From positions 54,011-118,010 of the forward strand of contig CAYSVM010000001.1 in assembly GCA_964434605.1 (NCBI GenBank): a stretch of DNA of 64,000 bases. Direction: 5' to 3'. Positions within the stretch are counted from its first letter, which is position 1. Each line of letters starts with the position of its first letter. The stretch comes from an uncultured Candidatus Saccharibacteria bacterium. Lineage in GTDB: Bacteria; Patescibacteriota; Kazan-3B-28. Under the pieces are notes generated by a model that did not search any database, was not told the DNA's origin, and saw nothing but the letters and a program-made list of their open reading frames with translations. Positions 1 to 64,000 of this stretch are shown piece after piece. A program made the position numbers and the translations under genes.

Positions 1-102
1 GATTACGGCGATTGCGCCGTACAAGAACCATCTATGCTTCAGGAAACTAAGCGGAATTTTGATGGAAACATGGCTGGGAAGAGATTTGTTTTTCATAAGA
101 CG

Positions 103-1176
103 CTAATTAATTTCCTTGGCTAATTGGCGAATAACATCCTCAAGGGTTTTAACGTTGACCTTCCCCCAAGACCATTTGGCTAGTTTTGCATAGATGTTAG
201 CATCACGACGAGGTAATAGCTCCACTCCGGAGATAGACTTTTTAACAACTCCTTCCAAAGCATCAGCCACTGGAGCATCGGCCCAGAACTGTGGCCCTCC
301 ACCTTCAAAATCTGGGTCAATATGCAACATAATGGTTGCCTTATGGCGAGGCTGGGTGCCGATATAAATATTGAGATACTTCGATGTTCTCTTGGCGGTT
401 ACCCCCAATTCACCAAAGTCACCCCTAAGAATTGAGTTAAACAGCTGAAGATATTCCTGGATCTTGGCAGAACGACCAAAGGCAGACAGAAAATCTTCGT
501 CCGCAGGAATATCTAATGGTTTGGACTTGGCAGTTACATCCTTCTTGGTGGCAGCCCCAAATAACTTAGGTATGACAATTTCAGTGCTGTCATGTTTGTA
601 ATATTCTAGTTCAACAGCATAGATATCGAACTTGCTGTTCTGATTGAGGTAGACAATTAGATCTTTCAGACGATCTTCCAGTGAGTCCATCAAGACAACA
701 AACTTGTAATTACTATCATCCAAGTGGGTGCGGACAGTATCCCAGAGCTGTTGAGCTTCAGCTTCACTTAGGCCCAACTCTTGTTGCATCCGCTCGAACA
801 GCCCGGTTTGAAAGTGGGCACGGGTAGTTTGTTCTATCGTGGCGGTAAATTGCTCCCAATCGGTGTCGTGTTTCCAAAGCGATGCTCCATAGTCCAGAAC
901 CTGGGCAATAACTCTACGCTTATCGGCATTGCGATAGAGCTTGGTTTCGATCAGATAAATATCACCGTCGGTATCGATGGCAATAGCATCAATGGGGCCG
1001 CTACTAGTCATATATTCACGGACTAGGATCAACGGCCGAACATTCTCTTTGATATCGTAAAGCGGAACCACTTCGGGGTTCTCGTAGATGTATTTCTGCA
1101 AAGAATCTTCAAGATCGAATTTGGACTGTTCGACCTTGTGAGCCTTTTTGCCTGGTTGGGTAATAATGATGGCCAT
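103..1176 (-). CDS. PD-(D/E)XK nuclease-fold protein (NucS/RecB-like nuclease domain at N-terminus, uncharacterised C-terminal domain)
   Basis: 357-aa ORF. The motif 'VREYMTSSGPIDAIAIDTDGDIYLIETKL...VIAQVLDY' matches the RE..G.ID..A.D..G...IE.K...V.QL..Y signature of NucS-like and restriction-endonuclease-like nucleases. The C-terminal 170 aa are unassigned. Confidence 0.45.
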   Translation of the reverse strand: MAIIITQPGKKAHKVEQSKFDLEDSLQKYIYENPEVVPLYDIKENVRPLILVREYMTSSGPIDAIAIDTDGDIYLIETKLYRNADKRRVIAQVLDYGASLWKHDTDWEQFTATIEQTTRAHFQTGLFERMQQELGLSEAEAQQLWDTVRTHLDDSNYKFVVLMDSLEDRLKDLIVYLNQNSKFDIYAVELEYYKHDSTEIVIPKLFGAATKKDVTAKSKPLDIPADEDFLSAFGRSAKIQEYLQLFNSILRGDFGELGVTAKRTSKYLNIYIGTQPRHKATIMLHIDPDFEGGGPQFWADAPVADALEGVVKKSISGVELLPRRDANIYAKLAKWSWGKVNVKTLEDVIRQLAKEIN

Positions 1177-1249
1177 AGCTTCGAGTTATACTACCAGCTG
1201 TGGCCTGCCGACCTTTTGATGAATTATTCAAAAAGGGGCAGACCTCACG

Positions 1250-1480
1250 CTTAGTCAACCCGAAACCTCTGGCCCGAAGGCTGAGCATTACGGTAAGCAG
1301 AGCATCTGCCCGTCTTTGACCGCAATGCGGTTTGACGAGAATACTGCTTCTGCTTCGGGCCTACTAAAAATACAAACTTTAAAGGTTTCGGGTTGACGAG
1401 GCCATCATAACATAAAACCGCCCTCTGGGAAGGGGTTTTCCGCTTCTAGACCCAACTAACGCACTTGGGTCGCTTTGCTC
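1250..1480. ncRNA. Candidate structured RNA of unknown class in a 520-bp non-coding gap
   Basis: Perfect 14-bp inverted repeat gtcaacccgaaacc (1254-1267) with ggtttcgggttgac (1384-1397) encloses a 9-bp inverted repeat ggcccgaag (1271-1279) with cttcgggcc (1353-1361). Further local hairpins at gcag..ctgc 1297-1309, ccgc..gcgg 1320-1330 and gacccaa..ttgggtc about 1454-1476. The gap is GC-richer than the surrounding DNA and has no ORF. Confidence 0.3.
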
Positions 1481-1696
1481 GCGCACTGGTTGGCTCAACA
1501 GCTCGGTCTGGATTGGTGCCCCAAGGAGATAATTAGGACCTTTCGAGACGGCATTGGGGTATCTAGGTCAATTATAGAGCCTTAAAGAGAAAATAGACAA
1601 ATGAGATAGTGGCAAGGGGTCTGTCTTGCTATGGATTTTAAGCAGGCTTTGTGACGTAATAACTGACTAACTTAAAAAATTAAAGACAATCCCTTA

Positions 1697-2419
1697 TCAG
1701 AATATAACCGGGGTCATAGGATCCCGCCGAATAGTTGATTTACTAGCTGTGCTTGATTTGGTGTCAAAGAGACGCAAGATTTCTATTTGAGTTTTCAATC
1801 CGGGAATCCAACTAGCAGGTAGAGACCCATCTTCGATGTACTTACTCAGATTGTGAATCAGTCTAGTAAAATCTCTCTTTGGATTCCTGCTAATCGATCC
1901 ACGCACGAGTCTTAGTGATAATGCAATGTCACTTTGCTGCTGAGCGGTATAGGATTTACCCAAAATCTTCATCTGGGATTGAGTGGGACCTCCGATACCC
2001 TTTTCGATTGCCGACCTAACCTCAGATTCTGAAAGTCCATTCTCTTTTGCAAAATCTTTGATAGCCTTCTTGGTAAACTCGGAGTCAAGAGTCGCGCCTG
2101 TCCACCATGGCTCTTCATAAATTTTTCTACACAGACCTTCTGTTGTAGCGGTTACATCGTCCTCGATTACTCCTTTGGGACAGTTAGCTTTACTTGGTGG
2201 TAAACATTTGCCAGTAGAGTCTTCACAGTAAAGTGTTCCCGAATAGAATTCAGGACTATAGCAATTACCATATTTGTCGCAATCCTCCGGAAACATTTTC
2301 TGAACTGAGGATCCATAAACTAAAACTGAGCTAGGGTCTTCAACACAACTGATGATTTTCCCTTGAGCTCCATCTTCAACAACTGGGAAAAACCCAATCG
2401 GGCAGATTTGATTAGACAA
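1697..2419 (-). CDS. Hypothetical protein with a Cys-rich N-terminal half (about 10 Cys in 90 aa)
   Basis: 240-aa ORF with no recognisable catalytic motif. It lies in an AT-richer block with three other unknown ORFs on the same strand. Confidence 0.5.
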   Translation of the reverse strand: MSNQICPIGFFPVVEDGAQGKIISCVEDPSSVLVYGSSVQKMFPEDCDKYGNCYSPEFYSGTLYCEDSTGKCLPPSKANCPKGVIEDDVTATTEGLCRKIYEEPWWTGATLDSEFTKKAIKDFAKENGLSESEVRSAIEKGIGGPTQSQMKILGKSYTAQQQSDIALSLRLVRGSISRNPKRDFTRLIHNLSKYIEDGSLPASWIPGLKTQIEILRLFDTKSSTASKSTIRRDPMTPVIF

Positions 2420-2454
2420 CTGACTCTAAAGGTTATTGTCAGTAGGTTTTTTCT

Positions 2455-2796
2455 TTAATAATTCAGACAACTGCTCGCACCTTTATAGCGATTCTCATAA
2501 TCTTGTTTTAATTTTTCCTGACATGCTTGGCGGGAAATCGATGCACCCCAGCAGGGGTGACTAGTATCGTTCTTAGCATTGATATAGGCGTTAAACATCC
2601 AGTAGTCTCTTCCTGATTGCAGAGTACCAAAATCCCCTCTAGCCAACATTGCTTCATCAATCGCCTTTTGAACTTTGGGGTCATCATAAGACTTCCCTCT
2701 AATAGACGAGTTAGGGCCCATTTTGAGGTGTTGGTACATCTGGAACCTGGCCGATTGAGCCCTATAGGCATCATGGGCACGATCATAAAAATCCAC
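2455..2796 (-). CDS. Hypothetical protein
   Basis: 113-aa ORF co-directional with neighbours. A 92-aa ORF in another frame overlaps it, so the frame call is uncertain. Confidence 0.4.
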   Translation of the reverse strand: MDFYDRAHDAYRAQSARFQMYQHLKMGPNSSIRGKSYDDPKVQKAIDEAMLARGDFGTLQSGRDYWMFNAYINAKNDTSHPCWGASISRQACQEKLKQDYENRYKGASSCLNY

Positions 2797-2803
2797 GCCT
2801 CTA

Positions 2804-4099
2804 TTATTGATGAAACCAGCGCCAGATTTGCTCTTTCATTTCGTCTCGTTCTGCACGGGTAATATCTCCTTGGCGGTATTTTTTATCAGCATCTTTTAAA
2901 CCCGCAAAATATTTATCGAGCCTAGTCCGTTGAGGGCGAGAAGAAGATTGGGCGTTAAACTTATCTATGTTACCCGCCGTAACCTTTTTCCAGCCCCGCT
3001 TTTGCGCCTCCTCTTCAGTAACACAATTAGCAACCTGAGTTGGTTTGTCGTTACCTTCTTTCCAGACGAAACCTTTCTGTTTGCCCCTTACTGTTTTTGC
3101 AATCTTCTCCGCCTCTTTTGTGGTTACACGGTGAGACGGCAGTTTTTGCATCTCCGCTTCAGCCATTGACCATTGGCTGGCGTTCTCTCTAATGGCTTTA
3201 TCAAATTCTCGAATCTTTTCCCCAGCGAGTTCTTTCTTTTCGTCTATAATTCCGACACCTTTTTCTTTTAATAAATCTACCGAGAACATATCAATGGCAT
3301 CTGCGTCTACATATTTGTTTATGATTGCATCTGCCTCACCCCAAGTCATAGATTTAGTGGAAAATTTGTTATTTTCCCTCTTTTCGGCAATCCCGAGTTT
3401 TTTTAATAAACCTCCCCAGGACCTATCAGGTATAAGCACCGCACCCTCAATCCTAGTTCTAGAATTATCCATAGACCGAAAACTTTTCATCTCTTCAATT
3501 AGCGAGGAAAGATTAAAATTCAATTTGTCCAGTCTTTCGTTGTGCTGCTTTAATACGTTGCTATCGGTTGTCCTGGAGATTATTTTTTCAATTTCATTTA
3601 TTGCTTTAATGTTAGAAGAAATACGTGATTTGAAATTGTTAATCCGTAAATCCCCTCTCAGCAAAAAAGTAAAAGCATCGTTTAAAGAATCTCTTTGGCT
3701 TCTCAAATCTTCCCCCATAGTCGTGATTTTATCCACAACCTTCTGAACTTCGGTGTTGTGAGTTTTTACAGCTTCGGTTTCTTGTGCCTTTAAAGCGTAA
3801 AGGTTACCAACACTGCTTTCTTCTGGACATAGTCCTTTACCGTCTATCGAAATAGGTAGGTTATTGTAAAAACCAAGATTGGTCTCATCTCCAACAATCT
3901 TGTAATCGCGACCCCCGGTGAGAGCCCGGTATTGAGCATCCGTCAGCTGATCGGGCCCATAATACTTTGTTCCCCAAGCGAACACAGGCAAAGGGATATT
4001 AAACAAAAAGATAACCAAAAAAAGACTAACCCAAAAACAACTTTTTTGTTTATTTGAAAAATTACTCAGTAACGATGACCTGTTCATAGGTACCTTCAC
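2804..4099 (-). CDS. Hypothetical membrane-anchored or secreted protein with coiled-coil regions
   Basis: 431 aa with an N-terminal hydrophobic segment 'CFWVSLFLVIFLFNIPLPVFAWG' followed by a long charged helical region. No enzymatic motif seen. Confidence 0.55.
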   Translation of the reverse strand: MKVPMNRSSLLSNFSNKQKSCFWVSLFLVIFLFNIPLPVFAWGTKYYGPDQLTDAQYRALTGGRDYKIVGDETNLGFYNNLPISIDGKGLCPEESSVGNLYALKAQETEAVKTHNTEVQKVVDKITTMGEDLRSQRDSLNDAFTFLLRGDLRINNFKSRISSNIKAINEIEKIISRTTDSNVLKQHNERLDKLNFNLSSLIEEMKSFRSMDNSRTRIEGAVLIPDRSWGGLLKKLGIAEKRENNKFSTKSMTWGEADAIINKYVDADAIDMFSVDLLKEKGVGIIDEKKELAGEKIREFDKAIRENASQWSMAEAEMQKLPSHRVTTKEAEKIAKTVRGKQKGFVWKEGNDKPTQVANCVTEEEAQKRGWKKVTAGNIDKFNAQSSSRPQRTRLDKYFAGLKDADKKYRQGDITRAERDEMKEQIWRWFHQ

Positions 4100-4343
4100 T
4101 TTCTCTCAGAATAAGAAAAAGATTCATACTAGATAGCGCCAATTCACTCATGAGCGTTTGGCTGACCATAGGCGGCAGGGACGTTGCACTAACTACCCCG
4201 ATATTATGTTCATCACGTGGTCTTTCAGTCTGGATTGAATACGCAAAAGCCAAAGAGGCGGCAAAAACGACAACAATCCCTAAAAATATATATAAAGGAT
4301 AAAATATTTTAGAACTAGAAGATGTGGTCTTGATATTTTTCAT
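4062..4343 (-). CDS. Small single-pass membrane protein (hypothetical)
   Basis: 93-aa ORF with TM segment 'IFYPLYIFLGIVVVFAASLAFAY'. It overlaps the start of the downstream ORF by 38 nt. Confidence 0.4.
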   Translation of the reverse strand: MKNIKTTSSSSKIFYPLYIFLGIVVVFAASLAFAYSIQTERPRDEHNIGVVSATSLPPMVSQTLMSELALSSMNLFLILRESEGTYEQVIVTE

Positions 4344-4711
4344 CCTACCTCAAAAAAACTACCCTAATTACACAATATATCAAAATCAGTAGAAAGTCAA
4401 GCTTGGTAGACTCTAGACCCCACCGCAGATTGGAAAATAATTATGTACCAAGACCAACTATTTTGCTATTTGGGGCAAAATTTTCTCAACCACTACAACA
4501 GAGAACCCACACTACAATTAACCAAATATCCATCACTGGCTGGGACGGTAGGACGATTTCCCGGGTGCTCCGGGGGCCCTGCGATTCAGCTGCAACAAGG
4601 AATGACACAAAACTATAGAGCAGCTGAACGGACGCACCCAAGCCTGACGGCAGGTTCAAATCCATGATACTGCGGCCAAGAAAAAATCAGGGCCAACTCC
4701 TTGCTTTTTCT

Positions 4712-4788
4712 CTTGGCTCCGGGGGTGGGATTCGAACCCACGGTCCATCGATTAACAGTCGATTGCTTTACCGCTAAGCTACCCCGGA
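4712..4788 (-). tRNA. tRNA-Asn (GTT)
   Basis: Reverse complement reads UCCGGGGUAGCUUAGCGGUAAAGCAAUCGACUGUUAAUCGAUGGACCGUGGGUUCGAAUCCCACCCCCGGAGCCA. Anticodon loop is cU-GUU-aa, T-loop is GGTTCGAATCC, and the CCA is encoded. Confidence 0.85.
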
Positions 4789-4825
4789 ATGTGCGTCACC
4801 AATAAGATAACGCGGTAATTGTAAT

Positions 4826-6421
4826 TTACTTCAAATAATCTTTCAACTTCTTACTATCCTTACTCTTCCTCAGCTTCATCAAAGCCTTAGCCTCAATCTG
4901 ACGAATACGCTCACGAGTAACTCCAAATTCCTTTCCCACTTCCTCTAGTGTATGCGCCCATTCACCACCTAAACCAAAACGTAACTTTAGGATCTTCTGC
5001 TCTCTTGGGCTAAGCAAATCCAATACTCCGCCCACATCTCCCTTCAGAAGTTCGTAAGCCGAAGCTTCTTCTGGCGTAAGGTTATCTTCATCTGGAATAA
5101 AGTCACCCAGAAGTGAATCATCCTCATCTCCCACCGATTTCTCCAAAGATACCGTTTCTTGGGAGATTTTTAGGATATGGTTTACTTTCTCTACTTCCAA
5201 TTCCATTTCATTAGCAATCTCTTCTGGAGTAGGCTCACGTCCTAGTTCCTGTACTAGTTGTCTCTGGGTACGTGCCAAACGATTCATCGTTTCCACCATA
5301 TGGACAGGAATACGGATAGTTCTTGCCTGATCTGCAATAGCCCTAGTAATTGCCTGTCTAATCCACCAGGTAGCATAGGTAGAGAATTTGAATCCTCTTC
5401 GCCAGTCAAATTTCTCGACTGCCTTCATTAGACCAATGTTTCCTTCTTGAATAAGATCGAGAAGAGACAAGCCTCGGCCAATATATTTCTTGGCAATAGA
5501 CACTACTAGTCGTAAGTTTGCTTCTGCTAGTTGTTTAGAAGCCAACACATCTCCCTGTTCTACTCTTTTTGCCAAAGCAACTTCTTCTTCTGCTCGAAGC
5601 AAAGGAACCTGTCCTATTTCTTTCAAATACATCCTTACCGAGTCATCGCTAATGTCGTCTTCTAGCAAATGTGGATCTATATTCACATCCAACTTGTTCC
5701 GCATCTTTTTCTTGGTCGCCTCAGTTTTCTTGCTCATCTTACTGTCTTCTGCCAACGACCAGATTAGATCATCTCGAACATCAACAACTTCGATTCCTTC
5801 TTCCATTAAGATCTGGAATAGTAAATCGAGCATTTCAATCTGCTTCTCTACATTTGGAACCGCCTGTTCTAACTCCTGCTGGGTAATAAAGCCCTTTGCC
5901 TTTCCAGCCGAAACTAAGTCAGCTACCGGCCCCGGCAAGTTCCCTATACCAGAGTCTTTTCGTTTGCACTTCTTTCCAGCTTCCTCTTCATCCTCTATCT
6001 CAAACATCTTAAGCTTTGGATCTTCTGGCCTTGGTTCACCAAGCAATTCTTCCTTTTCCGATTTCTTCTTTTTGACAACATTCTTTACAGCAAGCTTCTT
6101 AGCTTTCTTTACTACTTTCTTACCAGTCTTTTTAACCTGCTTTTTTACCAAGCGCTTCTTTGCCACCTTCTTCACTATCTTTTTCGGTTTTTTCTTCAAA
6201 ACCGGTTTGCGTTTAGCAACCCGTTTGGAGACAACTTTCTTACGGACCAATTTCTTGGCTGGTTTTTTGGCTGGTTTTTTCTTCCCCATTTTTCTTACAA
6301 CCTTTTTTGCGATTTTTTTTGCCGGCTTTTTCCCGACGGTCGCCCGCTTGCGAACCACCGCCCGTTTACCCGCCGTGCGGGAGGCTGCTTTCTTTTTCGG
6401 CGCGGATTTTTTTCTCGCCAT
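4826..6421 (-). CDS. rpoD: RNA polymerase sigma-70 factor RpoD with a lysine-rich N-terminal extension
   Basis: Region 2 to 4 motifs are present: '[27 protein letters not shown]' and '[27 protein letters not shown]'. The first 140 aa or so are AKKPAKK-type repeats. Confidence 0.95.
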
Positions 6422-6445
6422 AGAAAGTCAGTTAAATACTATTAT

Positions 6446-8176
6446 CTATAATTGGTTTAATTCTTTTAGAAGCTCTGCTACTCTTGCCTGATCATTCTTC
6501 GTTTCCGCCTCGGCAATTGCTGCTGCCAGTTCATTCCTTTTAATAGTAGCAGAACGATTCACCAGCAGATCTAGATAGAACTTCATCTCTCTTTCTAGAT
6601 CTTCCATCGAAACTTCTGTGTAATTCTGTTCTAAAACCAGCAGTAATTCCAAAGCAGATGTCTTGGCTGGTTCGGGGAGCCGTTTCAAAAAATCTTCAGC
6701 CTGGAAGATAGCGTTGGAAGTATACCAAGATTGGATTGCATCGTAAATGGTATTTGCCAGTCCAGAAGCCCATTTTATCCTGCCACCAACCTCAAGTAAT
6801 CGGGGGATAAGCTTGGGGGACAACATAGGTAGCATTACCGCCCTCTCCTCCAGCCAGGTCGGAGACAGATTTTCCACCTGGGTAGGACTAGCTTTTGGTT
6901 CGGTTTTTGCTGGCTGGGGTGCTCGCTTTAGTGTGTCGTATAAAATTGCTGGTTCAACATCTACGGTACGAGCTAATCTTTTAATATAAAAATCTTTCTC
7001 GACTGGATCGATTAGCTTGTTTATAACTGCCAGTAGTTCTCTTGCCAGCTGTTTCTTGTCCTCCAGTTTTTTTACATCATACTTACGTGTTGCAATATCG
7101 AAATAGAAGTCCATTACCGGTACTGCTTCTGTAATCGCCTTTTTCCAGTACTCTGGGTTTTCTTTAATCATCGAATCGGGATCTTTGTATTCCCCTAACA
7201 AAACTACCTTCATTGCCATGTCAAACTTATTGGAAAGTTCCAATGCCCTCCGAGTCGCTTCCCCACCTGCCGCATCTGCATCCAGCGACAATACCAGTTC
7301 TCTACAATATCGATTCAACAACCGTAATTGCTGTTCAGTCAGTGCAGTACCAGAAATCCCCACTACATTTTTTACTCCAGCCTGATGCGAGCTAATTGTG
7401 TCCATCTGTCCTTCCACCAACACCACTCTACCTTCTTGCTGAATTGCTTGTTTTGCCAAATGCAAGCCATATAACAGCTCGCTCTTATGGAACAACGGGG
7501 TTTCTGGTGAATTCAGATATTTGGGGATTCCATTTGGATCCAGCACTCGACCGGTAAACGCAACTACCCGACCCAGACTATCCCAAAGCGGGAACATTAC
7601 TCGTCCAGAAAATTTATCCCACAAAAAGTTTCCCTTGCGCACCGCCAATCCAGCTTTCTCAATATCCCCCTCTTTCGCTCCCTTACGAATTAGAATATCT
7701 ATTAACGCCCTCCCCGACTTCGGCGCAAATCCAATCCGAAACTCTGCCAAAGTAGCGGGACTCAATCCCCGACCCACCATGTATTCTTTTGCCGCTCTAC
7801 CTTCGCTGGTCTCAACTAAAACTTTTTCGTAGAACTTCGCCGCCGCCTCATTTATATTCATCAAAATCTTACGAGCATCTATTCCAGATTGCGGTACCTT
7901 AGAAAGCTGGACACCGGTTTGTTCCGCCAACAACTGCAAGGCTTCTGCAAACCCTATTCCTTCTTTCTCCATTACAAACTTGAATACATCTCCACCTCTT
8001 CCACAACCAAAACAATGCCAAATCTGCTTGTCTGGACTAACCATGAAAGATGATGTTTTCTCTACATGAAAAGGACACAAACCCTTGTAGTTCACCCCCG
8101 CTTTTTTGAGCGGCAAATACCGGCCAATGAAATCGACCAAATCTATCTTATTCTTTATTTCATCTAAGTCGGTCAT
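6446..8176 (-). CDS. dnaG: DNA primase DnaG
   Basis: CHC2 zinc finger 'CPFHVEKTSSFMVSPDKQIWHCFGCGRGGD' and a TOPRIM region. It is adjacent to rpoD, as in the classic macromolecular-synthesis operon. Confidence 0.95.
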   Translation of the reverse strand: MTDLDEIKNKIDLVDFIGRYLPLKKAGVNYKGLCPFHVEKTSSFMVSPDKQIWHCFGCGRGGDVFKFVMEKEGIGFAEALQLLAEQTGVQLSKVPQSGIDARKILMNINEAAAKFYEKVLVETSEGRAAKEYMVGRGLSPATLAEFRIGFAPKSGRALIDILIRKGAKEGDIEKAGLAVRKGNFLWDKFSGRVMFPLWDSLGRVVAFTGRVLDPNGIPKYLNSPETPLFHKSELLYGLHLAKQAIQQEGRVVLVEGQMDTISSHQAGVKNVVGISGTALTEQQLRLLNRYCRELVLSLDADAAGGEATRRALELSNKFDMAMKVVLLGEYKDPDSMIKENPEYWKKAITEAVPVMDFYFDIATRKYDVKKLEDKKQLARELLAVINKLIDPVEKDFYIKRLARTVDVEPAILYDTLKRAPQPAKTEPKASPTQVENLSPTWLEERAVMLPMLSPKLIPRLLEVGGRIKWASGLANTIYDAIQSWYTSNAIFQAEDFLKRLPEPAKTSALELLLVLEQNYTEVSMEDLEREMKFYLDLLVNRSATIKRNELAAAIAEAETKNDQARVAELLKELNQL

Positions 8177-8766
8177 ATCAAAGTTAGATTACTAACTGCC
8201 TCCGGTATTTCCGGCCATCCTTTCACCCTTATCACCTGTGGTGGCAATCGATGGTATATGTTCCAAGGCTTGTCCATAACTATCAATCTTACCCCATGTT
8301 CCATCAAGGATCCTATGTGGCGCGTATCATCATCTATTAAAACCTTGCATCCCAGTCTTTCACAAACCTCCCCTTTAGTTAGTGTCTTGCTTCCGTCTTT
8401 GGGATAGTTGTTAGTAAATTCCACCGCCCTAAAAGCATTGGGGAAATTTCGGTCCAGCCACGCACGGGTAGTATCCTGCACCACATTCTGTCTTCCTGTT
8501 ACCGCATACAGCTCATGGCTTGCAAGCAGTTCTGCGATACCCTCTTTCGCCCCAGCCACCAACGGCAAATTTCTAAATCTATCTGTTTCAAAAAATCTGT
8601 GCACATCATCCACCGCCTCTTCCACCGTATTCCCCAGAAAATTCGGCCAGTGGTAATCAGTCACATCATCCCATGTCCAATTCGCTCCGTATTCCTGGTT
8701 GTACCACTTGAAAAACTCGCCGATAAACTCTGCCAAAATCTCATCTATATCTACCGCAATTCTCAT
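8173..8766 (-). CDS. HAD-superfamily 5'(3')-deoxyribonucleotidase-like hydrolase
   Basis: 'MRIAVDIDEILAEF' is the DxDx(V/I) HAD motif I of the NT5C family. The start was trimmed to the internal Met because the longer ORF (to 8850) overlaps tRNA-Ser. Confidence 0.6.
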   Translation of the reverse strand: MRIAVDIDEILAEFIGEFFKWYNQEYGANWTWDDVTDYHWPNFLGNTVEEAVDDVHRFFETDRFRNLPLVAGAKEGIAELLASHELYAVTGRQNVVQDTTRAWLDRNFPNAFRAVEFTNNYPKDGSKTLTKGEVCERLGCKVLIDDDTRHIGSLMEHGVRLIVMDKPWNIYHRLPPQVIRVKGWPEIPEAVSNLTLI

Positions 8767-8774
8767 ATCTTTAT

Positions 8775-8864
8775 TGGCGGAGGATGTGGGATTTGAACCC
8801 ACGAGGGGATTACTCCCCAACCGCCTTTCCAAGACGGCGCCATAGACCACTAGGCGAATCCTCC
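8775..8864 (-). tRNA. tRNA-Ser (GGA)
   Basis: Reverse complement is GGAGGATTCGCCTAGTGGTCTATGGCGCCGTCTTGGAAAGGCGG...GTGGGTTCAAATCCCACATCCTCCGCCA. It has a long variable arm, anticodon loop cuU-GGA-aa, and an encoded CCA. Confidence 0.85.
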
Positions 8865-8918
8865 AGTTCCTTTACCTTATATTCAAAATCTCCTTCTGAC
8901 CATATTATTATACCCGTC

Positions 8919-8947
8919 TTGACCTCCTCCTCCATCCGGTATATATT
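8919..8947 (+). promoter_or_regulatory. Candidate sigma-70 promoter for the rpsF-ssb-rpsR operon
   Basis: TTGACC (8919-8924), a 17-nt spacer, then TATATT (8942-8947), about 85 nt upstream of the rpsF ATG. Confidence 0.3.
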
Positions 8948-9030
8948 CCCTCTGTATTCACATATATCTTCTAACCTTCTCTCCCAGCCTGATTGCAGGC
9001 CGGGAAACCCACAGAAAAGGATTTTTCACT

Positions 9031-9555
9031 ATGGCTACACAAGAGGAAATCACCCTGGGAAACTACGAAATTACCCTCCTTATTTCCCCAGAAACACAGG
9101 AGATGGACGTCCAAAAGCTGGTCGCCAAACTCCAGAACCAAATCGCCCAAAAAGGCGGACGCATCTTCTCAACAGATATGTGGGGCAAACAGCGCCTCGC
9201 CTATCCAATTGGCAAGTTCGAGTTCGGCTTCTATACCACTCTAGTTTTCTCATATCCCACCGTCGAAGTTGCCGAACTAACTAAAGATATTAAACTAATC
9301 CCCGAGGTCATTCGCTACATGGCTTTATCTCTAGAGAAGGAAGGTGTTACTCCTGAAACTCTTAAAAGAGTCGATCCCTTTAAGGAAGTCCCTATTAGCG
9401 AACATACTGCTCATCCTGTTACAGAAAGCAGACCTGTTCGTACTCGCACCCGTGCAACCGCTCCAGCTTCCGAAGCCCCCAAAGCTTCCAAAAAAGACGA
9501 AGCCACTCGCATGAAAGAGCTGGAAGAAAAACTTGGTAAATTATTAGAAGAATAA
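9031..9555 (+). CDS. rpsF: 30S ribosomal protein S6 with a C-terminal extension
   Basis: The N-terminal 100 aa have the S6 fold signature 'YEITLLISPE...GGRIFSTDMWGKQRLAYPI'. The protein is 174 aa, so it carries about 60 extra C-terminal residues. Next genes are ssb and rpsR, the conserved order. Confidence 0.9.
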   Translation: MATQEEITLGNYEITLLISPETQEMDVQKLVAKLQNQIAQKGGRIFSTDMWGKQRLAYPIGKFEFGFYTTLVFSYPTVEVAELTKDIKLIPEVIRYMALSLEKEGVTPETLKRVDPFKEVPISEHTAHPVTESRPVRTRTRATAPASEAPKASKKDEATRMKELEEKLGKLLEE

Positions 9556-9584
9556 AGGCATATTAGCCATTAAACTTTAAAACC

Positions 9585-10037
9585 ATGCGTGATCTAAACA
9601 AAGTAATGTTAATCGGGAACCTGACTCGCGACCCAGAACTCCGTTCCACCAATAGTGGCCAAACGGTTGCATCTTTCGCTGTTGCTACCAACCGCTCTTG
9701 GAATGATGCCCAAGGGAATCGCCAAGATGCTGTTGAATATATAGATGTTGTTGCTTGGGGAAAGTTAGCTGAAATCGTTGGCCAAATTTACCGCAAAGGA
9801 CGTCGCACTTACGTCGAAGGTCGTTTCCAAACTCGCAGCTGGGAACAAGATGGTATCAAGCGATACAAAACTGAAGTTATCGCTTCCGACCTTATTTTGC
9901 TCGACCGTGCACCAGCAGGCGAAGTTGCCCCTCTACAAAGCAATGCATCCACCGAAGCATCCGCCCAACCAGTAGCCGCAGTTGATCCACTTGCTACTGC
10001 CGCAGATGAAATCAATATTGAAGATATTCCATTCTAA
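9585..10037 (+). CDS. ssb: Single-stranded DNA-binding protein
   Basis: OB-fold 'VMLIGNLTRDPELR...VAWGKLAEIV' and the acidic C-terminal tip 'DIPF'. Confidence 0.9.
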   Translation: MRDLNKVMLIGNLTRDPELRSTNSGQTVASFAVATNRSWNDAQGNRQDAVEYIDVVAWGKLAEIVGQIYRKGRRTYVEGRFQTRSWEQDGIKRYKTEVIASDLILLDRAPAGEVAPLQSNASTEASAQPVAAVDPLATAADEINIEDIPF

Positions 10038-10048
10038 ACTTTCAACTT

Positions 10049-10303
10049 ATGATAAAAAAATCTACTACTAGCGTTAGCCGTCGTCGAGTCACCACCCTAA
10101 CCCCCCGAAACTACAACGTTTCTACTGACGAGCTGAACTATATTGACTACAAGAACGTCCGACTTATTCGCCGATACATGACTCGCTACATGAAGATCGA
10201 ACCGCGCCGACGTTCCGGCCTCACCGCTAAGCAACAAAGAGACATGGCAACAGCTATCAAACGTGCTCGCTACATGGCTTTTGTCCCCTACGCCCTCCGT
10301 TAA
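10049..10303 (+). CDS. rpsR: 30S ribosomal protein S18
   Basis: 'IDYKNVRLIRRYMTRYMKIEPRRRSGLTAKQQRDMATAIKRARYMAFVPY' is the S18 signature. Confidence 0.9.
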   Translation: MIKKSTTSVSRRRVTTLTPRNYNVSTDELNYIDYKNVRLIRRYMTRYMKIEPRRRSGLTAKQQRDMATAIKRARYMAFVPYALR

Positions 10304-10315
10304 AAAAACCTCCTA

Positions 10316-10927
10316 ATGAAAAAAACTATTAACAGCGTAATCGTTGGCATAGTCCTAGTACTGGTATTAGTCGGTTTAGCTTGGTTTGCCCAATATGAGG
10401 CAAACCGATTTGGTTATGGCAATAAACCATCATCCACAGAGCAACAAACCACATACACCCCTTGCCCCAGTTCTCATACGGCTGAAGGTAGAGGTTTCAG
10501 TATCTCCTGCCCTGATACATATTCATTCCTTACTAATACGGTACAAAATCAGTCCGGAGAGACAATTGATTCTTTATCTTTCGTTGATGCCTCTGGCGGA
10601 CCATGGATCTTTGCAGTAGAGGTCACAGACACGACCGAACAGTCCACTGACTCATGGTTGTCCAAGCAAACCAAGGGAAACCAATTAACCGGTGGAATCA
10701 ACTTTCTTCAATGGCAAAATGCCGGCGACAAACGTTTTGCCGTTTACATTAATTATGTTCAAGTAGACACCAACGAAGACGGTAGCCCGATCTATGGACC
10801 GTACATCCAAGCCTCCATGGTGGCCACGAACAGACTTTATACTGCCATTGGTAGAAGTGATGATTACAACAATCTAGCACCAACTAAATTTTTCTTAGAT
10901 ACCCTGTCCACCTTCAGACTTACATAG
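10316..10927 (+). CDS. Hypothetical membrane-anchored extracytoplasmic protein
   Basis: 203 aa with N-terminal TM or signal 'VIVGIVLVLVLVGLAWFA'. The remainder is Ser/Thr-rich with no motifs. Confidence 0.5.
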   Translation: MKKTINSVIVGIVLVLVLVGLAWFAQYEANRFGYGNKPSSTEQQTTYTPCPSSHTAEGRGFSISCPDTYSFLTNTVQNQSGETIDSLSFVDASGGPWIFAVEVTDTTEQSTDSWLSKQTKGNQLTGGINFLQWQNAGDKRFAVYINYVQVDTNEDGSPIYGPYIQASMVATNRLYTAIGRSDDYNNLAPTKFFLDTLSTFRLT

Positions 10928-10930
10928 ATA

Positions 10931-11491
10931 ATGCTTTCTCTTAACGAAATAAAAACGGGTGTAACTATCGAGCTCGAAGGAGCTCCATATGAAGTAGTCA
11001 AATACCAGCATTCCAAAATGGGACGTGGAGGTGCTGTTTTACGTACTACTCTCAAGAACCTTTTAACCGGGAACAATATCGAACGCACTTTCCACGGTGA
11101 AGAAAAATTCAATCCTGTAAATCTAGAACGCCATAAAGCTCAATTCCTTTATCGCCAAGGATCCGATTTTGTCTTTATGGATAGCCAAAACTTTGATCAG
11201 TTCAATATCGGTAGTTCCGTTATTGGATTTGCCAGTAATTTTTTGAAAGATGGCCAAGAAGTAGACCTTATCTTCTACAACGGACAACCAATCAACACTC
11301 AATTGCCAACCAAAATGCCCTTCAAAGTTATCGAAGCAGAACCCGCTGTTAGAGGCGATACCGCAACAAACCCACAAAAAAATATTACTATCGAAACTGG
11401 CATGATCCTGCGAGCTCCAATGTTCATCAATGCTGGTAATACAATTCTGGTAGATACTAGAGATGGTTCATACATCGAGAGAGCAAAATAA
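10931..11491 (+). CDS. efp: Elongation factor P
   Basis: 186 aa. The N-terminal KOW-like domain 'IKTGVTIELEGAPYEVVKYQHSKMGRGGAVLRT' has the conserved modified-loop Lys/Arg region and three-domain EF-P architecture. Confidence 0.9.
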   Translation: MLSLNEIKTGVTIELEGAPYEVVKYQHSKMGRGGAVLRTTLKNLLTGNNIERTFHGEEKFNPVNLERHKAQFLYRQGSDFVFMDSQNFDQFNIGSSVIGFASNFLKDGQEVDLIFYNGQPINTQLPTKMPFKVIEAEPAVRGDTATNPQKNITIETGMILRAPMFINAGNTILVDTRDGSYIERAK

Positions 11492-12585
11492 TGTCTCTTA
11501 AAATCGGCATCGTTGGTCTTCCCAACGTCGGAAAATCCACCCTCTTCAACGCTCTACTTGGTGTAAACCAAGCAGCTGCTTCTAATTTTCCCTTCTGTAC
11601 AATCGAACCTAATACTGGAATCGTCCCTGTTCCAGACAGCAGATTAGCCAAACTCGCAGAACTGGAACACTCCGCACAAACAGTACCCGCTACTGTTGAA
11701 TTTGTAGATATTGCTGGACTTGTAAAGGGCGCTTCTCAGGGCGAGGGTTTGGGAAACCAATTTCTTTCCCATATCCGCGAGGTAGATGCCATTGTCGAGG
11801 TAGTACGTCTTTTCATAGATAGTTATGTAACCCATGTCAGCGGTGACATCTCCCCCAAAGATGACATTGAAATAATTAACACAGAGCTAATTTTAGCCGA
11901 CCTCCAGAATATCGAAAAACGCCTTCCCAAAGAAGAGAAGGCTGCTCGTGGTGATGCCAAACTCCAACCCAAAGTTAATTTCTTCATCCGAGTCCAAAAA
12001 CATTTAGAAGAAGGTTTTTCCGCTCGCTCTCTCGCTCTTTCGGGAGACGAATCAGTTTGGCTAAAAGAACTTCAGCTCATCTCCGCCAAACCCATCCTAT
12101 ATGTTGCTAACATCAGTGGAAGTCAAATGAGCAACACTGATTCCTTGCTCGCCCCCCTTCATGAATTGGCCACTCGAGATAAGGCTGAAATTATCGCCAT
12201 CGATGCCAAAACCGAAGCCGAAGTTACTGAACTAACCCTAGAGGAACGCGTCGACTATCTTCATGAAGCTGAAATTTCTGAATCTGGTTTAGATAAAGTT
12301 ATCCGAGCCGGGTACAGCCTCCTTGGACTGATTACCTTCTTTACCGCAGGAGAAAAAGAAGCCCGTGGATGGACTATTCATGCAGGCGATACTGCTCCGA
12401 TTGCCGCTGGTACAATTCATACTGATTTTACTAAAGGATTCATCCGCGCTGAAACCGTCGCTTACGATGACTTCATAAACAACGGTGGCTGGACTGGCGC
12501 TAAACAAGCTGGCAAAGTTAGAAGTGAAGGTAAGGAATATGTCGTCAAAGATGGAGACGTGCTTCTCTTCCGCTTTAATGTGTAG
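11491..12585 (+). CDS. ychF: Ribosome-binding ATPase YchF (Obg-family GTPase)
   Basis: 'KIGIVGLPNVGKSTLFNAL' P-loop, G-domain and C-terminal TGS domain, 364 aa. Confidence 0.95.
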   Translation: MSLKIGIVGLPNVGKSTLFNALLGVNQAAASNFPFCTIEPNTGIVPVPDSRLAKLAELEHSAQTVPATVEFVDIAGLVKGASQGEGLGNQFLSHIREVDAIVEVVRLFIDSYVTHVSGDISPKDDIEIINTELILADLQNIEKRLPKEEKAARGDAKLQPKVNFFIRVQKHLEEGFSARSLALSGDESVWLKELQLISAKPILYVANISGSQMSNTDSLLAPLHELATRDKAEIIAIDAKTEAEVTELTLEERVDYLHEAEISESGLDKVIRAGYSLLGLITFFTAGEKEARGWTIHAGDTAPIAAGTIHTDFTKGFIRAETVAYDDFINNGGWTGAKQAGKVRSEGKEYVVKDGDVLLFRFNV

Positions 12586-13669
12586 ACATCGCCTTCACGG
12601 CAGCAACTGCTTTTGATATCACCCACTTCCAAACTGTTACCAACCATCCACTTCTCTGAGTGGGACTTTCTTTAATAACCGACGGAGCTACCGGAGTGGT
12701 CTTAGTCGGTGCTTTCTTCGCGATTGATTGACCAGTCGAAGATCCCGTCCGTACTGTTACTTTAATATTAACCTTCGTATTCGGAAACCAAGTAATGTAT
12801 TCCGCTACCATAGCGAACTGCGTACTATAAACTCCTGGGCTTAGTGGAGCCTCTATCTTCAGATTGAACCAACCCGTCCCTCTCGTATCCAGTTTTCCTA
12901 AACCATCAGCGGATTCAATCACTGCTGCTCGGTTAAACTTAATCCATTCATTACTAGATAGCGTACTAGGACGATCATCTACTACTCCCAACCTTATCGG
13001 ATTGTTTGTTCCAGCCCCATACCAAACCGCATTACCAACATTAGTTACATCAACTCTAATTACACTCTGCTCACCCGGTAATAGGGTTACCGCATAAGTC
13101 TGCTTCAAAATTCTAGCCCTATAATCAGCTGCTTTCCAAATTGTAGTAGGTGGAGTTGGTAAAATAGGCTGTGGCTCATACGTAATACCACCACCACCTC
13201 CACCACCTCCCGGTAGCTGTGGAATAACTGCTGCTACAAGACTAAACACAGTATCGCTCACATCGTTTATAGACGGATCTCCTACTTTACTAACCCGAAT
13301 ACTAGCAGTTGTAGTAACAGAACCAGTTGCTGTCCAAGAATAAGTTCCATCATTAGCAGTTGATGCAGTAATCGTTTCCCAGCTTCCTCCAACCGAACGT
13401 TGTAATTCAATTTTTACATCTGTAATCGTAAGAGTGACAGTCCAAGTAATATTCTGACTAGTTCCAATAGTCCAACTTTCCCCACCATTCGGAGATGAAA
13501 CCGAAATTACTTCTCCACCCGGTGGCAAAACTGTCACCGATAAAGTTAATGCTCCACTCGTACCTGCTTGTGCCCACAGGCTCCCTAACCCAACTATCCC
13601 TATCGCTAAAACAGCACACAGCTCGCGCTCTAGCCATTGCAACAGGTTGTGTAACTTGGGATTAATCAT
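12575..13669 (-). CDS. Secreted surface protein, tandem paralog A (Ig-like N-domain, poly-Gly linker, C-terminal conserved beta-sandwich repeat)
   Basis: Signal peptide '...LLQWLERELCAVLAIGIVGLGSLWAQA', the 'PNGGESWTIGTSQNITW' domain, a 'GGGGGGGG' linker, and a C-terminal repeat shared with 13683-15023 and the SpoIID protein. Confidence 0.7.
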   Translation of the reverse strand: MINPKLHNLLQWLERELCAVLAIGIVGLGSLWAQAGTSGALTLSVTVLPPGGEVISVSSPNGGESWTIGTSQNITWTVTLTITDVKIELQRSVGGSWETITASTANDGTYSWTATGSVTTTASIRVSKVGDPSINDVSDTVFSLVAAVIPQLPGGGGGGGGITYEPQPILPTPPTTIWKAADYRARILKQTYAVTLLPGEQSVIRVDVTNVGNAVWYGAGTNNPIRLGVVDDRPSTLSSNEWIKFNRAAVIESADGLGKLDTRGTGWFNLKIEAPLSPGVYSTQFAMVAEYITWFPNTKVNIKVTVRTGSSTGQSIAKKAPTKTTPVAPSVIKESPTQRSGWLVTVWKWVISKAVAAVKAMSTH

Positions 13670-13682
13670 TAGGTTATATTAC

Positions 13683-15023
13683 TTACCGACTCCATAGACC
13701 CTTAAATTTACCCAGCAATTGGTTGAACAAACCGCCAAGATTTCTTAAAAATCTTTCAGTTTGGTCGTAAAATTCCGCTGGTCCAGCAGGAAGATTTGGC
13801 ATCGTAAAGATTGAACCAGTCTTTCCTCCAGTTGACTTTTGCACTGTAGAAGTGCTGACCGGTTTAGGCAACACCACAAATTCCCAACTCACCGTCCCAT
13901 CCATCCATTGCAAATACTCGGCTACTGGCTGAAAATATTCCACATATGTACCAGCCTTTTGAGGAGCCCTGACTTTGAATACAAATCTCCCTATCTCTCC
14001 CGGGCTAATAACTTGCTTGCCTTTCAATCCTGGTTTCTGAACATTAGCGGGACGATTGCGTAAAATCCAGCTGCTTCTCCAAAAAACGCTTTTCCTATCA
14101 CGAGGCTGCGAAGTCCCTAATCGGGTTGTATTTCTGCCGTAAGTCCGCCATTCGGTCGTTCCAGTATTTAAAAGCTTCACCCATACTTCTACATCCCGGC
14201 CAGCCTTCAGTTGCACTCTAGATTCCGACTGATTAATTAACTTAGCGGCATAATATAACCCCTCAACTTTTATCTTCTTGTCCCAAGTTGCCAATGTGCC
14301 ATTACTGTTATACACAGCTAAGATATATTCACCTGGACGAAAACCTTTTGACACCTTTAGCCGAACATGAGAATGATTGCCCGTCCATAACATTCTCAAA
14401 TTAGAATCCCCCAACTTAAAAACTGTATCGTATTCAAAGTTGGAACCAAACACATCCAATATCACTTCTGTCGTGTTCACAAATGAACTTGGAGTCACAT
14501 TCAGAAGAGTGGGGTAGAACACAAAAGTACCATTACCGCCACCACCAGGAGTCGATATTACAGGGGGAACCATTGCATCAGTAATAGCAAATACCCCATT
14601 ACTAACATCCATAATGGCTGGGTTTGTGGCATCACTGATTTTAACTATTGCAGTAGTAGTAACTGCTCCAGTAACCACCCATGGATAACTAGCCGGAATA
14701 ACTGCTACTGATGCCACGATTGTTTCCCAAGCGCCACCAGTAGTTCGTTGCAGCTCCAGTTTAACATCGGTTATCCCTGCACCCGCAACCCATTCGATAT
14801 TGTGTGAAGTTCCGATCTTCCAGCTTTCACCTCCATTAGGTACATTAAGCTGAAGCGTACCAGGTGCAGGAAGGATACTAATAGAAGTCGCTACATCAAT
14901 GGTTGTTCTCGCTTGAGCAGCCCACACCAAGCCACCGACTAAAACTAGAAATGCTAAAATCGTACACAGCTCACGCTCTAGCCATTGCAATAATTTATGA
15001 CGATTGAAGCTGATTTTCATCAA
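13683..15023 (-). CDS. Secreted surface protein, tandem paralog B
   Basis: Same N-terminal leader 'KLLQWLERELCTILAFLVLVGGLVWAAQA', the 'PNGGESWKIGTSHNIEW' domain, 'GGGGNG' linkers, and a C-terminal 'SxFWRSSWILRNRP...PGE.GRFVFKVRAP..GTYVEYFQPVAEY..W' repeat. Confidence 0.7.
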   Translation of the reverse strand: MMKISFNRHKLLQWLERELCTILAFLVLVGGLVWAAQARTTIDVATSISILPAPGTLQLNVPNGGESWKIGTSHNIEWVAGAGITDVKLELQRTTGGAWETIVASVAVIPASYPWVVTGAVTTTAIVKISDATNPAIMDVSNGVFAITDAMVPPVISTPGGGGNGTFVFYPTLLNVTPSSFVNTTEVILDVFGSNFEYDTVFKLGDSNLRMLWTGNHSHVRLKVSKGFRPGEYILAVYNSNGTLATWDKKIKVEGLYYAAKLINQSESRVQLKAGRDVEVWVKLLNTGTTEWRTYGRNTTRLGTSQPRDRKSVFWRSSWILRNRPANVQKPGLKGKQVISPGEIGRFVFKVRAPQKAGTYVEYFQPVAEYLQWMDGTVSWEFVVLPKPVSTSTVQKSTGGKTGSIFTMPNLPAGPAEFYDQTERFLRNLGGLFNQLLGKFKGLWSR

Positions 15024-15109
15024 GCTGTTTTTGTTTTAATTTTATTGTCCATTATACCACAAAATCTGCTTTCAGTCAAGAAAGTAGTCTTTTAATCAAC
15101 TACTGTAAT

Positions 15110-16081
15110 TTACGTAACTCTTCTTCTCTCCTGATACTTATCCTTTGGCATTGTGAAGATCATTTTGCCTGCTACAGTCTGAAAGACCCTAGTAACCACC
15201 ACTTCAATTTCCTGTCCAATAGACCTATCTCCCCCTTCTACCACCACCATTGTGCCATCATCTAGATAGCCTACGCCCTGACCAACATCTTTTCCAGACT
15301 GTATTACCCTAAGCTTCATCGCTTCTCCAGGTAATACTACTGGACGAAGAGCGTTGTTAAGTTCGTTGATATTCAAAACGACCACGTTCTGGATTCTTGC
15401 CACCCGATTAAGATTGTAGTCCACTGTCATTAACCGAGCATGATATTTCTTGGCTAAACGAATAATCTTTGAATCCACATCGGGTTCAGTTACAAAATCA
15501 TCATCCACTACATCCAATTGGACACTACGCTCATGCCTAAGTTCATCTAACACTTCTAATCCTCTTCTACCCTTATTGCGTCGGATAACTTCTTCGGAAT
15601 CTGCCACCAACTGCAACTCGTCCAAAACAAATCTTGGTAATACTAACTTTCCCGAAACAAACCCAATCTTTACGAGATCTGCGATTCTCCCATCGATAAT
15701 CACACTAGTATCGAGAACTATTCCCCCTTCCACCAACCCGCCCGGAGTATCTCTCCGCAACTTTTTTGTTTCTTTCACTAAAGTATCCATCAATGAAAAA
15801 AGTTGAGTCAGAGAAGCCCCAATCTTTTCCCTTTGATTGTAAAAGAAAGTGGTAGTTAAAGCTACCGCAAAAATGTTTACCAGTAATGGCAACCAGACTC
15901 CCCACACCCCTGACATTTTCGCAAGCGGTAAGGAAACTAGCGTTCCGATAGAAAGCCCCACTATCACCCCGAGTAACGTCATCACAAACACCGATGATGG
16001 AATCATCGATATCTTCTTTGCTATCACCACATAAACCACGAGGAATAATAGTAGCGCACCAATAAGAATCTGCCAGATCAT
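15110..16081 (-). CDS. PIN/TRAM-domain membrane protein (YacL-like)
   Basis: Two N-terminal TM helices, a PIN domain 'GIVLDTSVIIDGRI', and a C-terminal TRAM-like beta-barrel. It sits beside clpC, as yacL does in Firmicutes. Confidence 0.75.
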   Translation of the reverse strand: MIWQILIGALLLFLVVYVVIAKKISMIPSSVFVMTLLGVIVGLSIGTLVSLPLAKMSGVWGVWLPLLVNIFAVALTTTFFYNQREKIGASLTQLFSLMDTLVKETKKLRRDTPGGLVEGGIVLDTSVIIDGRIADLVKIGFVSGKLVLPRFVLDELQLVADSEEVIRRNKGRRGLEVLDELRHERSVQLDVVDDDFVTEPDVDSKIIRLAKKYHARLMTVDYNLNRVARIQNVVVLNINELNNALRPVVLPGEAMKLRVIQSGKDVGQGVGYLDDGTMVVVEGGDRSIGQEIEVVVTRVFQTVAGKMIFTMPKDKYQERRRVT

Positions 16082-16128
16082 AAACTAATTGTTTAGATAA
16101 ATCCTAATAAAACCAAAGATAAGTCCCC

Positions 16129-18621
16129 CTACACCGCTGCTTTTACTCGCGCTTTTGCCCGAGCCAAGCTCAAAACCAACTTGTCATCTACTTGCTCAAC
16201 TTTTACTGTCGAGCCCTTAACAAACTGTTTTGCCAAAATTCCTTCTGCTAATCGATCTTCTATCATTGTTTGAATCAATCTTCTGACAGGCCTCGCACCA
16301 AGCTCTGGCTCAAAACCATGCTCTACAATCCATTTCCTAGCACCAGTTCCCACGTCTAACTTTATCTTCTGCCTATCCAGTCTCTTCATTAAATCATTGA
16401 GCTGCAATTCGACAATCTTCTCAATCTCTACCGAACCAAGCGCTTTGAAAACGATAACCTTATCAAATCGATTCACAAGCTCTGGACGGAACCTTTTCTT
16501 CACTTCATCCAAAACCTGCTCTTTGATTTTGCCATAATCCTGCACTACATCTGCCCCGCGACTAAATCCCAAAACCGCATGCCGATTCAGTGCTTCCGTT
16601 CCGACATTAGAAGTAAGGATAACGATAGTATTTCTAAAACTCACTCTTCTACCCTTAGCGTCAGTTAGCGATCCGTCTTCAAGCATCTGCAATAAAATAT
16701 TCATCACTTCCGGATGTGCCTTTTCTACTTCATCCATCAGCACCACAGAATATGGCTTGCGCCGCACTGCTTCAGTAAGTTTACCCGCCTCTTCGTAACC
16801 GACATATCCAGGAGGAGCACCGACTAACCGAGAGACAGTATGTCGCTCACTAAACTCACTCATATCCATTTTTATCAAAGCATCCCTGTCTCTAAAGACT
16901 TCTTCAGCCAACACTTTTGCAAGTTCAGTCTTTCCAACTCCGGTTGGACCCAAAAACAGAAATGATCCCATTGGTCGATCTGGATTACCAATATCTACTC
17001 TTGAACGCTTAATCGCAGACGCCACTGCCTCCACCGCCTCGTCTTGTCCAATAATCCGACTCCTTAAAATATTGTCTAAGTCCTGCAATCTTTCAATTTC
17101 ATCAGCCGCCAAATTACCCACTGGAATGTTGGTCCATTGGGAAACAACCTTAGCGATATCTTTGTCGTCAACCTTCGGCCAACCAGTCTTCTTGCCATCG
17201 TGATGCTGTTTTGAAAGCGTTTCTATCTTTTTCTTTAGCCGGATCTCAGCTCCACGCAATTTAGCTGCCGTTTCATAATCCTGGATATCTATTGCTTCTT
17301 CTTTCTGAGCAGTTATCTTAGCTAACTCTTCTTTTTCAGTGTTGGCTAATTCTGGCTCACTTATTCCCGAAGAAATTCTTACTGCCGAAGCTGCTTCATC
17401 AATTAAGTCTATCGCCTTGTCCGGCAAAAAACGATCGTTGATATAACGCACAGAAAGATTCACAGCTGCCTCGATAGATTTATCAGTAATATTTACTTTG
17501 TGATAATTTTCATAATTCTTCCGAACACCTTTAATAATTTTTATCGTGTCGTCAGCCGTTGGTTCGCTAACCATTACTGGCTGAAAACGTCTTTCCAAAG
17601 CAGCATCTTTTTCAATATGCTTACGATATTCGTCCAAAGTTGTAGCACCTATCATCTGCAAAGCCCCCCGAGCTAATGCCGGCTTCAATATATTAGCTGC
17701 GTCTAAACTTCCCTCCGCACTTCCAGCACCAACCAATGTATGAAGCTCATCTACAAACAAAATTACATCAGCTGCTTTGCCAACCTCATCTACCATCTGA
17801 TTTATTCTATCCTCGAACTCTCCCCTATATTTAGTTCCAGCTACCATAGCAGATGGGTTAATCGCCATGATTCTTTTTTTCTTCAAATTCTCAGGCACAT
17901 TACCATCCCGCACCATAAGGGCCAAACCTTCTGCAATTGCAGTTTTACCAATTCCCGGTTCGCCTAACAATACAGGATTATTCTTAGTACGACGATTCAA
18001 TATTTGTATGACCCGAGCTATCTCCTGATCCCTCCCTATTACCGGATCAATCTTTCCTTCTCTTGCCATATTGGTAATATCTACACTGAATTGATCAAGA
18101 ATTGGAGTAGTACTCTTACCGTCTCCACTTCCTTCTGTAGCTCCAACCCGAACCCGAGGTTCACGTTCACGGTTTGCTTCCATAAGTGATGCGACTTGAG
18201 TTGCCACTACACCCGGATCAAGACCCAATTCTAGTAAAATAGCATACGCACGACTTCCTCGATTCTGTGCCATTGCAAACAACAAATGTTCTGTTCCTAT
18301 ATAAAAACTTCCATATTGAGCTGCCACCAACACGGCCCCCTCGATGGATCTTTTTGCATTATCAGTCAATCCAACCCTCTGTCCAGATCCTCGCTGCACT
18401 AGACCCATCATCATTTCGACTCGCTCTCCGCTTACACCCAAACTACTCAACACCTCGTAAGCCGAACCACTCCGAACATTTAACATAGCAAGCAACAAAT
18501 GTTCACTACCCAAATGTGCGTCGCCTAAATCACGTGCCAACTTCTGGGCATTGGTTAATACCTTTTTAGCATTAGTGGTGAATTTGTCTAAGAAATAATT
18601 ATCCATAATCTCCCCCCTCAC
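16129..18621 (-). CDS. clpC: ATP-dependent Clp protease ATP-binding subunit ClpC
   Basis: Clp_N repeats, two AAA+ modules (Walker A 'GEPGIGKT' and 'GPTGVGKT'), and a UVR-like linker '[20 protein letters not shown]'. Confidence 0.9.
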
Positions 18622-18627
18622 CCCGTT

Positions 18628-19764
18628 TTAGACTTCTGGCTCATCTCCAGTCGATTCCTCACTTGGCTTCTCCTTTTCCATAGGCAACACTTCCTCTGTC
18701 TCTTCTGTTTCGTCCTCCGAATGACCAAGCGCGTGACTACCTTTTTCTACCTCGATCTGCCATCCAGTTAGTTTGCTTGCCAATCTTACGTTCTGGCCAG
18801 CCTTACCAATTGCCAAAGACAGTTGGTCTTCTTCCACTTTAATTAGTGCTGAATGATTTTCCTCATCCAGTACCACTTCCTTGATCTTAGCTGGAGACAG
18901 TGCGTTGATAATATATTGTTTGGGATCCTCACCCCATAGAACAATATCTATTTTTTCTTCTCCAATTTCCGCCATTACTGCCTGAACCCTAACTCCCCGT
19001 CTTCCTACCAAAGAACCTACCGGATCCACTGCTTCTTGCAAAGAATGAACTGCAACTTTTGAGCGAACCCCCGCCTCTCTGGCAACTCCTTTTATCTCTA
19101 CCGTTCCACCAGCAATCTCTGGAACCTCCATTTCAAATAGACGGGCGATCATCTGTGGATGAGAACGAGACAAAAGAACTTGTGGTTCCTTACCAGAATC
19201 ATCAACCTTTACGATATAAAATTTCATTCTCTGACCAGAGTAATAATGATCAGTCCTAGATTGTTCGGATGGAAATAAAATACCAGTCGACTTTCCAATA
19301 TCCACCATTACCACATTTCCCTCTACTCGTTGGATAGTTCCGTTAATCAGCTGGCCTTCTTTTTCTTTGTATTCTTGGAATATCATTGTTCTTTCCGCTT
19401 CTCGCAATCTTTGCAAAATAACCTGCTTAGCAGTTTGTGCTGCAACCCGACCATATTCCGCTGGAGGAAAAACTTCTTCACGAATCTCTCCGCCAACTTC
19501 GGCCTTCTTATCCATCTTCTTAGCATCTTTTAGAGAAATTTCCTTTACCGGATCCTCTACTTCTTCCACTATTTTATGCACCACAAAAAGACGAGCTTTT
19601 TCACTCTTGGGATCCATCTGTGCAACCACCAATTGCTCTTTCTGACCAAAATCTTTTCGATACGCAGCTGCCAATGCCGCCTCTACTGTCTCCAAGACAG
19701 CTTCTCTAGAAATCCCTTTTTCTTCTGCGATCTGCATGATCGCTGCCATAAATTCAGATGCCAT
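18628..19764 (-). CDS. nusA: Transcription termination/antitermination factor NusA
   Basis: N-terminal domain, an S1 domain and two KH domains, 378 aa with an acidic C-terminus. Confidence 0.9.
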   Translation of the reverse strand: MASEFMAAIMQIAEEKGISREAVLETVEAALAAAYRKDFGQKEQLVVAQMDPKSEKARLFVVHKIVEEVEDPVKEISLKDAKKMDKKAEVGGEIREEVFPPAEYGRVAAQTAKQVILQRLREAERTMIFQEYKEKEGQLINGTIQRVEGNVVMVDIGKSTGILFPSEQSRTDHYYSGQRMKFYIVKVDDSGKEPQVLLSRSHPQMIARLFEMEVPEIAGGTVEIKGVAREAGVRSKVAVHSLQEAVDPVGSLVGRRGVRVQAVMAEIGEEKIDIVLWGEDPKQYIINALSPAKIKEVVLDEENHSALIKVEEDQLSLAIGKAGQNVRLASKLTGWQIEVEKGSHALGHSEDETEETEEVLPMEKEKPSEESTGDEPEV

Positions 19765-19865
19765 AAGACTATCCTTTATCTAACTACTATACCTATCATA
19801 AACCAGCAGGCTTGAGTATCAAACCCGCTCATAACAACGCCCACACTATACAAAAAACTACCCCC

Positions 19866-20477
19866 CTAGTCAAGGGTAGACTGAGTAAACTTACTTCGTA
19901 ATACCACCTTAACTGGGGCAAAGCTCTTTCGATGTGCTCCGCAAATCCCATGTTTGGCAATCCTCTCTTGATGCAAAGAAGTACCATATCCCTTATGAAT
20001 AGCAAACCCAAATCTCGGATATTTCTGATGCAAATCTACCATCAGTCGATCTCTCAAAACCTTTGCCACAATAGAAGCTGCTGCAATAGACATCGATTTT
20101 CTATCGCCATCAATAATCCCACTACTAGGAGCCTGCGAAAAATTTACTTTAAAACCATCCACTAAAATAAAGTCGGGCTTCTTCTTCAGCCCCTCAACTG
20201 CTTTAGCCATTGCCACGTAAGTCGCTTGCGCCACCCCCAACCTATCTACCTCTTCTACTTCTACTACACCCACCCCAATGGCTAGGGCCAGCTTCTCTAT
20301 CTTCGCCAAAAGATCATCCCGTTGAGCGGGACTTAGTTGTTTTGAATCATTGATTCCTGTTTTTTCAGGAAGTTCAGAAGGCAAAATAACAGCAGCAACA
20401 ACAACTGGTCCAGCCCAAGCGCCTCGACCAGCTTCATCTACTCCAGCAACTAACTTAACTCCGGCCGCCTTCAGCAT
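19866..20477 (-). CDS. rnhB: Ribonuclease HII
   Basis: 'GVDEAGRGAWAGPVVVAAVIL' catalytic motif. The start was placed at the internal Met (MLKAAGV). The longer ORF to 20549 would overlap rplS by 95 nt. Confidence 0.85.
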   Translation of the reverse strand: MLKAAGVKLVAGVDEAGRGAWAGPVVVAAVILPSELPEKTGINDSKQLSPAQRDDLLAKIEKLALAIGVGVVEVEEVDRLGVAQATYVAMAKAVEGLKKKPDFILVDGFKVNFSQAPSSGIIDGDRKSMSIAAASIVAKVLRDRLMVDLHQKYPRFGFAIHKGYGTSLHQERIAKHGICGAHRKSFAPVKVVLRSKFTQSTLD

Positions 20478-21072
20478 CGTTTCCAACTCCAGCGTCGGAC
20501 TGGTCAGTAGCTGACTGCTCTTCCCCCGGGTCTTGCTCTTTGATTCCATCGTTTACCTCCGGCTGGGAATCGGATCCCAAAGATTCGCTTTCTTCCTGAA
20601 TTGGTTGAGCCTCTTCCGCCTTCTTTTCTTCTTCCGCTTGTACCGCCTCGGCAATATCTTCTTCAGTCGCTTCTGTCTTTACTTCCTCCACCTGACCCAA
20701 AGCCTCTGCCCATGCTTCCTTTTTACGTCCACTTTCTTTCATCTTCAACGCTTTCCCCGTCAGAGCCCGAAGAAAATACAACTTCGCTCTTTTAGCTGCA
20801 GAGCTTTGCTTAAACTCAACCTTCACCACATTAGGCGAATGAAGCAAGAACACTTTTTCTACCCCAATACCAGAAGCGATCTTCCGTACAGTAAAACTAG
20901 CATTTGCGCTCACGCCATGATTGGTTGCAATTACAATGCCTTCAAAAACCTGTATTCGCTCCTTGTTACCCTCACGAATCTTTTGATGCACACGCACCAC
21001 GTCCCCAACCTCTATTTTGGGCACATCGGACTTACGGAACAGCTTCAAAATTGGTTCAGCAATTGAGTTCAT
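20455..21072 (-). CDS. rplS: 50S ribosomal protein L19 with an acidic C-terminal tail of about 90 aa
   Basis: L19 core 'KIEVGDVVRVHQKIREGNKERIQVFEGIVIA...RKIASGIGVEKVF', followed by an E/D/Q-rich tail. Confidence 0.85.
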   Translation of the reverse strand: MNSIAEPILKLFRKSDVPKIEVGDVVRVHQKIREGNKERIQVFEGIVIATNHGVSANASFTVRKIASGIGVEKVFLLHSPNVVKVEFKQSSAAKRAKLYFLRALTGKALKMKESGRKKEAWAEALGQVEEVKTEATEEDIAEAVQAEEEKKAEEAQPIQEESESLGSDSQPEVNDGIKEQDPGEEQSATDQSDAGVGNDAEGGRS

Positions 21073-21123
21073 AACCTGAACATCCTACCAAAAGGCCGTC
21101 TCCAGTGCAAGGTTTTTTGCAAA

Positions 21124-21154
21124 GTCCCCACTCCTGTAAGGAAGGAGTGGGGAC
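21124..21154. terminator. GC-rich hairpin (11-bp stem) between the lipase-like gene and rplS
   Basis: gtccccactcc-tgtaaggaa-ggagtggggac. The flanking T/A runs are weak on both strands. Confidence 0.4.
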
Positions 21155-21162
21155 TTAAAGGT

Positions 21163-23118
21163 TCACTTCACGTCAAACTGAGTCCCTTTAGCTCGCCAGA
21201 TAGCAGCCTGGTCCAGACTAATGGACTCATCCCCTCTGGCAATGGTGGAAACTATCTCTGCCAGATTCAGCTGACGGATATCTCCCCCTATAGCCAGATA
21301 CAGCCAGTTTTCCTGACTATCCATACCCATTAAGGTAGGCATGGGGATTTGGCCGTCTGAAAGCACTTCGTTCAAAGCCTTGGCACCAACCGTTAGACTC
21401 ACCCGCAAAGTCCCCCATTGGCCAGTAACAACGCTAACGGTGGATTCATCTGCCTCTGCCCGTATCGCCAGTAAGACTGGACCTATCTTGATCGGGCAAA
21501 GTGTCCGATTGTCCACTAGTCTAGTTTTGCCCAGGGGGTATTCATTTGCCTCCAGACTCACCCACCTAAGGTCACTACCACCAGAAAAATTAGTAGTAGA
21601 AAAATAGACCTTGCCTCCCAAGACCACAGGCGGATATTCAATCGCTAGAGGCCCTTGAACAAGTACCCTAGAAAGACCTCCGTTTGTTCTTAGAACCAAG
21701 TTGCCGTTGCTAACAAAGACAATCAGCCCGTCTCCAACAGAAGCCAGAGAGCTCTTTCCGTCCCTTGTTAGTTGGACAACTTTGTTACCGGAAATTAGGA
21801 CGATGTCGGAACCACCTGCGTAATTCCATGTCGCAAGCAGTTTGTCGTCCATCCACTGTGGCCAAGAATACCAGCCTTGTGGCAAATAGAGTTTACGTGG
21901 GTTAGCAAACTGACTGTCGGCAACAGAAATACCACTATCCTCGTTAATCCAAACCAAACGCGCCTGATCCAGACCATCCGCTTGTGTTTGAGGGATGTTA
22001 ATAACAGGAACATCTGGCAACCAAAGATCAAATGTGCCACTTTCCGACTCAGTCTTCTGCAAGATCCTTGGAAAAAGCCAGTCGATAACTGCACGATGAA
22101 CTTCTAGACCACCATTCCCCTGGAGCATCTCTGCGTGGTCGTGGTTTTCAACCAGCAGAGTACGGGCATCCCCGGTATATCCTTCGCACCAGGCCGAACT
22201 CAATGGAACCATCCCGTCACTTCCCTTGTGTTGCGAATCTTCGATCAGCCGAGCACCTAAAGTGTAAACCGGCCGATCTTGATTAGCCCCAAAAGGAAGT
22301 TTGGAACTAGTCAGAAATGCAACTCCGATATTCCGCCCCATTAAACTCCGACTCAATGGTGGAATCTTACTCCCAACCAAAAGCCAGTCTTCGGTAAACG
22401 GATGTTTGGAATGCAAATCCCGCATCTCAGCACAGTCGGTACGCAACCACCTCGTCCCTTCCGAATCGGGAGGCAAACGTGGCTCCAAAAATTTCCACCA
22501 CACTTTATAAAAGTATGGGAAAAGTTTCTGAACCACCGTTTTTACTTTCTCTTTATCCGCCAAAGGACTCCCCAAATGCGGAGTGGAAAGAGTAATTACT
22601 CGATCCACTTTTCTGCCACCGGTTCGCACCCAGTAGCAGTAAGCCACATTCCCGCCTTTACTATGGCAGACCAATGAAAGCTTCTGCCCCGCTTTGGTAA
22701 GGTCGGGATCGTTTTCAATCTTGGCGTCCAACCACCCTACGATATCCGGATCGCCAAAACTGGAGTTGTACCAATACCCATACCATTTGGTTTTGTCGTA
22801 CAATTTTTCCCCGCATTCTTCTAAGAAGATTGCTTGGCAGTTAGAGAGCAAGGAATTTGTCATCCTGCGAAAATCGTTCTCCGATGGACCATCTTCGTCC
22901 CTAGACCCATTCATTCCAAGAACGAGAACAACAGGATACCGATTCCCCAACGGCTGACTGTCGCTAAGTTCAACCCAGCAACCCCTAGCCTTCCACGCCC
23001 GCAAATCGTCTCCGATGGAGTTCTGCAACAAACTGTCTGGGCCAACTGATGCCCAGACTGCCGTGGTAGCAATTAATGCTACTCCCACAGCTTTCCAAGA
23101 CAACAGTTTGGCCAGCAT
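21163..23118 (-). CDS. Secreted alpha/beta-hydrolase (lipase/esterase-like, PGAP1/DUF676-type) with a C-terminal beta-rich domain
   Basis: Signal peptide 'VGVALIATTAVWASVG' and a nucleophile elbow 'LVCHSKGGNV'. 651 aa. Confidence 0.55.
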   Translation of the reverse strand: MLAKLLSWKAVGVALIATTAVWASVGPDSLLQNSIGDDLRAWKARGCWVELSDSQPLGNRYPVVLVLGMNGSRDEDGPSENDFRRMTNSLLSNCQAIFLEECGEKLYDKTKWYGYWYNSSFGDPDIVGWLDAKIENDPDLTKAGQKLSLVCHSKGGNVAYCYWVRTGGRKVDRVITLSTPHLGSPLADKEKVKTVVQKLFPYFYKVWWKFLEPRLPPDSEGTRWLRTDCAEMRDLHSKHPFTEDWLLVGSKIPPLSRSLMGRNIGVAFLTSSKLPFGANQDRPVYTLGARLIEDSQHKGSDGMVPLSSAWCEGYTGDARTLLVENHDHAEMLQGNGGLEVHRAVIDWLFPRILQKTESESGTFDLWLPDVPVINIPQTQADGLDQARLVWINEDSGISVADSQFANPRKLYLPQGWYSWPQWMDDKLLATWNYAGGSDIVLISGNKVVQLTRDGKSSLASVGDGLIVFVSNGNLVLRTNGGLSRVLVQGPLAIEYPPVVLGGKVYFSTTNFSGGSDLRWVSLEANEYPLGKTRLVDNRTLCPIKIGPVLLAIRAEADESTVSVVTGQWGTLRVSLTVGAKALNEVLSDGQIPMPTLMGMDSQENWLYLAIGGDIRQLNLAEIVSTIARGDESISLDQAAIWRAKGTQFDVK

Positions 23119-23151
23119 TTGTGGCCACCTCCTTTTTGTTAAAGTACAGTC

Positions 23152-26100
23152 TTATTTAAGAATTTGGAAAAGCTCCCTTTCTAACTCCAAAGATCTAGCT
23201 GCTTGCGCACTAGTGGGAACTTTTTGCCATCGACCGTTACTAAATACCTCTAGCATTACTTTATTCGCACCCGGATACTTTTCCAGAGTCTGCTTTAGAA
23301 CCGTCAACTTGGCATTTGTAAAAGCTTTGGGCAATTTTATTAGCATCCCCCCTTCTGTGTATTCAAATCTTTGCACCATTGAATAAGCCACCACAGATCG
23401 ATTATCCGCTTTGCTAGTCATCGCGACTGCTTCTTCCAATTGCTTTAAATATGCATCAGTGACTTCATATGCTTCGCCAACCAAAATCTTTGGTTCCGTA
23501 AGTATTGCAATACTTTCGCCCTGATTCTCCGCTCGTTCTTTTACTGTTACCTTCCCGGATACCAACACCACCTTATCTCGTTCCCAGATACTTCGGGTAG
23601 CATCCAATACCCTTGGAAAAACTATCGCCTCAATCGTTCCTCCCAAGTCTTCTAATGTAACGAACAACATTGCGTCACCGTTTTTGGTAAATACTTTCTG
23701 AACTCTAGCCACCACCCCCGCTACTTTTGCAGTCCTACCGTCATCTTCTCCAGAAAGAGAAATCGTAGATCTCACAATACCAGATAGTCGTGGCATAATT
23801 TCTTTTAAGGGATGCTTAGAAACAAAAGTTCCAAGATATTCTTTCTCCCAAATCAATTTTTGCTGATCAGTTGCCGAATCTGCCGAAACAAGCTGGATTG
23901 TCTGCTTAGTTGCTACTTCCTCTTTTCCAAATATTCCCAATTGATTGGAATTCAAGTGTCTCTGATGTTCAGAAGAAAAGTTCAAAATTGATTCAACATT
24001 AGTAAACAAAGCATTCCTCTCCCCAAAGTCATCCAATGCTCCTGCCAGAATTAAACTCTCTAAAGTTTTGCGATTTACTACTTCCTTACCAGCACGTTTA
24101 ATAAAGTCTGCCAAGCTCTGATACAAGCCATTCTTCTGCCGCTCTTCCACAATAATGTCCGATACTTTCTGCCCAACATTTTTAATCGCATTGAGCCCGA
24201 AAACAATATCTCCAGTTTCCTTCACCACGGCAAAATCAGTAAAACTTTTATTCACTGAAGGTGGCAAAACCCGAATCTTCATATGCTCACACTCGGCAAT
24301 ATCTTTGGCGATTCTTTCCAAGTCCTGCTGGTCAGATGTCATTAGCGCGGCCATAAATGCATTGGGAAAATGTGCTTTTAGATACGCTGTCCAGTAAGCA
24401 ATAACCGCATAACTCACAGCATGTGCCCGGTTGAAACCATAAAGCGCAAACGGCTCAACAAAATGAAACAATTGTTCAGCAATATCTGCTCTCACCCCGT
24501 TAGCAATACCTCCAGCAATGAATTTCTCTTTTTGCTCGTTTAGAAGTTTCACGTTTTTCTTTCCAATCGCCCTTCTCAAAACATCTGCTTCACCCAATGT
24601 AAATCCGCACAAGTCCCGAGCAATCTGTAAAACCTGTTCCTGATAAACAGCAATCCCATATGTATCTTTCAGGATAGGCTCCAATTTGGGATGTAAGTAT
24701 TCTATCTTTTTTAGTCCGTGCTTACGAGCAATAAAATCAGGAATAAGCTCAATCGGACCCGGTCTATAAAGTGCAACCATAGCAGCAATGTCTCCAAAGA
24801 CACTCGGCTTTAATTCTTTTAGATACCGTCTCATCCCTTCACCTTCCAGCTGAAACACACCCGTTGTATTAGTTGCCGCAAGAAGAGTAAAAGTTTTTTT
24901 ATCATCAAAAGGTAACTTGCTCAAGTCAATTTCTTTTTCGTGAATCTTTCTGACAATTCTCAAAGTATTCTTGATGATAGTAAGGTTCTTTAATCCCAAA
25001 AAATCCATTTTCAAAAGCCCAATGGACTCCAACGGATACATTGAATATTGGGTCACCAAAACCTTATCATCTGACGGAGAATATTGAATAGGAGTGTAAT
25101 TTGTAAGATCCATATCCCCAATCACAACCCCAGCTGCATGCACCGAAGCGTGTCGTATTGTTCCCTCTAGTCTCATAGAAAGATCAATCAGCTTCTTAGC
25201 CATCTCACCTCCCTCATAGATCGCTTTCAATTCCTGGACACTTTCAATATGTTTTTTTAAAGGAATGAACTTCCCTTGTTGAGGCGGTGGAATTAGTTTG
25301 GCAATCTTGTCCACCTCGCCATACGGTACTCCCAAAACTCTTCCAACATCCCGAATTGCCGCTCGAGAAGCCATGGTCCCAAAAGTAATAATCTGTGCCA
25401 CCTTGTCGTTACCATACTTTTGTCTAACATATTCAATTACTTCTGCCCTCCGATCGTCCGCAAAATCCAAATCGATATCCGGCATACTCACACGTTCTGG
25501 ATTAAGAAAACGTTCAAAAAGTAATCCGTGCTCTAGAGGATTTACTTCGGTAATGCGCAAGACATATGAGACCAAACTACCTGCCGCACTTCCTCTTCCT
25601 GGTCCAACTACAATCCCCTGGTCTTTAGCCCAATTCACAAAATCTGCCACCGTCAGCATATATCCCTTGTATCCCATCTGAGCGATCACCCCAATCTCGT
25701 AATCCAGACGTTGGCGAATCGCATCGTCTATCTTTTCACCAAATCGCATCTTCAATCCCGCTTCCACTTGCTTTAAGAAGAAGTCATCAACGGTTTTTCC
25801 ACCAGGAGGAACGAATTTAGGAAAAACTAGCTTTCCCATTGGGATCTCTAAATTACATTTCTCAGAAATCTTAATGGTGTTTTCAATTGCCTCAGGAACA
25901 TGCTTAAACGCTTCGATAATCTCCTGTGGTTCCCTCACATGATATGCTTCGTCACGCATAGACATCCTGTTAGTATCGCCCATACGAGCTGCCGTCTGGA
26001 CACATAGCAATGCATCTTGTGCCTCTGCGTCATCTGCAGACAAATAATGAGAATCTGCCGTCGCTACTAACGGAATATTAAGTTCATTAGAAAGCAAGAT

Positions 26101-26670
26101 AAGTGCATCATTTACCTTTGCTTGTTCAGGAATATTTGGATGGTATTGTAGCTCTAGATAATAGTCTTCTTTAAAGACTTCTTTGTGCCATGTTGCAACC
26201 GACTTAGCTTTTTTTAAGTCGTTAGCCAATATCGCCTGTGCTACTTCCCCCTTCAAACATCCCGACATTGCCACCAGTCCTGCTGAATATTTATTCAGCG
26301 TTTCACGATCAACTCTCGGTTTGTAATAAAATCCCCGCAGATGCGCTTCTGTAGTTAGCTTCATTAAGTTGCGGTACCCTTCGAGATCTTTTGCCAGTAA
26401 AACTAAATGAAAATAATTTCGCTCTCCCCGAGTCATCTCACGATCCGACATCTGCCCAGCTGTAACATAGACCTCATTACCAATAATCGGCTTAATACCA
26501 GCCGACCTACATTCTTTGTAAAACTCAATAGCACCGTACATCACTCCGTGATCGGTCAGCGCTGCCGCTTCGCTTCCCTGCTCTACGATTTTCTTCACCA
26601 AATCTGGTATCTTCGTCATACCATCGAGCAGACTGTAATGGCTGTGCAGATGCAGATGCACAAACTTCAC
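23152..26670 (-). CDS. dnaE: DNA polymerase III alpha subunit
   Basis: PHP domain 'HLHLHSHYSLLDGM', the pol III alpha core, and an OB domain. 1172 aa. Confidence 0.95.
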   Translation of the reverse strand: MKFVHLHLHSHYSLLDGMTKIPDLVKKIVEQGSEAAALTDHGVMYGAIEFYKECRSAGIKPIIGNEVYVTAGQMSDREMTRGERNYFHLVLLAKDLEGYRNLMKLTTEAHLRGFYYKPRVDRETLNKYSAGLVAMSGCLKGEVAQAILANDLKKAKSVATWHKEVFKEDYYLELQYHPNIPEQAKVNDALILLSNELNIPLVATADSHYLSADDAEAQDALLCVQTAARMGDTNRMSMRDEAYHVREPQEIIEAFKHVPEAIENTIKISEKCNLEIPMGKLVFPKFVPPGGKTVDDFFLKQVEAGLKMRFGEKIDDAIRQRLDYEIGVIAQMGYKGYMLTVADFVNWAKDQGIVVGPGRGSAAGSLVSYVLRITEVNPLEHGLLFERFLNPERVSMPDIDLDFADDRRAEVIEYVRQKYGNDKVAQIITFGTMASRAAIRDVGRVLGVPYGEVDKIAKLIPPPQQGKFIPLKKHIESVQELKAIYEGGEMAKKLIDLSMRLEGTIRHASVHAAGVVIGDMDLTNYTPIQYSPSDDKVLVTQYSMYPLESIGLLKMDFLGLKNLTIIKNTLRIVRKIHEKEIDLSKLPFDDKKTFTLLAATNTTGVFQLEGEGMRRYLKELKPSVFGDIAAMVALYRPGPIELIPDFIARKHGLKKIEYLHPKLEPILKDTYGIAVYQEQVLQIARDLCGFTLGEADVLRRAIGKKNVKLLNEQKEKFIAGGIANGVRADIAEQLFHFVEPFALYGFNRAHAVSYAVIAYWTAYLKAHFPNAFMAALMTSDQQDLERIAKDIAECEHMKIRVLPPSVNKSFTDFAVVKETGDIVFGLNAIKNVGQKVSDIIVEERQKNGLYQSLADFIKRAGKEVVNRKTLESLILAGALDDFGERNALFTNVESILNFSSEHQRHLNSNQLGIFGKEEVATKQTIQLVSADSATDQQKLIWEKEYLGTFVSKHPLKEIMPRLSGIVRSTISLSGEDDGRTAKVAGVVARVQKVFTKNGDAMLFVTLEDLGGTIEAIVFPRVLDATRSIWERDKVVLVSGKVTVKERAENQGESIAILTEPKILVGEAYEVTDAYLKQLEEAVAMTSKADNRSVVAYSMVQRFEYTEGGMLIKLPKAFTNAKLTVLKQTLEKYPGANKVMLEVFSNGRWQKVPTSAQAARSLELERELFQILK

Positions 26671-26761
26671 TCCTCACCTCCCTATCTTCAAGAAGTTGGT
26701 ATAAAACGTTACCCCTAATTCTATCACCTTCCCCCAGGCCCAGGAATCAAGAAGCAACCCC

Positions 26762-27385
26762 CTACCCCCTACGCCTACCTGAAAATGCTATCCCCAGAAG
26801 AATAGAAATAACTAACGCTAACCCCAACCCTCCCAGCAAAACAGGGCTAGCCAGCATGAAATCAGCAAACCCCACTGCTAATCCAACCAGCCACTTCCCA
26901 ATTTCCACCTTAGCGAGAAACCAAACCAACAAAACAAAAATTAAAATACCAGCCAAAAAACCTATAAGCATTCGCGGGTGAGTTCCCCAAAAATAGTTTA
27001 GTCCCGTAGTCCATCTTTCGAACCACCCCCGTTCTTTCCAATCTCTGCCGATCATATCCAGAATTCCCTGCAAAAAAGCAGAACTCGCTTTACTAGCATC
27101 TGTCTTCGTTATCCGATGTCCAATATGGCCTAGAATATGTTGGTAAACTTTTTCTGCCGAAAGTAACGCTTTAACATCTCGGAACAACTCTCCGGCATTA
27201 CGAATCCGTTCCTCAACACCCTCGCCAAAACTCACCTCATCTAGTACCTGACGAAAAATCTTCGCCGCCTCTACGACCGCCATTGCCCAACTCGCATCGT
27301 CCTTAGTGGCAAGTAGCTGTTCCACCCTCTTCCATTCCGCCTCAACTGAAACAGTATCTTTAGTAGTTGTTTGCAATTCGTCCAT
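26762..27385 (-). CDS. Hypothetical membrane protein (C-terminal TM helices)
   Basis: 207 aa with a soluble N-terminal helical domain followed by 3 TM segments. Confidence 0.5.
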   Translation of the reverse strand: MDELQTTTKDTVSVEAEWKRVEQLLATKDDASWAMAVVEAAKIFRQVLDEVSFGEGVEERIRNAGELFRDVKALLSAEKVYQHILGHIGHRITKTDASKASSAFLQGILDMIGRDWKERGWFERWTTGLNYFWGTHPRMLIGFLAGILIFVLLVWFLAKVEIGKWLVGLAVGFADFMLASPVLLGGLGLALVISILLGIAFSGRRRG

Positions 27386-29727
27386 TACACAAAGTTTACA
27401 ATCTTATCTTCAACAAAAATATACTTAGACGAACTAGCTACTAGAGCTGCTAGTTTGTCGTTCTCATTGACCGCAGCTAATACCACTTGCTCATCTGATC
27501 CAGCGGGAATGCTTACCGTACCACGCAACTTCCCTTTTTCCTGCACGACAATTGTAACCATTGTTGCCTTTGTTTTTTTAGGGTCAAATATGGGCCACTT
27601 TGCATCTGATACGCTCCCTTTTTCGCCCAACACTTTCTGCCACAACTCTTCCGCCAAATGTGGTGCGAAAGGGTTTAGTAGTTTCACGAAATCCCCCAAC
27701 CAATTATTACTATCTTCTTTAGATACCTCATTAATGAATTCCATGAAAGCAGCAACCGCTGTATTAAACTTCATTCCCTCGATATGTTCAGTCACTTTTT
27801 TGATAAGCCCGTGGATCGCATCGCTTTGTCCGCTCACCCTACCCGACCGGCTACTTACTATTCGGTAAACCCGATCCAAGAACTTTCTTACCCCAACCAC
27901 TCCATTCGTATCCCAAGCAATAGATTGGTCGAATGGACCCATAAACATTTCGTACATTCGTACCGTATCTGCTCCGAATTGCTCTATTAGATCATCAGGG
28001 TTTATTACATTCCCCCGACTTTTGCTCATCTTCTCCCCATCTGTTCCCAGTACCAATCCTTGATGTCTCAACTTCAGAAATGGTTCATCAAAAGATAGGT
28101 AACCAAGTTTCTTTAACACTTTTGTAATAAATCTCGCATAGAGTAAATGTCCGTTAGTGTGCTCCGCCCCACCAATATACAAGTCTACTGGCATCCAGTA
28201 TTTCAACTGCTCCTTGCTAGCAAATTCCTTTTTGTTATTCGGATCACAGTAGCGTAAAAAATACCACGAAGAACATACAAACGTATCCATAGTATCTAAT
28301 TCCCGCCTTGCTCCTGCACCGTATTTTTCTATTCCGTCCTGGAAAGCCTCCGAACCAGCCAATGGCGATTCACCCTTGGGGGTGAAGTCTACATCAGTAG
28401 GAAGTAAGACTGGTAAATCTTTTTCATCCAAACTTTTAACTGCTCCATCACCCAAATAAACGATTGGAATTGGCGCCCCCCAATATCTTTGACGAGAAAT
28501 TAGCCAATCATGCAATTTGTACCGTACCTTCATCTCTCCGCCAAACTTCTTAGCAATCTCTAGTCCAGCCTTTTTTGAATCCTGCCCATCAAACTCACCT
28601 GAATTCATCAACTCACCATGTCCGGAATAAAGTTTTTCATCAGACTTAATAACCTGAATAACTGACAACTCAAACTTTTGGGCAAATTCAAAATCCCGCT
28701 CGTCATGCGCTGGCACCGCCATAATCGCTCCCGTCCCATAATTAGTTAGTACGTAATCAGCGATCCAAATTGGAATTTCTTTTCCAGTTGCTGGATTCAC
28801 CGCAAAACTTCCAGTAAACACTCCCGTCTTTTCCTTTGCCATCATCCGATCCAAATTCGTCTTTAATCTAGTCTGAGCCACATATTCCTCAACTGCCATT
28901 TTCTGCTGGGGAGTTGTAAGCTGGTTCACCAATTCGTGTTCTGGAGCCAGCACCATAAATGTAGCTCCAAACAATGTATCCGGTCTTGTTGTAAATACCT
29001 CGATATCCAAATCGCCCGATTTAAACCTCAACATTGCGCCTTCACTTTTTCCAATCCAATTGCGTTGTCCTGTCTTAGTAGACTCTGGCCAATCGAGATT
29101 ATGTAACCCTTCCAACAACTCTTCAGCAAAATCTGTAATCCGGAAAAACCACTGCTTAAGTTTCTTCTGTTCTACTTGTGTTCCGCATCGATCACACTTG
29201 CCGTCGTTCACCTGTTCATTCGCTAACACCGTCTGACAACCAGAACACCAATTGGCATATGCCTCTTTTTGGTAGGCATAGCCGTTATCGTATAGAACCT
29301 TAAAGATCCATTGTGTCCATTTGTAGTAATTAGAATCGGAAGTATTTACTTCCCTGTCCCAATCGTATGCAAATCCAAACGCCTTCACCTGCCGAGTAAA
29401 GTTAGCAATATTATCTTTTGTAGTTTGACTCGGATGAACCCCCTTTTTGATAGCATAATTTTCTGCGGGCAAACCAAATGCATCCCAGCCAACTGGACGC
29501 ATTACGTTGTAGCCCTTCATTCTGTAATAACGAGCAAAAATATCTGTAGCCGTGTAGCTACGAGGATGTCCCGTATGCAAACCATCCCCTGATGGATATG
29601 CGAACATGTCCATCGCGTAAAACTTTGGCCGCTTGTCTCCATTAACCACCCGAAAAGTCTGCTCTTTGGCCCAGTACTTTTGCCATTTCAGCTCTACCTC
29701 CTTGTGTTCATATCTCCCTTCTGCCAT
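27385..29727 (-). CDS. leuS: Leucyl-tRNA synthetase
   Basis: 'PYPSGDGLHTGHPRSY' HIGH region, 'WDAFGLPAEN', and KMSKS 'KMSKSRGN'. Confidence 0.95.
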   Translation of the reverse strand: MAEGRYEHKEVELKWQKYWAKEQTFRVVNGDKRPKFYAMDMFAYPSGDGLHTGHPRSYTATDIFARYYRMKGYNVMRPVGWDAFGLPAENYAIKKGVHPSQTTKDNIANFTRQVKAFGFAYDWDREVNTSDSNYYKWTQWIFKVLYDNGYAYQKEAYANWCSGCQTVLANEQVNDGKCDRCGTQVEQKKLKQWFFRITDFAEELLEGLHNLDWPESTKTGQRNWIGKSEGAMLRFKSGDLDIEVFTTRPDTLFGATFMVLAPEHELVNQLTTPQQKMAVEEYVAQTRLKTNLDRMMAKEKTGVFTGSFAVNPATGKEIPIWIADYVLTNYGTGAIMAVPAHDERDFEFAQKFELSVIQVIKSDEKLYSGHGELMNSGEFDGQDSKKAGLEIAKKFGGEMKVRYKLHDWLISRQRYWGAPIPIVYLGDGAVKSLDEKDLPVLLPTDVDFTPKGESPLAGSEAFQDGIEKYGAGARRELDTMDTFVCSSWYFLRYCDPNNKKEFASKEQLKYWMPVDLYIGGAEHTNGHLLYARFITKVLKKLGYLSFDEPFLKLRHQGLVLGTDGEKMSKSRGNVINPDDLIEQFGADTVRMYEMFMGPFDQSIAWDTNGVVGVRKFLDRVYRIVSSRSGRVSGQSDAIHGLIKKVTEHIEGMKFNTAVAAFMEFINEVSKEDSNNWLGDFVKLLNPFAPHLAEELWQKVLGEKGSVSDAKWPIFDPKKTKATMVTIVVQEKGKLRGTVSIPAGSDEQVVLAAVNENDKLAALVASSSKYIFVEDKIVNFV

Positions 29728-29860
29728 GGGTATATCATAACAAAAACAAGCTCAAAGCCGTTCCCTACCCTATATACTAGTAATTTAGAGATAAAAAGAG
29801 GATACTTTATTTGTATTTATCTCCAGCTTTCATATATCTACTAACCTTACTTTAAATAAG

Positions 29861-30958
29861 ATGAAAAAATCTAAGAATTCGAATCGTCGCCGTCAAAAAA
29901 AACAAAAATCCCTTGGCTGGATTCTACCCGTTGCCGTAATCGTCGTAATTGGCCTTTTCGGTTGGTATGCACAAAAACAAGGAATCTTTTTTGGAGCAGA
30001 TGCTTCTACTTTGACTGGCAACACTCTGCAAGAACTTCAAGTTGATCCCACCAGCATTAGTCTTGCCGAAGGACAAAGCTCCTACGTTAATGCTACAGTC
30101 AAAGGTCTTTCTGCTTCTGCGGGAACTCCAACATACAAATGGATCAACGATGCACCTGGCACTAGCGTTGGAGTAAAAACAGCCCTCAGTAATACTTCCT
30201 CTAACCAAGTTCGAGTAACGGCTGTCTCGGCACCGAATAATGGTGGATGGAGTCTTCTAAAAGTTGTTGCGTCCTTCGGAAATACTACTAAAGAATTTGG
30301 TACTACCATTCGAGTTTCTCCTCGAAAAATTGCTTCAACCCAAATTGCTCCCGCTTCCAACTACCTCAAAGTTGCATTCGGGAAAAGCTTAACTTTAGAA
30401 GCAAGAGCTTTCGACGAAAAAGAAGGTGTAATAAATAACGCTCAAGTCCAATACAAGTGGAGAATCCAGAACGGAACAGCAAACGCAACCTTCCACAACC
30501 TTCGATCTACCGGTCCATCAGTACAAATTTGGCCTATAAATCCATCGGGTGGGCACTTCATTGTCTTCGTGGACGCTACCTATCGAGACACCACTGTATC
30601 AGCAGCACAATTTGTGTCTGTCATTGCCAAACCGGCTTTGGAATCTGTGGTGATAACGCCCAAGATGGGTACTTATTTCTCTGGGAATAAAACTCCATAC
30701 ACCTTCACCGCTCAAGCTTTTGATTCAGCTGGCAACAAGACAACGGCCACCTACACCTGGACAACATCCGGAATTCCAAGTTGGGCAAACCCAACTACTA
30801 CCCAGGGAATTCGTGCGGATGGCAGTGCATATCTGAATCTCAGCATGTACCTAGATCCAAACCGAGCTGGATGGGCTGGACCAATTTATGTCACAGCCAC
30901 TAGCGATGGTATTAGTAAATCGGATCACTCTTCCATTAATCTCGTGAAAAACACCTAA
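29861..30958 (+). CDS. Membrane-anchored surface protein with bacterial Ig-like (Big_2-type) repeats
   Basis: N-terminal basic region plus TM 'WILPVAVIVVIGLFGW'. Repeated 'xATxxAxSAP' Ig-like segments. Confidence 0.55.
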   Translation: MKKSKNSNRRRQKKQKSLGWILPVAVIVVIGLFGWYAQKQGIFFGADASTLTGNTLQELQVDPTSISLAEGQSSYVNATVKGLSASAGTPTYKWINDAPGTSVGVKTALSNTSSNQVRVTAVSAPNNGGWSLLKVVASFGNTTKEFGTTIRVSPRKIASTQIAPASNYLKVAFGKSLTLEARAFDEKEGVINNAQVQYKWRIQNGTANATFHNLRSTGPSVQIWPINPSGGHFIVFVDATYRDTTVSAAQFVSVIAKPALESVVITPKMGTYFSGNKTPYTFTAQAFDSAGNKTTATYTWTTSGIPSWANPTTTQGIRADGSAYLNLSMYLDPNRAGWAGPIYVTATSDGISKSDHSSINLVKNT

Positions 30959-31010
30959 TTCCTAAATAATTCTTGAACTTACAAAATTGCCCTTCGGGGC
31001 AATTTTGTTT

Positions 31011-31086
31011 TGGTGGACCGTACCGGATTCGAACCGGTGACCTCCTCGATGCCATCGAGGCGCTCTACCAGCTAAGCTAACGGCCC
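31011..31086 (-). tRNA. tRNA-Ala (GGC)
   Basis: Reverse complement is GGGCCGTTAGCTTAGCTGGTAGAGCGCCTCGATGGCATCGAGGAGGTCACCGGTTCGAATCCGGTACGGTCCACCA. It has the G3:U70 pair, anticodon loop aU-GGC-au, and an encoded CCA. Confidence 0.85.
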
Positions 31087-31761
31087 ATCCTGAATTATCC
31101 TAATTGCCTGCATGATATCCGTAAACAGATGAGCAGACAAGTAATCTATTCGACATACCCCCTTGTAATCAACTTTAGCAGTCGGCTTCCCTACAGTCCT
31201 CCTATCTACTTGGGGCTTGTAAAACTGCTTATTTGGTATACCTGTGATTCGTGCCCAAAACTTCTGTAATTTAGCAGGGTCTTGGTCTGCACGACACTGA
31301 ACTGTACAACGAAACTTAGACCCATCTAAAGAATAACAATATCTCAATAACTTTAAGTACAACTCAATGACTGCGGGGTCAGCATTACCAAAATACAACG
31401 AATCCTTTTTCCAGCTTTTACCCCCTTCACCTAAATAGAGCACAGCAAGAGCAATTTTGGCCACATCCTTGTTTCTGATTGTCTCCGCCAAATGCCGATT
31501 GCTTGTGAGTAAAGATTCTAGATACTCCCTTCTCCTAATGCGATTCACTTGAGCGGCCTTATCCCGTGCCTTCTGTAAATTCACTCGGTTTATTTCTCGT
31601 AACTTCTGATTATACCGATGGCCCAACTGAATATTGCGACACCAATAGTTCAATGTCCCCTTTGGGACTATAACACCCAGCCGTTTATTAATCTCGGCAT
31701 AAGTCATTCCTTCTGAACGAAATTCTTTAGCTCGTTCCTTGAGGGTAGTTGTACTGTTCAC
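31072..31761 (-). CDS. HTH-containing protein, possibly a LAGLIDADG-type homing-endonuclease-like protein
   Basis: N-terminal HTH 'MTYAEINKRLGVIVPKGTLNYW'. The internal 'LAVLYLGEGGKSW' resembles the LAGLIDADG/GxxDGEG motif. Its 3' end overlaps tRNA-Ala by 15 nt. Confidence 0.35.
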   Translation of the reverse strand: MNSTTTLKERAKEFRSEGMTYAEINKRLGVIVPKGTLNYWCRNIQLGHRYNQKLREINRVNLQKARDKAAQVNRIRRREYLESLLTSNRHLAETIRNKDVAKIALAVLYLGEGGKSWKKDSLYFGNADPAVIELYLKLLRYCYSLDGSKFRCTVQCRADQDPAKLQKFWARITGIPNKQFYKPQVDRRTVGKPTAKVDYKGVCRIDYLSAHLFTDIMQAIRIIQDGPLA

Positions 31762-31791
31762 CCTTTTATTGTACCACAGAGCATATACATG

Positions 31792-32199
31792 CTACACTTC
31801 AATCTTCTTCGCGATCTTACCCAGTATTGGCATCTCCCACTTTTTGTTTCGGAAGATAAAATATATTCCAATCATGCTTAACGCTACAAACAATATCCAA
31901 GCTGCCGCTCCCAAAACAGACACTAGACCAAAACTGGTTGTGGGCATAAGTGCTACCACGAAAGATTCAAGCATAAAGAGGACAAACCATACAACAACCT
32001 CGGCACCGAACAGCACCATGCCCTGTCTCGCATGGAAATAAACCTCATCTTGATCGTGACGCAGAATTAAAGGAATGATAAACATCACTGAGATATAAGA
32101 TAGGGCGGCAAAAACCTTATCCTCCCCACTCAAATGACCCGCACTATGAGTCGCCTGATGCTCCTCCTGATGCTCCCTAATTGGTTCTTGTTCTTTCAT
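31792..32199 (-). CDS. Small polytopic membrane protein (DUF4870-like)
   Basis: 'LSYISVMFIIPLI...HARQG' followed by further TM helices. 135 aa. Confidence 0.45.
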   Translation of the reverse strand: MKEQEPIREHQEEHQATHSAGHLSGEDKVFAALSYISVMFIIPLILRHDQDEVYFHARQGMVLFGAEVVVWFVLFMLESFVVALMPTTSFGLVSVLGAAAWILFVALSMIGIYFIFRNKKWEMPILGKIAKKIEV

Positions 32200-32211
32200 A
32201 GAATAGAGAAG

Positions 32212-33540
32212 TTACTTCTGTCGCTCCAATAATACCCTAGATTCTAAAATAATCAACGCCAGAGCCAAAAAGAATAAAAGACGACCTTGTTGGAAAGAAA
32301 CCGCCCAATGATCAACCAATCCAATAGTCAAAATACCCACCAATGGCATCCCCACCCACCATTCAGCCGGATTCCGCCTAATTACTCCTACCCACAACCA
32401 GATTACCGCCAATACAAACCATATCCAAATACCAAAACCAACTACACCGTTTTCAGCTATTAGTAGTAAGTAAATATTGTGTATGGGCTTATACACCCAA
32501 GCCAACTGGTTTGGTTCGATTTTTACAAGTGCTTGAGTATAGTTACCCGTACCAACCCCAAATATTTCATTACCCGCAAGAACTTGTTTCCAATCACCAA
32601 TACTCTCAACCCTATCCTCCACCGACTTTTGTTCCAACCGTGATTCAGTTGAGAACCTTTCGGTAATATTGGACCATTGCCAAGTAGCTGTCACCAATAT
32701 TCCGAACGTAACCGCAATCAAAGGTACCCACACCCACCTCTTTGTTCGCCAAAATCCAACAATTACTACTGTTAATAAGACCACCAAAGCCACCACCCAA
32801 CTCATCCTTGAAAAAGACAAGACCAATCCGATTCCAACAAGCACCGCAAACAAGAACAAAAAACTTTTTTGTTTTCTAGTTGCACTATTATACAACGCCC
32901 CTAACGGGATTACGGTAAATGCCATCAATCCCCCTAGTATATTGGGGTGTGGCAACATTCCTTCCGCTCGGATCTGCCGGCGAGCTTCATCTCCAACCAC
33001 CGCCACCCCTCCTTGATCGGGACTAAGTGGAGACTCACCTAAAATCTGCATTCCAAGATCGTGGTTAACCAGAAACTGACCAATTCCCCAAACCGCCTGG
33101 AAGACTGCACCCAAAACCAATGGCCACAAAACTTGGCACCAATCCCGTATATTATTGAATAAATAAATCACCCACCCAAACATTAGCCAGTAGTGAATTG
33201 CTTGTTGCAAACTATTCCCCCAATCCATCCCATACCAACTAGAAACGGTAATCCATGTCAGCCATAGAAGTAATGGACGCCAAACCAACCTATTGGGTAA
33301 AGAAACCTTGGGTCGACGAATAAACCACAACCCTAGCAAGATAAAAATCAGTAAGTCGGTGGCATACAAGTGAATGGAAGTATATTCAAAATAGTTCCCA
33401 CCGAGATTGGCAAAGTAAAAAGTGTGCCTCAACTGCCAGGGCAACATAAACAAAGACAGCCACAAAATTATTGCTTCAATCTTCCTCAGCCAGAAACTCT
33501 TCCACCACTGCTCTAAGATGATATCTCTTGTCATCGCCAA
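32212..33540 (-). CDS. O-antigen ligase / Wzy-like polytopic membrane protein
   Basis: At least 10 TM helices with a large loop containing 'SFSRMSWVV', similar to the SRGAW motif of O-antigen ligases. The true start may be an internal Met, which would avoid the 65-nt overlap upstream. Confidence 0.55.
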   Translation of the reverse strand: MAMTRDIILEQWWKSFWLRKIEAIILWLSLFMLPWQLRHTFYFANLGGNYFEYTSIHLYATDLLIFILLGLWFIRRPKVSLPNRLVWRPLLLWLTWITVSSWYGMDWGNSLQQAIHYWLMFGWVIYLFNNIRDWCQVLWPLVLGAVFQAVWGIGQFLVNHDLGMQILGESPLSPDQGGVAVVGDEARRQIRAEGMLPHPNILGGLMAFTVIPLGALYNSATRKQKSFLFLFAVLVGIGLVLSFSRMSWVVALVVLLTVVIVGFWRTKRWVWVPLIAVTFGILVTATWQWSNITERFSTESRLEQKSVEDRVESIGDWKQVLAGNEIFGVGTGNYTQALVKIEPNQLAWVYKPIHNIYLLLIAENGVVGFGIWIWFVLAVIWLWVGVIRRNPAEWWVGMPLVGILTIGLVDHWAVSFQQGRLLFFLALALIILESRVLLERQK

Positions 33541-34399
33541 AATGAATCTTTACTATCTGATCATTTACTAGCACTAATGGGTTCTGTCCAAATTTTTTCA
33601 CATTTTTATCAATAATACCTAATTGTTTTTTCTTTAGACCCGCTTCAATCTTGTCTCCCCAGCTTCCACCCAGAATCTTTTCTAATAATATTGTTATCCT
33701 AGAAGCTCCCCCCTTCACCTCCATTTCTGGCCTGTACTGTGGCGACCTGTATGCTACAGGCACCACATTCTTTAGCCACAAATTAGCTTGCCAAAACTTT
33801 CTAAAAAAGTCTGGCTGATAAACCGGGATGAAATCACATACCCAATATGCCAATAGGTAGTCGTTTGGGATACCAGATCGAGATAAATCCATTCCATCTT
33901 CACTCAAAAAAAGATCGGGAGAGATTTTTAAATACTTTTTTCGACCAGCCCGCCAACCCAGAAACTTTAACCACCACAAGATAATTGCCCGTACTGTCCA
34001 AAGTCGTCCCCTTCGAGCAACCACAAAAAAATCAATATCCGAATCCTTACCCACATTGTCGTGAGCCAGACTGTTCATTACTCCCACTAATTTCACAAAA
34101 GGAATCCACCTAAAGAGACCCGCCCTTCTTCGTGCCAATCTCCAAAACTTCTTTGCTAATTCTAAGTTACCGCTCTGTCTATTCCGGGGATCACCCCAAT
34201 AATATGTTCCCTCTATACTAGGCAAATCCAGCTCTTTTATCGCTTCTTTTATTTCTTCAAAAGACCAGTCCTCCTGCCATCCATAGCGCCGAAGCTGAGG
34301 TAATGTCAAAGTCCGTCCTCGGCTGGAGTAATCAGCTCCGAAGAACACCAAGGGTATCAATCGCTTCCTTATCCGACCCCCCATCAGTTTTTTGCCCAT
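33476..34399 (-). CDS. Hypothetical protein, possibly nucleotidyltransferase-fold
   Basis: 307 aa with a 'GKDSDIDFFVV' motif (G[SD]xD[IL]D, pol-beta-like NTase). It lies in a cluster of envelope-glycan genes. Confidence 0.4.
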   Translation of the reverse strand: MGKKLMGGRIRKRLIPLVFFGADYSSRGRTLTLPQLRRYGWQEDWSFEEIKEAIKELDLPSIEGTYYWGDPRNRQSGNLELAKKFWRLARRRAGLFRWIPFVKLVGVMNSLAHDNVGKDSDIDFFVVARRGRLWTVRAIILWWLKFLGWRAGRKKYLKISPDLFLSEDGMDLSRSGIPNDYLLAYWVCDFIPVYQPDFFRKFWQANLWLKNVVPVAYRSPQYRPEMEVKGGASRITILLEKILGGSWGDKIEAGLKKKQLGIIDKNVKKFGQNPLVLVNDQIVKIHFGDDKRYHLRAVVEEFLAEED

Positions 34400-34440
34400 T
34401 ACCTTTATGTTATCTTGAAGATACTAACTCTAACAAATCT

Positions 34441-35430
34441 ATGGCCAAACAAAGAGCCTTTTCAGGCATTCAACCCAGCGGCATTATCCACCTCGGCAAT
34501 TACCTCGGAGCTATTCTTCCTTGGGTGGAAATCCAGAACAAATACGAAAGCATTTTTTGCGTAGTAGATCTCCACGCTATTACCGTTCCTCAAGACCCCA
34601 AAGAACTAACCGAAAGCACTTACCTAACTACTGCAATTTATCTTGCCTCAGGAATTGACCCCAAGAAATCTATCATCTTTGTTCAGTCACAAATCCCTGC
34701 TCATACTGAACTAGCTTGGGTTCTCAACACCATTGCTCATATGGGCGAACTTTCTCGTATGACTCAATTCAAGGATAAATCTCAAAAAGGTAGTGTTGAA
34801 AATACTTCTGTTGGATTGTTCGATTACCCCGTGTTAATGGCTTCAGATATTTTATTGTATCAAGCGGGAGTTGTTCCTGTCGGCGAAGACCAGAAGCAAC
34901 ATGTTGAGCTAGCTCGCAACCTAGCAGAACGATTCAACAACCGCTTTGGAAAAACCTTTGTTGTCCCTAATCCGATAATTGGTAAAACGGGTGCCCGCAT
35001 TATGGCACTAGATAACCCGAATAGAAAAATGAGCAAGAGCGACCCTACAGGAAGTTACATCGCCCTAACTGATAGCCCTGATATAATTCGCAAAAAAATT
35101 ATGCGAGCCGTCACCGATTCTGGTAGTACGATTAAATTCGATCCCAAGCGAGAAGGACTATTCAATCTCCTCACCACCTACCAAATGCTTTCAAGAAAAA
35201 CTGAATCTCAAATCGAAAAACATTTTGCAGATAAGGGATATGGCGACTTCAAAAAAGAATTGGCTGAATTAGTTGTCGACTCTCTTGCCCCAATCCAGAA
35301 AAAAATCGACTACTTCATGAAGAACCGCCAACTTCTCGACCAAATACTAAAGACGGGAGCTCTCAAAGCTTCCCGTATTGCTAATCCCACTCTTACCGAA
35401 GTAAAAAAGAAAATTGGCTTCGTTAGCTAG
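34441..35430 (+). CDS. trpS: Tryptophanyl-tRNA synthetase
   Basis: 'GIQPSGIIHLGNYLGAI' HIGH-like region and KMSKS 'KMSKSDPTG'. The start was set at ATG 34441; the upstream in-frame extension is unlikely. Confidence 0.9.
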   Translation: MAKQRAFSGIQPSGIIHLGNYLGAILPWVEIQNKYESIFCVVDLHAITVPQDPKELTESTYLTTAIYLASGIDPKKSIIFVQSQIPAHTELAWVLNTIAHMGELSRMTQFKDKSQKGSVENTSVGLFDYPVLMASDILLYQAGVVPVGEDQKQHVELARNLAERFNNRFGKTFVVPNPIIGKTGARIMALDNPNRKMSKSDPTGSYIALTDSPDIIRKKIMRAVTDSGSTIKFDPKREGLFNLLTTYQMLSRKTESQIEKHFADKGYGDFKKELAELVVDSLAPIQKKIDYFMKNRQLLDQILKTGALKASRIANPTLTEVKKKIGFVS

Positions 35431-36197
35431 TCTATTTTTCTCACTCCCTCAAACTCGAAATTATATTCTACCAACTGCTCACCTTCTCGTTGGCGTAATT
35501 TATCGTGATGCCGTCTTTCTTCCAAGCACCACTTGATAAATTCGTCCGCATTCTGCTCCCTCAATGCCCGCACTATATTTTCAGTACAATTACGAAGCTC
35601 TTTCAAAGTATTAATTGTTTCCTCATCTCCCGCCAAAACCTTATTCACCACCTCCTCGTTTTTCAATCCACTATGAGCATATGCCTTCGAATAGAACGGA
35701 ATTGCCTTTTTTATTTTCTCCAGAAAATCTTGGTTTAAATCAGTCAGAGTTTCCACACTATATGCACCAGCTCGGTTAGTAATAATATTGAAACCTCCTC
35801 TGCTTGCCACAATTTGATCCTGGTATCCCCCAAGTACTCCCAATATTTTGTTTTCCACTTCGTAAGAAATCATCTCCGCCACCTCTCTATCTCCTGTCGC
35901 TGCAAACCCTAATGCCACCCCTAAAGCAGCACTTTGGGCAAATCCTCTAAACCCAAAAACATCTTCACTAATAGTGATTGTCTTGTTTTTCAGATTATAA
36001 ATGTTAGCGAGAAGCCTCGGAAGTTCTTCGTTCTTGGCATTTATTTTCAGACCTTCGCCATCCTCAATCTCAACAGTTACAAATTTATCAATCGCAGCAT
36101 TCACAGTATATCCCCCCACAATTGCGTTTATCGGGAATATATCTAATAGTCCTCCCCCAAAACAGACTCTCATTGGTGCCTTTACTCGAATAATCAT
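35427..36197 (-). CDS. GHMP-family sugar kinase-like protein (short)
   Basis: N-terminal 'RVKAPMRVCFGGGLLD' resembles the HddA/GHMP motif 'RAPLRISFAGGGTD'. At 256 aa it is shorter than typical GHMP kinases. Confidence 0.45.
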   Translation of the reverse strand: MIIRVKAPMRVCFGGGLLDIFPINAIVGGYTVNAAIDKFVTVEIEDGEGLKINAKNEELPRLLANIYNLKNKTITISEDVFGFRGFAQSAALGVALGFAATGDREVAEMISYEVENKILGVLGGYQDQIVASRGGFNIITNRAGAYSVETLTDLNQDFLEKIKKAIPFYSKAYAHSGLKNEEVVNKVLAGDEETINTLKELRNCTENIVRALREQNADEFIKWCLEERRHHDKLRQREGEQLVEYNFEFEGVRKID

Positions 36198-36213
36198 ACC
36201 CCCGCATTATACC

Positions 36214-36909
36214 CTAACCCCTCGCCACTACGACTCCCCAGACCGCCTTGGCCCCAGCGTTTTTGAGGGCTTGTGCTGCTGCCTCCAGAGTTGCTCCTGT
36301 AGTCATAACATCATCTACTAACAAGACCTTCTCTCCCCGTAAGTCCGCAGAAGACGAAAATGCTCTGTACACATTAGCCTGTCGCTCGAGTTGACTCAGC
36401 TTCGTCTGGGTCACAGTTGCACACACCTGTCTTAGCCAATTCGGCCGATACTCCACCCCTAGATATCTGGCAAGTTTTTTTGCAAGAAGATCTGTTTGGT
36501 TAAACCCTCTTCCGTGAAACTTGCTTGTATGCAAAGGCATAGGAACAACTACCCACCCTTCCCATTCCTGAGTCACAACTGCTTGAAATAAAATCCAGGA
36601 AAGAATTGTCGCTAAATCAGTCAGCCCGTTGTATTTAAGTTTGTGAACTAACTCTCGCATTGGTCCACCTTCGTAACTTGCCGCTACAATAACACCATCT
36701 AGATCGAGATACTTCTCACACTTCTCGCATGTTTTTCCATTCGCAGAAGCTCTACCACATCGACAACACACCTGTTCTCGCACCACAGAAATTTTCTCGG
36801 CACAATCCGTACACAACCAACCTCCTACCGTATTGCATCCTACACAAAAAGCCGGTGCAATTGCATCTCGAACAAATCTAACTAATTTACCTGGAACCGA
36901 TAGTAACAC
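36214..36909 (-). CDS. comFC: ComF family phosphoribosyltransferase (ComFC-like)
   Basis: N-terminal Cys4 'CVGCN...CTDCAEKI' and the C-terminal PRTase motif 'VLLVDDVMTTGATL'. Confidence 0.8.
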   Translation of the reverse strand: MLLSVPGKLVRFVRDAIAPAFCVGCNTVGGWLCTDCAEKISVVREQVCCRCGRASANGKTCEKCEKYLDLDGVIVAASYEGGPMRELVHKLKYNGLTDLATILSWILFQAVVTQEWEGWVVVPMPLHTSKFHGRGFNQTDLLAKKLARYLGVEYRPNWLRQVCATVTQTKLSQLERQANVYRAFSSSADLRGEKVLLVDDVMTTGATLEAAAQALKNAGAKAVWGVVVARG

Positions 36910-39184
36910 CAGTGTAATAGTAAGTCAAAATCTCCTGATAACTCTTTCCTTGCAAAGCCATATTCTTTGCTCCCCACTGAGCCATCCCCACGCCATGCCC
37001 CCAACCTTGTCCTGTAAAAACAAAATCTGCTCCCGAAGGAACAACGTCAAACTTCATACTTTTAATCTCATTATTGTTAGTTAGGTAGTCAAATGTCTTA
37101 GAAGATACCGGAACCGTACGCCCGCTTTGCAAAGTAAAAGTCACCGTCTTCACTCTGGATGAAGGGAAACGTTCTGTCACCGCCACTCCTGTAATTACAT
37201 CCCCACCCGAAACTATATTCAAAGTTTTATTAAATCGAGTCTGTAAATAATCTTGAGTAAGGGTTGCCGTCCATTCAATCGGCTTGGCATATGGATCTGG
37301 AACCGCTCGCAAATATGGGATTGTTTTTGTCCAAACATTTTCTACATTTTCTGTATATCCTCCACTATCTGAGAAATAATAGGCAGAAATTGGAGTACCG
37401 TTGTATCTAATAATCACTCCCCTAGTGGCTTCTGCTGCCGCACACAAACCAGGACGAGATTCTTCGTAATTGTAACCGTAATAGACTTGGTCTCTTGTGT
37501 CATCATAGATATCAAAAATATCAGCTATGGGAGCAGTCAACTTTATAAGAGCATAAGTGCGAGCCGCTACCATCTGGGCTTTCTGGGCTTCTACTGGCCA
37601 CCCTTCTGGAACCTCGGCAATTCCTTTCATATAATCTTCAAACTCCAGTACATTCACTACCCAAACATTTCCAGATATGCTCGACCTACGTACATCAATC
37701 ACTCCACGAAATGTGTTGTAACTACTGCCAATTCCACTAGTCTTCACCGTTAACAATGTTTTATTCAAAGGAATAAAACGTAACCAATCATTCACTGACT
37801 CGCCCGTATTCAAACTATATCCACCGTTAAAAGCAGTTGCCGTAATACTGCCACCAGAGACTTTTTTAACCAATCCCTTATCGCTCCCCCTCCGAATTAC
37901 AAAACTATCTCCCTGTACTGTAATTGGGTCGGTTGTCGAAGTAATCCCAACCCTAATTGGATCTTTAATCGTTAGCTCTTCTTCAACTACAAAATTCCAG
38001 TGTAGACCGCTATCATTCAGCCAAGTAATACCCTCTGCAACTGGACGAAAGTATTCCGTGTATTTCCCTATTTTATTCGGAGCCTTGATTACAAATTCAA
38101 AACGTCCAACTGCACCCGGAGCAATTTCTGCTGGAGTTAGCGCAACCACTCTATTCTTAGAGAGCCACGAACTATCTTGAAAAATACTTGCTCTATCCAA
38201 GCTCCGAGCTGTTCCAAGCTTAACCGCATTGAGACCACCGTTCTTCCAAATAGTATTACCAGTGTTCTTAATCTCTGCCCACAATATAGCCGTATCTCCC
38301 GGTGCCACAGACACGTCCCCCGCAGATTGATTCACCAACTCGGCAGACCAAATAGCCGGCACTACTTTTATTACTAGTGAAAACTTTACTGGTATCCATG
38401 CAGTCCCCTCCGCCACCAAACTAAATTCTTCTCTAAAAGTCCCCGTTTTCTTGGGAGCTTGCACTGTAAAAGTAAAATCACCACTACTCCCCGGTTGGAT
38501 TGCCATACCTGCCGACGTAACACGGTTCTTACTCAGCCAGCTAGAATGGTAAAAGTTACTTGTCCGATCATATGGAGAGCTAGTCCCTATCTTCACCGCT
38601 CCCGCTCCACCATTAGCCCAAACAGTGTCTCCTATATTCTTTACGTTTACAGTAACAGTCGCGCTTTCCTGCGCTTTCAATTCTACCGTCGAGATAGATT
38701 GGCTCACCAGTTCTCCCTTGAAAACCGCTGGTTGTACATTGATAGTCAAAGGAATAACAAGATTCAGCCAAGCTACCCTTTCCATTACCAATCCAAAGTT
38801 GTCTATCACCTTGCCCCTCCCTGTTGCTACTGCAGAAAAAACAAAATGAGCCGTTTCACCAGGCGCTACCGTTGCTTCTTGCATAGTCGCCGGTCTATTG
38901 TCTCCAATCCAGCCTTGTGTCCAAAATCTACTCTTGTGATCTCTTGGCCTGATTGTCCCCAAGTTTAAGGCATTATTACCACTGTTACTCCAAGTAGAAG
39001 TCCCTGTATTTTTCACTGCTACCGTAAAAGAAACTTCCATACCAACCTTTGCGGTGACTGGCGAATTAGTCGAAACTAGTTGCGCCCTAAGTTCCGTACC
39101 CTGTGCCAATACAAAAGAAGAGAGAGATAATAGCCCTCCCGCGATTAATACAAAGACCCCCAGAATGGTAATCAGTTTTTTCAT
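36887..39184 (-). CDS. SpoIID/LytB-domain protein with three N-terminal Ig-like beta-sandwich repeats
   Basis: Signal peptide. Three copies of a repeat of about 95 aa ('GT.RP.D..S.F....W...NR...PG....F.F...AP..G.Y.E.F..VAEG..W'). C-terminal SpoIID domain 'EDYMKGIAEVPEGWPVEAQKAQMVAARTYAL...YYFSDSGGYTE'. Confidence 0.8.
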   Translation of the reverse strand: MKKLITILGVFVLIAGGLLSLSSFVLAQGTELRAQLVSTNSPVTAKVGMEVSFTVAVKNTGTSTWSNSGNNALNLGTIRPRDHKSRFWTQGWIGDNRPATMQEATVAPGETAHFVFSAVATGRGKVIDNFGLVMERVAWLNLVIPLTINVQPAVFKGELVSQSISTVELKAQESATVTVNVKNIGDTVWANGGAGAVKIGTSSPYDRTSNFYHSSWLSKNRVTSAGMAIQPGSSGDFTFTVQAPKKTGTFREEFSLVAEGTAWIPVKFSLVIKVVPAIWSAELVNQSAGDVSVAPGDTAILWAEIKNTGNTIWKNGGLNAVKLGTARSLDRASIFQDSSWLSKNRVVALTPAEIAPGAVGRFEFVIKAPNKIGKYTEYFRPVAEGITWLNDSGLHWNFVVEEELTIKDPIRVGITSTTDPITVQGDSFVIRRGSDKGLVKKVSGGSITATAFNGGYSLNTGESVNDWLRFIPLNKTLLTVKTSGIGSSYNTFRGVIDVRRSSISGNVWVVNVLEFEDYMKGIAEVPEGWPVEAQKAQMVAARTYALIKLTAPIADIFDIYDDTRDQVYYGYNYEESRPGLCAAAEATRGVIIRYNGTPISAYYFSDSGGYTENVENVWTKTIPYLRAVPDPYAKPIEWTATLTQDYLQTRFNKTLNIVSGGDVITGVAVTERFPSSRVKTVTFTLQSGRTVPVSSKTFDYLTNNNEIKSMKFDVVPSGADFVFTGQGWGHGVGMAQWGAKNMALQGKSYQEILTYYYTGVTIGSR

Positions 39185-39270
39185 AAATCAGCATTTTCCA
39201 TTATATCCCAATCTTCATTCTTTCTCCTCCTCTTGCTGGGCTCACCCTGATATCCGATACTATTAGAGAT

Positions 39271-39672
39271 ATGTTACGAGATACCTTCTTCACAAAATCA
39301 GATCCCAAGGAAACAGACCCCTCCTTATCCGAAACATCCGAGCTAGAATTACCCGTAGATCTTCTTCGGGTCAAAGACAAGCTAATCGCCAGAACACCCA
39401 TAGTCGGGGTAGATATTAGCCGAGTTAGCGTATCTCTAGGGCAAAACCAACTCACCATTCATAAGGCGGCAGTTTCACCCACCCTCTTGGATGAACCAGA
39501 TCGGGTATATAGTGAAGAGTGTCACTGGGGAGAATTATCCCGCTCCATAGATCTACCCATGCCGGTAAACCCAGACAATACCAGAGCGTCCCTCCACGAT
39601 GGCATTCTTACTGTAATCATGCCAATCTTAAATCCCCAACACTCTAAAATTATCCGCATTAAAAAACCATGA
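39271..39672 (+). CDS. Hsp20/alpha-crystallin family small heat-shock protein
   Basis: Alpha-crystallin domain 'PIVGVDISRVSVSLGQNQLTIHKAAV...LPMPVNPDNTRASLHDGILTVIMP'. Confidence 0.8.
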   Translation: MLRDTFFTKSDPKETDPSLSETSELELPVDLLRVKDKLIARTPIVGVDISRVSVSLGQNQLTIHKAAVSPTLLDEPDRVYSEECHWGELSRSIDLPMPVNPDNTRASLHDGILTVIMPILNPQHSKIIRIKKP

Positions 39673-40544
39673 GCAAGAAAATGAACAAACTTCCGAAAGT
39701 TCGTAAAGCAGTTATTGCCATTGCTGGTTTTGGAACCCGCTTTCTTCCAATGACCAAAGCGTCTCCCAAAGAGATGCTCCCGATCATAGACAAACCAATC
39801 GTCCAATATATCGCAGAAGAATTATCTGGTGCGGGGATAGAAGAGATTATTCTAGTCACCAACTGGCAAAAAAAGTCTGTTGAAGATCACTTTGATCCCT
39901 CGTTTGAACTAGAAAACATGCTCCTTGCTCAGGGCAAAAAAGACCTTGTGGCAAAAATGAAAAGAATAAGCCAACTAGCCAGCTTTAGCTACATGCGACA
40001 GATCGAGGGATATGGCAACGCTCTACCTGCCATTACCGCCAAAGACCTTATTGGCAATGAGCCTTTTATTTACGCCTTCGGTGACGATCTAGTAAAATCC
40101 AAAGTCCCTTTCGCTAAACAACTCATTGATGCCTACAATAAATATGGATGTAGTGTGATCGGTGTGCAGGAGGTCGACAAGAAAGAAATCTCAAAATATG
40201 GCATAGTAAAGTTGTCAGGCAACACTGCCTTCCTTGAAGACATTATTGAAAAACCATCTCCAGACAAAGCGCCTTCTCGCCTCGCATCATTCGGACGCTA
40301 TCTATTCACTCCAGAAATCTTCGATGCTCTATCTAAAATAAAGAAGGGTAAAGGAGGAGAATACTGGATTGTCGATGGTATTAAAATATTAGCAACTAAA
40401 GGAAGAGTTGCCACCTGCAAGGTAATAAATGGGAAATGGCTTACCACCGGAGATCCCCTTACCTATCTAGACACCCTACTAGATTACGCCCTAGACCAAC
40501 CAGAACTAAAGCAAATTATCCTTAATAAAGTACGTAGCAAATGA
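39669..40544 (+). CDS. galU: UTP--glucose-1-phosphate uridylyltransferase
   Basis: 'KAVIAIAGFGTRFLPMTKASPKEMLPIIDKP' signature. 291 aa. Confidence 0.9.
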   Translation: MSKKMNKLPKVRKAVIAIAGFGTRFLPMTKASPKEMLPIIDKPIVQYIAEELSGAGIEEIILVTNWQKKSVEDHFDPSFELENMLLAQGKKDLVAKMKRISQLASFSYMRQIEGYGNALPAITAKDLIGNEPFIYAFGDDLVKSKVPFAKQLIDAYNKYGCSVIGVQEVDKKEISKYGIVKLSGNTAFLEDIIEKPSPDKAPSRLASFGRYLFTPEIFDALSKIKKGKGGEYWIVDGIKILATKGRVATCKVINGKWLTTGDPLTYLDTLLDYALDQPELKQIILNKVRSK

Positions 40545-41890
40545 AAAAATTATTCCGTTCAATTACCGTACTACTACTGGGGGGCTTACTGTTAAGCGCC
40601 GCTCGTTGCAGTTCATCGCTCTCTCCCAACCCCAACGATCCCACCCCTACTCCAATAACCAAAGAACCTATTACCCTAGAATACTGGCGCCTGTGGGATG
40701 ACAGCAGTATTTTCGATGAATACATTAAAAGCTACCAAAGCGAACATCCCAATATTTCCATAGAAGTAAAAAAAATAGAGATAAAGCCAGGCTATGACAT
40801 CTACAACTACCAAAGGGATGTAATAAAAGCAATTGCCGATGGCGCTGGCCCAGATATGTTCATGATCCACAACACTTGGTTGCCCTACCAAATAAACCAA
40901 ATCTCACCCCTGCCTGCCGGCACCATGACCCTAAGAAACTACAAAGACATCTTTCCCGAAGTCGTCCAACAAGACTTCGTAGACAATGATAAAATCTACG
41001 GTATCCCATATGGCATCGACAACCTTGTCCTCTACTACAACACAGATATTTTTAGTGAAAAGAAAATAAAGACTCCACCCAAAACTCTACAAGAGCTAGT
41101 GGAACTAGTCCCTAAATTAACCGAAAAAGATAGCAGGGGGAATATAGTCCGCTCAGCCATTCCTCTCGGTGGAACCGATGGCATCCCGAGAGCCGCAGAC
41201 ATCGTGGCTGCCCTTATGATGCAATACGGGGTAGATATGACATCTGGTGATCATAAAACTGCAACCTTCAATCTGCCAGTGCCAGGAAGCAATCCTCCGA
41301 TAATGGCCGGACAAGAAGCACTTACTTACTACACTCAGTTCGCCAATCCTGCTTCTTCCGTATATACCTACACCGATGCGAAGAATTCTGCTGGAACCCG
41401 TCTCTTCCCTTCGGATGTCCAAGCATTCATGGAAGGAAAAACTGCCATGATGCTTCACTATTCTTACCAGATAAAGAATATCCGTAAATTTGCACCAAAG
41501 CTAAAATTTGAAACAGCAGTTCTGCCCCAAAATCAACTTCAAAGTCCCGTAACCATTACGAACTATTGGGGAGAAACAGTTTCCAAAAACAGCCGGCACC
41601 CCAATGAGGCCTGGGACTTTATTAACTACATGATAAAACGCAACAACCAAAGTACTTTCACTCGTACTGCTGGATACGTATCTGCTCGTAAGGATCTGCG
41701 TGACACCGCCTCCAGTCGTCGTTATTATTCGGCCGTAGCCAACCAGATTCCCTACTCTCAAACTTGGTACCGAAAAAATACTCCCGATATCGAATCAATC
41801 TTTATTCGCATGATAAACAGCGTTGTTCGCGATAAGCTTTCATCTTCAGTGGCAGTAGACACAGCAGTCCGAGACATTAATCTTCTATGA
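40541..41890 (+). CDS. ABC-transporter extracellular solute-binding lipoprotein (family 1, sugar-type)
   Basis: Signal plus lipobox-like 'LLSAARCSSS', about 420 aa periplasmic-binding fold, sequence typical of sugar SBPs. Confidence 0.7.
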   Translation: MKKLFRSITVLLLGGLLLSAARCSSSLSPNPNDPTPTPITKEPITLEYWRLWDDSSIFDEYIKSYQSEHPNISIEVKKIEIKPGYDIYNYQRDVIKAIADGAGPDMFMIHNTWLPYQINQISPLPAGTMTLRNYKDIFPEVVQQDFVDNDKIYGIPYGIDNLVLYYNTDIFSEKKIKTPPKTLQELVELVPKLTEKDSRGNIVRSAIPLGGTDGIPRAADIVAALMMQYGVDMTSGDHKTATFNLPVPGSNPPIMAGQEALTYYTQFANPASSVYTYTDAKNSAGTRLFPSDVQAFMEGKTAMMLHYSYQIKNIRKFAPKLKFETAVLPQNQLQSPVTITNYWGETVSKNSRHPNEAWDFINYMIKRNNQSTFTRTAGYVSARKDLRDTASSRRYYSAVANQIPYSQTWYRKNTPDIESIFIRMINSVVRDKLSSSVAVDTAVRDINLL

Positions 41891-42120
41891 GTATTATTGG
41901 ACAAATATTCGACAGTATTAAAGAAATAATCTTTTTTATTCAAGGAACTATTTCAAAGGTTGCGTACTCTGTTGTTGTCCTGATGATTATAATCGGAGGC
42001 ATTCAATACATCATGGGACAGAAGGATGCTGCTAAAAAAACCTTAACTGCCGCTATTATCGGAATTATTATTATCCTTCTTGCGGCGGTAATAGTAGTTT
42101 CAACTAGAAATCTTTTCTAA
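41887..42120 (+). CDS. Small two-TM protein, VirB2/TrbC pilin-like paralog
   Basis: 77 aa with two hydrophobic helices that align with the C-terminal hairpin of the next ORF ('GGIQYIMGQKDAAKKTLTAAIIGIIII' versus 'AGIMYITAPGGKTDTAKNMIINAIVGIVII'). Confidence 0.5.
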   Translation: MSIIGQIFDSIKEIIFFIQGTISKVAYSVVVLMIIIGGIQYIMGQKDAAKKTLTAAIIGIIIILLAAVIVVSTRNLF

Positions 42121-42197
42121 ACCTCATTTTCCTTAAATTTCTGATACAATAAATAAGCAATATATTCGCATACTAATATTTTAAAAGGAGTTATCTT

Positions 42198-42533
42198 ATG
42201 AAAAATTGGCTTCGCGCAACAACAGCACTGGCCTCCTCCGCCATTTTTATGATCCGACCGGCTTTTGCCCAGAATGCACCTGTAATTGAACCGATACAAG
42301 GAGGTGGAATAGAGACCATTATCGATGCTATCCAGAATGTCATTAACTGGATGCTTATGATCGCTGGTGTTTTGGCAGTTGCCTACTTGGTTTATGCTGG
42401 CATTATGTACATTACTGCACCAGGAGGAAAAACTGATACAGCTAAGAACATGATTATCAATGCCATCGTTGGTATCGTCATCATCACGCTATCTTACGTT
42501 ATCGTAAACACCGCAATGAGCCTTATGGGCTAA
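42198..42533 (+). CDS. VirB2/TrbC-like T4SS pilin
   Basis: Signal peptide 'ALASSAIFMIRPAFAQ', then two TM helices separated by a short Gly/Lys loop, total 111 aa. This is the canonical VirB2 topology. A terminator follows. Confidence 0.6.
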   Translation: MKNWLRATTALASSAIFMIRPAFAQNAPVIEPIQGGGIETIIDAIQNVINWMLMIAGVLAVAYLVYAGIMYITAPGGKTDTAKNMIINAIVGIVIITLSYVIVNTAMSLMG

Positions 42534-42558
42534 ACACCCAATATCTACACATATAAAA

Positions 42559-42586
42559 GGCCGCCCTTCTCGGGCGGTCTTTCTTT
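42559..42586 (+). terminator. Rho-independent terminator after the pilin gene
   Basis: ggccgccc-ttctc-gggcggtc hairpin followed by tttcttt. Confidence 0.55.
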
Positions 42587-42675
42587 GGCGGAGGCGACAG
42601 GATTCGAACCTGTGAGGGGCCTAAGCCCCAACCGGTTTTCGAGACCAGCGCCATCAACCGCTCGGCCACGCCTCC
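42586..42675 (-). tRNA. tRNA-Ser (CGA)
   Basis: Reverse complement is GGAGGCGTGGCCGAGCGGTTGATGGCGCTGGTCTCGAAAACCGG...AGGTTCGAATCCTGTCGCCTCCGCCA. Long variable arm, anticodon loop cU-CGA-aa, CCA encoded. Confidence 0.85.
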
Positions 42676-42689
42676 GTATTCATTGTAAT

Positions 42690-43151
42690 CTACCTTTTCC
42701 GAAGATCTCGGAAAAATCCTTTCATCAACTCCGCTACCGTACCGTCATTCTTCATTCTCTGGCAATGCAATCTAGGAAAGAGCTTATTCAACTGCATCCT
42801 AGACATTTTGCTTTCTACTGAACCAAATGATGGATCGGCTAGCAAATAATAGACGTTTTTTACTCTTGCATTACCCAATGCACCTAGACACATCAAACAT
42901 GGCTCGAGTGTCACATACATACTCGCCCCTTCTATCCGCCAATCTCCAATCTTCTTTTGGGCTTGTCTTAAGGCAACCAATTCGGCATGCATCAATCCAT
43001 CCTTTTTTGTGTGGGTTTGGTTGAATCCTCGACCAATAACCTTACCTTTGGTGTCCACCATTACCGCACCAACAGGAACTTCTTTTTTCGCTAAAGCCTT
43101 CCGTGCTTCACGGATGGCTAGCTGAAAGTATTGCAGATGAGTATCCACCAT
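42690..43151 (-). CDS. tadA: tRNA-specific adenosine deaminase
   Basis: CDA-fold zinc motifs 'HAELVAL' and 'PCLMCLGAL'. 153 aa. Confidence 0.9.
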   Translation of the reverse strand: MVDTHLQYFQLAIREARKALAKKEVPVGAVMVDTKGKVIGRGFNQTHTKKDGLMHAELVALRQAQKKIGDWRIEGASMYVTLEPCLMCLGALGNARVKNVYYLLADPSFGSVESKMSRMQLNKLFPRLHCQRMKNDGTVAELMKGFFRDLRKR

Positions 43152-43163
43152 ATATATACCAGC

Positions 43164-43253
43164 TGGCGGAGAGGGCGGGATTCGAACCCGCGATACCCTT
43201 GCGGGTATAACACGTTAGCAGTGTGCCGCTTTCGACCACTCAGCCACCTCTCC
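43164..43253 (-). tRNA. tRNA-Ser (GCT)
   Basis: Reverse complement is GGAGAGGTGGCTGAGTGGTCGAAAGCGGCACACTGCTAACGTGTT...GCGGGTTCGAATCCCGCCCTCTCCGCCA. Long variable arm, anticodon loop cU-GCT-aa. One A:C mismatch in the anticodon stem as I folded it. CCA encoded. Confidence 0.75.
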
Positions 43254-43330
43254 TGGCGCGCCCGAAGGGAGTCGAACCCCCGACCTTCTGGTCCGTAGCC
43301 AGACGCTCTAATCCACTGAGCTACGGGCGC
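43254..43330 (-). tRNA. tRNA-Arg (ACG)
   Basis: Reverse complement is GCGCCCGTAGCTCAGTGGATTAGAGCGTCTGGCTACGGACCAGAAGGTCGGGGGTTCGACTCCCTTCGGGCGCGCCA. Anticodon loop cU-ACG-ga, CCA encoded. It is directly abutting tRNA-Ser(GCT). Confidence 0.85.
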
Positions 43331-43341
43331 ATCTTTTCTGG

Positions 43342-43815
43342 CTACAGTTTGAAGAATCGGCCAATCCTATCCACAGGATCTTCCCCCCGACTGGCATCTT
43401 CTGGCAAGAACTTTCCCAAAATTTCCCTTATCTTTTCCACATCCACGTCGCCTATTTGTAAAGTCAACAACAATCCGAACTTCCTATTTGGCAATATATT
43501 CACAACTCTCGCCTCTTGTCCCAACACAATCCAAAACAACTTCAGCTTACTATATGGGTATACCCTCCCACCAACCTCCACGCCCGTTTCCAGAATGCGA
43601 TGCCAAAAAGTTCTTGGTTGGATTCTCCGTAAAAGATATATCACCAATCCCACCATTACTACCACCACTAGTGTCACCCATTGCCCAACCCATGCTGTCC
43701 ATATTGCAGCTACTAGCAAGAATGCCAAAGTCCAGCCACTCCAGCCAGCCGTACTCCCCCCAGAAAACTCGGGGGCTTCCCACTCGTATAAGATTTTTTG
43801 ATCCTCTTGGTTCAT
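43342..43815 (-). CDS. Small membrane protein (hypothetical) nested between tRNA genes
   Basis: 157 aa with two TM helices 'WTLAFLLVAAIWTAWVGQWVTLVVVVMVGLVIYLL' and a soluble C-terminal domain. Other ORFs in this interval on the plus strand overlap tRNAs and are rejected. Confidence 0.5.
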   Translation of the reverse strand: MNQEDQKILYEWEAPEFSGGSTAGWSGWTLAFLLVAAIWTAWVGQWVTLVVVVMVGLVIYLLRRIQPRTFWHRILETGVEVGGRVYPYSKLKLFWIVLGQEARVVNILPNRKFGLLLTLQIGDVDVEKIREILGKFLPEDASRGEDPVDRIGRFFKL

Positions 43816-43835
43816 GTTGTCTATATTATACCTTC

Positions 43836-43925
43836 TGGCGGAGGCGACAGGATTCGAACCTGTGAAGAGCTTGCACCCTAACTAGTTTTCAAGACTAGCG
43901 CCATAAACCACTCGGCCACACCTCC
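43836..43925 (-). tRNA. tRNA-Ser (TGA)
   Basis: Reverse complement is GGAGGTGTGGCCGAGTGGTTTATGGCGCTAGTCTTGAAAACTAG...AGGTTCGAATCCTGTCGCCTCCGCCA. Long variable arm, anticodon loop cU-TGA-aa, CCA encoded. Confidence 0.85.
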
Positions 43926-43950
43926 TTTTCCAAAGAACACCTATTCTATC

Positions 43951-45996
43951 TTAAAACCCTATGTGTACAAAGTTCTTATAGGTAACCTTGTCTGTCTTTT
44001 CTCCTGATAAAACAGAAATCCCCGTTCCGCTAAAGATATCGTGCATTCCGTCTAATACGGCATATAGGCCCAATGGAGCAGAAGTTAGCGCTACGTCCAG
44101 ACCAATATCTTGCGCTCGACCGAGCCAGGAATCACTGGTATATACGAATATGGTAGCGGCCTTACTAAAAACCCCGTTATCTATAGGTAGATCCATAAAA
44201 TGCCAATCCTTTTCGTCTATTACACCATCTTTCCCCGTATTATCAAAACCCACTCCACCTTCAGCCACTGCCACCGCTCCATTCGGAAAAACATCTAAGT
44301 CAGCAACCCCGTTATCTAAATCATCTTCAGGACTGTAGACAATTATCTGTCTTACCATGAGATCTGAATTCCAATCATTTGGTGCTACTGCTAGTTCTGC
44401 TGGCATTCGCTCCAAGTCCAAAACCAATTGACGAATATTCTGCCGTGCTTCATATGCCTTCCATAAAGAACATTTGTTCTTCGTCGATCCTTGCCACCCC
44501 ACCATGTTTGCTACTTGCATCATTCGAAAAGTCATCTGCAATCCATCATGCAGAGTCTGCATCAATTCTTCGTCCTTCCATTCAAGCACCCTGCCACGAG
44601 TCTTTTCTCGAACTGCCTTCAACTTCTCCAGCGCATCTTCCGCATATACCACTGTTTGTGCATGAATCCCCGAGTCCAAACCTTGGGCGGACATAATCTT
44701 TAGATTGTTTATCATAATGTCCAGAGCACTCCCCACCTTCCCAAACCATGTTTCGGGATCATCGACAAGCGCTTCCATCTCATTTCTATACACCTCATTT
44801 TTATCTGCCTTTTTTGCAATACCAAACAAAGCCACACCGCCTTCGTAAGCTGTTTTGCTATCAACCTGCAACTGTTCGTAAATCGGTCTTATTATATCTT
44901 GACTCGCCACTTCCTGCCAACTTACTTTAACTGGAGCATTATTCCTCATATCCCCGTCATTATCCCTAAAACATGCCTTAGCCAGTCCATTGCTTATCCG
45001 CCCAATTTGGCTAATCCCCAATCCTTGTCCGGTTTCATATGCACTCTGCGCATCCAAGAGTTCTTCTGTTTGGTCCGCAAGCGCAATTCCCGCAATCTTT
45101 ACCGCCGCCTTTCGCCTTGTAGCAGAAGGACCATTACTAGTGCTAATTTTTATTCCAATTACTCCATCTCTTTTTTCCCATTTTTCTCCCAAATATTTTA
45201 GGGTTGTCATGATTCGCCAATCCAGATTCATTGTCATTCTCCCATCCACCTCTCTCCATTCAATATCTTTTTCTAATCCGTTTTCAAAGACCAATACTCC
45301 ACTATTTTTTAGCCTCATCACTTCTCCGGCCAAAACTTGGTGTTTGGGATCTTCATAGTCCATTTCTATTGGGAAAGAACCACCACCTTCATTGAAAGCT
45401 TTGTGTGCTACTCCACCGAATTGGAAAAATAAGGCTATTACGATAACAATTATTAAAGCAACTAGCACTATTATCCAAAAATATGGATTCGACATTAAAG
45501 CCTTCAGGGCTATCCCTGTCGTCCTCGCTGTCGCTGCTGCTTTTTCAGCTTGCTGCGCTCTCTTTTGAGCAAGACGAATTTTTTGTTGTACCTGTCTTAT
45601 TCTATTCGCAGCATCTTGGACATGTTCAGGCCCAGATTGTTCGCCTTTCTCTTTTCCATTTTTCTGCTGTTTTTTATTCTTCGGCTCTTCTTCCTCTTCT
45701 TCCGGTTCTTCCTCTGGTTCTTCCTCTGGTTCTTCTTCCGGTTCTTCATCTAGCTCTCTTTCGACATCATCCAGTTTATTTTGCACTTTGCGTTTCAGGT
45801 TTTCTGCTAAATCATCACTCCCCTCATCCCTGTACCTAGAGGCCTCCTCCCACTGCTTCCCAACTTCATCCAACACTTCTAGTAATCTATCCACAACTTT
45901 CTGAGACAAGTTCTTAGCCAAAAGCAAATCTTTGACTCGTTGTTGCAGGTGGGCAATTTTCTGTCTTAACGATTTTTCTTTTTCTTCTTCAGCCAT
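43951..45996 (-). CDS. Large bitopic membrane protein: N-terminal cytoplasmic coiled coil with acidic EPEEE repeats, one TM, large extracytoplasmic domain of about 480 aa (hypothetical)
   Basis: 681 aa. '(EPEEE)n' runs, TM 'YFWIIVLVALIIVIVIALFF', and no catalytic motifs recognised in the C-terminal domain. Confidence 0.55.
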   Translation of the reverse strand: MAEEEKEKSLRQKIAHLQQRVKDLLLAKNLSQKVVDRLLEVLDEVGKQWEEASRYRDEGSDDLAENLKRKVQNKLDDVERELDEEPEEEPEEEPEEEPEEEEEEPKNKKQQKNGKEKGEQSGPEHVQDAANRIRQVQQKIRLAQKRAQQAEKAAATARTTGIALKALMSNPYFWIIVLVALIIVIVIALFFQFGGVAHKAFNEGGGSFPIEMDYEDPKHQVLAGEVMRLKNSGVLVFENGLEKDIEWREVDGRMTMNLDWRIMTTLKYLGEKWEKRDGVIGIKISTSNGPSATRRKAAVKIAGIALADQTEELLDAQSAYETGQGLGISQIGRISNGLAKACFRDNDGDMRNNAPVKVSWQEVASQDIIRPIYEQLQVDSKTAYEGGVALFGIAKKADKNEVYRNEMEALVDDPETWFGKVGSALDIMINNLKIMSAQGLDSGIHAQTVVYAEDALEKLKAVREKTRGRVLEWKDEELMQTLHDGLQMTFRMMQVANMVGWQGSTKNKCSLWKAYEARQNIRQLVLDLERMPAELAVAPNDWNSDLMVRQIIVYSPEDDLDNGVADLDVFPNGAVAVAEGGVGFDNTGKDGVIDEKDWHFMDLPIDNGVFSKAATIFVYTSDSWLGRAQDIGLDVALTSAPLGLYAVLDGMHDIFSGTGISVLSGEKTDKVTYKNFVHIGF

Positions 45997-47454
45997 CTAG
46001 ATTTTCATTACAAAAATTCCTGTTGTTGTAGTCAACATTAGCATTTTCCCGATGGAACTGTATTCCATGGAGTTTATTTGCAAATTAGTTTCCTGCCCCA
46101 CAAATGGGATCATAGTCCTATCTCCGTTGTTTATATTTATTCTAATAAAAGTCTGATTTGGAGCTACTATTAAAATTTCGTCTGCACTCAACCAAGTGAT
46201 AGGTGTGCTTGTTGATGCCAACTCTCCTTTTTCAACTATCTCCGACTGAGCCGTTGCAAATTCATATGTTTTCAGTTGCATCTTCCCCTCTATCTCTACG
46301 ACATATGCGAGTTTCGCACCATCCGAAGAAATAGCATACTGACTTCCGGCAACTCTGTCCTGAACTATCTCGGAAATAGATTTCGCCACCAAGTCTACAA
46401 GCAACAATTTTCCCGCAGATTCTATAAGCAAATACCTATCATCTGCACCCCAGATCATTTTAGGGTTATCCAGTTGAGGCAAGTCAACAATTACTCGCTC
46501 CCACTCTTCTCCACTAGGAAGTGCCCGTACAAGAGAGTATTCCCCATCTGCAGTATCGTAGATATATAGTATCTCCGCCCCATCGTTGCTGTATGCCACC
46601 TGTCTAATACTTTCATTAAGCGCAACTGGCTGCCACCCACTAGATGTTTTTAGACTGTCATCAAAGAACCACGTACTAGTCCCTATATATTTAGAAGCTC
46701 CTTGGGTTGGCCGTTCTCCCAAAACAATATATCTCCCTCTAACCTGCCTATTATCTTGCATATTCTTGAGTTTCAGTTGGCCAGTAAGCTTCACTAACGC
46801 CGCTTGTGTCACCGGAGACCAAGTAATGTCACCCACCCCACTAAAACTTCCCCTAAAGAGAGAAGCAACCTTATTTTCCGTGGTACTCGAAGACTTAAAA
46901 CTACCATCTATTGGATCGTAATATGCGACTTCTAGCCCATTGCGATTCAACCGTGGATAAACAACATTGCCTTCTACCAATTTATCTATACTAGGTATAG
47001 GTAGAAGCCCTAGATTTAATAGGATCTTGTCGCCCCGAACAATCTCAATCGTCTTCTCAAGTTCCAGAAAACCATCTTTTGTTAAACCAAGAATATGCTT
47101 ACCTGCTTTAAGCTTTACAACATATCCTGTGTCGATCGTTCCATATGGTTTGTTATCAATTTTTAGCCCAACCGCTGCTTCATTTAGTTCAAAAGTCACT
47201 TCTCCCACATTGAATTTCAACCCCAAGAGCAAAAAGTAACCCGTCCCAAAGACCAGAATTGCAGCAAACAGACTAATCCCTATCGCCTGCCAATTAATTC
47301 GAGTCTGTTTTTTGGGAACACGGTTAGAAAAATTCAAATTTATACCCACTCCTTTAGTAGGAGCAGGTTTTCCTCTGCTCTGTCGTAATAATTCCGCTAA
47401 TTGTTGTTCTGGCGTTTTTTCGCCCCCAGACTGGCTAATTTGCTCATCTGCCAT
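45997..47454 (-). CDS. Membrane-anchored PEGA-like and beta-propeller (TolB-like) protein
   Basis: 485 aa with N-terminal TM 'IGISLFAAILVFGTGYFLLLGL', a PEGA-like beta-sandwich 'YVVKLKAGKHILGLTKDGF', and repeated 'SxDGxxLxYxxD' propeller blades. Confidence 0.55.
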   Translation of the reverse strand: MADEQISQSGGEKTPEQQLAELLRQSRGKPAPTKGVGINLNFSNRVPKKQTRINWQAIGISLFAAILVFGTGYFLLLGLKFNVGEVTFELNEAAVGLKIDNKPYGTIDTGYVVKLKAGKHILGLTKDGFLELEKTIEIVRGDKILLNLGLLPIPSIDKLVEGNVVYPRLNRNGLEVAYYDPIDGSFKSSSTTENKVASLFRGSFSGVGDITWSPVTQAALVKLTGQLKLKNMQDNRQVRGRYIVLGERPTQGASKYIGTSTWFFDDSLKTSSGWQPVALNESIRQVAYSNDGAEILYIYDTADGEYSLVRALPSGEEWERVIVDLPQLDNPKMIWGADDRYLLIESAGKLLLVDLVAKSISEIVQDRVAGSQYAISSDGAKLAYVVEIEGKMQLKTYEFATAQSEIVEKGELASTSTPITWLSADEILIVAPNQTFIRININNGDRTMIPFVGQETNLQINSMEYSSIGKMLMLTTTTGIFVMKI

Positions 47455-47550
47455 ACCAACCTACAACACTTTTTTGAGTATTTGTAAACCATGACTATTA
47501 TGCCATCTCGCCACTTCCCTTACTAGCCGTATTCCAATCCGTAATAGGGG

Positions 47551-47579
47551 TTGACAAAATACGATTTTTTTGATAAAAT
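47551..47579 (+). promoter_or_regulatory. Near-consensus sigma-70 promoter (extended -10) upstream of the VirB6-like gene
   Basis: TTGACA (47551-47556), a 17-nt spacer, then TG-n-TAAAAT (47571-47579). About 28 nt upstream of ATG 47608. The ORF track's TTG start at 47551 coincides with the -35 box and is unlikely to be a real start. Confidence 0.5.
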
Positions 47580-47607
47580 AAAGGTACAAAAATCAAAAAC
47601 AAAACCG

Positions 47608-50163
47608 ATGAAGCGCTTCATTAGTTTTATTACCTCTCTTAGAAATATCAAACGCCCACAACTTATCTTGGGTGGTCTTTTAGTAACCACAACTGTCATT
47701 ACAACCCTAATTGCTTCTCCCGCTTACGCATTCACCTTAAGTCCCGCAGCTGCTGCCGCAGGCATCCTAACAAATCTGTTCCTTTCTGTAGGCGAACTAA
47801 TCCAATGGGCATCTGTCCTGTTTCTTAGCCTGATTATCAATGTTATCTTACCCGGCCAGAACAGCCTTATCTTTGGAGAACAGGTATTTACTGCATGGAG
47901 AACCATGCTTGATCTTACTAACATCGTTTTCTTCCTAGCACTCTTTATCTTCGCTATTTTCATCATCACTCGTAATGCCGGCTACAACTTCAAAAAAGCT
48001 GTTATCGCACTTATTACCGCCATTGCCCTAGCCAATCTAAGTTTAGTTATCGTCCAATTACTAATTGAAATGGGTGATGCCTTACGAAATTTCAGTAGCC
48101 TTATCCCCGCCTTTGGAATGCAAGGAGGAGACACTACTCAACTGAGGGAGTGGCTACATGGACTGGTTTTGCCAAAAGACTTCAATCTTGAGGCTGCTTC
48201 TAAAGATGTTTGGGATATAGTATGGGTAGCTTTTCAAGTAATGGCCGCCCAAGCTATCATCGCCTACGTTCTATTCCGCCTAATGTTCGTACTAGTCGAA
48301 CGTGCTATCCGTTTGGCAATTTTAGCTATCTTTGGACCAATCCAAGCTGCAATTAGTGTTCTACCTCAAAAAGAACTCCAAGGACTAGGTAGCAACTGGT
48401 TCGGAGATGTTTTGCGCTGGGTTCTAGTTCTCCCCCTCTCCTTTATTCTTATCGGCATTGCCCGTCTAATCATGCCAACCAAAAGCGCTGCAACTCTTGA
48501 ATCATTTCTAAATCAAGCCCAAAAAGATGGAGGCACTCTAACTGGAACTGAAGAGCTGTTTCTTCTCATAATCGGCCTCGGAGTCCTTGTCGCTGCATCT
48601 TCTGTTCCAACAATGTTAAAGGTCCCAGTTTCTGCCCTCACCAACATGTTACCTAACTACGTAGGAAAAGCTGGCAAGGATTTAGGAAAAGCTGTTGGCA
48701 AAGGTATTTGGAATAATGTTAAGGCTAGGGGTAAACATATGGCCTTCAAGGTCGGAAGAAATATACCTGGCTATCGTTGGGTAGCCGGTAAAATTGCCGA
48801 TCGCAAACGAGAAGTCGACGCTCAAGCAAAACAACGCGCTTCCTTTGCCGACAAAGCCGCGCGCGACCGCGCTGTTAGTCGATACAACAAGAATAATCAA
48901 AGACTTGAAGGTAATATTAAAATCCAGCTCGAACAAGAACCCGGAGCCAAGCAACATGGTGGCTTTGATGCTTGGTTAGCCGCAGACCCAACAGCAGCCA
49001 AAGCTGCTAAAAACAGAATTAAAGATAGAGCCGAAAAGAGTGATCTCGGACTCGCCGTTGATGCAGACAACAAAGCATACATGGCCGCTATTATGGATGA
49101 GGTTGAGTCTGAATCCAAGAAAGACCGTAATGCAGGTGAACAAAAAGATGCTATCAATGAGCTAATTGAAAAAATTAAAAGCAACCCGAACGATAACGAC
49201 GCAAAAATGAAGCTATCAGCCATGCTTATACTCTTGAAACGCGAAACTAACAGAACGGGAGCTGGACGCAAGGACGCTATAGAAGCATTTGACGATGTAA
49301 TTGAGAAAAATAGCCTAGAAGACAAGGAAAAACGTTCCAAACTCGGTATCCATAACAAAGTAAATCTTAATCCGGTAGGAAAAAGCAAAAAAACCTCTGG
49401 TGTAGATGACGCAGAAAAAGATATAAACCATATGGCCAAAGTCCAAGTGGAACTTAAAGGCCTAGAAGAACTCAAAGAAGCTTTTAAAAACGGATTGTCT
49501 TTACCAAATAAACTGATGGACTTTCAGATGACAAACTTCAAAGATTCCAAAAAACAAGAACGAGTCGACGCTATTCTTGACAGCCCTCACGCAACCCAAG
49601 AAGAAAAAGCTGGAGTGGTAGCTAAGACGCTGGAGATAGGAAGGGAGCTTGCCCAGGCCATCGTGGGTGCAAATCTTCGTGGAGACGATTTGGGTAGAAT
49701 GTCTGATCAAAACGCCCTCGGCACTTCTTTGGAGGATTTCCTCAAAACCACTGTTGATGGTCGCATACAATCTAAGCGATCTGAACTTAATAACATCAGG
49801 GAAACTGTCGCTACAAAAAGCGCCGCTCAACCAGGAATGAAAGTAATTAAAGACACTGTTGCCAGCCTTGATCCTTCTGATATCAGCGAGCTTAGTAATA
49901 ACCTTAAAGAACTTGGAGACATTATCTCCTTAGTTCTTGCCCAAGGACACAGTGATACCGCGGTAAATGAATTGCCTCAGATTAACCAAGATCAAATTGG
50001 AGAACTTATAAATAAAATAGAAAACGGACTTAAACTCCCAGGCGGAACTCTTAGTAACAATGGGGAGAACGCACTAAATAGGTTAAACCAGACTTCAATT
50101 GGTATATATAAAATTCTCCGCGACCAGAGCGGTACATACACTGATCTTCGTGATGCAATATAA
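47608..50163 (+). CDS. VirB6/TrbL-like polytopic T4SS channel protein with a long hydrophilic C-terminal extension
   Basis: N-terminal 330 aa or so with at least 6 TM helices in a TrbL/VirB6-like arrangement, then about 520 aa of charged, Lys/Asp/Glu-rich soluble domain. Confidence 0.65.
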   Translation: MKRFISFITSLRNIKRPQLILGGLLVTTTVITTLIASPAYAFTLSPAAAAAGILTNLFLSVGELIQWASVLFLSLIINVILPGQNSLIFGEQVFTAWRTMLDLTNIVFFLALFIFAIFIITRNAGYNFKKAVIALITAIALANLSLVIVQLLIEMGDALRNFSSLIPAFGMQGGDTTQLREWLHGLVLPKDFNLEAASKDVWDIVWVAFQVMAAQAIIAYVLFRLMFVLVERAIRLAILAIFGPIQAAISVLPQKELQGLGSNWFGDVLRWVLVLPLSFILIGIARLIMPTKSAATLESFLNQAQKDGGTLTGTEELFLLIIGLGVLVAASSVPTMLKVPVSALTNMLPNYVGKAGKDLGKAVGKGIWNNVKARGKHMAFKVGRNIPGYRWVAGKIADRKREVDAQAKQRASFADKAARDRAVSRYNKNNQRLEGNIKIQLEQEPGAKQHGGFDAWLAADPTAAKAAKNRIKDRAEKSDLGLAVDADNKAYMAAIMDEVESESKKDRNAGEQKDAINELIEKIKSNPNDNDAKMKLSAMLILLKRETNRTGAGRKDAIEAFDDVIEKNSLEDKEKRSKLGIHNKVNLNPVGKSKKTSGVDDAEKDINHMAKVQVELKGLEELKEAFKNGLSLPNKLMDFQMTNFKDSKKQERVDAILDSPHATQEEKAGVVAKTLEIGRELAQAIVGANLRGDDLGRMSDQNALGTSLEDFLKTTVDGRIQSKRSELNNIRETVATKSAAQPGMKVIKDTVASLDPSDISELSNNLKELGDIISLVLAQGHSDTAVNELPQINQDQIGELINKIENGLKLPGGTLSNNGENALNRLNQTSIGIYKILRDQSGTYTDLRDAI

Positions 50164-50173
50164 CTAAAATAAT

Positions 50174-50710
50174 ATGGCAGTAAAAATCCCACAAGATGTT
50201 ACCCGTGAAGATAAGCTGATTGGTCCGCTTACCTTAAAGCAGTTCCTTTATTTACTTGCCGGTAGCTCAATCATCTTCATCACCTACCAATCCACTATGA
50301 GCTGGCTCTTATTTATCGTTGTCAGCCTCATCGTAGGTATCCTGTCCCTCTTACTTGCATTCGGAAAGATCAACGGCCGTCCCTTTGGTGTATTCCTGCT
50401 AAACCTACTTCACTTTATTCGTTCATCCAAGAATTTGGTTTGGCACAAAGAACATCGAGCTAAAGTAAAGAACATAAAAGTAAGTGCTTCGGATATCAAA
50501 GACACAAAAACAGAACTTGCAGATCGTCAGTCTGGAAAACAAATCAAAATGCAGATCGAACAGCTCGCCCATATCCTAGATACGGGTGGTACAATGAACA
50601 GTGAACAAACAGAATTTACTGCTACATCAATCAGCACTATTACTCCCCCAAAAACCACAGTCGAACCTACCGACATCGAAGATGTACTTAAAGATGTTGA
50701 CCAATCCTAA
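50174..50710 (+). CDS. VirB3/PrgI-like small membrane protein
   Basis: 'DKLIGPLTLKQFLYLLAGSSIIF' followed by a second TM. This matches the PrgI/VirB3 family pattern, and it sits immediately upstream of VirB4. Confidence 0.55.
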   Translation: MAVKIPQDVTREDKLIGPLTLKQFLYLLAGSSIIFITYQSTMSWLLFIVVSLIVGILSLLLAFGKINGRPFGVFLLNLLHFIRSSKNLVWHKEHRAKVKNIKVSASDIKDTKTELADRQSGKQIKMQIEQLAHILDTGGTMNSEQTEFTATSISTITPPKTTVEPTDIEDVLKDVDQS

Positions 50711-50716
50711 ACCAAT

Positions 50717-51394
50717 ATGGCACGCAAACAACCAAAATTCAAAAGTACCCAACAGTTCCTTCCTGTCCAAGAAATTAGGGATGGGATAGTGGTCTTAAAA
50801 GGCGGTGGATACCGTACAGTGCTAATGGTCAACGCCATTAACTTCAGCCTGAAATCAGCAGACGAACAACAGGCCTTACTAAACAGCTACCAGAACTTTC
50901 TCAATGGTCTTTCTTTCCCTATCCAAATCGTGATGCAATCTCGCACACTCGACCTAACCAACTACCTAACCAGCCTCGAACAAGCAGCTAGTAAGCAGAC
51001 TAACGACTTGCTTCGTACCCAAACAAACGAATACACCACTTTTGTTCGCGATCTTGTTGGGGTTGCCAACATCATGAGCAAAACCTTTTACGTAATCGTC
51101 CCCCACAACGAGATGCCCCTACTTACCGGTGGATTCCACCTATTTGGAAAAAAGAAAAGCTCTCCTAGCCGTCAGTTTGAGGAAATAAAAACTGCTATGA
51201 GCGAAAAAACCAACCTCATCTCAAGCGGACTAGCTAGTCTAGGATTAAACAATGTTCAACTAAATACCCAAGAGCTAATCGAGCTTTTCTATACCAGCTA
51301 CAACAGTGATTCTGCTCGTCGGCAAAAGCTCTTTTCCGTAAGCAATGTCGATGCTTCTATTATCCGTAACGTAAAAGATGCGGAGGCCCAATAA
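50717..51394 (+). CDS. Stand-alone VirB4 N-terminal-domain-like protein
   Basis: 225 aa. 'FLPVQEIRDGIVVLKGGGYRTVLMVNAINFSLKSADEQQALLNSYQNFLNGLSFPIQIVMQSR' resembles the N-terminal region of VirB4/TraE-type ATPases. Its stop overlaps the next ATG (TAATG). Confidence 0.5.
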   Translation: MARKQPKFKSTQQFLPVQEIRDGIVVLKGGGYRTVLMVNAINFSLKSADEQQALLNSYQNFLNGLSFPIQIVMQSRTLDLTNYLTSLEQAASKQTNDLLRTQTNEYTTFVRDLVGVANIMSKTFYVIVPHNEMPLLTGGFHLFGKKKSSPSRQFEEIKTAMSEKTNLISSGLASLGLNNVQLNTQELIELFYTSYNSDSARRQKLFSVSNVDASIIRNVKDAEAQ

Positions 51395-53184
51395 TGTTCG
51401 GAAGAAAAAAGAAAATTCAGACTGCCGAAGAACAAGCTGCTAAGAAAGCGGCGGAGAGTTTTGAAAGCGGTCTTGTTTCTGTCCGCGACCTTATCGCCCC
51501 TACTGCCATGGAGATCAAAAACGACCGTCTACTTCTAAACGGCAAGTTTGTCCGCAGTTTCTTCGTGTTAACCTACCCTCAATATATCGAGACCAATTGG
51601 CTCGCTCCCCTAATAAACTACGACGTCAATATAGATATTTCAATGCACATCTATCCCGTAGACAACGCAAACATTATGCGTGTCTTGCGTCGGAAAGTAA
51701 GCGAAATGGAATCGTCTCTTCGCATCAACGAGGAAAAAGGAGCCATCCGCGATCCTGAACTGGAGATTGCCTATAACGATGCCGAGGAGTTACGCGATCG
51801 CCTCCAAAGAGGTATCGAAAAGTTCTTCCACTACGCCCTATACTTCACCATCTATGCCTCCAGCGAAGAAAAGTTAGACAGCGTAACCAGCCATATTGAA
51901 ACGACCCTTGGTGGCCAACTGGTTTACACCAAACAGGCACTGCTGCAAATGGAACAAGGATTTAATTCTAGCCTTCCTCTTGGTCTAGACGAACTAAATG
52001 TTGTCCGAAACATGACCACATCTTCAGTAGGGACCACTTTCCCCTTCACCTCAGTCGATCTCACTACTGGAAAAGGTGTCCTGTATGGTATCAACCGACA
52101 CAACAATTCCCTCATCCTCTTCGATCGATTCGAGTTAGAAAACGCCAACATGGTAGTCTTTGCCAAATCTGGTGGTGGTAAATCCTATGCCATTAAACTA
52201 GAGGTTCTCCGTAGCATGATGTTCGATACTGATGTTATCGTTATCGATCCCGAGAACGAATACAAAGCTTTAGCAGATGCTGTTGGAGGCAGTTACATTT
52301 CAGTGAGTTTGAATAGTGAAAAACGAATTAATCCATTTGACTTACCCAACCTTGGCACCAATGCTGATGGGGAAAAAGTTCTCCGCGCTTCCGTTATTAC
52401 CCTCATGGGCTTAATGAACCTAATGCTTGGCAAACTCACTCCAGAAGAAGAGGCTCTAATGGAAAAAGCGCTAATGGAAACCTACGCCTTGAAGGACATT
52501 ACTGGAGATATCAAGACCCACCAGAATCCTGCCCCAACAATGCAAGACCTATACAACGTTTTGGGAAATATGACTGGTGCAGAAAGCCTGGCCTTGCGTC
52601 TAACCAAATACACCACAGGAACCTTTGCCGGTGTCTTTAACCAACCGACAAACTTTGAATTAGATCGCGGTCTAATGGTCTTTTCTATCCGTGACTTGGA
52701 AGACACTCTCCGACCAATCGCTATGTATGTTGTCCTAAACTACATTTGGAACAAGATTCGTTTCAATATGAAGAAGCGAATGCTGGTAATAGACGAAGCT
52801 TGGATTCTTATGCAGTACGAAGACTCTGCCAAATTCCTTTACTCCATCGCCAAACGTGCCCGTAAATATTACCTCGGACTCACCACAATCACCCAGGATA
52901 TCGAAGACTTCTTGGGCTCCAAGTACGGCAAAGCAGTTGTGGCAAACTCTTCGCTACAGTTACTTCTGCGCCAATCCCCCGCCTCTATCGACATAGTTGC
53001 AGAAACCTTCAACCTTACCCAAGGAGAAAAATTCCTTCTACTTGAATCAAATGTTGGTGAAGGTCTATTCTTCGCTGGTACCAACCATGCTGCCATCAAA
53101 GTGGTTGCCAGCTACATTGAAGACCGTATTGTTACTTCGGATCCCAGTCAGCTAGCAGAACTTCGTAACCTCACAGGAGGTTAA
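51394..53184 (+). CDS. virB4: Type IV secretion ATPase VirB4 (CagE/TrbE/TraE family)
   Basis: N-terminal 'LLLNGKFVRSFFVLTYPQYIETNWLAPLIN...DISMHIYPV', Walker A 'VVFAKSGGGKSY', and Walker B 'MLVIDEAW'. 596 aa. Confidence 0.85.
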   Translation: MFGRKKKIQTAEEQAAKKAAESFESGLVSVRDLIAPTAMEIKNDRLLLNGKFVRSFFVLTYPQYIETNWLAPLINYDVNIDISMHIYPVDNANIMRVLRRKVSEMESSLRINEEKGAIRDPELEIAYNDAEELRDRLQRGIEKFFHYALYFTIYASSEEKLDSVTSHIETTLGGQLVYTKQALLQMEQGFNSSLPLGLDELNVVRNMTTSSVGTTFPFTSVDLTTGKGVLYGINRHNNSLILFDRFELENANMVVFAKSGGGKSYAIKLEVLRSMMFDTDVIVIDPENEYKALADAVGGSYISVSLNSEKRINPFDLPNLGTNADGEKVLRASVITLMGLMNLMLGKLTPEEEALMEKALMETYALKDITGDIKTHQNPAPTMQDLYNVLGNMTGAESLALRLTKYTTGTFAGVFNQPTNFELDRGLMVFSIRDLEDTLRPIAMYVVLNYIWNKIRFNMKKRMLVIDEAWILMQYEDSAKFLYSIAKRARKYYLGLTTITQDIEDFLGSKYGKAVVANSSLQLLLRQSPASIDIVAETFNLTQGEKFLLLESNVGEGLFFAGTNHAAIKVVASYIEDRIVTSDPSQLAELRNLTGG

Positions 53185-53186
53185 TT

Positions 53187-54458
53187 ATGCGTCCTGTAAG
53201 CGTAATTGGTGTTGTCTTTTGGGGAACAGTTGGAATCCTAACACTCATCGCAGTACTGACTGTTACTTTTACAAGAGAAACTACGGGAATCGAGGAGCGT
53301 TGGGGAAGCCGAACAGCAGAAGAGCGCCAAACAGACCTACTCGACCCCATCTCCATTTTAGCCAAGAATAAAAACTACCAATCAAACGTTAGTGGCAACA
53401 AAAGCATTCGTCCAACCGGTTCGTCTGATCACGACAACGACGGCCTTACCAATGATATAGAAATCTCCCTAGGAATTGACCCTGCCAATCCCGACACAGA
53501 CGGAGATGGAGTATTAGATGGTATCGAAAAGGAACTTGGAACAAATCCCAACGATCCAAAAGAAGGTGGACTTGCTCCGGTACCCCAAACCACAACGCCA
53601 ACCTCTACCCCAAACCAACTTGTTATCACCCGCCTCTCCAAGACAGCCATCGTTGGTGGTCGGCCAGTGCACTTCGTCACTCTTCCCGTAGGAAGTACTA
53701 TTCAATTCCGTATTCGAGCAGAAGCAACAAATTTGGGTGGAAGCCACACCTTAGTACTTGAAGACAAAATTCCCAACTCTTTCCATGACTTTACCGGAAC
53801 CATTCAGGTGAATAATTCACCAACCTCAAAAATAACCAAAAATTCGCTTAGTCGATATGTAATTAGAGTTAGCCCTAATACCCAAACAGTTGTTGTAGAA
53901 ATCAACTTCTCAGTTACTGCCACCGCCGTTGGCAATTGGGAAAATATCGCCAACATCTACAAGCCAAACGAGTTAGACGGCCTGTCCGACAAGGTGTATC
54001 TCCGCATTACTAATCCAAAAAGTTACACCACCCAGCCTCCAGCCAGCTGCACCATCTGTAATCTCTTCTTACTCGGTCGTGCCAACAAAGATGAAGCATG
54101 GGGCACTAGAATATTTGCCGAAACAAATACCCAACTAGACTTCTATATCTCCATTGAAACATCAAATCTTGAAAGCGAAACCAAAACTTTTTCCATAAAA
54201 GACGTACTCCCCTCCGGACTCAAATACGTCCCTGGCAGTGGCAAAGTTTTTTACGATAACCGCTCCACTCCCAAACAGCTCCCCGATACCTGGATAACAG
54301 ACTACAATCTCACCACTACGCATAAAACCAACCGATTTGAGCTCTACTTTTCTGCTACAGTAGAAACAGACGCTCCCTTCGCTCTAACCAACAATACTGA
54401 GGTAGTTAGTTGGGATGGCAAATCTTATCAATCTAGCGTAAAAGTAAACTCCAAATAA
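53187..54458 (+). CDS. Secreted/surface protein with thrombospondin-type-3-like Ca-binding repeats and a DUF11-like repeat domain
   Basis: N-terminal TM or signal sequence, then 'DHDNDGLTNDIEISLGIDPANPDTDGDGVLDG' (DxDxDG repeats), then beta-rich repeats. SD 'ggagg' sits 7 nt upstream. Translationally coupled to virB4. Confidence 0.55.
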   Translation: MRPVSVIGVVFWGTVGILTLIAVLTVTFTRETTGIEERWGSRTAEERQTDLLDPISILAKNKNYQSNVSGNKSIRPTGSSDHDNDGLTNDIEISLGIDPANPDTDGDGVLDGIEKELGTNPNDPKEGGLAPVPQTTTPTSTPNQLVITRLSKTAIVGGRPVHFVTLPVGSTIQFRIRAEATNLGGSHTLVLEDKIPNSFHDFTGTIQVNNSPTSKITKNSLSRYVIRVSPNTQTVVVEINFSVTATAVGNWENIANIYKPNELDGLSDKVYLRITNPKSYTTQPPASCTICNLFLLGRANKDEAWGTRIFAETNTQLDFYISIETSNLESETKTFSIKDVLPSGLKYVPGSGKVFYDNRSTPKQLPDTWITDYNLTTTHKTNRFELYFSATVETDAPFALTNNTEVVSWDGKSYQSSVKVNSK

Positions 54459-54460
54459 CC

Positions 54461-56113
54461 ATGACCAACCAAGCCCCTCATCCCCAGAACGAAGACGATG
54501 CCCCAATGGAGCAGTTTGTAACCACCCTCCAACGAAGGAAGGAAGAAGAATATACCCAGAAAAAAGCATCTGAACTAAACCTCACTTACCAAAACTTGGT
54601 TGGCTTCCAACCCAACCCATCTGCTGTCAGTATTGTCCCCAAAGACCTTGCCCATTCCGCCAATATCTTTGCATATGAAAAAGACGGAACCGTTATTTCC
54701 CTTGCGCTTTCAAATCCCGAAGATCCCACGACCATAGACGCCCTAAAGAAGCTTTCTGCACTAGATGAATTTGAATTCAAACCAGTATTAGTCTCTTCTT
54801 CTTCAATGAAATACCTACTAGGAATCTATGACACCTTTTCTCCTACTCAAACTAAAGTCGATGATATAAATATCGATACCAAGCTACAAGAAAAGTTTTC
54901 CAAACTAACTAATCTAAAAGAGCTTCAAACAGCTCTCACTACCGCCTCAACCAGCGAACTAACTGAAACTATCTTTGCTGGTGCTATTGGTTTAAATGCT
55001 TCCGACATTCATATCGAGCCCACCAAAGAAGGTGTTCGTCTACGCTTCCGACTCGATGGCGTCCTCCATGATATTACCGAGCTTCCCTTGGACCGGTTAG
55101 ATACTCTAACCAACCGTATCAAAATGCTATCCCAACTGAAACTCAACCTCACTGAAACCGCCCAAGATGGACGTTTCTCTATCCACACCCCCAAAGGAAC
55201 CTATGATATCCGTGTCTCAATCCTTCCCACCCAATACGGAGAATCTGCTGTTCTACGTCTACTTCCCCAAGAAGGAAGTTTTATTAACTTGGATAAGATT
55301 GGTTTTTCTCCCGAAGTAAAACAATGGGTAGACTCAGCCATTCACGAACCCAACGGCCTTATCCTAAACACCGGTCCCACTGGTTCCGGTAAGACCACCA
55401 CCCTTTATGCAATCCTGAATACCATCAATAAGCCAGATTCAAAAATCATTACCGTAGAAGATCCTGTAGAATACCGTCTTGAAGGAATTACCCAAACCCA
55501 AGTCAATGTAGAAGAAGACTATACTTTTGCCAACGCTCTTCGTTCTATCGTCCGCCAAGACCCAGACATTATTTTAGTTGGAGAAATTCGTGACAAAGAA
55601 ACTGCCAACATTGCAGTAGACGCCGCACTGACTGGACACCTTGTCCTCTCCACCCTACACACCAATGACGCTGCCGGTGCTGTTCCCCGGCTAGTAGAAC
55701 TTGGTGCCCAACCAAAGCTATTCTCCGACGCTCTTCGTCTTATTATCGCCCAGAGGTTGGTTCGTCGTCTTTGCCCTAAATGCAAAGAAGCATACTCACC
55801 CAAAGGCGCGGAGTTAGAAAAAATAAAATCCATCTCCCCTTCCACTCTCCCCAAAACTATCTACCGTCCCAAAGGATGCGATGCCTGCAATGGAACGGGG
55901 TACCATGGCCGTATCGGCATCTTCGAAGTGTTACGAATCACTCCAGAGATAAAAGAAGCTATCAATGAAGGCAAGGGTGCAGCTGAACTCGCCCAACTAG
56001 CTATTTCCCAAGGAATGATTACACTCGCCCAAGATGGACTAGCTCGAGTAATTGAAGACACAACCTCTCTAGATGAATTGCTTCGGGTTGTCGGAGGAAA
56101 CAAAACCAACTAA
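54461..56113 (+). CDS. GspE/PilB-type secretion ATPase (type II/IV secretion, type IV pilus assembly family)
   Basis: GSPII_E_N-like N-domain, Walker A 'GPTGSGKTTTLYA', Asp box 'VEDPVEY', Walker B 'ILVGEIRD', His box 'LSTLHTNDA', and C-terminal tetracysteine 'CPKC...CDACNGTG'. Confidence 0.9.
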   Translation: MTNQAPHPQNEDDAPMEQFVTTLQRRKEEEYTQKKASELNLTYQNLVGFQPNPSAVSIVPKDLAHSANIFAYEKDGTVISLALSNPEDPTTIDALKKLSALDEFEFKPVLVSSSSMKYLLGIYDTFSPTQTKVDDINIDTKLQEKFSKLTNLKELQTALTTASTSELTETIFAGAIGLNASDIHIEPTKEGVRLRFRLDGVLHDITELPLDRLDTLTNRIKMLSQLKLNLTETAQDGRFSIHTPKGTYDIRVSILPTQYGESAVLRLLPQEGSFINLDKIGFSPEVKQWVDSAIHEPNGLILNTGPTGSGKTTTLYAILNTINKPDSKIITVEDPVEYRLEGITQTQVNVEEDYTFANALRSIVRQDPDIILVGEIRDKETANIAVDAALTGHLVLSTLHTNDAAGAVPRLVELGAQPKLFSDALRLIIAQRLVRRLCPKCKEAYSPKGAELEKIKSISPSTLPKTIYRPKGCDACNGTGYHGRIGIFEVLRITPEIKEAINEGKGAAELAQLAISQGMITLAQDGLARVIEDTTSLDELLRVVGGNKTN

Positions 56114-56167
56114 GTGCTATACTGGAACCAGAGGTGAAAGGGGCGGAATCTCAACCGCTTTTCTTTT

Positions 56168-56863
56168 ATGCCAAAGCTTCGTCACTTATTTCTGGGTATG
56201 ATTTTTCTCGGCCTTATCGTTGCCGAGGCTGTTCCCGTACTAACCAAACTCTCCTCTCCCGCCCAATCTGAGCGCCAACTCACCGCAGAAGAACAAAACA
56301 CCATTCTCTCTATCTTACAAAAACCAGAGGACAGTTCCTCTTCTACTTTTACTGGAAAATTTTTAGATATTAGTTGGCCACTTGATCCAAACCAAGTAAA
56401 AAAAGATGTCATCATGTCTTCGACCATGATGGGAAGTCCCCAACTAAATCAAGTAGCCTCTCCTGTTCAAACTCCCGACGACAGTCTTACTGGCATCCTT
56501 CCTCCAATCAACAGCGACCTGTATTACGCCTACCAAGATGGCGGTAGGTTTTGGTATGGCCAAGGTAGCAATATTTTAGTTATCTTCCCTAACGAAAGTA
56601 TCCGCAGCTTCAATAAAGCAACCGGAGCGGAAACCATGTGGATGCAAGATCGTCTTGCCTATCCCCCAATCAGTGACCCAACAGCATACACCAACTACCA
56701 ACAAAACTACCGCGCATTAATTGTTGCCGAAACTACTCAGTGGGTGTTAATGGAATTCCCTTCCGGGGGAATAGTCAAAGTCTACAAACCGCAATACACC
56801 GCCTCGGGAGGTAGTGGCAGTGTTTCTTCTCTTCCCAGCTTCTTGTTTAACTTGATCGACTAG
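56168..56863 (+). CDS. Hypothetical secreted or membrane-anchored protein (size and topology compatible with a VirB8-like component, speculative)
   Basis: 231 aa with an N-terminal hydrophobic anchor 'LFLGMIFLGLIVAEAV' and a soluble domain with no motifs. Confidence 0.45.
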   Translation: MPKLRHLFLGMIFLGLIVAEAVPVLTKLSSPAQSERQLTAEEQNTILSILQKPEDSSSSTFTGKFLDISWPLDPNQVKKDVIMSSTMMGSPQLNQVASPVQTPDDSLTGILPPINSDLYYAYQDGGRFWYGQGSNILVIFPNESIRSFNKATGAETMWMQDRLAYPPISDPTAYTNYQQNYRALIVAETTQWVLMEFPSGGIVKVYKPQYTASGGSGSVSSLPSFLFNLID

Positions 56864-58973
56864 TCGGCCAACTCGCAGTTATTACCTCTCCATCATAGAG
56901 CTCTTGCCACACTGCCTCTGTAGCAAATGGCACAAATGGATGCAATAAGACGAGAGAGTTTTTTAGAATATAGTGAAGGACTGCTCCAGCCGCTCCACTC
57001 CTCTTGGTATCGTCCAACTGATTCTTGTACTCCTCAATTATCTTGTCACAGAATGTGTGCCAGAAATATTCGTAAATAAATTCACCCGCCTGGCCAAACT
57101 GGTAGTCTTCCATTAGCTTTGTAAGAGTACCCACTACCCCACCAAATTCTTTCAGTACCTCCTTGTCTCTTTCGTTCAACTGGGCTTCATCTATAGAAAT
57201 ACTTTTGGGTTGTTTTAGCGTCACAAATCGTGCTGCATTCCAAATCTTATTTGCAAAGTTTCGATACGCTCTTATCTTGTCTTCAGAAACATTGGTATCA
57301 TTCCCTGCGGCTGTCCCAACAATAAGGCCCATCCTTAAAGCATCTGCCCCATATCTCTCTACCATCATTAGTGGGTCGATCACATTACCCTTAGATTTAG
57401 ATATCTTTTGACCATGCCCATCTCGTACTAGACCATTGAGATAAACCATCTCGAACGGAACTGTTCCCGTACAATAGATTCCCAACATAATCATTCTAGC
57501 CACCCAAAAGAAAATAATATCCCATCCCGTTTCCATCACCGTTGTCGGATAAAAGTATTTGAAATCAGGAGTAGACTCCGGCCAACCTAAAGTAGTAAAT
57601 GGCCACAGCGCCGAGGAGAACCACGTATCTAAAGTATCTGGGTCCTGTTCTACTGGACCACCCAAAGCAACCTCTGCTTCTTTTGCATTCTCCGCCACGA
57701 CAAACTTCTCTTTGTCTGAAATCAGGTAGTATACCGGTACTCGATGCCCCCACCAAACTTGTCGACTAATATTCCAATCCCGAATATTGTTCATCCAGTT
57801 GAAATATATTTTTTCAAAACGCTCTGGAACGAACTTTATCTTTCCCGTCTTAACTGCGTCAATAGCTAGCTTAGCTAAAGGCTCTATCTTTACAAACCAC
57901 TGTCTTGAAACAAACGGCTCCAACATTGTTCCGCACTTTTCACAATGTCCCACGCTATGTACATGCTTCACTTGTTTTTCCACCAATCCAAGCTTCTCTA
58001 AATCAGCCAATACTTTCTCTCTTGCCTCCATCACCTTCATCCCCGCGTAAGGCGAACCAACCACCTCCGCCATTTTCCCCCTCTCGTCAATAACCAAAAT
58101 CTGTGCAAGGTTATGTCTCCCTGCAATTTCAAAGTCATTTGGATCATGCGCTGGTGTAACCTTTACCGCACCAGTCCCAAAGTCCTTATCCACCACTTCG
58201 TCCGCAATTACCGGTATCTCCCTGTCGGTAAGAGGAAGTTTAAGAGCTTTTCCAATCAAGTCCTTATACCTCTTATCACTCGGGTTCACCGCAACCGCAG
58301 TATCCCCAAACATAGTTTCTGGACGAGTTGTTGCAACAACCATAAACCCAGAGTCATCGACAAAGGGATACTTGATATAAGTAAGGGTCCCTTCTACTTC
58401 CCTGTGGTCTACCTCCAAATCCGAGAGCCCAGTCGCACATTTACTACACCAATTTACAATCCGCTCCCCTCGGTAAATCAGCCCCTCGTCGTACATTTTC
58501 TTAAAAGTGTAATACACCGCCTTACTTACATCTGGGTCTAGGGTAAACTTCTTACGAGTCCAATCGCAACTAGCACCAAGCTTGCGCAATTGATTTTCCA
58601 TCACCTCACGAGTAGCCGTCATGTGCTTATGCAACTCATGCACGAACTTCTCCCTCCCTAATTCAAACCGGCTAATCCCTCTTTCTTTCTGTAGTAGTTT
58701 TTCAAAAAACACCTGGCTTCCCAAACCCGCATGGTCTGCTCCGGGTAGCCACAACGTAGGCTCCCCCTTAAGTCTGTGGTAGCGGACCATAATATCCTCT
58801 ACTGCCACAAACAATGCATGTCCAATATGCAGTTGGTCATATGCATTTGGAGGAGGCATAGTAATTACATATGGTTTTTTCTTCGGATCTATTTTGGGCG
58901 TAAAAGCCCCCACCTTTTCCCATAGGCGGTAAATTTCTGGCTCTAGTTCAACAAAATTAAAGCTTTTTTCCAT
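56847..58973 (-). CDS. valS: Valyl-tRNA synthetase (compact form)
   Basis: 'PPPNAYDQLHIGHA' HIGH region, 'GADHAGLGSQ', KMSKS 'KISKSKGN', and the editing domain. At 708 aa it lacks the long C-terminal coiled coil. Confidence 0.75.
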   Translation of the reverse strand: MEKSFNFVELEPEIYRLWEKVGAFTPKIDPKKKPYVITMPPPNAYDQLHIGHALFVAVEDIMVRYHRLKGEPTLWLPGADHAGLGSQVFFEKLLQKERGISRFELGREKFVHELHKHMTATREVMENQLRKLGASCDWTRKKFTLDPDVSKAVYYTFKKMYDEGLIYRGERIVNWCSKCATGLSDLEVDHREVEGTLTYIKYPFVDDSGFMVVATTRPETMFGDTAVAVNPSDKRYKDLIGKALKLPLTDREIPVIADEVVDKDFGTGAVKVTPAHDPNDFEIAGRHNLAQILVIDERGKMAEVVGSPYAGMKVMEAREKVLADLEKLGLVEKQVKHVHSVGHCEKCGTMLEPFVSRQWFVKIEPLAKLAIDAVKTGKIKFVPERFEKIYFNWMNNIRDWNISRQVWWGHRVPVYYLISDKEKFVVAENAKEAEVALGGPVEQDPDTLDTWFSSALWPFTTLGWPESTPDFKYFYPTTVMETGWDIIFFWVARMIMLGIYCTGTVPFEMVYLNGLVRDGHGQKISKSKGNVIDPLMMVERYGADALRMGLIVGTAAGNDTNVSEDKIRAYRNFANKIWNAARFVTLKQPKSISIDEAQLNERDKEVLKEFGGVVGTLTKLMEDYQFGQAGEFIYEYFWHTFCDKIIEEYKNQLDDTKRSGAAGAVLHYILKNSLVLLHPFVPFATEAVWQELYDGEVITASWPTSRSS

Positions 58974-58976
58974 ATC

Positions 58977-59960
58977 TTAATCCGTAACTACATTGGCATT
59001 GTACCACTTGTATTTTTCTCCTTTTAGAGAAGGGGTTCCAGCAAGAGCTGCCATCCCAATCATTGCCGCATTATCGGTACAATATCTAAACTCGGGAATA
59101 ATTAAATTTACCTTCATCTTTTCCCATAGTCTTACCACTTCATCTCTAAGTCTTCTGTTTGCCGCCACTCCCCCTCCAATCAATACTGTCTTAGCCTTAT
59201 ACTTCTTTACCGCAGCAAAAAGTTTGCTAGCCAACAATTCAACGACTGCCTCCTGAAACTCATAGGCAATATCTGCCGGTTTTCCCTTTAAACGAGTTAC
59301 CGCTGTTTTTAGTCCCGAAAAACTAAAGTCAAAATTATCTTCATCAATCATTGGGCGTGGCAACTTTATTCTCCCCCTCTTTCCTGTTTGAGCAATCTTA
59401 GATACAGCCGGTCCACCTGGATAACCAAGGCCAAGAGTTCTTGCTACTTTATCAAAAGCTTCTCCAGCCGCATCATCCCGCGTCCCTCCTACATATATAT
59501 ATTCCCCAGTATGTTTTGTTAAAACAATTTCCGAATGTCCTCCACTTGTTACCAAAGAAACCAAAGGATATTCCACCTTCTCTCCTCCCAGCCACCCAGC
59601 ATAGATATGTCCAAGTAAGTGATTAACCCCGATAACCGGCTTGTTCCACAAATACCCCAACGTCTTGGCCGCACTTACACCCACTAACAAAGATCCTAGC
59701 AATCCCGGGTTGGTAGTTACCGCAATAGCGTCAATCTTTGCCACCGAAAGTTTGGCTTTCTTCAATGCCAGTTCAATTAGCGGATAAATAGTCTCCAAAT
59801 GTTTTCTCGACGCAACCTCTGGGATCACTCCACCAAAACTAGCATGCAGTTTTTCCTGCGAAGCAACCAAACTAGCTAGTACCAAAGCCTTTTCGCCTCC
59901 GCCCTTGAGTACTGCCACCGAAGTGTCATCACAAGATGTTTCAATAGCTAAAATTTTCAT
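58977..59960 (-). CDS. tsaD: tRNA N6-adenosine threonylcarbamoyltransferase TsaD
   Basis: 'MKILAIETSCDDTSVAV' start, and 'HLLGHIYA' and 'SGGV' metal-binding motifs of the Kae1/TsaD family. Confidence 0.9.
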   Translation of the reverse strand: MKILAIETSCDDTSVAVLKGGGEKALVLASLVASQEKLHASFGGVIPEVASRKHLETIYPLIELALKKAKLSVAKIDAIAVTTNPGLLGSLLVGVSAAKTLGYLWNKPVIGVNHLLGHIYAGWLGGEKVEYPLVSLVTSGGHSEIVLTKHTGEYIYVGGTRDDAAGEAFDKVARTLGLGYPGGPAVSKIAQTGKRGRIKLPRPMIDEDNFDFSFSGLKTAVTRLKGKPADIAYEFQEAVVELLASKLFAAVKKYKAKTVLIGGGVAANRRLRDEVVRLWEKMKVNLIIPEFRYCTDNAAMIGMAALAGTPSLKGEKYKWYNANVVTD

Positions 59961-60025
59961 TTACCAGAGCATTATATCACCAAAAACAATAGTCCTGAAG
60001 CGCATTTTTTGGTAAACTTTTAAGT

Positions 60026-61030
60026 ATGAGGCTAGCAGTTGCCACCCCTACCGTTTGGGACTCCTATCTTACCAACAATCTGTCTGGTCATTTTCTGCAA
60101 AGCTGGGCATGGGGAGATTTCCAGGAAAAACTAGGCAACAAGGTTTGGCGACTAGTAATTGAAGACAATAGTGATATCGTAGCTGAGCTTTTAGTGATTA
60201 AACTCAGTCTAGGTTTTGGGCAGTCTATTCTCTATTCTCCTCGCGGACAATTTATAGACAAAAGCCAGCCCCTATCTACCGCCCAAGCAGCTGCCTCTCT
60301 CTTGCTTGCAGAAATACAAAGAATTGCAAAAGAAGAGAAAACTGTTTTTTTCCGCATAGATCCGCCCACTAAAAGCACCGACATTGCCATGGAGCGTTTT
60401 TATACTTCTCAAAAATTCGTACACAACCGCAAGAACATCCAACCACGTCACTCATCCATCCTAGATCTCTCCCCTAGTCCCGAACAGCTGTTGAATCGAA
60501 TGAAATCTAAAACTAGATACAACATCCATTTAGCAGAGCGCCATGAAATAATTGTAACAAAATCAGACCAGCCCGAAGATTTTCAGACATTTCTAAAACT
60601 CACTCGCGAAGCATCTACTCGCCAAGGATTCTCTCCTCATTCTGACCGCTACTACCAACTCCAATATTCCATCTTGCACCCTGTTGGCATGCAAGATCTC
60701 TGGGTTGCTCGTCGCAACAATGAGATATTGGCTGCAATCCTAGTAAATTATTTTGGCAAATCTGCAACCTACGTCCATGGTTCCTCGGATAATCGTTACC
60801 GCGAACTCATGGCCCCCCACCTACTCCAATTTACCGCTATAAAAGACGCTCGCGAACGTGGATTTGATTATTACGACTTCTGGGGAATAGATCCTAATCC
60901 CACCCATCCCTGGGCCGGCTTTACTAGATTCAAACGCGGATTTGCCGGAGAAGAGATAGAGTACCTTGGAACATTCGAACTTCCTACCAATCCTCTTATA
61001 TACAAGCTATATCGTCTTTTTAGTAAATAA
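60026..61030 (+). CDS. FemAB-family peptidoglycan interpeptide-bridge aminoacyltransferase
   Basis: 'HFLQSWAWGDFQEKLG', a GNAT-like tandem fold, and C-terminal 'YYDFWGI'. 334 aa. Confidence 0.75.
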   Translation: MRLAVATPTVWDSYLTNNLSGHFLQSWAWGDFQEKLGNKVWRLVIEDNSDIVAELLVIKLSLGFGQSILYSPRGQFIDKSQPLSTAQAAASLLLAEIQRIAKEEKTVFFRIDPPTKSTDIAMERFYTSQKFVHNRKNIQPRHSSILDLSPSPEQLLNRMKSKTRYNIHLAERHEIIVTKSDQPEDFQTFLKLTREASTRQGFSPHSDRYYQLQYSILHPVGMQDLWVARRNNEILAAILVNYFGKSATYVHGSSDNRYRELMAPHLLQFTAIKDARERGFDYYDFWGIDPNPTHPWAGFTRFKRGFAGEEIEYLGTFELPTNPLIYKLYRLFSK

Positions 61031-61031
61031 T

Positions 61032-62375
61032 ATGAAAAAACTTATTAAAAAACTCTTAGGCAAAACCTTCTCCCCCTCTTCTCCGTTGTATGAAGCCTAC
61101 CATAAAACACGTGGGATAGCAGCAGCTGCTCTTACTGGATTTCCCTCCCGAAAAATGGTGGTTATTGGTGTCACCGGAACAAACGGCAAAACTACAACCT
61201 GCAATCTACTCGCCGGTATCTTAGAAGAGGCGGGAGAAAAAGTAGGACTCGCTACTACTGTAAATTTTTGGCTGGGAGAAAAGCGCTGGGTTAATGAAAC
61301 TAAAATGACCACCTTTAGCCCCTTCCAGTTACAGAAGCTCCTTCGCCAAATGGCTTCTGCAAAATGTCGCTATGCGATTCTAGAAACCTCCTCCCACGCC
61401 CTCGCCCAACACCGAGTAATTGGAGTAGATTATGACTTAGCTGTATTTACTAACCTAACCCCAGAACACCTCGACTTCCATCTTACCTTCGAAAACTACA
61501 GAGATGCTAAACTAAAACTCTTTCAAAAACTTTTTCTTTCTCGTCGCAAGACCGATACGCCAAAAGTAGCGATAATTAATTCCGATGATCCGTCTGCCCA
61601 ATTCTTCACTCAAATCGCTGCAGACAAAACCTACCTCTACTCGATAAATGAATTTTTAGGTACTACCACCACCAGTAGCACTGTCTCTGCAAAGGTTATT
61701 CGCGAAGACGAAGCAGGAACTGTCTTTAAGGCATCAACACCACTTGGGAACACCACAATCCACCTCCGCCTCCCAGGCAATTTCAATATACAAAATGCCC
61801 TTGCCGCCATTAGCGCAGCATTGGCTTTGGGAATCACTCTTGAGGATATAAAGAAGGGGTTAGAAAAAATTACTGCTATACCAGGAAGAATGGAGCGTAT
61901 TGATGCAAAACAACCCTTTACCGTTATCGTAGATTACGCCCATACACCAGATGGCTTCACCAAAGCCCTCTCTACTGCACGCTCATTCACAAAAGGAAAA
62001 TTAATTTCTGTATTTGGTAGCGCAGGCGACCGAGACAAGCTAAAGCGACCCCTTCTGGGTGAAGTAGCCAGCAAGTATTGCGATACCATCATCCTCACCG
62101 AAGAAGATCCTGGCAGTGAAAACCCGTTAGATATTATTAAATCAATTAAAAAAGGTATCCCTCCCAATTTCCGAGAAAACGTTAATATATTCACTATCCC
62201 CAACCGTAAAGATGCCCTATCTCGCGCCTTTCAAATAGCCAAGCCCCGAGATACGGTTATGCTCCTAGCAATGGGAGCCCAAACCAAGATGGCCACCAAA
62301 AAAGGCCTTGTCCCATACAACGAGCGCCAATTTGCCCAAAATCTGCTAGAATCAATTGTTAGACATACTACTTAA
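61032..62375 (+). CDS. murE: Mur ligase, UDP-MurNAc-L-Ala-D-Glu:diamino-acid ligase (MurE-like)
   Basis: 'VIGVTGTNGKTTT' P-loop and Mur-ligase middle and C-terminal domains. The start was set at ATG 61032; the upstream in-frame extension overlaps femX. Confidence 0.8.
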   Translation: MKKLIKKLLGKTFSPSSPLYEAYHKTRGIAAAALTGFPSRKMVVIGVTGTNGKTTTCNLLAGILEEAGEKVGLATTVNFWLGEKRWVNETKMTTFSPFQLQKLLRQMASAKCRYAILETSSHALAQHRVIGVDYDLAVFTNLTPEHLDFHLTFENYRDAKLKLFQKLFLSRRKTDTPKVAIINSDDPSAQFFTQIAADKTYLYSINEFLGTTTTSSTVSAKVIREDEAGTVFKASTPLGNTTIHLRLPGNFNIQNALAAISAALALGITLEDIKKGLEKITAIPGRMERIDAKQPFTVIVDYAHTPDGFTKALSTARSFTKGKLISVFGSAGDRDKLKRPLLGEVASKYCDTIILTEEDPGSENPLDIIKSIKKGIPPNFRENVNIFTIPNRKDALSRAFQIAKPRDTVMLLAMGAQTKMATKKGLVPYNERQFAQNLLESIVRHTT

Positions 62376-62387
62376 AGAAAAACCCAT

Positions 62388-63218
62388 ATGATTGAATTTG
62401 ACCAAAACCTCAATCCAGTTGAGCCCCAACAACCTGGGACTAATTTCACTCCTCCCCCAGTGCCACCAGTCGCTCCCAAACCACCCATTGTTCTCCCCAC
62501 AGGCAACCGGAATATTGGACTGACCGTTGCAATACTCATCCTCCTTATCACCACTGCGGGTCTATTTATCTACGGCTCTCGACCGGTAACTACCGGACAG
62601 ATGGAAGGACTCACCGTAAACGCAGACTCCACTGTATATGTCACGCCGGATATTGCTAAAGTTAACGTTGGTGTAATGAAAACAGGCAAAACCGTTGCTG
62701 AAGTAGAAAGCCAGTTATCTAGCGCTTCGGATAAGATCACGGCCGCCATTCTGGGAACTGGTGTGAAGGAAGCGGATGTTAAAACCGTAGATTACAACAT
62801 CTATCCAGACCAAACATATTCCTCCACAGTTGGCACTCGCATTACTGGGTATACTGGTCGCCACAGTCTCGAAGTTACCATTCGCGACTTAAATAAAACC
62901 GACGAAGTATTAAGCATAGTAACCGCTGCAGGAGCAAATGAGGTCGGGCAACTCCTCTTTACTGTTGAAAACCAAGACGACAAAGTTACCGAAGCCCGCA
63001 AAGAAGCAATCAAAAAAGCCAAGGACAAAGCTAAGCAAATGGCCGAGGATGGTGGCTTCCGTCTTGGTCGATTAATTTCTATCAATGAATACAACCAGAC
63101 TCCCGGTCCACTCTATGGCTATGGTGGCAGAGGTGGTGCAGTAGACAGTGCCCCAAACACTCAATCTGGGAGCCTCGCTATTCAAGTGAATGTTACTTTG
63201 GTTTACCGAATCCGTTAA
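62388..63218 (+). CDS. SIMPL/DUF541-domain protein with a Pro-rich N-terminus and TM anchor
   Basis: TM 'IGLTVAILILLITTAGLFIY', the SIMPL domain ('VNVGV...TVDYNIYP...LAIQVNVTLVYRI'), and a 'GYGGRGG' Gly-rich stretch. Confidence 0.75.
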   Translation: MIEFDQNLNPVEPQQPGTNFTPPPVPPVAPKPPIVLPTGNRNIGLTVAILILLITTAGLFIYGSRPVTTGQMEGLTVNADSTVYVTPDIAKVNVGVMKTGKTVAEVESQLSSASDKITAAILGTGVKEADVKTVDYNIYPDQTYSSTVGTRITGYTGRHSLEVTIRDLNKTDEVLSIVTAAGANEVGQLLFTVENQDDKVTEARKEAIKKAKDKAKQMAEDGGFRLGRLISINEYNQTPGPLYGYGGRGGAVDSAPNTQSGSLAIQVNVTLVYRIR

Positions 63219-63240
63219 ACCAACCCTATCTCGATAAATA

Positions 63241-63266
63241 AACCCCGACCCCGTGTCGGGGTTTAT
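63241..63266 (+). terminator. Terminator hairpin after the SIMPL gene
   Basis: aaccccgac-cccgt-gtcggggtt followed by a short T tract. Confidence 0.5.
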
Positions 63267-63275
63267 AATATACAT

Positions 63276-64000
63276 ATGGCAAAAAAGAAATTGGTACTAA
63301 TAGACGGCAACTCCCTTGTGCATCGAGCATTCCATGCCTTCTCCCGCGCCGAACTAACCTCCCCTAGTGGACAACCTACCGGTGCTATCTATGGCTTTGC
63401 TGTGATGCTTATAAATATCTATACCAAACTCAAACCCGATTACATCGCGGTTGCTTTTGACACCGAAGCACCAACCTTCCGCCACAAAGAATATGTTGAA
63501 TACAAGGCCACTCGTATCAAAGCCCCACAGGAACTCTACGACCAAATCCCCGAAGTGCAAGCACTGCTGGAAAGTTTCAATATTCCAATTTTTCTTAAAG
63601 ACGGTTTTGAAGCCGATGATATTATCGGCACTCTCGCCAAACAAGCACCGACCGATATCAATACCTACATCGCTACCGGTGATATGGACGCCCTCCAACT
63701 CGTAAACAACCATACTTTTATTTACGCCCCGCGCAAAAGTTTTTCGGACATTACCACCTACACTCCTGAAGACGTTTTTAAAATTAAAGGAATCAAGCCA
63801 GAACAGGTTGTCGACTTCAAAGGACTACGAGGAGATCCTTCAGACAATATCCCAGGGGTTGCAGGTATCGGCGAAATAACTGCCCTAAAGCTTTTGCAGG
63901 AATTTGGTACTATCGAAAAAATCTACAAAAATCTAGATAAAATTTCCCCAACCACTGCCGAGAAACTAAAGAAAGATGAGAAAAACGCTATTAAAAGCCA
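63276..64000 (+). CDS. polA: DNA polymerase I, N-terminal 5'-3' exonuclease domain (partial, runs off the window)
   Basis: 'KLVLIDGNSLVHRAFHA', '...GFEADDIIGTLA...', and H3TH 'KGLRGDPSDNIPGVAGIGE'. The ORF is open to the end of the window. Confidence 0.85.
   Translation, partial: MAKKKLVLIDGNSLVHRAFHAFSRAELTSPSGQPTGAIYGFAVMLINIYTKLKPDYIAVAFDTEAPTFRHKEYVEYKATRIKAPQELYDQIPEVQALLESFNIPIFLKDGFEADDIIGTLAKQAPTDINTYIATGDMDALQLVNNHTFIYAPRKSFSDITTYTPEDVFKIKGIKPEQVVDFKGLRGDPSDNIPGVAGIGEITALKLLQEFGTIEKIYKNLDKISPTTAEKLKKDEKNAIKS

Follow-up and report, generated by a model that had tools for sequence, protein, structure and literature searches.

The question raised by this locus is whether the run of genes that ends against a tRNA-Asn gene is a single genomic island or a patchwork of separate pieces. 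We analyzed a stretch of 64,000 nucleotides (the window) from a Kazan-related genome of the Patescibacteria (CPR). A preliminary description of its left end had proposed an AT-richer island or accessory locus at the tRNA 3' end, comprising a NucS-like gene and four further genes in an operon-like arrangement. Our preferred reading, to which we give a probability of roughly 60%, is that positions 1–4713 are an accessory mosaic, situated at a hot spot of recombination just downstream of tRNA-Asn, and not one island.

The tRNA-Asn border and the make-up of the adjoining block

The border is marked by the following features:
4714–4788, minus strand: intact tRNA-Asn(GUU) with encoded CCA (ARAGORN; Rfam tRNA, 74.4 bits)
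~4676–4703: terminator-like hairpin, bidirectional, beside the tRNA (consensus scan)
4344–4713 (~370 nt): non-coding spacer separating tRNA-Asn from the accessory genes
4400–4372, minus strand: promoter-like site for a gene encoding a 93-aa protein (consensus scan)

Because the tRNA gene lies on the minus strand at 4714–4788, the block 1–4713 adjoins its 3' end; the preliminary description had the correct end facing the block, but its position was 4714 and not 4712. On one side of the gene lies the conserved dnaG-rpoD backbone, on the other the variable region. The DnaG protein shares 93% identity with its counterpart in L001, 82% with that in L002 and 81% with that in L005 (all three Patescibacteria), and junction comparison revealed that nucleotide homology to L001, L002, L004 and L009 runs out at window positions 4705–4712, i.e. 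the backbone shared with the closest relatives (L001, 89% identical at the nucleotide level; L002; L004) is lost no more than ~10 nt from the tRNA end. At the same position L002 has genes for a TehB-type methyltransferase, a glycosyltransferase and Dus. The block contains five minus-strand ORFs (103–1176, 1697–2419, 2455–2796, 2804–4099 and 4062–4343) and two non-coding gaps (1177–1696 and 4344–4713), and tblastn searches with the four middle ORFs gave no match in 138 related loci (among them 80 DnaG-anchored and 57 NucS-anchored), i.e. they were not found at this site in any relative examined. The proposal of an accessory, variable locus at the tRNA 3' end is thus supported. Its non-housekeeping content is likewise borne out. 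None of the five proteins scores above a curated Pfam or NCBIfam threshold, and the junctions on one strand are indeed short or overlapping (one overlap of 26–38 nt, then gaps of 7 nt and 35 nt).

The claim that the middle ORFs are AT-richer holds weakly. The GC content of 1697–4343 is 41.1% versus 43.9% for the window (0.6th percentile among windows of the same size, sd 1.4 points), but codon usage and dinucleotides are typical: GC, GC3 and synonymous-codon likelihood of the block genes fall within the spread of the other 50 ORFs of the window, the dinucleotide signature of the block is unremarkable, and the tetranucleotide distance of 1697–4343 is in the top 5% only. The whole block (1–4711) has 43.0% GC, at the 20th percentile. 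Such a near-uniform, host-like composition is as compatible with old residence or vertical descent as with DNA acquired from a close relative.

The classical island at a tRNA 3' end encodes a tyrosine integrase, and the end of the tRNA gene is duplicated as a direct repeat. If the block were one such island, inserted in the 3' end of tRNA-Asn, it would comprise all of 1–4713 and further DNA to the left, with the integrase and the distal att repeat outside the window. In agreement with this, strain-specific DNA starts a few nucleotides from the 3' end of an intact tRNA exactly where backbone homology ends, all genes are co-oriented and non-housekeeping, GC is slightly reduced in 1697–4343, and relatives have differing cargo at the site, several of them with a site-specific recombinase at tRNA-Asn. 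Against it stand the nearly uniform composition and the contents of the window, in which we found neither an integrase nor any other recombinase or recombinase remnant, and no repeat of the tRNA-Asn 3' end, which the preliminary description had suggested seeking beyond the left edge. Moreover, a 44-nt core of the spacer (4573–4616) is common to the post-tRNA region of L002 (local alignment, z = 8.8 versus shuffles), which lacks the rest of the block; the spacer 4344–4713 matched neither Rfam families nor tmRNA.

The middle module and its distal bracket

The segment that follows the spacer contains:
4062–4343, minus strand: small protein of 93 aa (tm93) with one N-terminal transmembrane segment (ORF list)
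2804–4087, minus strand: fragment 1 of a secreted-protein gene, 427 codons from the ATG at 4087
2455–2796, minus strand: fragment 2, 113 codons, GTG start
1697–2419, minus strand: fragment 3, 240 codons, TTG start
1592–1675, minus strand: conserved non-coding "element A", immediately following the stop codon of fragment 3
1489–1592, minus strand: conserved non-coding "element B", ending in GAGCCA (plus-strand TGGCTC, 1491–1496)
1600–1571, minus strand: promoter-like site in element B

The tm93 gene has a good ribosome-binding site (GAGG/AGG before the ATG) and overlaps the start of fragment 1. Its product forms a singleton cluster with no family match in Pfam, PADLOC, NCBIfam and other profile searches; the gene was also called on the Logan contig L081. 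The next three ORFs are collinear with a single 846-aa ORF with a Sec signal peptide, P0008, in window frames -2, -3 and -2: residues 2–381 align with 4054–2819 (frame -2, 43% identity), residues 394–501 with 2790–2470 (frame -3, 53%) and residues 559–726 with 2410–1922 (frame -2, 57%), with the final ~75 residues of fragment 3 unrelated to P0008. Relative to P0008, the gene has suffered two frame changes and a ~57-codon deletion. Fragment 1 has a GAAGG ribosome-binding site 7 nt before its ATG and encodes a signal peptide and, C-terminal to it, a long helical segment resembling a coiled coil; fragments 2 and 3, with their GTG and TTG starts, lack good ribosome-binding sites. Hence the four-gene operon of the preliminary description does not stand: three of its four ORFs are pieces of one gene, and there are really two genes. 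To judge from these alignments, the three ORFs belong to one gene, whose product would be a large, secreted coiled-coil protein rich in Cys. Its break into three ORFs most likely marks it as a surface-protein gene that is split or in decay, a "pseudogene" reading that depends on one intact homolog, P0008. Among 5.8 billion proteins, fragment 1 retrieved only itself and fragment 2 no homolog besides P0008; the family has two members among ~15 billion proteins, P0008 being the only homolog known.

The frame breaks could in principle be sequencing errors in a contig that is chimeric near the tRNA or the variable region, given that the source is a metagenome-assembled genome, that the contigs of L001 and L079 end at or shortly past tRNA-Asn, and that a Logan contig ends at 2171. 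We consider such an artefact very improbable, because an independent Logan assembly of run SRR11582139 is identical to window 2171–10279 with 0 mismatches (the same reads may underlie both assemblies); both frame breaks fall within this match, as do tm93, the spacer and the tRNA, but the join at 1489–2171 does not.

On the side away from the tRNA, the module is bracketed by elements A and B. Element A matches L005 at 21526–21610 (nhmmer, E = 3.1e-5), ~7.3 kb past the tRNA-Asn of that locus and its recombinase, and element B has three copies in L008 (nhmmer, E = 4.7e-10, 3.6e-5 and 0.0066), each between single genes. By virtue of these matches, 1489–1696 appears to consist of boundary elements of a kind that edges islands or cassettes in L005 and L008 as well. 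Element B has no significant fold. We also considered whether its GAGCCA terminus is a decayed tRNA end, but this has no statistical support: its resemblance to the 3' ends of tRNA-Asn genes does not reach significance (p 0.01–0.3).

These borders bear on another possibility, namely that only the NucS module is mobile and that the genes for tm93 and the secreted protein are vertically inherited, fast-evolving and lineage-specific, and were lost or replaced in relatives. Host-like codon usage, GC3 and dinucleotide signature agree with this, as do the tiny size of the family, the neighboring spacer common to L002, and the lack of any mobility gene within 1697–4343 and of the module in IMG/VR. 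Nevertheless, the module is missing here from all relatives examined, including L001 with its closely similar backbone, its distal bracket consists of the non-coding elements seen at the edges of islands or cassettes in L005 and L008, and the break of the Logan contig inside it, at 2171, hints at population heterogeneity. On balance we find this alternative rather unlikely.

A NucS-type element with a structured RNA

The left part of the block comprises:
1435–1490, minus strand: conserved outer end of the NucS-type element (ACCAGTGCGCGAGCAAAGCGACCC...; junction comparison)
1434–1421, minus strand: terminator-like hairpin just upstream of the RNA (consensus scan)
1431–1404, minus strand: promoter-like site (TTCCCA, 16 nt, TG-TATGAT) just upstream of the RNA (consensus scan)
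1227–1400, minus strand: conserved structured RNA of ~175 nt (RNAalifold and covariance model)
103–1176, minus strand: NucS-like PD-(D/E)xK nuclease-fold protein of 357 aa, candidate defence gene, PADLOC PDC-S11
1–96, minus strand: start (32 codons) of a gene for a DUF2939-family membrane protein, continuing past the left end of the window

In other Patescibacteria, the sequence of 1177–1497 is found again immediately behind the CCA end of an intact tRNA gene (tRNA-Asn in L001 and L009, tRNA-Trp in L082, L084 and L089, and tRNA-Gln in L083), and the NucS-like gene always comes next. In the window, the conserved outer end adjoins the non-tRNA sequence ending in GAGCCA instead of a tRNA. In L001, the closest relative, the element is joined straight to tRNA-Asn and the four ORFs are missing. 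The block therefore has an internal edge at ~1490, which speaks against a single island as first proposed; together with the L001 arrangement and the L002 spacer core, it makes a single classical island improbable. From these comparisons we interpret 1–1490 as the tRNA-proximal end of a recurrent family of compact integrative elements.

Homologous loci for the NucS-like gene number 57 in metagenomes and two in IMG/VR. The label "NucS-like" holds for the nuclease core motif and not beyond that level. Like NucS/EndoMS (PDB 2vld; E = 0.1 over the catalytic core), the protein has the C-terminal PD-(D/E)xK core of NucS (D...E-x-K), with D63, E77 and K79 invariant in seven homologs. Unlike NucS, it carries this core N-terminally (residues ~40–100 of 357), followed by an unrelated, variable C-terminal half, and it scores far under the family threshold (NCBIfam NucS, 22.5 bits, cutoff 216; Pfam NucS_C, 17.4 bits, cutoff 24). 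The best assignment is to PDC-S11 (E = 5.4e-17), which is a computational candidate defence gene only; we know of no tested function for it. The DUF2939 gene is the second gene of the element: its first 32 aa share 75% identity with a 210-aa protein encoded next to the NucS-like gene, on its downstream side, in L082, and the L084 ortholog is recognized both by the DUF2939 model of Pfam (34 bits; the cutoff is 24.8) and by PDC-S55 of PADLOC.

A gap of 50 nt separates the structured RNA from the start codon of the NucS-like gene downstream. In an RNAalifold alignment of nine sequences it has 46 pairs, and compensatory changes occur in 17 of these; the share of paired cells is 93%, versus 38–54% with slid partners, and none of 500 shuffles equaled the observed value. 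The covariance model scores 167 bits in the window and identifies eight more full members and two weak ones. Nine of these ten lie just upstream of NucS-like genes (42–50 nt from the start codon where measured); the copy in L005 has no nuclease gene and is divergent from a recombinase gene. The terminator-like hairpin and promoter-like site before the RNA are kept in the alignment of nine elements. As in cis-regulatory leaders and riboswitch-like motifs, a strongly covarying multi-helix RNA, equipped with a promoter-like site and a U-run at its 3' end, stands at a set distance before one gene family; unlike the catalogued ones, it matches none of the 4227 families of Rfam 15, and the L005 copy departs from the leader arrangement. 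We regard this previously uncatalogued RNA as a candidate cis-regulatory leader or small RNA.

Serine recombinases at tRNA genes and a possible origin of the proposed mosaic

In other genomes the element family is linked to recombinases. Genes for large serine recombinases (Resolvase, Recombinase and Zn_ribbon_recom domains) end within the tRNA-Asn 3' end in L004, L005, L029 and L069. A protein with these three domains, which also matches PHROG 95 "integrase", is encoded beside the NucS/DUF2939 module in relatives. In L084, L089 and L094 a convergent recombinase gene comes straight after the DUF2939 gene, and in L009 after a different second gene; none is present directly after the DUF2939 gene in L083, and the L082 contig stops short of that position, i.e. 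among the three closest full-length NucS relatives a recombinase is seen in L084 only. Overall, a recombinase occurs in the available flank of 19 of 60 NucS loci, 16 of 30 with long flanks, and both IMG/VR contigs.

Serine integrases are not expected to leave long att repeats, and the compact elements indeed lack long flanking ones. They differ from known large serine recombinase elements in their small size (~3.5 kb, three genes and the RNA) and in their location at tRNA 3' ends; the window itself contains no recombinase. The large serine type at this site in relatives, like the mosaic nature of the window region, also departs from the classical tRNA island, and large serine recombinases are "not known for targeting tRNA genes" (Mageeney et al. 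2020, PMC7192596).

According to the mosaic reading, the region would consist, going away from the tRNA, of a spacer partly common to L002, in which a terminator and the tm93 promoter lie (4344–4713), a strain-specific module with a small membrane-protein gene and the broken secreted-protein gene (1697–4343), two short conserved non-coding boundary elements (1489–1696), and the terminator, promoter, leader RNA, NucS-like nuclease and DUF2939 membrane protein (1–1490). Large serine recombinases may insert small elements at or beside the 3' ends of tRNA genes in Patescibacteria, and the patchwork at tRNA-Asn could have been built by repeated insertion, replacement and deletion, in an order we can only infer. 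Since the window has no recombinase or tRNA-end repeat, we infer integration of its copy by a serine recombinase by analogy only; the corresponding gene may lie beyond the left edge of the window. Expression of the nuclease, a candidate cargo directed against phages or plasmids, is probably governed by the leader RNA, and the split gene may have encoded a surface protein. The main value of the region would reside in the structured RNA and in the link between serine recombinases and tRNA genes.

Accessory DNA at the 3' end of tRNA-Asn

The block at window positions 1-4713 adjoins the 3' end of a tRNA-Asn gene, as the preliminary description had it, since that gene lies at 4714-4788 on the minus strand, two bases off the position first reported. 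The features of the locus are as follows.

Features around tRNA-Asn
6446-8176: dnaG, right of rpoD
4826-6421, minus strand: rpoD, right of tRNA-Asn
4714-4788, minus strand: tRNA-Asn(GUU), intact, with encoded CCA (ARAGORN, Rfam)
4344-4713: non-coding gap
4062-4343, minus strand: ORF of 93 aa, small membrane protein
2804-4099, minus strand: ORF of 431 aa, or of 427 aa from the ATG at 4087
2455-2796, minus strand: ORF of 113 aa
1697-2419, minus strand: ORF of 240 aa
1177-1696: non-coding gap
103-1176, minus strand: ORF of 357 aa, NucS-like
from 96: sixth ORF, leaving the window at its left end

None of the five proteins encoded by complete ORFs left of tRNA-Asn reaches the curated thresholds of Pfam or NCBIfam. 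Group I introns are known at position 35/36 of tRNA-Asn in Patescibacteria (PMC13011429); an intron of this kind was rejected for the window, where ARAGORN and Rfam find the gene intact and intron-free. Several observations were made elsewhere in the window. RpoD bears a Lys/Ala/Pro-rich N-terminal extension of ~130-150 residues, which is also present, with differing length and sequence, in the related loci L002 and L009. The longest ORF of an NT5C-family nucleotidase (8173-8850, minus strand) overlaps tRNA-Ser(GGA) (8775-8864, minus strand) by ~75 nt, and its true start is probably an internal ATG (MRIAVDIDE...) a short way downstream of that tRNA gene. Three tRNA-Ser genes and one tRNA-Arg gene are clustered (43164-43330 and 42586-43925), with tRNA-Ser(GCT) and tRNA-Arg(ACG) directly abutting at 43253/43254.

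Relatives were gathered by a DnaG-anchored scan with one genome per species, which returned Patescibacteria only; all our comparisons are with metagenome-assembled sequences. The loci most used below are these.

Related loci, with identity of DnaG to that of the window
L001: 93%, a 6.7-kb contig
L002: 82%, a complete 560-kb chromosome
L005: 81%
L004: 57%
L008: 49%, a 'Kazan' bacterium
L009: 49%

Nucleotide homology over dnaG, rpoD and the tRNA with L001 (89%), L002, L004 and L009 ends at window position 4705-4712, and tblastn searches with the proteins of the four middle ORFs (1697-4343) gave no match in ~138 related loci (80 DnaG-anchored and 57 further). The 8.1-kb Logan contig L081 (run SRR11582139) matches window 2171-10279 with 0 mismatches. 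What follows tRNA-Asn differs among L001, L002, L005, L008 and L009; for instance, L002 carries genes for a TehB-type methyltransferase, a glycosyltransferase, Dus and an RluB-like protein together with tRNA-Met genes, while L008 carries three unrelated single genes. This comparison bears out the preliminary view of an accessory locus at the tRNA 3' end, and the presence of its genes among close relatives is sporadic.

Composition speaks less clearly. The four middle ORFs together have 41.1% GC, as compared with 43.9% for the window and 43.0% for the whole block; the drop of 2.8 points over 1697-4343 falls in the 0.6th percentile of all same-length windows, and the whole left block in the 20th. 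Taken singly, the accessory genes show GC of 0.39-0.44, GC3 of 0.35-0.43 and a synonymous-codon likelihood of -1.02 to -1.17 per codon, each within the range of ~50 other ORFs of the window (means 0.44, 0.42 and -1.13; standard deviations 0.027, 0.058 and 0.05). In tetranucleotide distance 1697-4343 ranks within the top 5%, and the dinucleotide signature of the block is typical. Thus, the description of the block as AT-richer holds as a slight shift, but codon usage and dinucleotides are host-like, and the slight AT shift alone is no evidence of foreign origin.

The integrase and direct repeat of the tRNA-Asn end that would be expected of an island were found nowhere within the 64-kb window by domain scans, tblastn or repeat search. 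No recombinase domain was matched in 1-4713, and the serine recombinases of relatives gave no tblastn match against the whole window. With ≤3 mismatches allowed in 24 nt, no second copy of the tRNA-Asn 3' end was found in the window, to which this search was confined and beyond which the distal border may fall; the best downstream match is 12/20, at background level. The idea of accessory DNA at the tRNA 3' end is favoured by the comparison with relatives but not by composition or repeats.

Four relatives carry a gene for a large serine recombinase (L004 13370-14875, L005 14159-15760, L029 14009-15613, L069 13408-14907), with Resolvase, Recombinase and Zn_ribbon_recom domains, that converges on tRNA-Asn from the opposite strand, and the tRNA 3' end (~36-39 nt) encodes its last ~12 codons. 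This overlap, a feature of the relatives and not of the window, implies that the attachment site of the element lies inside the end of the recombinase gene. Because large serine integrases are not generally known to target tRNA genes (Mageeney et al., PMC7192596), the recurrence of the arrangement deserves attention. We also observed in L011 a recombinase (14366-15964, 56% identical to that of L005) at the corresponding position downstream of dnaG, beside which ARAGORN calls no tRNA-Asn. Separately, many Patescibacteria loci (L008, at 13856-14071, L038, L041, L024, L058, L026, L042, L035, L051 and L068) have a perfect or near-perfect direct repeat of 17-20 nt from the 3' end of tRNA-Asn at a distance of 65-240 nt downstream, and the short insert in between opens with the T-arm in inverted copy. 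Possible explanations for these repeats are integration scars, miniature elements, and tRNA-Asn genes that were mis-annotated because they contain an intron or are duplicated (compare PMC13011429).

A split secreted-protein gene and its flanks

The four middle ORFs had been taken for an operon-like set of four genes. Word-index searches with the 427-aa and 113-aa proteins, and with the database protein P0008, returned only the queries themselves; P0008 itself was found by a full HMMER scan of the 240-aa protein against 1.84 billion representatives. This protein of 846 aa, from a 5.2-kb NCBI contig, has a signal peptide of Sec type and matches no Pfam domain; three of the ORFs (2804-4099, 2455-2796 and 1697-2419) are collinear with this single protein.

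Alignment of P0008 with the window
Residues 2-381: window 4054-2819, frame -2, 43% identity
Residues 394-501: window 2790-2470, frame -3, 53% identity
Residues 559-726: window 2410-1922, frame -2, 57% identity

The second and third pieces lie 60 nt apart, a gap that lacks ~57 residues of P0008, and the 240-aa ORF ends in ~75 residues that show no relation to P0008. The first piece opens with a signal peptide behind a good ribosome-binding site. The second begins with GTG and the third with TTG, in each case the first possible start after a stop, with no well-placed ribosome-binding site, and a reading of the sequence at the first frame change revealed no recognisable slippery site. Both frame breaks recur in the independent contig L081. 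The most economical reading is that the three ORFs represent a recently disrupted, or at least split, lineage-specific secreted-protein gene, so that the presumed operon comprises two genes only. The other one, the small membrane-protein gene at 4062-4343, precedes it, with a ribosome-binding site of its own and, at 4400-4372, a promoter-like site. L081 ends at 2171, within the 240-codon fragment and ~250 nt before the similarity to P0008 stops (1922), a break for which strain heterogeneity in the gene's C-terminal portion may be responsible.

From the signal peptide and the pattern of Cys residues we infer a putative extracellular, disulfide-rich surface or secreted protein, whose family counts two members. 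An AlphaFold2 model of P0008 (4-row alignment, mean pLDDT 43, pTM 0.26), of too low a quality for fold comparison, suggests no more than a long, helical N-terminal region. Three other assignments were considered and rejected: a further database match, P0009 (E=4.8e-4), is a low-complexity repeat protein; an ADP-ribosyltransferase exoenzyme in the 240-aa ORF (Pfam E=0.009) is below the cutoff and nothing else supports it; and a phage origin of the gene found no match in IMG/VR or PHROG.

On the tRNA side of this module, a 44-nt core of the spacer (4573-4616) resembles the sequence that follows tRNA-Asn in L002 (z=8.8). Since L002 shares the core and lacks the genes downstream of it, the spacer is probably older than the adjoining module. 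The gap 4344-4713 was examined for a tmRNA, which we rejected: ARAGORN makes no call at default settings, its low-threshold calls reuse tRNA-Asn, and Rfam gives no tmRNA match at E up to 10. Rfam likewise matches no other known RNA there, and the fold z of about -2 on both strands is non-discriminating. We noted in this gap a T-loop-like motif (GGTTCAAATCC / GGTTCGARTCC; 4640-4665, plus strand), opposite in strand to tRNA-Asn and 40-60 nt past its end, which occupies the same position in four genomes (also L002 ~13575-13600, L008 ~13895-13915 and L012 ~13385-13405) and is not recognised as a tmRNA or as any Rfam family. The post-tRNA spacers of L008 and L012 are strongly alike (z=21).

On the other side of the module lie two short conserved non-coding stretches, elements A (1592-1675) and B (1489-1592). 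Element A matches L005 at 21526-21610, ~7.3 kb beyond the tRNA-Asn and recombinase of that locus, and element B has three copies in L008, each between single genes and always ending in GAGCCA. Neither folds better than shuffled sequences. Their positions suggest border or recombination sites. Between tRNA-Asn and a tRNA-Met cluster in L008, the copies of element B (15622-15724, 17273-17432 and 18717-18861) separate genes for an uncharacterised 260-aa protein, a Fic-domain protein and a 341-aa protein, a layout that resembles a cassette array with no integrase visible. An integron-like array is not supported: element B has no significant fold on either strand (z of -1.4 to +0.7), and no integrase was seen. 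In the window, GAGCCA (1491-1496) is attractively placed for a relic of a tRNA-Asn end, which is only a possibility: its likeness to that end is not significant against shuffles, and a decayed 3' end left by tandem integration was rejected because the site is not among the window's best matches to the tRNA end.

A compact element with a NucS-like nuclease and a structured RNA

The 357-aa protein was initially called NucS-like, and we find that it shares the D...E-x-K core but misses the family thresholds: it scores 22.5 bits against NCBIfam NucS (cutoff 216) and 17.4 bits against Pfam NucS_C (cutoff 24), with no match to NucS_N. Orthology with NucS (EndoMS) was rejected because the family models failed and the likeness to PDB 2vld (E=0.1) is confined to the catalytic core, to which residues D63, E77 and K79, invariant in 7 homologues, align. 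By its D...(D/E)-x-K motif the protein fits the PD-(D/E)xK superfamily and is a predicted nuclease. It also matches the PADLOC candidate defence models PDC-S11 (E=5.4e-17) and PDC-S18.

Its relatives are found in 57 metagenome loci. Five of these loci (L082, L083, L084, L089 and L094) have the same upstream sequence as the gene in the window, and wherever their sequence includes the junction, an intact tRNA-Trp or tRNA-Gln lies immediately before the element, which starts next to its CCA. The order is constant: the tRNA, ~100 nt ending in a terminator hairpin, a promoter-like TG-TATGAT, a conserved region of ~175 nt, the NucS-like gene and a second gene. The latter usually encodes a DUF2939 membrane protein of 205-212 aa, which matches the PADLOC candidate defence model PDC-S55, and in L084, L089 and L094 a convergent large serine recombinase lies within a few nt of it; the exception is L009, with an unrelated 239-aa gene in this position, likewise followed by a convergent recombinase. 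Overall, a recombinase is present in the available flank of 19/60 loci with a NucS-like gene (16/30 of those with long flanks), and both IMG/VR contigs with such a gene also carry one. We further observed a second, longer layout (L096, L097, L099, L103, L104, L110, L111, L115, L117, L139 and L140), with a serine recombinase 4.8-5.8 kb upstream of the NucS-like gene (4.8-5.0 kb, ~4.9 kb, in 10 of the 11 loci) and, in L104 and L110, a tRNA-Gln another ~2-3 kb upstream; two of its contigs are classed as viral in IMG/VR.

Judged by its gene order, the left 1.5 kb of the window is one end of such a recurrent compact element. It has the conserved RNA region (covariance model score 167 bits), then a NucS-like gene 65-72% identical to those of L082-L084, then the start of a DUF2939 gene, the ORF from position 96, 75% identical to the N-terminus of the L082 protein. 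An nhmmer search with 1177-1696 found 1183-1512 in L009 and 1201-1497 in L001, in both cases directly after tRNA-Asn, and a partial stretch in L005. The outer end of the window's copy (~1490) lies 3.2 kb from tRNA-Asn and does not directly follow a tRNA CCA; before it comes the ...GCTGTTGAGCCA of a non-tRNA element. Among the three full-length relatives closest to this copy, the recombinase is present in L084 and missing immediately after the DUF2939 gene in L083, and the contig of L082 ends too early to show it. A recombinase probably lies near the accessory region; that it sits just left of the window, ~0.65 kb beyond position 1 as an L084-type layout would predict, we put at roughly one half. 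A distal att repeat was looked for in the compact elements of L084 and L089, which yielded only a motif common to both upstream of the recombinase.

The gap before the NucS-like gene had been suspected to hold a structured RNA, and this suspicion is substantiated by covariation. Using an alignment of nine full sequences from related elements, RNAalifold identified 46 pairs in three main helices, of which 17 show compensatory double changes. In the MAFFT alignment 93% of the cells pair, compared with 38-54% when partners are slid by 1-3 columns, a control that leaves 2-6 double-change pairs, and 0/500 shuffles match the observed values. With the covariance model the RNA maps to 1227-1400 (minus strand), and ten other copies are found, eight from the training alignment and two weaker new ones (L086 and L087). 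Rfam 15 gives no match to the isolated region, even at E=10. Ahead of the RNA lie a promoter-like site (1431-1404) and a terminator-like hairpin (1434-1421), and behind it a U-run.

In 9/10 of the other copies a NucS-like gene follows closely, its start codon 42-50 nt away where measured. The exception, the copy in L005, is divergent from the recombinase and ~480 nt before another gene, a putative DUF3800-like one by its motif. We read the RNA as a putative leader that controls the nuclease gene in cis; less probably, it is a small RNA in its own right. There are two sequence subtypes, independent of the type of the neighbouring tRNA (tRNA-Trp occurs with both), which argues against a role in target choice; a target guide was rejected because the subtypes do not track the adjoining tRNA. 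A more far-reaching reading, to which we would give about one chance in four, is that the RNA forms a new structured class, specific to small serine-recombinase-linked elements of Patescibacteria and a functional partner of them, not a passive leader, and that the 3.5-kb elements are an undescribed family of tRNA-targeting serine-integrase elements with candidate defence genes. On this reading the RNA could be a switch that senses a ligand or signal and gates the NucS-like nuclease, or instead a component used by the nuclease or the recombinase.

A probable mosaic at a recurrently variable site

Taken together, the block is best read as a mosaic built at a hot spot, consisting of a spacer common to L002, a strain-specific, decaying surface-protein module, border-like elements, and the tRNA-proximal end of a small NucS-type element whose counterpart in the closest relative, L001, adjoins tRNA-Asn directly. 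As to the order of events, the NucS element may be the older part, with the middle module inserted later between it and the tRNA, or the module may be the older one and the NucS element may have arrived beyond it, at a secondary site.

The locus illustrates that several unknown ORFs in an apparent operon can be the pieces of a single gene, and a secreted protein so rare and fast-evolving may take part in the episymbiotic lifestyle. A covarying RNA absent from Rfam beside a candidate defence nuclease offers a small, concrete system for experiments, and the att sites of large serine integrases at tRNA-Asn could interest genome engineers. The tRNA-Asn site downstream of dnaG-rpoD is a recurrently variable hot spot in this lineage. 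Patescibacteria have tiny genomes with few recognised mobile elements, and it is therefore useful to learn at which sites, and by what means, accessory genes are acquired and lost in them.

Follow-up and report, generated by a model that had tools for sequence, protein, structure and literature searches.

A conserved pseudoknotted RNA, absent from Rfam, precedes a NucS-like nuclease gene in Patescibacteria

The window studied here, by which we mean the whole 64-kb stretch of DNA, carries on its minus strand a conserved structured RNA of ~170-220 nt which, judged by comparison with its relatives, is a new family absent from Rfam. Alignment of these relatives shows that its helices P2, P3 and P4 and a 14-bp pseudoknot are maintained by compensatory mutations. 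The explanation we favour, and to which we give about an even chance, is that positions 1397 to 1177 (minus strand) constitute a structured cis-acting 5' leader of the nuclease mRNA, of a new RNA family. Its transcription start, its 3' end and a switch between two folds are predicted features, and a regulatory role of the RNA is plausible.

Results

The gap upstream of the nuclease gene

The first-pass annotation had singled out the gap at 1177-1696 for its nested perfect inverted repeats, and a repeat search recovers both pairs: 14-mer arms at 1254-1267 and 1384-1397, and, nested inside them, 9-mer arms at 1271-1279 and 1353-1361. In full, the outer repeat spans 1249-1268 and 1383-1402 (20 nt, 90%) and the inner one 1271-1290 and 1342-1361. 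We estimate that perfect inverted arms of 14 bp would turn up by chance within ~200 nt in a gap of 520 nt with a probability of ~4e-4, and the 14-mer occurs only at its two sites within the 64-kb window. As described earlier, the gap is free of ORFs, with none of at least 60 aa. A conserved-looking 59-aa ORF (1109-1288, minus strand) that overlies the 3' half of the RNA was considered as a coding sequence and rejected, since a 1-nt indel destroys its frame in the relative L001 and L043 lacks an intact frame too. The GC enrichment ascribed to the gap is real and modest (gap 0.469, RNA core 0.514, window 0.439). The second hairpin set placed at 1430-1480 likewise exists, but it is a separate thing, made up of a terminator-like hairpin at 1434-1421 and a spacer hairpin at ~1471-1449. 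The RNA module takes up only ~1228-1440 of the 520 nt; positions 1500-1696 are the end of another inserted segment and lie outside the module. On the minus strand the gap adjoins, as first noted, the 5' side of a nuclease gene:

103 to 1176, minus strand: nuclease gene, 357 aa, NucS-like PD-(D/E)xK (Pfam NucS_C, E = 0.0046)

The nuclease also matches NCBIfam NucS with E = 4.9e-5, which is below the cut-off, and its residues 1-235 match the PADLOC phage-defence candidate PDC-S11 (E = 5.4e-17). It has 1653 relatives at E <= 1e-10; sequence searches against PDB and PHROGs returned nothing useful, and an exact look-up of the two window proteins that flank the gap found neither on record.

Relatives of the RNA

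Rfam 15, run at gathering thresholds over the whole window, reported seven tRNAs and nothing else, and at E <= 10 over 1050-1850 it gave chance matches only, the best of them (21 bits, E = 0.67) to the rimP leader. The earlier failure to recognise RNase P, tmRNA or SRP is thus upheld: at E <= 10 Rfam still proposes none of the three, and no tmRNA was detected by ARAGORN. Nor did Rfam 15 match the gap to other housekeeping or catalogued RNAs (6S, riboswitches, ribozymes, group I and group II introns). Phage and plasmid collections searched by blastn contained no match to the gap, and three DNA patterns sought in viral contigs gave 0, 0 and 19 chance matches, none of which fitted the covariance model.

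Relatives were reached through the nuclease protein, which led to L001; the DNA 5' of the gene in this locus is homologous to window positions 1201-1473 (nhmmer E = 2e-24). The window and L001 alone display 9 compensatory pairs and no broken pair. A covariance model (R1) then identified the RNA in loci reached by three routes: close relatives of the nuclease (L032 and L034), an exact 21-nt DNA pattern in JGI metagenomes (9 of 11 matches), and homologs of the neighbouring recombinase (L051 and L075, both diverged). Together the relatives found with covariance models comprise 12 distinct sequences, in Patescibacteria metagenome contigs of groundwater or sediment origin. A second model (R2) produced weak full-length matches exactly 5' of two nuclease homologs of a Peribacteria MAG (L002 and L003), and RNAalifold of these paralogs returned identical nesting with five compensatory pairs in P2. 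A third such copy, in L008, was recognised by eye; we refer to these three diverged RNAs as type D.

Helices and pseudoknot

The core of the RNA runs from 1397 to 1228 on the minus strand, and its leader continues to 1177. Among the 12 distinct sequences 97.8% of cells are paired and 19 of the 47 pairs show compensatory changes, much of this covariation stemming from a few deep subtype splits, so that the independent events are fewer than the cell count; controls with slid partners pair in only 35-49% of cells. The folded RNA domain suspected in the first-pass annotation is borne out by these figures. The fold itself stood as proposed; its strand (minus) and extent (~1397-1228, plus P5 to 1202) are fixed here for the first time, and the pseudoknot, the putative upstream terminator and promoter, and the mobile-island context, all absent from that annotation, were found in the follow-up. 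Frequent G-U pairs fit the minus strand only, as they would be A-C on the plus strand, and on the plus strand the covariance model scores only 12-15 bits. The predicted fold of 1177-1397 (minus strand) reaches -93 kcal/mol, with z = -7.4 relative to shuffles. The elements of the fold are:

1381 to 1397, minus strand: P2 5' strand (GUCAACCCGAAACCUUU), corresponding to an arm of the 14-bp repeat annotated earlier
1254 to 1270, minus strand: P2 3' strand (AGAGGUUUCGGGUUGAC), pairing with 1397-1381
1353 to 1361, minus strand: P3 5' strand (GGCCCGAAG), an arm of the 9-bp repeat annotated earlier
1271 to 1279, minus strand: P3 3' strand (CUUCGGGCC), pairing with 1361-1353
1286 to 1327, minus strand: hairpin P4, lower stem 1327-1319 with 1294-1286, upper part and tip 1316-1297
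1305 to 1319, minus strand: pseudoknot 5' strand (UCAAAGACGGGCAGA), pairing with 1242-1228, also seen in the repeat search
1228 to 1242, minus strand: pseudoknot 3' strand (UCUGCCCCUUUUUGA), containing a U run kept in every subtype
1202 to 1244, minus strand: hairpin P5 (GGUCUGCC...GGCAGGCC), from RNAalifold and the window fold

P2 (17 bp) has 9 pairs with compensatory changes and 98.5% of cells paired; P3 (8-9 bp) has compensatory changes in 5 of its 8 modelled pairs, with 100% of cells paired. The compensatory changes of P4 all fall in its lower 9 bp. Its upper part has none, pair 108-125 being unpaired in 3 sequences, and its apical sequence GGGCAGAUGCUC is nearly invariant. A further helix, P1 (1403-1398 with 1247-1242), which RNAalifold drew from two sequences, was rejected: it shows no compensatory change and 90.8% of cells paired, and as its 5' strand falls between the -10 box and the predicted start, it could form only if the transcript took in the -10 region.

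All 167 of the 167 cells of the 14 pseudoknot pairs are paired, and two of these pairs carry compensatory changes (12 sequences); where the window has the pair A1307/U1240, L034 has C:G. Its 7-bp core joins the nearly invariant P4 apex GGGCAGA to the equally nearly invariant and complementary 3' tail UCUGCCC; type D, in which the pseudoknot was read directly from the sequences, keeps it in other letters (GGGGCAAC:GUUGUCCC). A run of four to five U lies directly 3' of the G+C part of the pseudoknot tail in every subtype. Hairpin P5 has 16 pairs, two with compensatory changes (RNAalifold, 11 sequences), and is missing from L050 and type D. As the 5' strand of P5 is the 3' strand of the pseudoknot, the two are mutually exclusive; the pseudoknot also excludes the hairpin at the tip of P4, a tip that is itself conserved and that in type D is a GCAA-loop hairpin covarying between L002 and L008. 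Since the pseudoknot excludes both P5 and the P4 tip, the RNA is predicted to be able to switch between two folds.

Putative promoter, upstream hairpin and proposed leader

Two elements precede P2 on the same strand:

1421 to 1434, minus strand: small G+C hairpin (CCCUUCCCAGAGGG) with a U tract at 1417-1414, intrinsic-terminator-like (terminator scan)
1404 to 1412, minus strand: extended -10 element TGnTATGAT, with TG at 1412-1411 and the hexamer at 1409-1404 (promoter scan)

Every relative has this hairpin, the letters of its stem changing (CCCCUUC/GAAGGGG, CCCUU/AAGGG, CCCCU/AGGGG) while their pairing is kept, and UUUU(U)AU always comes after it; it has the build of an intrinsic terminator, a G+C-rich hairpin and then a U tract, and we regard it as a putative one. 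A -10-like hexamer (TATGAT, TATGCT, TAAGCT or TAGAAT) stands 6 nt before P2 in all subtypes. Because of this spacing we infer that transcription starts at ~1397, the first base of P2, which would make the RNA the 5' end of an mRNA. The hexamer TTCCCA was considered as a -35 box and dropped; it forms the loop and stem of a hairpin with letters that vary among relatives.

At the other end, conservation extends past P5 to the ribosome-binding region or the start codon in most members, and L042 and L048 show no difference before the ribosome-binding region and diverge only there, just before the ATG. No canonical terminator hairpin was found between the RNA and the ATG at 1176. Neither fold clearly sequesters the ribosome-binding site, and a good Shine-Dalgarno sequence is missing in several members, that of the window included.

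Genes after the RNA

A nuclease homolog follows the RNA in 11 of the 14 loci detected with the model, and also in L002, L003 and L008. In L042 and L050 the genes after the RNA are unrelated to the nuclease, and L046 derives from a nuclease deletion. Loci with the nuclease and without this RNA are L036-L039 and most of L005-L030; in L036 and L039 the nuclease, 61-63% identical, comes directly after tRNA-Asn, and most archaeal homologs have no such RNA either. The RNA is not an obligatory partner of the nuclease. The genes that follow the RNA, encoding the nuclease, DUF2939, an HhH-like protein and an Ltp-like protein, suggest no metabolite.

A known RNA, LOOT (RF03000), was detected at 68-90 bits, on the same strand, 5' of the nuclease in 10 of 30 other nuclease-family loci (Patescibacteria MAGs), with 36-64 nt between the LOOT end and the nuclease start codon. 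Two additional copies lie further upstream of the nuclease:

L004 1245-1374, same strand as the nuclease: LOOT
L011 2833-2952, same strand: LOOT
L012 2848-2965, same strand: LOOT
L013 2833-2952, same strand: LOOT
L014 13-123, same strand: LOOT
L015 2826-2950, same strand: LOOT
L016 2827-2951, same strand: LOOT
L017 2816-2944, same strand: LOOT
L022 2815-2945, same strand: LOOT
L031 2832-2953, same strand: LOOT
L009 2508-2628: LOOT, further upstream
L010 775-905: LOOT, further upstream

LOOT is an orphan motif reported by Weinberg et al. 2017 (PMC5737381), and the literature searched offered neither a function nor a stated gene link for it; Rfam classes it as 'Gene; sRNA'. It occupies the same niche as the window RNA, directly 5' of the NucS-like nuclease family (an association observed here and not part of its published definition), and in both cases the stretch from the RNA to the start codon contains a G+C segment with UUUUUG after it. 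The two differ in architecture, LOOT being ~121 nt with four successive hairpins that include GAAA-type loops, whereas the window RNA is ~170 nt with nested P2, P3 and P4 and a pseudoknot; there is no detectable sequence similarity between them. As the LOOT model does not match the window at its gathering threshold (46.4 bits) or at E <= 10 in 1050-1850, and as the architectures differ, we consider the window RNA a separate family in the LOOT niche. In several LOOT loci the bases before the ATG are complementary to the segment ahead of the GGAAAC-loop hairpin of LOOT, as in L015 (UGUGGUGGGU...ACCCACCACA-AUAUG).

Two unrelated RNA families in one place before one protein family would also accord with the RNA being a trans-acting partner of the nuclease, such as an antitoxin, inhibitor, sensor or cofactor, in a layout like that of type III toxin-antitoxin systems, with a leaky stop at the U run and with LOOT as its equivalent elsewhere. 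ToxIN and CptIN loci are ordered as promoter, pseudoknot-forming RNA, partial stop and nuclease gene, and the order found here (promoter, pseudoknotted RNA, U run, nuclease) resembles theirs, as does the defence-related context, with the nuclease matching a PADLOC defence candidate. The RNA, with 70-76% nucleotide identity beside a protein that is 64% identical, is moreover at least as conserved as the coding sequence. Yet the tandem direct RNA repeats of type III systems were not found by the repeat search in 1100-1800, and the protein has a PD-(D/E)xK fold that is not ToxN-like. In type III systems the RNA always accompanies the toxin gene, whereas here close relatives do without it, the nuclease of L036 and L039 being of the same C-terminal type and having no RNA; most archaeal homologs lack the RNA too. 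The same RNA stands before unrelated genes in L042 and L050, and the C-terminal domain type of the nuclease is not tracked by RNA subtype. On balance we think it unlikely that the RNA is such a partner.

Island context

Most loci have a tRNA-Trp or tRNA-Gln gene on the same strand as the RNA and 83-153 nt 5' of it. The usual order 3' of the RNA is the nuclease, a DUF2939 or HhH-like gene and a convergent large serine recombinase, which is found 2-3 kb downstream in 9 distinct RNA-bearing islands; beyond the recombinase are restriction-modification genes and, in L044, also phage-like genes. From this arrangement the locus looks like a tRNA-adjacent integrative island with defence-type cargo in its first slot. 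The possibility that the RNA is specific to serine-recombinase islands was rejected: L002, L003 and L008 have RNA and nuclease with no recombinase within 3 kb, and the converse is seen in L079, a related recombinase island without the RNA.

In the window the corresponding edge is marked by a short sequence:

1491 to 1497, minus strand: tRNA 3'-end-like remnant UGAGCCA (alignments with relatives)

The spacer that follows it (~1490-1441, with the hairpin at 1471-1449) is homologous to the spacers found after intact tRNA-Trp or tRNA-Gln genes in relatives, and we infer that the remnant at 1497-1491 represents the original tRNA-proximal edge of the island. A segment has been inserted between the tRNA and this remnant in the window, L042 and L050, which is why the tRNA-Asn gene of the window (4714-4788, its 3' end at 4714-4725) is 3.2 kb away. 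These three loci have a junction of ~30 nt in common (…CCAGACCGAGCUG plus 7-8 nt resembling a tRNA 3' end), situated at ~1487-1517 in the window, at 2590-2620 in L042 (oriented; 31 nt shared with the window) and upstream of the RNA in L050, and in all three the RNA module is not adjacent to a tRNA. The shared junction appears to be the terminus of a different type of insert, one with tRNA 3' ends as its target.

The window insert (~1500-4713) includes four ORFs without a family match (93, 431, 113 and 240 aa) and a second ORF-free, GC-rich gap at 4344-4713 (minus strand, 370 nt, GC 0.52-0.53) just downstream of tRNA-Asn. Within this gap a 10-nt repeat of the tRNA-Asn 3' end (CCCCCGGAGC, at 4576-4567 versus 4725-4716) suggests repeated integration at tRNA-Asn. 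A direct repeat in L036 (3820-3870 and 3916-3965), consisting of the last 11 nt of tRNA-Asn and ~40 nt downstream, sits between the tRNA and the RNA-less nuclease gene and is probably an att-site duplication. At the left edge of the window (1-102, minus strand) a gene that is cut by this edge and starts MKNKSLPSHVSIKIPLSFLKHRWFLYGAIAVI is homologous to the DUF2939-like gene after the nuclease in L032, L044 and L051; the remainder of the window island, any recombinase included, would lie beyond that edge.

The island setting bears on a further reading, in which the RNA is a stand-alone sRNA of the mobile island that ends at ~1228, at the U run, and the downstream gene is transcribed by read-through only; such an sRNA would influence host targets or the island life cycle, the convergent serine recombinase being one example of the latter. 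The convergent recombinase of the 9 distinct RNA-bearing islands would accord with this, and so would the diverged RNAs of L051 and L075, to which a recombinase-led search gave access. The core and the U run are kept where the cargo gene has been replaced (L042 and L050), and LOOT, the niche equivalent, is filed by Rfam among sRNAs. A canonical terminator hairpin before the U run was not found, however, and in most members conservation goes on past P5 as far as the start codon. The absence of a recombinase within 3 kb in L002, L003 and L008, and of the RNA beside the recombinase of L079, also speaks against it, and we hold a stand-alone sRNA to be quite improbable.

A location near the edge of an integrative island beside tRNA genes, where inverted repeats are common, could also indicate an element acting at the DNA level (a site of recombination, a palindrome bound by a protein, an integron attC-like site, a MITE or an origin for single-strand synthesis), and a folded single strand of DNA would be compatible with the pairing. 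Against this, 15 or more bp change with pairing kept and wobbles confined to one strand, neither of which double-stranded protein sites need, and for an att site neither a pseudoknot nor a constant spacing to a -10 box would have any meaning. RNA subtype is independent of recombinase and spacer as well: L032 and L034 have a spacer in common and recombinases 85% identical yet different RNA subtypes, and L001 and L043 have the same RNA and different spacers. A MITE or transposon terminal repeat would come in dispersed copies with target-site duplications; here there is one copy per locus and no other in the 64-kb window. The terminal repeat of a mobile element, which the first-pass annotation had named as the finding that would overturn its RNA, does not apply to a single-copy sequence with strand-specific G-U pairs and a conserved -10 box upstream. 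Altogether, we regard an element of this sort as very improbable.

Bridge (seek) RNAs of IS110/IS1111 elements have loops complementary to target and donor and are encoded beside a DEDD recombinase. The window RNA resembles them as a structured RNA of ~170 nt just inside a mobile-element end with a promoter at the junction. It differs in that the recombinase is of the large serine type (Resolvase, Recombinase, Zn_ribbon_recom), on the opposite strand and not DEDD, and in that its variable parts are independent of insertion site and recombinase type. A guide role of this kind was rejected on account of this independence from the insertion site; a literature search found no bridge RNAs for serine recombinases.

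Discussion

If the RNA is a cis-acting leader of the nuclease mRNA, as we favour, transcription would start at the first base of P2 from the extended -10 box, and the terminator before this box would insulate the module from upstream (tRNA) transcription. The RNA would act in cis as a two-state switch, in which a signal, be it a ligand, a protein or co-transcriptional kinetics, chooses between the pseudoknot and the local hairpins, and the outcome would set the amount of full-length nuclease mRNA that is made or translated. The most likely route would be attenuation at the U run once the pseudoknot helix forms; we know of no established precedent for a pseudoknot helix serving as a terminator stem. 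The module is usually located at the tRNA-proximal end of the island, where it would head a slot for defence-type cargo genes.

In leaders of the ZTP and SAM-II type a pseudoknot competes with the expression platform. The cis-acting leader proposed here is similar to these riboswitch or attenuator leaders in that a covarying fold of aptamer size is placed at the predicted 5' end of an mRNA and in that the 3' strand of the pseudoknot overlaps an alternative hairpin and is then followed by a U run. The general attributes of a riboswitch are likewise present, namely a conserved structured domain supported by covariation and, granted the predicted start, a location in the 5' UTR on the same strand as the gene with mutually exclusive pairing. 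It differs from these leaders in matching no Rfam riboswitch, in that the terminator, if any, would be the pseudoknot helix itself, and in that the controlled gene would be a nuclease, an unusual riboswitch target, and not a metabolic or transport gene.

A broader conjecture, which we consider doubtful, is that the window RNA and LOOT are interchangeable RNA components of one widespread nuclease defence module, in which they sense a signal or restrain the nuclease. In the sensing version an infection-linked signal would be detected by the RNA and nuclease expression would be released; in the restraining version the RNA would bind the nuclease and keep it restrained, in a single-unit counterpart of type III toxin-antitoxin systems. 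Were this conjecture true, it would provide a function for LOOT and a new RNA-controlled defence system.

The structured noncoding RNAs of candidate-phyla bacteria (Patescibacteria) are poorly charted, and the one described here is large, pseudoknotted and backed by covariation. Having LOOT and the new RNA as alternatives before one nuclease family gives a handle on the orphan LOOT, and it makes testable the question of how and why a nuclease would be placed under RNA control. A response to a ligand would make the RNA a riboswitch that acts on a defence gene, an unusual case; if it merely stabilises or attenuates the message as a leader, it would be a useful and modest addition to the RNA catalogue.

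Additional observations

On the 5' side of the recombinase a divergent DNA methyltransferase or restriction-modification system is present in every island examined, and its type varies (N6_N4_Mtase, Type ISP, HsdM, DpnII, BsoBI). The regions that hold the recombinase and the restriction-modification genes are:

L034 4071-5428
L044 4552-6825
L048 4909-6130
L051 3331-5850
L072 2718-5834
L075 336-5884
L079 4148-5874

Group I introns have been reported in tRNA genes of Patescibacteria (PMC13011429, 2026). An Andersenbacteria contig (L006) contains a group I intron (RF00028, 57 bits) at 1560-1828, ~1.2 kb upstream of its nuclease homolog.

What the first reader, a model, noticed from the sequence alone, without database searches (positions are those of the whole stretch)
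12575..15023. Tandem paralogous surface proteins with a conserved 'LLQWLERELC' N-terminal leader and poly-Gly linkers
The two adjacent genes encode proteins whose first 20 residues or so contain an identical motif, (K/H)xLLQWLERELC, immediately before the hydrophobic signal segment ending AQA or AAQA. The nucleotides are 26 of 27 identical (acacagctc[g/a]cgctctagccattgcaa on the plus strand), although the rest of the genes have diverged. A conserved charged motif N-terminal to the h-region is reminiscent of specialised signal-peptide classes such as YSIRK-type, and could mark a lineage-specific sorting or secretion signal. Both proteins also carry unusual G8 or G4-5 linkers between domains.
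Basis: seen in the sequence. Interest (0 to 1): 0.5.

Follow-up and report, generated by a model that had tools for sequence, protein, structure and literature searches.

The report
Family-specific conserved leader on CPR surface proteins
Two neighbouring genes of a tiny uncultured (Patescibacteria/CPR) bacterium encode bead-on-a-string surface proteins whose export leader is unusually well conserved, but that leader belongs to this one protein family only and is not a general sorting signal.

Summary
Genes A (12575-13669, minus) and B (13683-15020/15023, minus) both carry LLQWLERELC, and the 27-nt blocks are 26/27 identical. The motif is the local form of a family-wide leader, M-x-K-Q-I-x-K-…-L-E-x-E-L-x-[AT]-V-L-A-…-G-…-[AVTS]-x-A. 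That leader is as conserved (48%; core 59%) as the best folded domain.

A profile of the leader run against 1.84 billion representative proteins, plus degenerate DNA scans of genomes and metagenomes, found about 55 true instances. All are in Patescibacteria (Kazan-like lineage). All sit at an ORF N-terminus, or internally in two fusion proteins. All are on the same protein family, at one syntenic locus between PIN/TRAM and YchF. Other secreted proteins in the window use ordinary signal peptides.

So this is neither a modular YSIRK-like sorting class nor a recent 5' duplication: A-type and B-type orthologues exist in four genomes. The best reading is a Sec-type leader with a strictly conserved signal-peptidase-I site, on Ig1–polyGly–(TIG)–FW–C-terminal-helix surface proteins. 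Relatives differ at synonymous sites, so the constraint is on the protein. The nucleotide near-identity in the window is, at most, short-tract gene conversion. Why the ExEL junction is conserved remains unknown.

The parts
15051..15079 (-). Promoter-like site upstream of gene B: TTGACT, 17 nt, TATAAT with a TG extended -10. Probably drives a B-A operon, since the two genes are only 13 nt apart.
   Evidence: 11 of 12 consensus matches, TG present; sequence seen. This is a consensus match only; function was not tested.
13683..15023 (-). Gene B, 445/446 aa (ATG at 15020, TTG at 15023). Layout: leader, Ig1, poly-Gly hinge, TIG-like Ig, FW-like domain, Ser/Thr/Pro spacer, C-terminal amphipathic helix.
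   Evidence: AF2 mean pLDDT 73; domain boundaries taken from the model.
14910..15020 (-). B leader, aa 1-37: basic n-region, LLQWLERELC junction, hydrophobic core, AQA followed by R.
   Evidence: family logo; continuous helix 4-37, then a disordered stretch 38-48.
14964..14993 (-). LLQWLERELC motif of B (aa 10-19). The 27-nt near-identical block is 14964-14990.
14580..14855 (-). B Ig1 domain (aa 56-147), the PNGGESW…ELQR…W type, Kre9/KNH-like. It is the most conserved folded domain (59% mean pairwise identity).
   Evidence: (homologues carry PF10342).
14526..14570 (-). B flexible hinge (aa 151-165) containing GGGG-N-G; the GGGG run is at 14535-14546.
   Evidence: (pLDDT below 50), (family-invariant G columns).
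14262..14510 (-). B second Ig-like (TIG/IPT-like) domain, aa 171-253. It is absent from gene A.
   Evidence: Orthologue P0003 carries PF01833. P0004 gives a near-cutoff hit to CoaZ_rpt_PGGG.
13869..14246 (-). B FW-like domain (NBR1 / N_BRCA1_IG-like), aa 259-384.
   Evidence: PF16158, E = 0.0069, below threshold; 33-41% identity to the three FW repeats of the SpoIID protein at 36887-39184, which passes Pfam's cut-off..
13689..13763 (-). B C-terminal amphipathic helix (aa 420-444, …FYDQTERFLRNLGGLFNQLLGKFKGLW), preceded by a disordered Ser/Thr/Pro spacer that contains KSTGG.
12575..13669 (-). Gene A, 364 aa. Layout: leader, Ig1, G8 hinge, FW-like domain, spacer, C-terminal amphipathic helix. 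Its 3' end overlaps the convergent ychF gene by 11 nt.
   Evidence: A-type orthologues are P0015, P0044 and P0053.
13565..13669 (-). A leader, aa 1-35, ending in AQA followed by G.
13616..13645 (-). LLQWLERELC motif of A (aa 9-18). The 27-nt block is 13616-13642.
13232..13510 (-). A Ig1 domain (aa 54-146).
   Evidence: (PF10342 at 18.8 bits, below threshold).
13187..13210 (-). A G8 run (aa 154-161), inside the hinge at aa 147-176.
12755..13138 (-). A FW-like domain (aa 178-305).
   Evidence: Alignment to B.
12584..12661 (-). A C-terminal amphipathic helix (…GWLVTVWKWVISKAVAAVKAMS), conserved in the A-type orthologues.

Best explanation
LLQWLERELC is the sub-clade version of a conserved 35-40-residue N-terminal leader. 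The leader belongs to one vertically inherited family of cell-surface proteins in a Kazan-like lineage of Patescibacteria (CPR).

Proposed mechanism, with each step marked:
(1) B and A are co-transcribed from a strong sigma-70-type promoter (inferred).
(2) The leader forms one long helix. It has a lysine-striped n-region (K3, K7, K/Q11, R/K15) that stays on the cytoplasmic side, an invariant L-E-x-E-L junction, a 16-18-residue hydrophobic core (V20, L21, A22 and G29 conserved), and a c-region that always has A at -1 and A/V/T/S at -3. The sequence pattern is shown; the helix is an AF2 prediction.
(3) This is a Sec-type signal, inserted N-in and most likely cut by signal peptidase I after AxA (inferred from the -3/-1 rule; not demonstrated).
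(4) The mature protein is a flexible string: Ser/Thr stalk, Ig1, poly-Gly hinge, a TIG domain in B only, an FW domain, a spacer, and a C-terminal amphipathic helix (a true TM segment with a basic tail in some relatives). That helix keeps the protein at the membrane. The FW module is shared with a SpoIID-type cell-wall enzyme in the same window and probably contacts the wall (inferred).
(5) The leader is family-specific, not a modular sorting tag. Its unusual conservation implies an extra, still unknown role before or instead of cleavage, such as helix packing or timing of release.
(6) The near-identical nucleotides in A and B reflect protein-level constraint, possibly with short-tract gene conversion. 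They are not a nucleic-acid element.
For: Family-wide conservation of the leader. E14 and E16 are each present in 53 of 55 rows, L17 and A22 in 55 of 55, L21 in 53 of 55, and A35 in 46 of 48. Position -3 is V, T, A or S in all 48.

The leader is as conserved as the folded domains: 48% for the leader and 59% for the core motif, against 59% for Ig1, 45% for FW and 29% for TIG.

Specificity. The profile search of 1.84e9 representatives gave 25 hits at E <= 1e-3. Twenty-two are genuine and all belong to this family. The genome scan gave 16 of 16 genuine hits, and the metagenome scan 19 of 19, at an ORF N-terminus and followed by PNGGE-W. Nothing else in the window scores.

One syntenic locus, ClpC - PIN/TRAM - family - YchF/EF-P, is seen in 12 further loci, with 1 to 3 or more copies.

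Ordinary signal peptides occur on other exported proteins of the window. These include an FW-domain protein whose FW repeats are 33-41% identical to B's.

Structure: helix 4-37, three beta-sandwich domains, a disordered poly-Gly hinge and a C-terminal helix, with generic multi-Ig extracellular matches.

Synonymous sites differ among relatives. There is no Rfam hit.

Fusion proteins P0061 and P0064 place the leader directly after a C-terminal TM segment of an upstream unit. This fits an in-to-out membrane-spanning leader.
Against: No signal-peptide predictor or experiment was available, so cleavage is inferred only from the -3/-1 rule. From general knowledge, cleaved signal peptides usually evolve fast, so the high conservation here fits a retained membrane helix at least as well. 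Two acidic residues directly before the hydrophobic core are atypical for efficient Sec signals. The E16-to-A35 span of about 19 residues is long enough to be a transmembrane anchor. The profile and pattern searches would miss a much more degenerate version of the motif on other proteins. The wall-binding role proposed for FW and the anchoring role of the C-terminal helix are inferences.
Confidence: 0.6

Rival explanations
1. Uncleaved signal-anchor. The leader stays as an N-terminal transmembrane helix (a type II membrane protein). The K-striped, ExE-containing juxtamembrane helix lies on the cytoplasmic face and the conserved hydrophobic face packs against a partner or against itself. The protein is then held at both ends, by the N-terminal TM and the C-terminal helix.
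For: The leader is as conserved as the folded domains. AF2 predicts a continuous helix 4-37. The hydrophobic span of about 19 residues is long enough to cross a membrane. In fusions P0061 and P0064 the leader works as an internal TM segment after another TM. A22 and G29 are conserved small residues seven positions apart.
Against: Position -1 is A in 46 of 48 sequences and position -3 is always V, T, A or S, while -2 varies freely and is often charged. That is the signature of a signal-peptidase-I site and has no obvious reason to be kept in a plain anchor. A disordered Ser/Thr stretch follows immediately.
Confidence: 0.25
2. One reading: a lineage-specific specialised class of signal peptide, analogous to YSIRK-G/S, that directs several surface proteins to a particular secretion site or pathway.
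For: A conserved motif sits at the n/h boundary of the signal peptide of surface proteins in a monoderm-like organism. FemAB and Mur ligase genes are in the window. Such conservation needs some functional reason.
Against: Every genuine instance found in 1.84e9 representative proteins and in the two DNA collections is on one protein family at one locus. There are 1 to 3 copies per genome. The 560-kb chromosome OY968788.1 matches the pattern only at the tandem pair. Other exported proteins in the window lack it. Pfam and NCBIfam signal models do not match.
Confidence: 0.07
3. The identity is only a by-product of recent duplication or gene conversion of the 5' ends, with no functional constraint on the motif.
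For: Codon identity is 7 of 9 inside the motif against a 35% background. In Kazan RBG_13_50_9 the leaders of the two tandem genes share 78% identical codons, against 36-41% elsewhere. The sister genome RA.bin10 also has near-identical motif DNA in both genes.
Against: The peptide motif is kept in single-copy genomes and across proteins of 32-40% identity, with different synonymous codons. The rest of each leader groups with its orthologue, not with its neighbour: A's leader is 76% identical to P0015's but 55% to B's. OY968788 shows no excess codon identity. Conversion can therefore explain the nucleotide identity in some genomes, but not the motif.
Confidence: 0.04
4. Divergent type IV pilin-like (class III) leader. 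The conserved Glu followed by E-L-x-x-V-L-A resembles the E5 hydrophobic helix of pilins. The helix would then be retained and used for assembly into a fibre.
For: The segment E16-L-x-[AT]-V-L-A-[VI] resembles pilin E5-L-L-V-V-I-A-I (my own comparison). A PilB-type ATPase is encoded in the window.
Against: There is no conserved G/A at the position that would be -1 (Q, K, R, E or G are seen), and no F/M at +1. Neither N_methyl nor TIGR02532 matches, even at E <= 10. The conserved AxA at the far end of the helix points to SPase I. The mature part is a string of Ig domains, not a pilin head.
Confidence: 0.03
5. The 27-nt block is a nucleic-acid element (an RNA structure or a protein-binding site) embedded in the coding sequence.
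For: 26 of 27 nt are identical between paralogues that are 47.5% identical over aligned codons.
Against: Relatives keep the peptide but vary the third codon positions. There is no Rfam match. The excess in codon identity is weak (P about 0.011, post hoc).
Confidence: 0.01

Closest known systems
Sec-type (SPase I) signal peptides of monoderm surface proteins
   Same: Tripartite layout with a basic n-region, a hydrophobic core and a c-region obeying the -3/-1 rule (AxA). The length of 35-37 residues is typical of Gram-positive-type signals. A flexible stalk and extracellular Ig-like domains follow.
   Different: Sequence conservation is as high as in the folded domains. There is an invariant acidic E-x-E-L junction immediately before the hydrophobic core, and conserved V-L-A and G positions inside it. 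Cleavage has not been demonstrated.
YSIRK-G/S signal peptides (PF04650 / TIGR01168) of staphylococcal and streptococcal LPXTG proteins
   Same: A conserved motif inside the signal peptide of surface proteins, located at the n/h boundary, with a conserved Gly further along the hydrophobic core.
   Different: From general knowledge, YSIRK occurs on many non-homologous proteins per genome and directs septal secretion. Here the motif is confined to one family at one locus, the sequence is unrelated, and no database model matches.
Extended signal peptide region (ESPR) of type V secreted proteins
   Same: A conserved N-terminal extension in front of an otherwise ordinary signal peptide.
   Different: From general knowledge, ESPR is a proteobacterial feature of very large autotransporter and TPS proteins, with a different consensus. 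Here the extension is short (about 12 residues), the organism is a CPR bacterium, and the proteins are 360-570 aa.
Type IV pilin class III signal / N-terminal helix (GFxxxE)
   Same: A conserved Glu followed by a conserved hydrophobic helix (E-L-x-x-V-L-A).
   Different: There is no G at -1 or F at +1 for a prepilin peptidase site. There are two Glu residues. An SPase I-type AxA sits at the end of the helix. No N_methyl model hit.
Bacterial multi-Ig surface proteins with NBR1-like FW (PF16158), TIG (PF01833) and Kre9/KNH-like (PF10342) domains; 'choice-of-anchor Z' PGGG repeat (NF058597)
   Same: The mature part is a string of beta-sandwich domains joined by Gly-rich hinges. The FW domain is 33-41% identical to those of a SpoIID-domain protein in the same window.
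   Different: The particular combination, leader + Ig1 + polyG + (TIG) + FW + C-terminal amphipathic helix, is unnamed ('hypothetical protein' in all sources seen). Most domain hits on the window proteins themselves are below threshold.

Membership tests
Sec/SPase I signal peptide | N-terminal basic n-region followed by an uninterrupted hydrophobic core of about 10-20 residues | tested here: met
   K/R/H occur at positions 3, 7, 11 and 15. The hydrophobic run covers positions 17-32. The Kyte-Doolittle 15-residue maximum is 2.45 for A and 2.78 for B.
Sec/SPase I signal peptide | Small uncharged residues at -3 and -1 of the cleavage site (AxA rule), and no Pro at +1 | tested here: met
   Position -1 is A in 46 of 48 sequences. 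Position -3 is V21/T13/A12/S2. Position +1 is mainly A/G/D/Q. AQA then G in A, and AQA then R in B.
Sec/SPase I signal peptide | Actual cleavage and export | not testable with these tools
   No SignalP or proteomics was available. Cleavage is inferred only.
YSIRK-G/S signal peptide class | YSIRK…G…S consensus in the signal peptide | tested here: not met
   The leader reads (L/I)KQI(Q/S)K…LExEL…. Pfam and NCBIfam scans of the leader peptides at E <= 10 returned no signal-peptide model.
YSIRK-G/S signal peptide class (or any modular sorting signal) | Presence on several non-homologous proteins within a genome | tested here: not met
   all genuine instances are on one family at one locus.
Type IV pilin class III signal | G (or A) at -1, F/M at +1 and E at +5, recognised by a prepilin peptidase | tested here: not met
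   Counting back from E16, position -1 is Q/K/R/E/G and +1 is W/L/I/V. No N_methyl or TIGR02532 hit.
Bacterial lipoprotein signal | Lipobox L-[ASTVI]-[GAS]-C at the end of the hydrophobic core | tested here: not met
   The Cys of LLQWLERELC precedes the hydrophobic core, and that position is variable (I14 V14 C9 L8).
Twin-arginine (Tat) signal | S/T-R-R-x-F-L-K motif in the n-region | tested here: not met
   No RR pair occurs in any leader. No TAT model hit.
Double-glycine (C39 peptidase) leader | LSxxELxxIxGG ending in a Gly-Gly cleavage site | tested here: not met
   E-L-x-x-V-L is followed by A-[VI], not GG.
N_BRCA1_IG / NBR1 FW domain (PF16158) | Match to the Pfam model above the gathering score | tested here: inconclusive
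   B scores 17.4 bits against a cut-off of 28. However, homologues P0004, P0006 and P0007 carry PF16158. B aa 250-383 is 33-41% identical (E = 2e-28) to the repeats of the window protein at 36887-39184, which scores 50.9 bits.
Kre9_KNH-like Ig domain (PF10342) | Match to the Pfam model above the gathering score | tested here: inconclusive
   A scores 18.8 bits and B 12.5 bits against a cut-off of 24.6. Many more distant homologues of this domain carry PF10342. AF2 gives a beta-sandwich.
Sortase (LPXTG) substrates | C-terminal LPXTG followed closely by a hydrophobic segment and a basic tail, with a sortase in the genome | tested here: inconclusive
   Roughly half of the family members listed have [LVIATS]-P-[ST]-T-G-G in the C-terminal part, about 40-60 aa from the C-terminus. 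P0058 has LPSTGG, then a TM segment, then RLKKNLAKH. But the spacer is about 25-30 aa, the same motif also precedes internal FW domains, window A lacks it and B has only KSTGG. No sortase was found among the window ORFs scanned. The rest of the genome was not available.

The most novel reading that the evidence does not exclude
The invariant L-E-x-E-L-x-[AT]-V-L-A leader is a dedicated recognition element for a lineage-specific step. Examples would be site-specific secretion, regulated release, or assembly of the tandem paralogues into a surface structure through a retained N-terminal helix. On this reading it is a new, single-family kind of sorting or assembly signal in ultra-small CPR bacteria, and the Ig1–polyG–FW proteins are a core, locus-fixed component of their host-contact surface.
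Probability: 0.12. Interest if true: 0.6.

Novelty: new variant of a known kind. Interest (0 to 1): 0.3.

Why it matters
CPR/Patescibacteria are mostly uncultured epibionts, and their surface proteins are presumed to mediate attachment to hosts. This work defines a small, unannotated surface-protein family fixed at one housekeeping locus in a Kazan-like lineage. Its export leader is as conserved as its folded domains. That gives a concrete target for asking how secretion or anchoring works in these cells, for example through the E-x-E-L junction, the AxA site, the C-terminal helix and the P-S-T-G-G motif. It also gives a cautionary example: a striking shared leader motif in two neighbouring genes turned out to be a family trait and not a proteome-wide sorting code.

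Tried and rejected
It then returned nothing at E <= 10. The same profile scores 60-73 bits on family members locally, so this was a limit of the word-index candidate step, not evidence of absence. The full HMMER scan replaced it.

(2) The nucleic-acid element idea was rejected. Synonymous sites vary in relatives and there is no Rfam hit.

(3) Lipobox, Tat, pilin, double-glycine, YSIRK and ESPR readings were each checked against the family logo and against Pfam/NCBIfam at E <= 10. All were rejected.

(4) I looked for canonical prepilins in the window as a contrast. None was found with a G[FM..][TS]xxE regex.

(5) The Foldseek PDB search gave only generic multi-Ig extracellular proteins such as plexin IPT, SbsB, SGBP-B and Hoc. 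No specific functional homologue emerged.

(6) Literature searches on Patescibacteria signal peptides and Ig-like surface proteins, and on Kazanbacteria, turned up nothing describing this family or leader in the listed titles and abstracts. No paper was read in full.

(7) A functional link to neighbouring genes was rejected. The flanks are housekeeping genes (ClpC, a YacL-like PIN/TRAM protein, YchF, EF-P) in every genome.

(8) A second structure prediction, for gene A, was not run. The alignment to B already defines its domains.

Full report
**What is in the sequence**

The region holds two adjacent minus-strand genes. Gene A is at 12575-13669 (364 aa). Gene B is at 13683-15023 (446 aa from TTG; 445 aa from the ATG at 15020). 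They are 13 nt apart. A near-consensus promoter-like site, TTGACT-17-TATAAT with a TG extension, lies at 15079-15051.

The two proteins are paralogues with 34% identity and E = 2e-50. B has an extra domain of about 85 residues.

Both proteins contain H-x-LLQWLERELC, at aa 9-18 of A and aa 10-19 of B. The 27-nt block occurs exactly twice in the 64-kb window with 26/27 identity, and no shuffle produced a match. The DNA on either side of it is diverged. Both hydrophobic segments end in AQA.

**The motif is one version of a family-wide leader**

Homologues are all 'hypothetical proteins' from Patescibacteria/CPR assemblies, including candidate division Kazan. They share the N-terminal 35-40 residues even when overall identity is only 32-40%.

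A logo from 55 distinct rows reads:

M-[LI]-K-Q-I-[QS]-K-x-[LIF]-[LWF]-[KQE]-[WLI]-L-E-[RKE]-E-L-x-[AT]-V-L-A-[VI]-x-[IL]-V-x-L-G-x-x-[WF]-[VTA]-x-A | [AGD]-[TS]

- E14 and E16 are each present in 53 of 55 rows, L17 and A22 in 55 of 55, and L21 in 53 of 55.
- The final A is present in 46 of 48 rows.
- Mean pairwise identity is 48% for the leader and 59% for its core. That equals Ig1 (59%) and exceeds FW (45%), TIG (29%) and the C-terminal helix (20%).

From general knowledge, that level of conservation is unusual for a signal peptide.

**Is it a modular sorting signal?**

I tested it in four ways.

1. A leader HMM searched against all ORFs of the window and two related loci scored only the family genes, at 60-70 bits. 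The next best score was 7.7 bits.
2. The same profile was run by full HMMER against 1.84 billion representative proteins. It gave 25 hits at E <= 1e-3. Three are low-complexity repeat proteins. The other 22 all belong to this family. P0052 lacks Ig1 but keeps the polyG, TIG, FW and C-terminal helix.
3. A degenerate DNA pattern for the leader (38.8 bits) was scanned over 185,579 species genomes. It gave 23 matches. Sixteen are genuine, all in Patescibacteria, all at an ORF N-terminus, and all followed by PNGGE[SD]W. Seven are chance hits in high-GC genomes. In the 560-kb chromosome OY968788.1 the only matches are the tandem pair.
4. The same pattern over metagenome contigs gave 19 genuine hits, all of the same kind, and 6 chance hits.

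Other exported proteins of the window have ordinary signal peptides. One is a SpoIID protein at 36887-39184 (MKKLITILGVFVLIAGGLLSLSSFVLAQG…). Its three FW repeats are 33-41% identical to B's FW domain.

The leader is therefore family-specific and not a proteome-wide class. No Pfam or NCBIfam model, including those for known signal types, matches it even at E <= 10.

**It is not a recent 5' duplication either**

In 12 further loci the family gene or genes sit in the same place. That place is downstream of ClpC and a YacL-like PIN/TRAM protein, and convergent with YchF, EF-P and SSB.

- Most genomes have one copy.
- The window, OY968788 and Kazan RBG_13_50_9 have two.
- Kazan GW2011 (CP011216) has three or more.

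A-type orthologues lack TIG and have the WLxTVWxW…KAVAAVKA tail. They occur in the window, RA.bin10, OY968788 and CP011216. So the A/B duplication is older than those lineages.

Apart from the motif, each leader resembles its orthologue more than its neighbour. A's leader is 76% identical to P0015's but 55% to B's.

**Nucleotide identity**

Relatives keep the peptide but change third codon positions: CTA/CTG/GTG, CGC/CGT/CGA/CGG, GAG/GAA and TGT/TGC. There is no Rfam match. The constraint is therefore on the protein.

In the window, 7 of 9 motif codons are identical against a 35% background (post-hoc P about 0.011). The Kazan RBG_13_50_9 pair shows 78% identical codons across the whole leader, against 36-41% elsewhere. 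OY968788 shows no excess. Occasional short-tract gene conversion between the tandem copies is the likeliest explanation for the extra DNA identity.

**What the proteins are**

AlphaFold2 on B with the family alignment gave mean pLDDT 73. The predicted elements are:

| Residues | Element |
|---|---|
| 4-37 | one continuous helix (the leader) |
| 38-48 | disordered Ser/Thr stretch |
| 56-147 | beta-sandwich, Ig1 |
| 151-165 | disordered poly-Gly hinge |
| 171-253 | beta-sandwich, TIG-like |
| 259-384 | beta-sandwich, FW-like |
| 389-419 | disordered spacer |
| 420-444 | C-terminal helix |

Foldseek finds only generic extracellular multi-Ig proteins. The window also encodes FemAB and a Mur ligase, a PrgI/VirB4-like secretion cluster and a PilB-type ATPase. 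This is consistent with a walled, monoderm-like CPR cell.

**Mechanism**

Shown:
- The tripartite leader.
- Strict -1 = A and -3 = A/V/T/S, with a free and often charged -2.
- An in-to-out topology implied by two natural fusions, P0061 and P0064. In these the leader follows the C-terminal TM segment of an upstream unit after a short basic loop.

Inferred:
- Sec-dependent insertion with the K-striped n-region inside.
- Cleavage by signal peptidase I after AxA.
- A mature protein held at the membrane by its C-terminal amphipathic helix. In P0057, P0058 and P0062 this is a true TM segment.
- FW possibly contacting the wall, by analogy with its use on the SpoIID enzyme.

Unknown: why L-E-x-E-L and V-L-A…G are invariant.

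The main rival is that the leader is not cleaved and acts as a conserved signal-anchor. Its conservation and its roughly 19-residue span allow this. The conserved AxA argues against it. I put cleavage at roughly 65-70%.

**Comparison with known systems**

It works like a Gram-positive-type Sec/SPI signal with a conserved extension. It fails the defining features of YSIRK, ESPR, Tat, lipoprotein, double-glycine and type IV pilin leaders (see the membership table). Literature searches found no description of the leader or the family in the titles and abstracts listed; no paper was read in full.

**Verdict**

The interpretation as a lineage-wide sorting class is not supported. This is an unannotated, family-specific conserved leader on a locus-fixed CPR surface-protein family. 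It counts as a new variant of a known kind and is of modest interest.

Noticed in passing
window 36887-39184 (minus): A 765-aa exported protein with an ordinary signal peptide, three NBR1-like FW (PF16158) repeats and a SpoIID domain. Its FW repeats are 33-41% identical to the FW domain of gene B. This suggests that FW is a wall-associated module in this organism.
   Followed up: partly
Family proteins, e.g. window B aa 394-399 (KSTGG); P0058 LPSTGG; P0006, P0007, P0009-P0014: A recurrent [LVIATP]-P-[ST]-T-G-G motif, resembling the sortase LPXTG motif. It lies in the C-terminal part in roughly half of the members listed, and also just before internal FW domains. P0058, P0062 and P0057 follow it with a true TM segment and a basic tail. 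No sortase was seen among the window ORFs scanned.
   Followed up: partly
P0061 (775 aa) and P0064 (928 aa): Natural fusions of two family units in one ORF. The leader of the second unit is internal and comes directly after the C-terminal TM segment of the first. This suggests that the tandem paralogues act together.
   Followed up: partly
L012 (CP011216.1, Kazan GW2011_GWA1_50_15) 1663-7174: The locus is expanded. It holds a 565-aa B-like gene, a 403-aa A-like gene, an unrelated-looking 726-aa ORF, and a 147-aa ORF with Ig1 similarity. The last has a degenerate leader, MNKLLQKGGLAVAVLATLVALMG, in which the ExE is replaced by KGG.
   Followed up: no
L006 / L037 (Kazan RBG_13_50_9) 653-3818: The leaders of the two tandem paralogues are 82% identical in protein over the first 40 residues and share 78% identical codons, while the rest of the genes share 36-41%. 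This looks like gene conversion confined to the 5' end.
   Followed up: partly
L004 (714-bp contig) and L013 (end of a 52-kb contig), isolate RA.bin10, the closest relative (ClpC 96% identical): The assembly of the sister genome breaks inside this locus. Gene B is cut off at a contig end and gene A's start sits alone on a 714-bp contig. This may be due to the repeated leader/Ig1 sequence or to strain variation.
   Followed up: no
window 50174-56113 (plus): A cluster encoding a PrgI-family protein, a VirB4/TraG-type P-loop ATPase (51394-53184), a membrane protein with a bacterial TSP3 repeat (53187-54458) and a PilB/T2SSE ATPase (54461-56113). It looks like a Gram-positive-type conjugation, secretion or pilus apparatus.
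   Followed up: no
window 60026-62375 (plus): FemAB-family peptidyltransferase and Mur ligase genes, pointing to peptidoglycan with an interpeptide bridge in this CPR genome.
   Followed up: no
L018, L021, L023, L019, L010, L014: In the more distant genomes, an ORF of about 183-199 aa (…FFARPTL.VA..L[IL]GK[VI]LVR…) sits between PIN/TRAM and the family gene. From memory it resembles 3-methyladenine DNA glycosylase. This was not tested.
   Followed up: no
Tool behaviour: The word-indexed protein search returned nothing for a 41-column leader profile, although that profile scores 60-73 bits on known members. Short hydrophobic profiles need the full HMMER scan.
   Followed up: yes
Family poly-Gly hinge; window 13187-13210 and 14535-14546: The length of the Gly run varies from none of four or more up to 11 among members. 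It is 8 in window A and 7 in its close orthologue P0044. The run is encoded by GGT/GGA repeats, so the hinge length may be evolutionarily labile.
   Followed up: no
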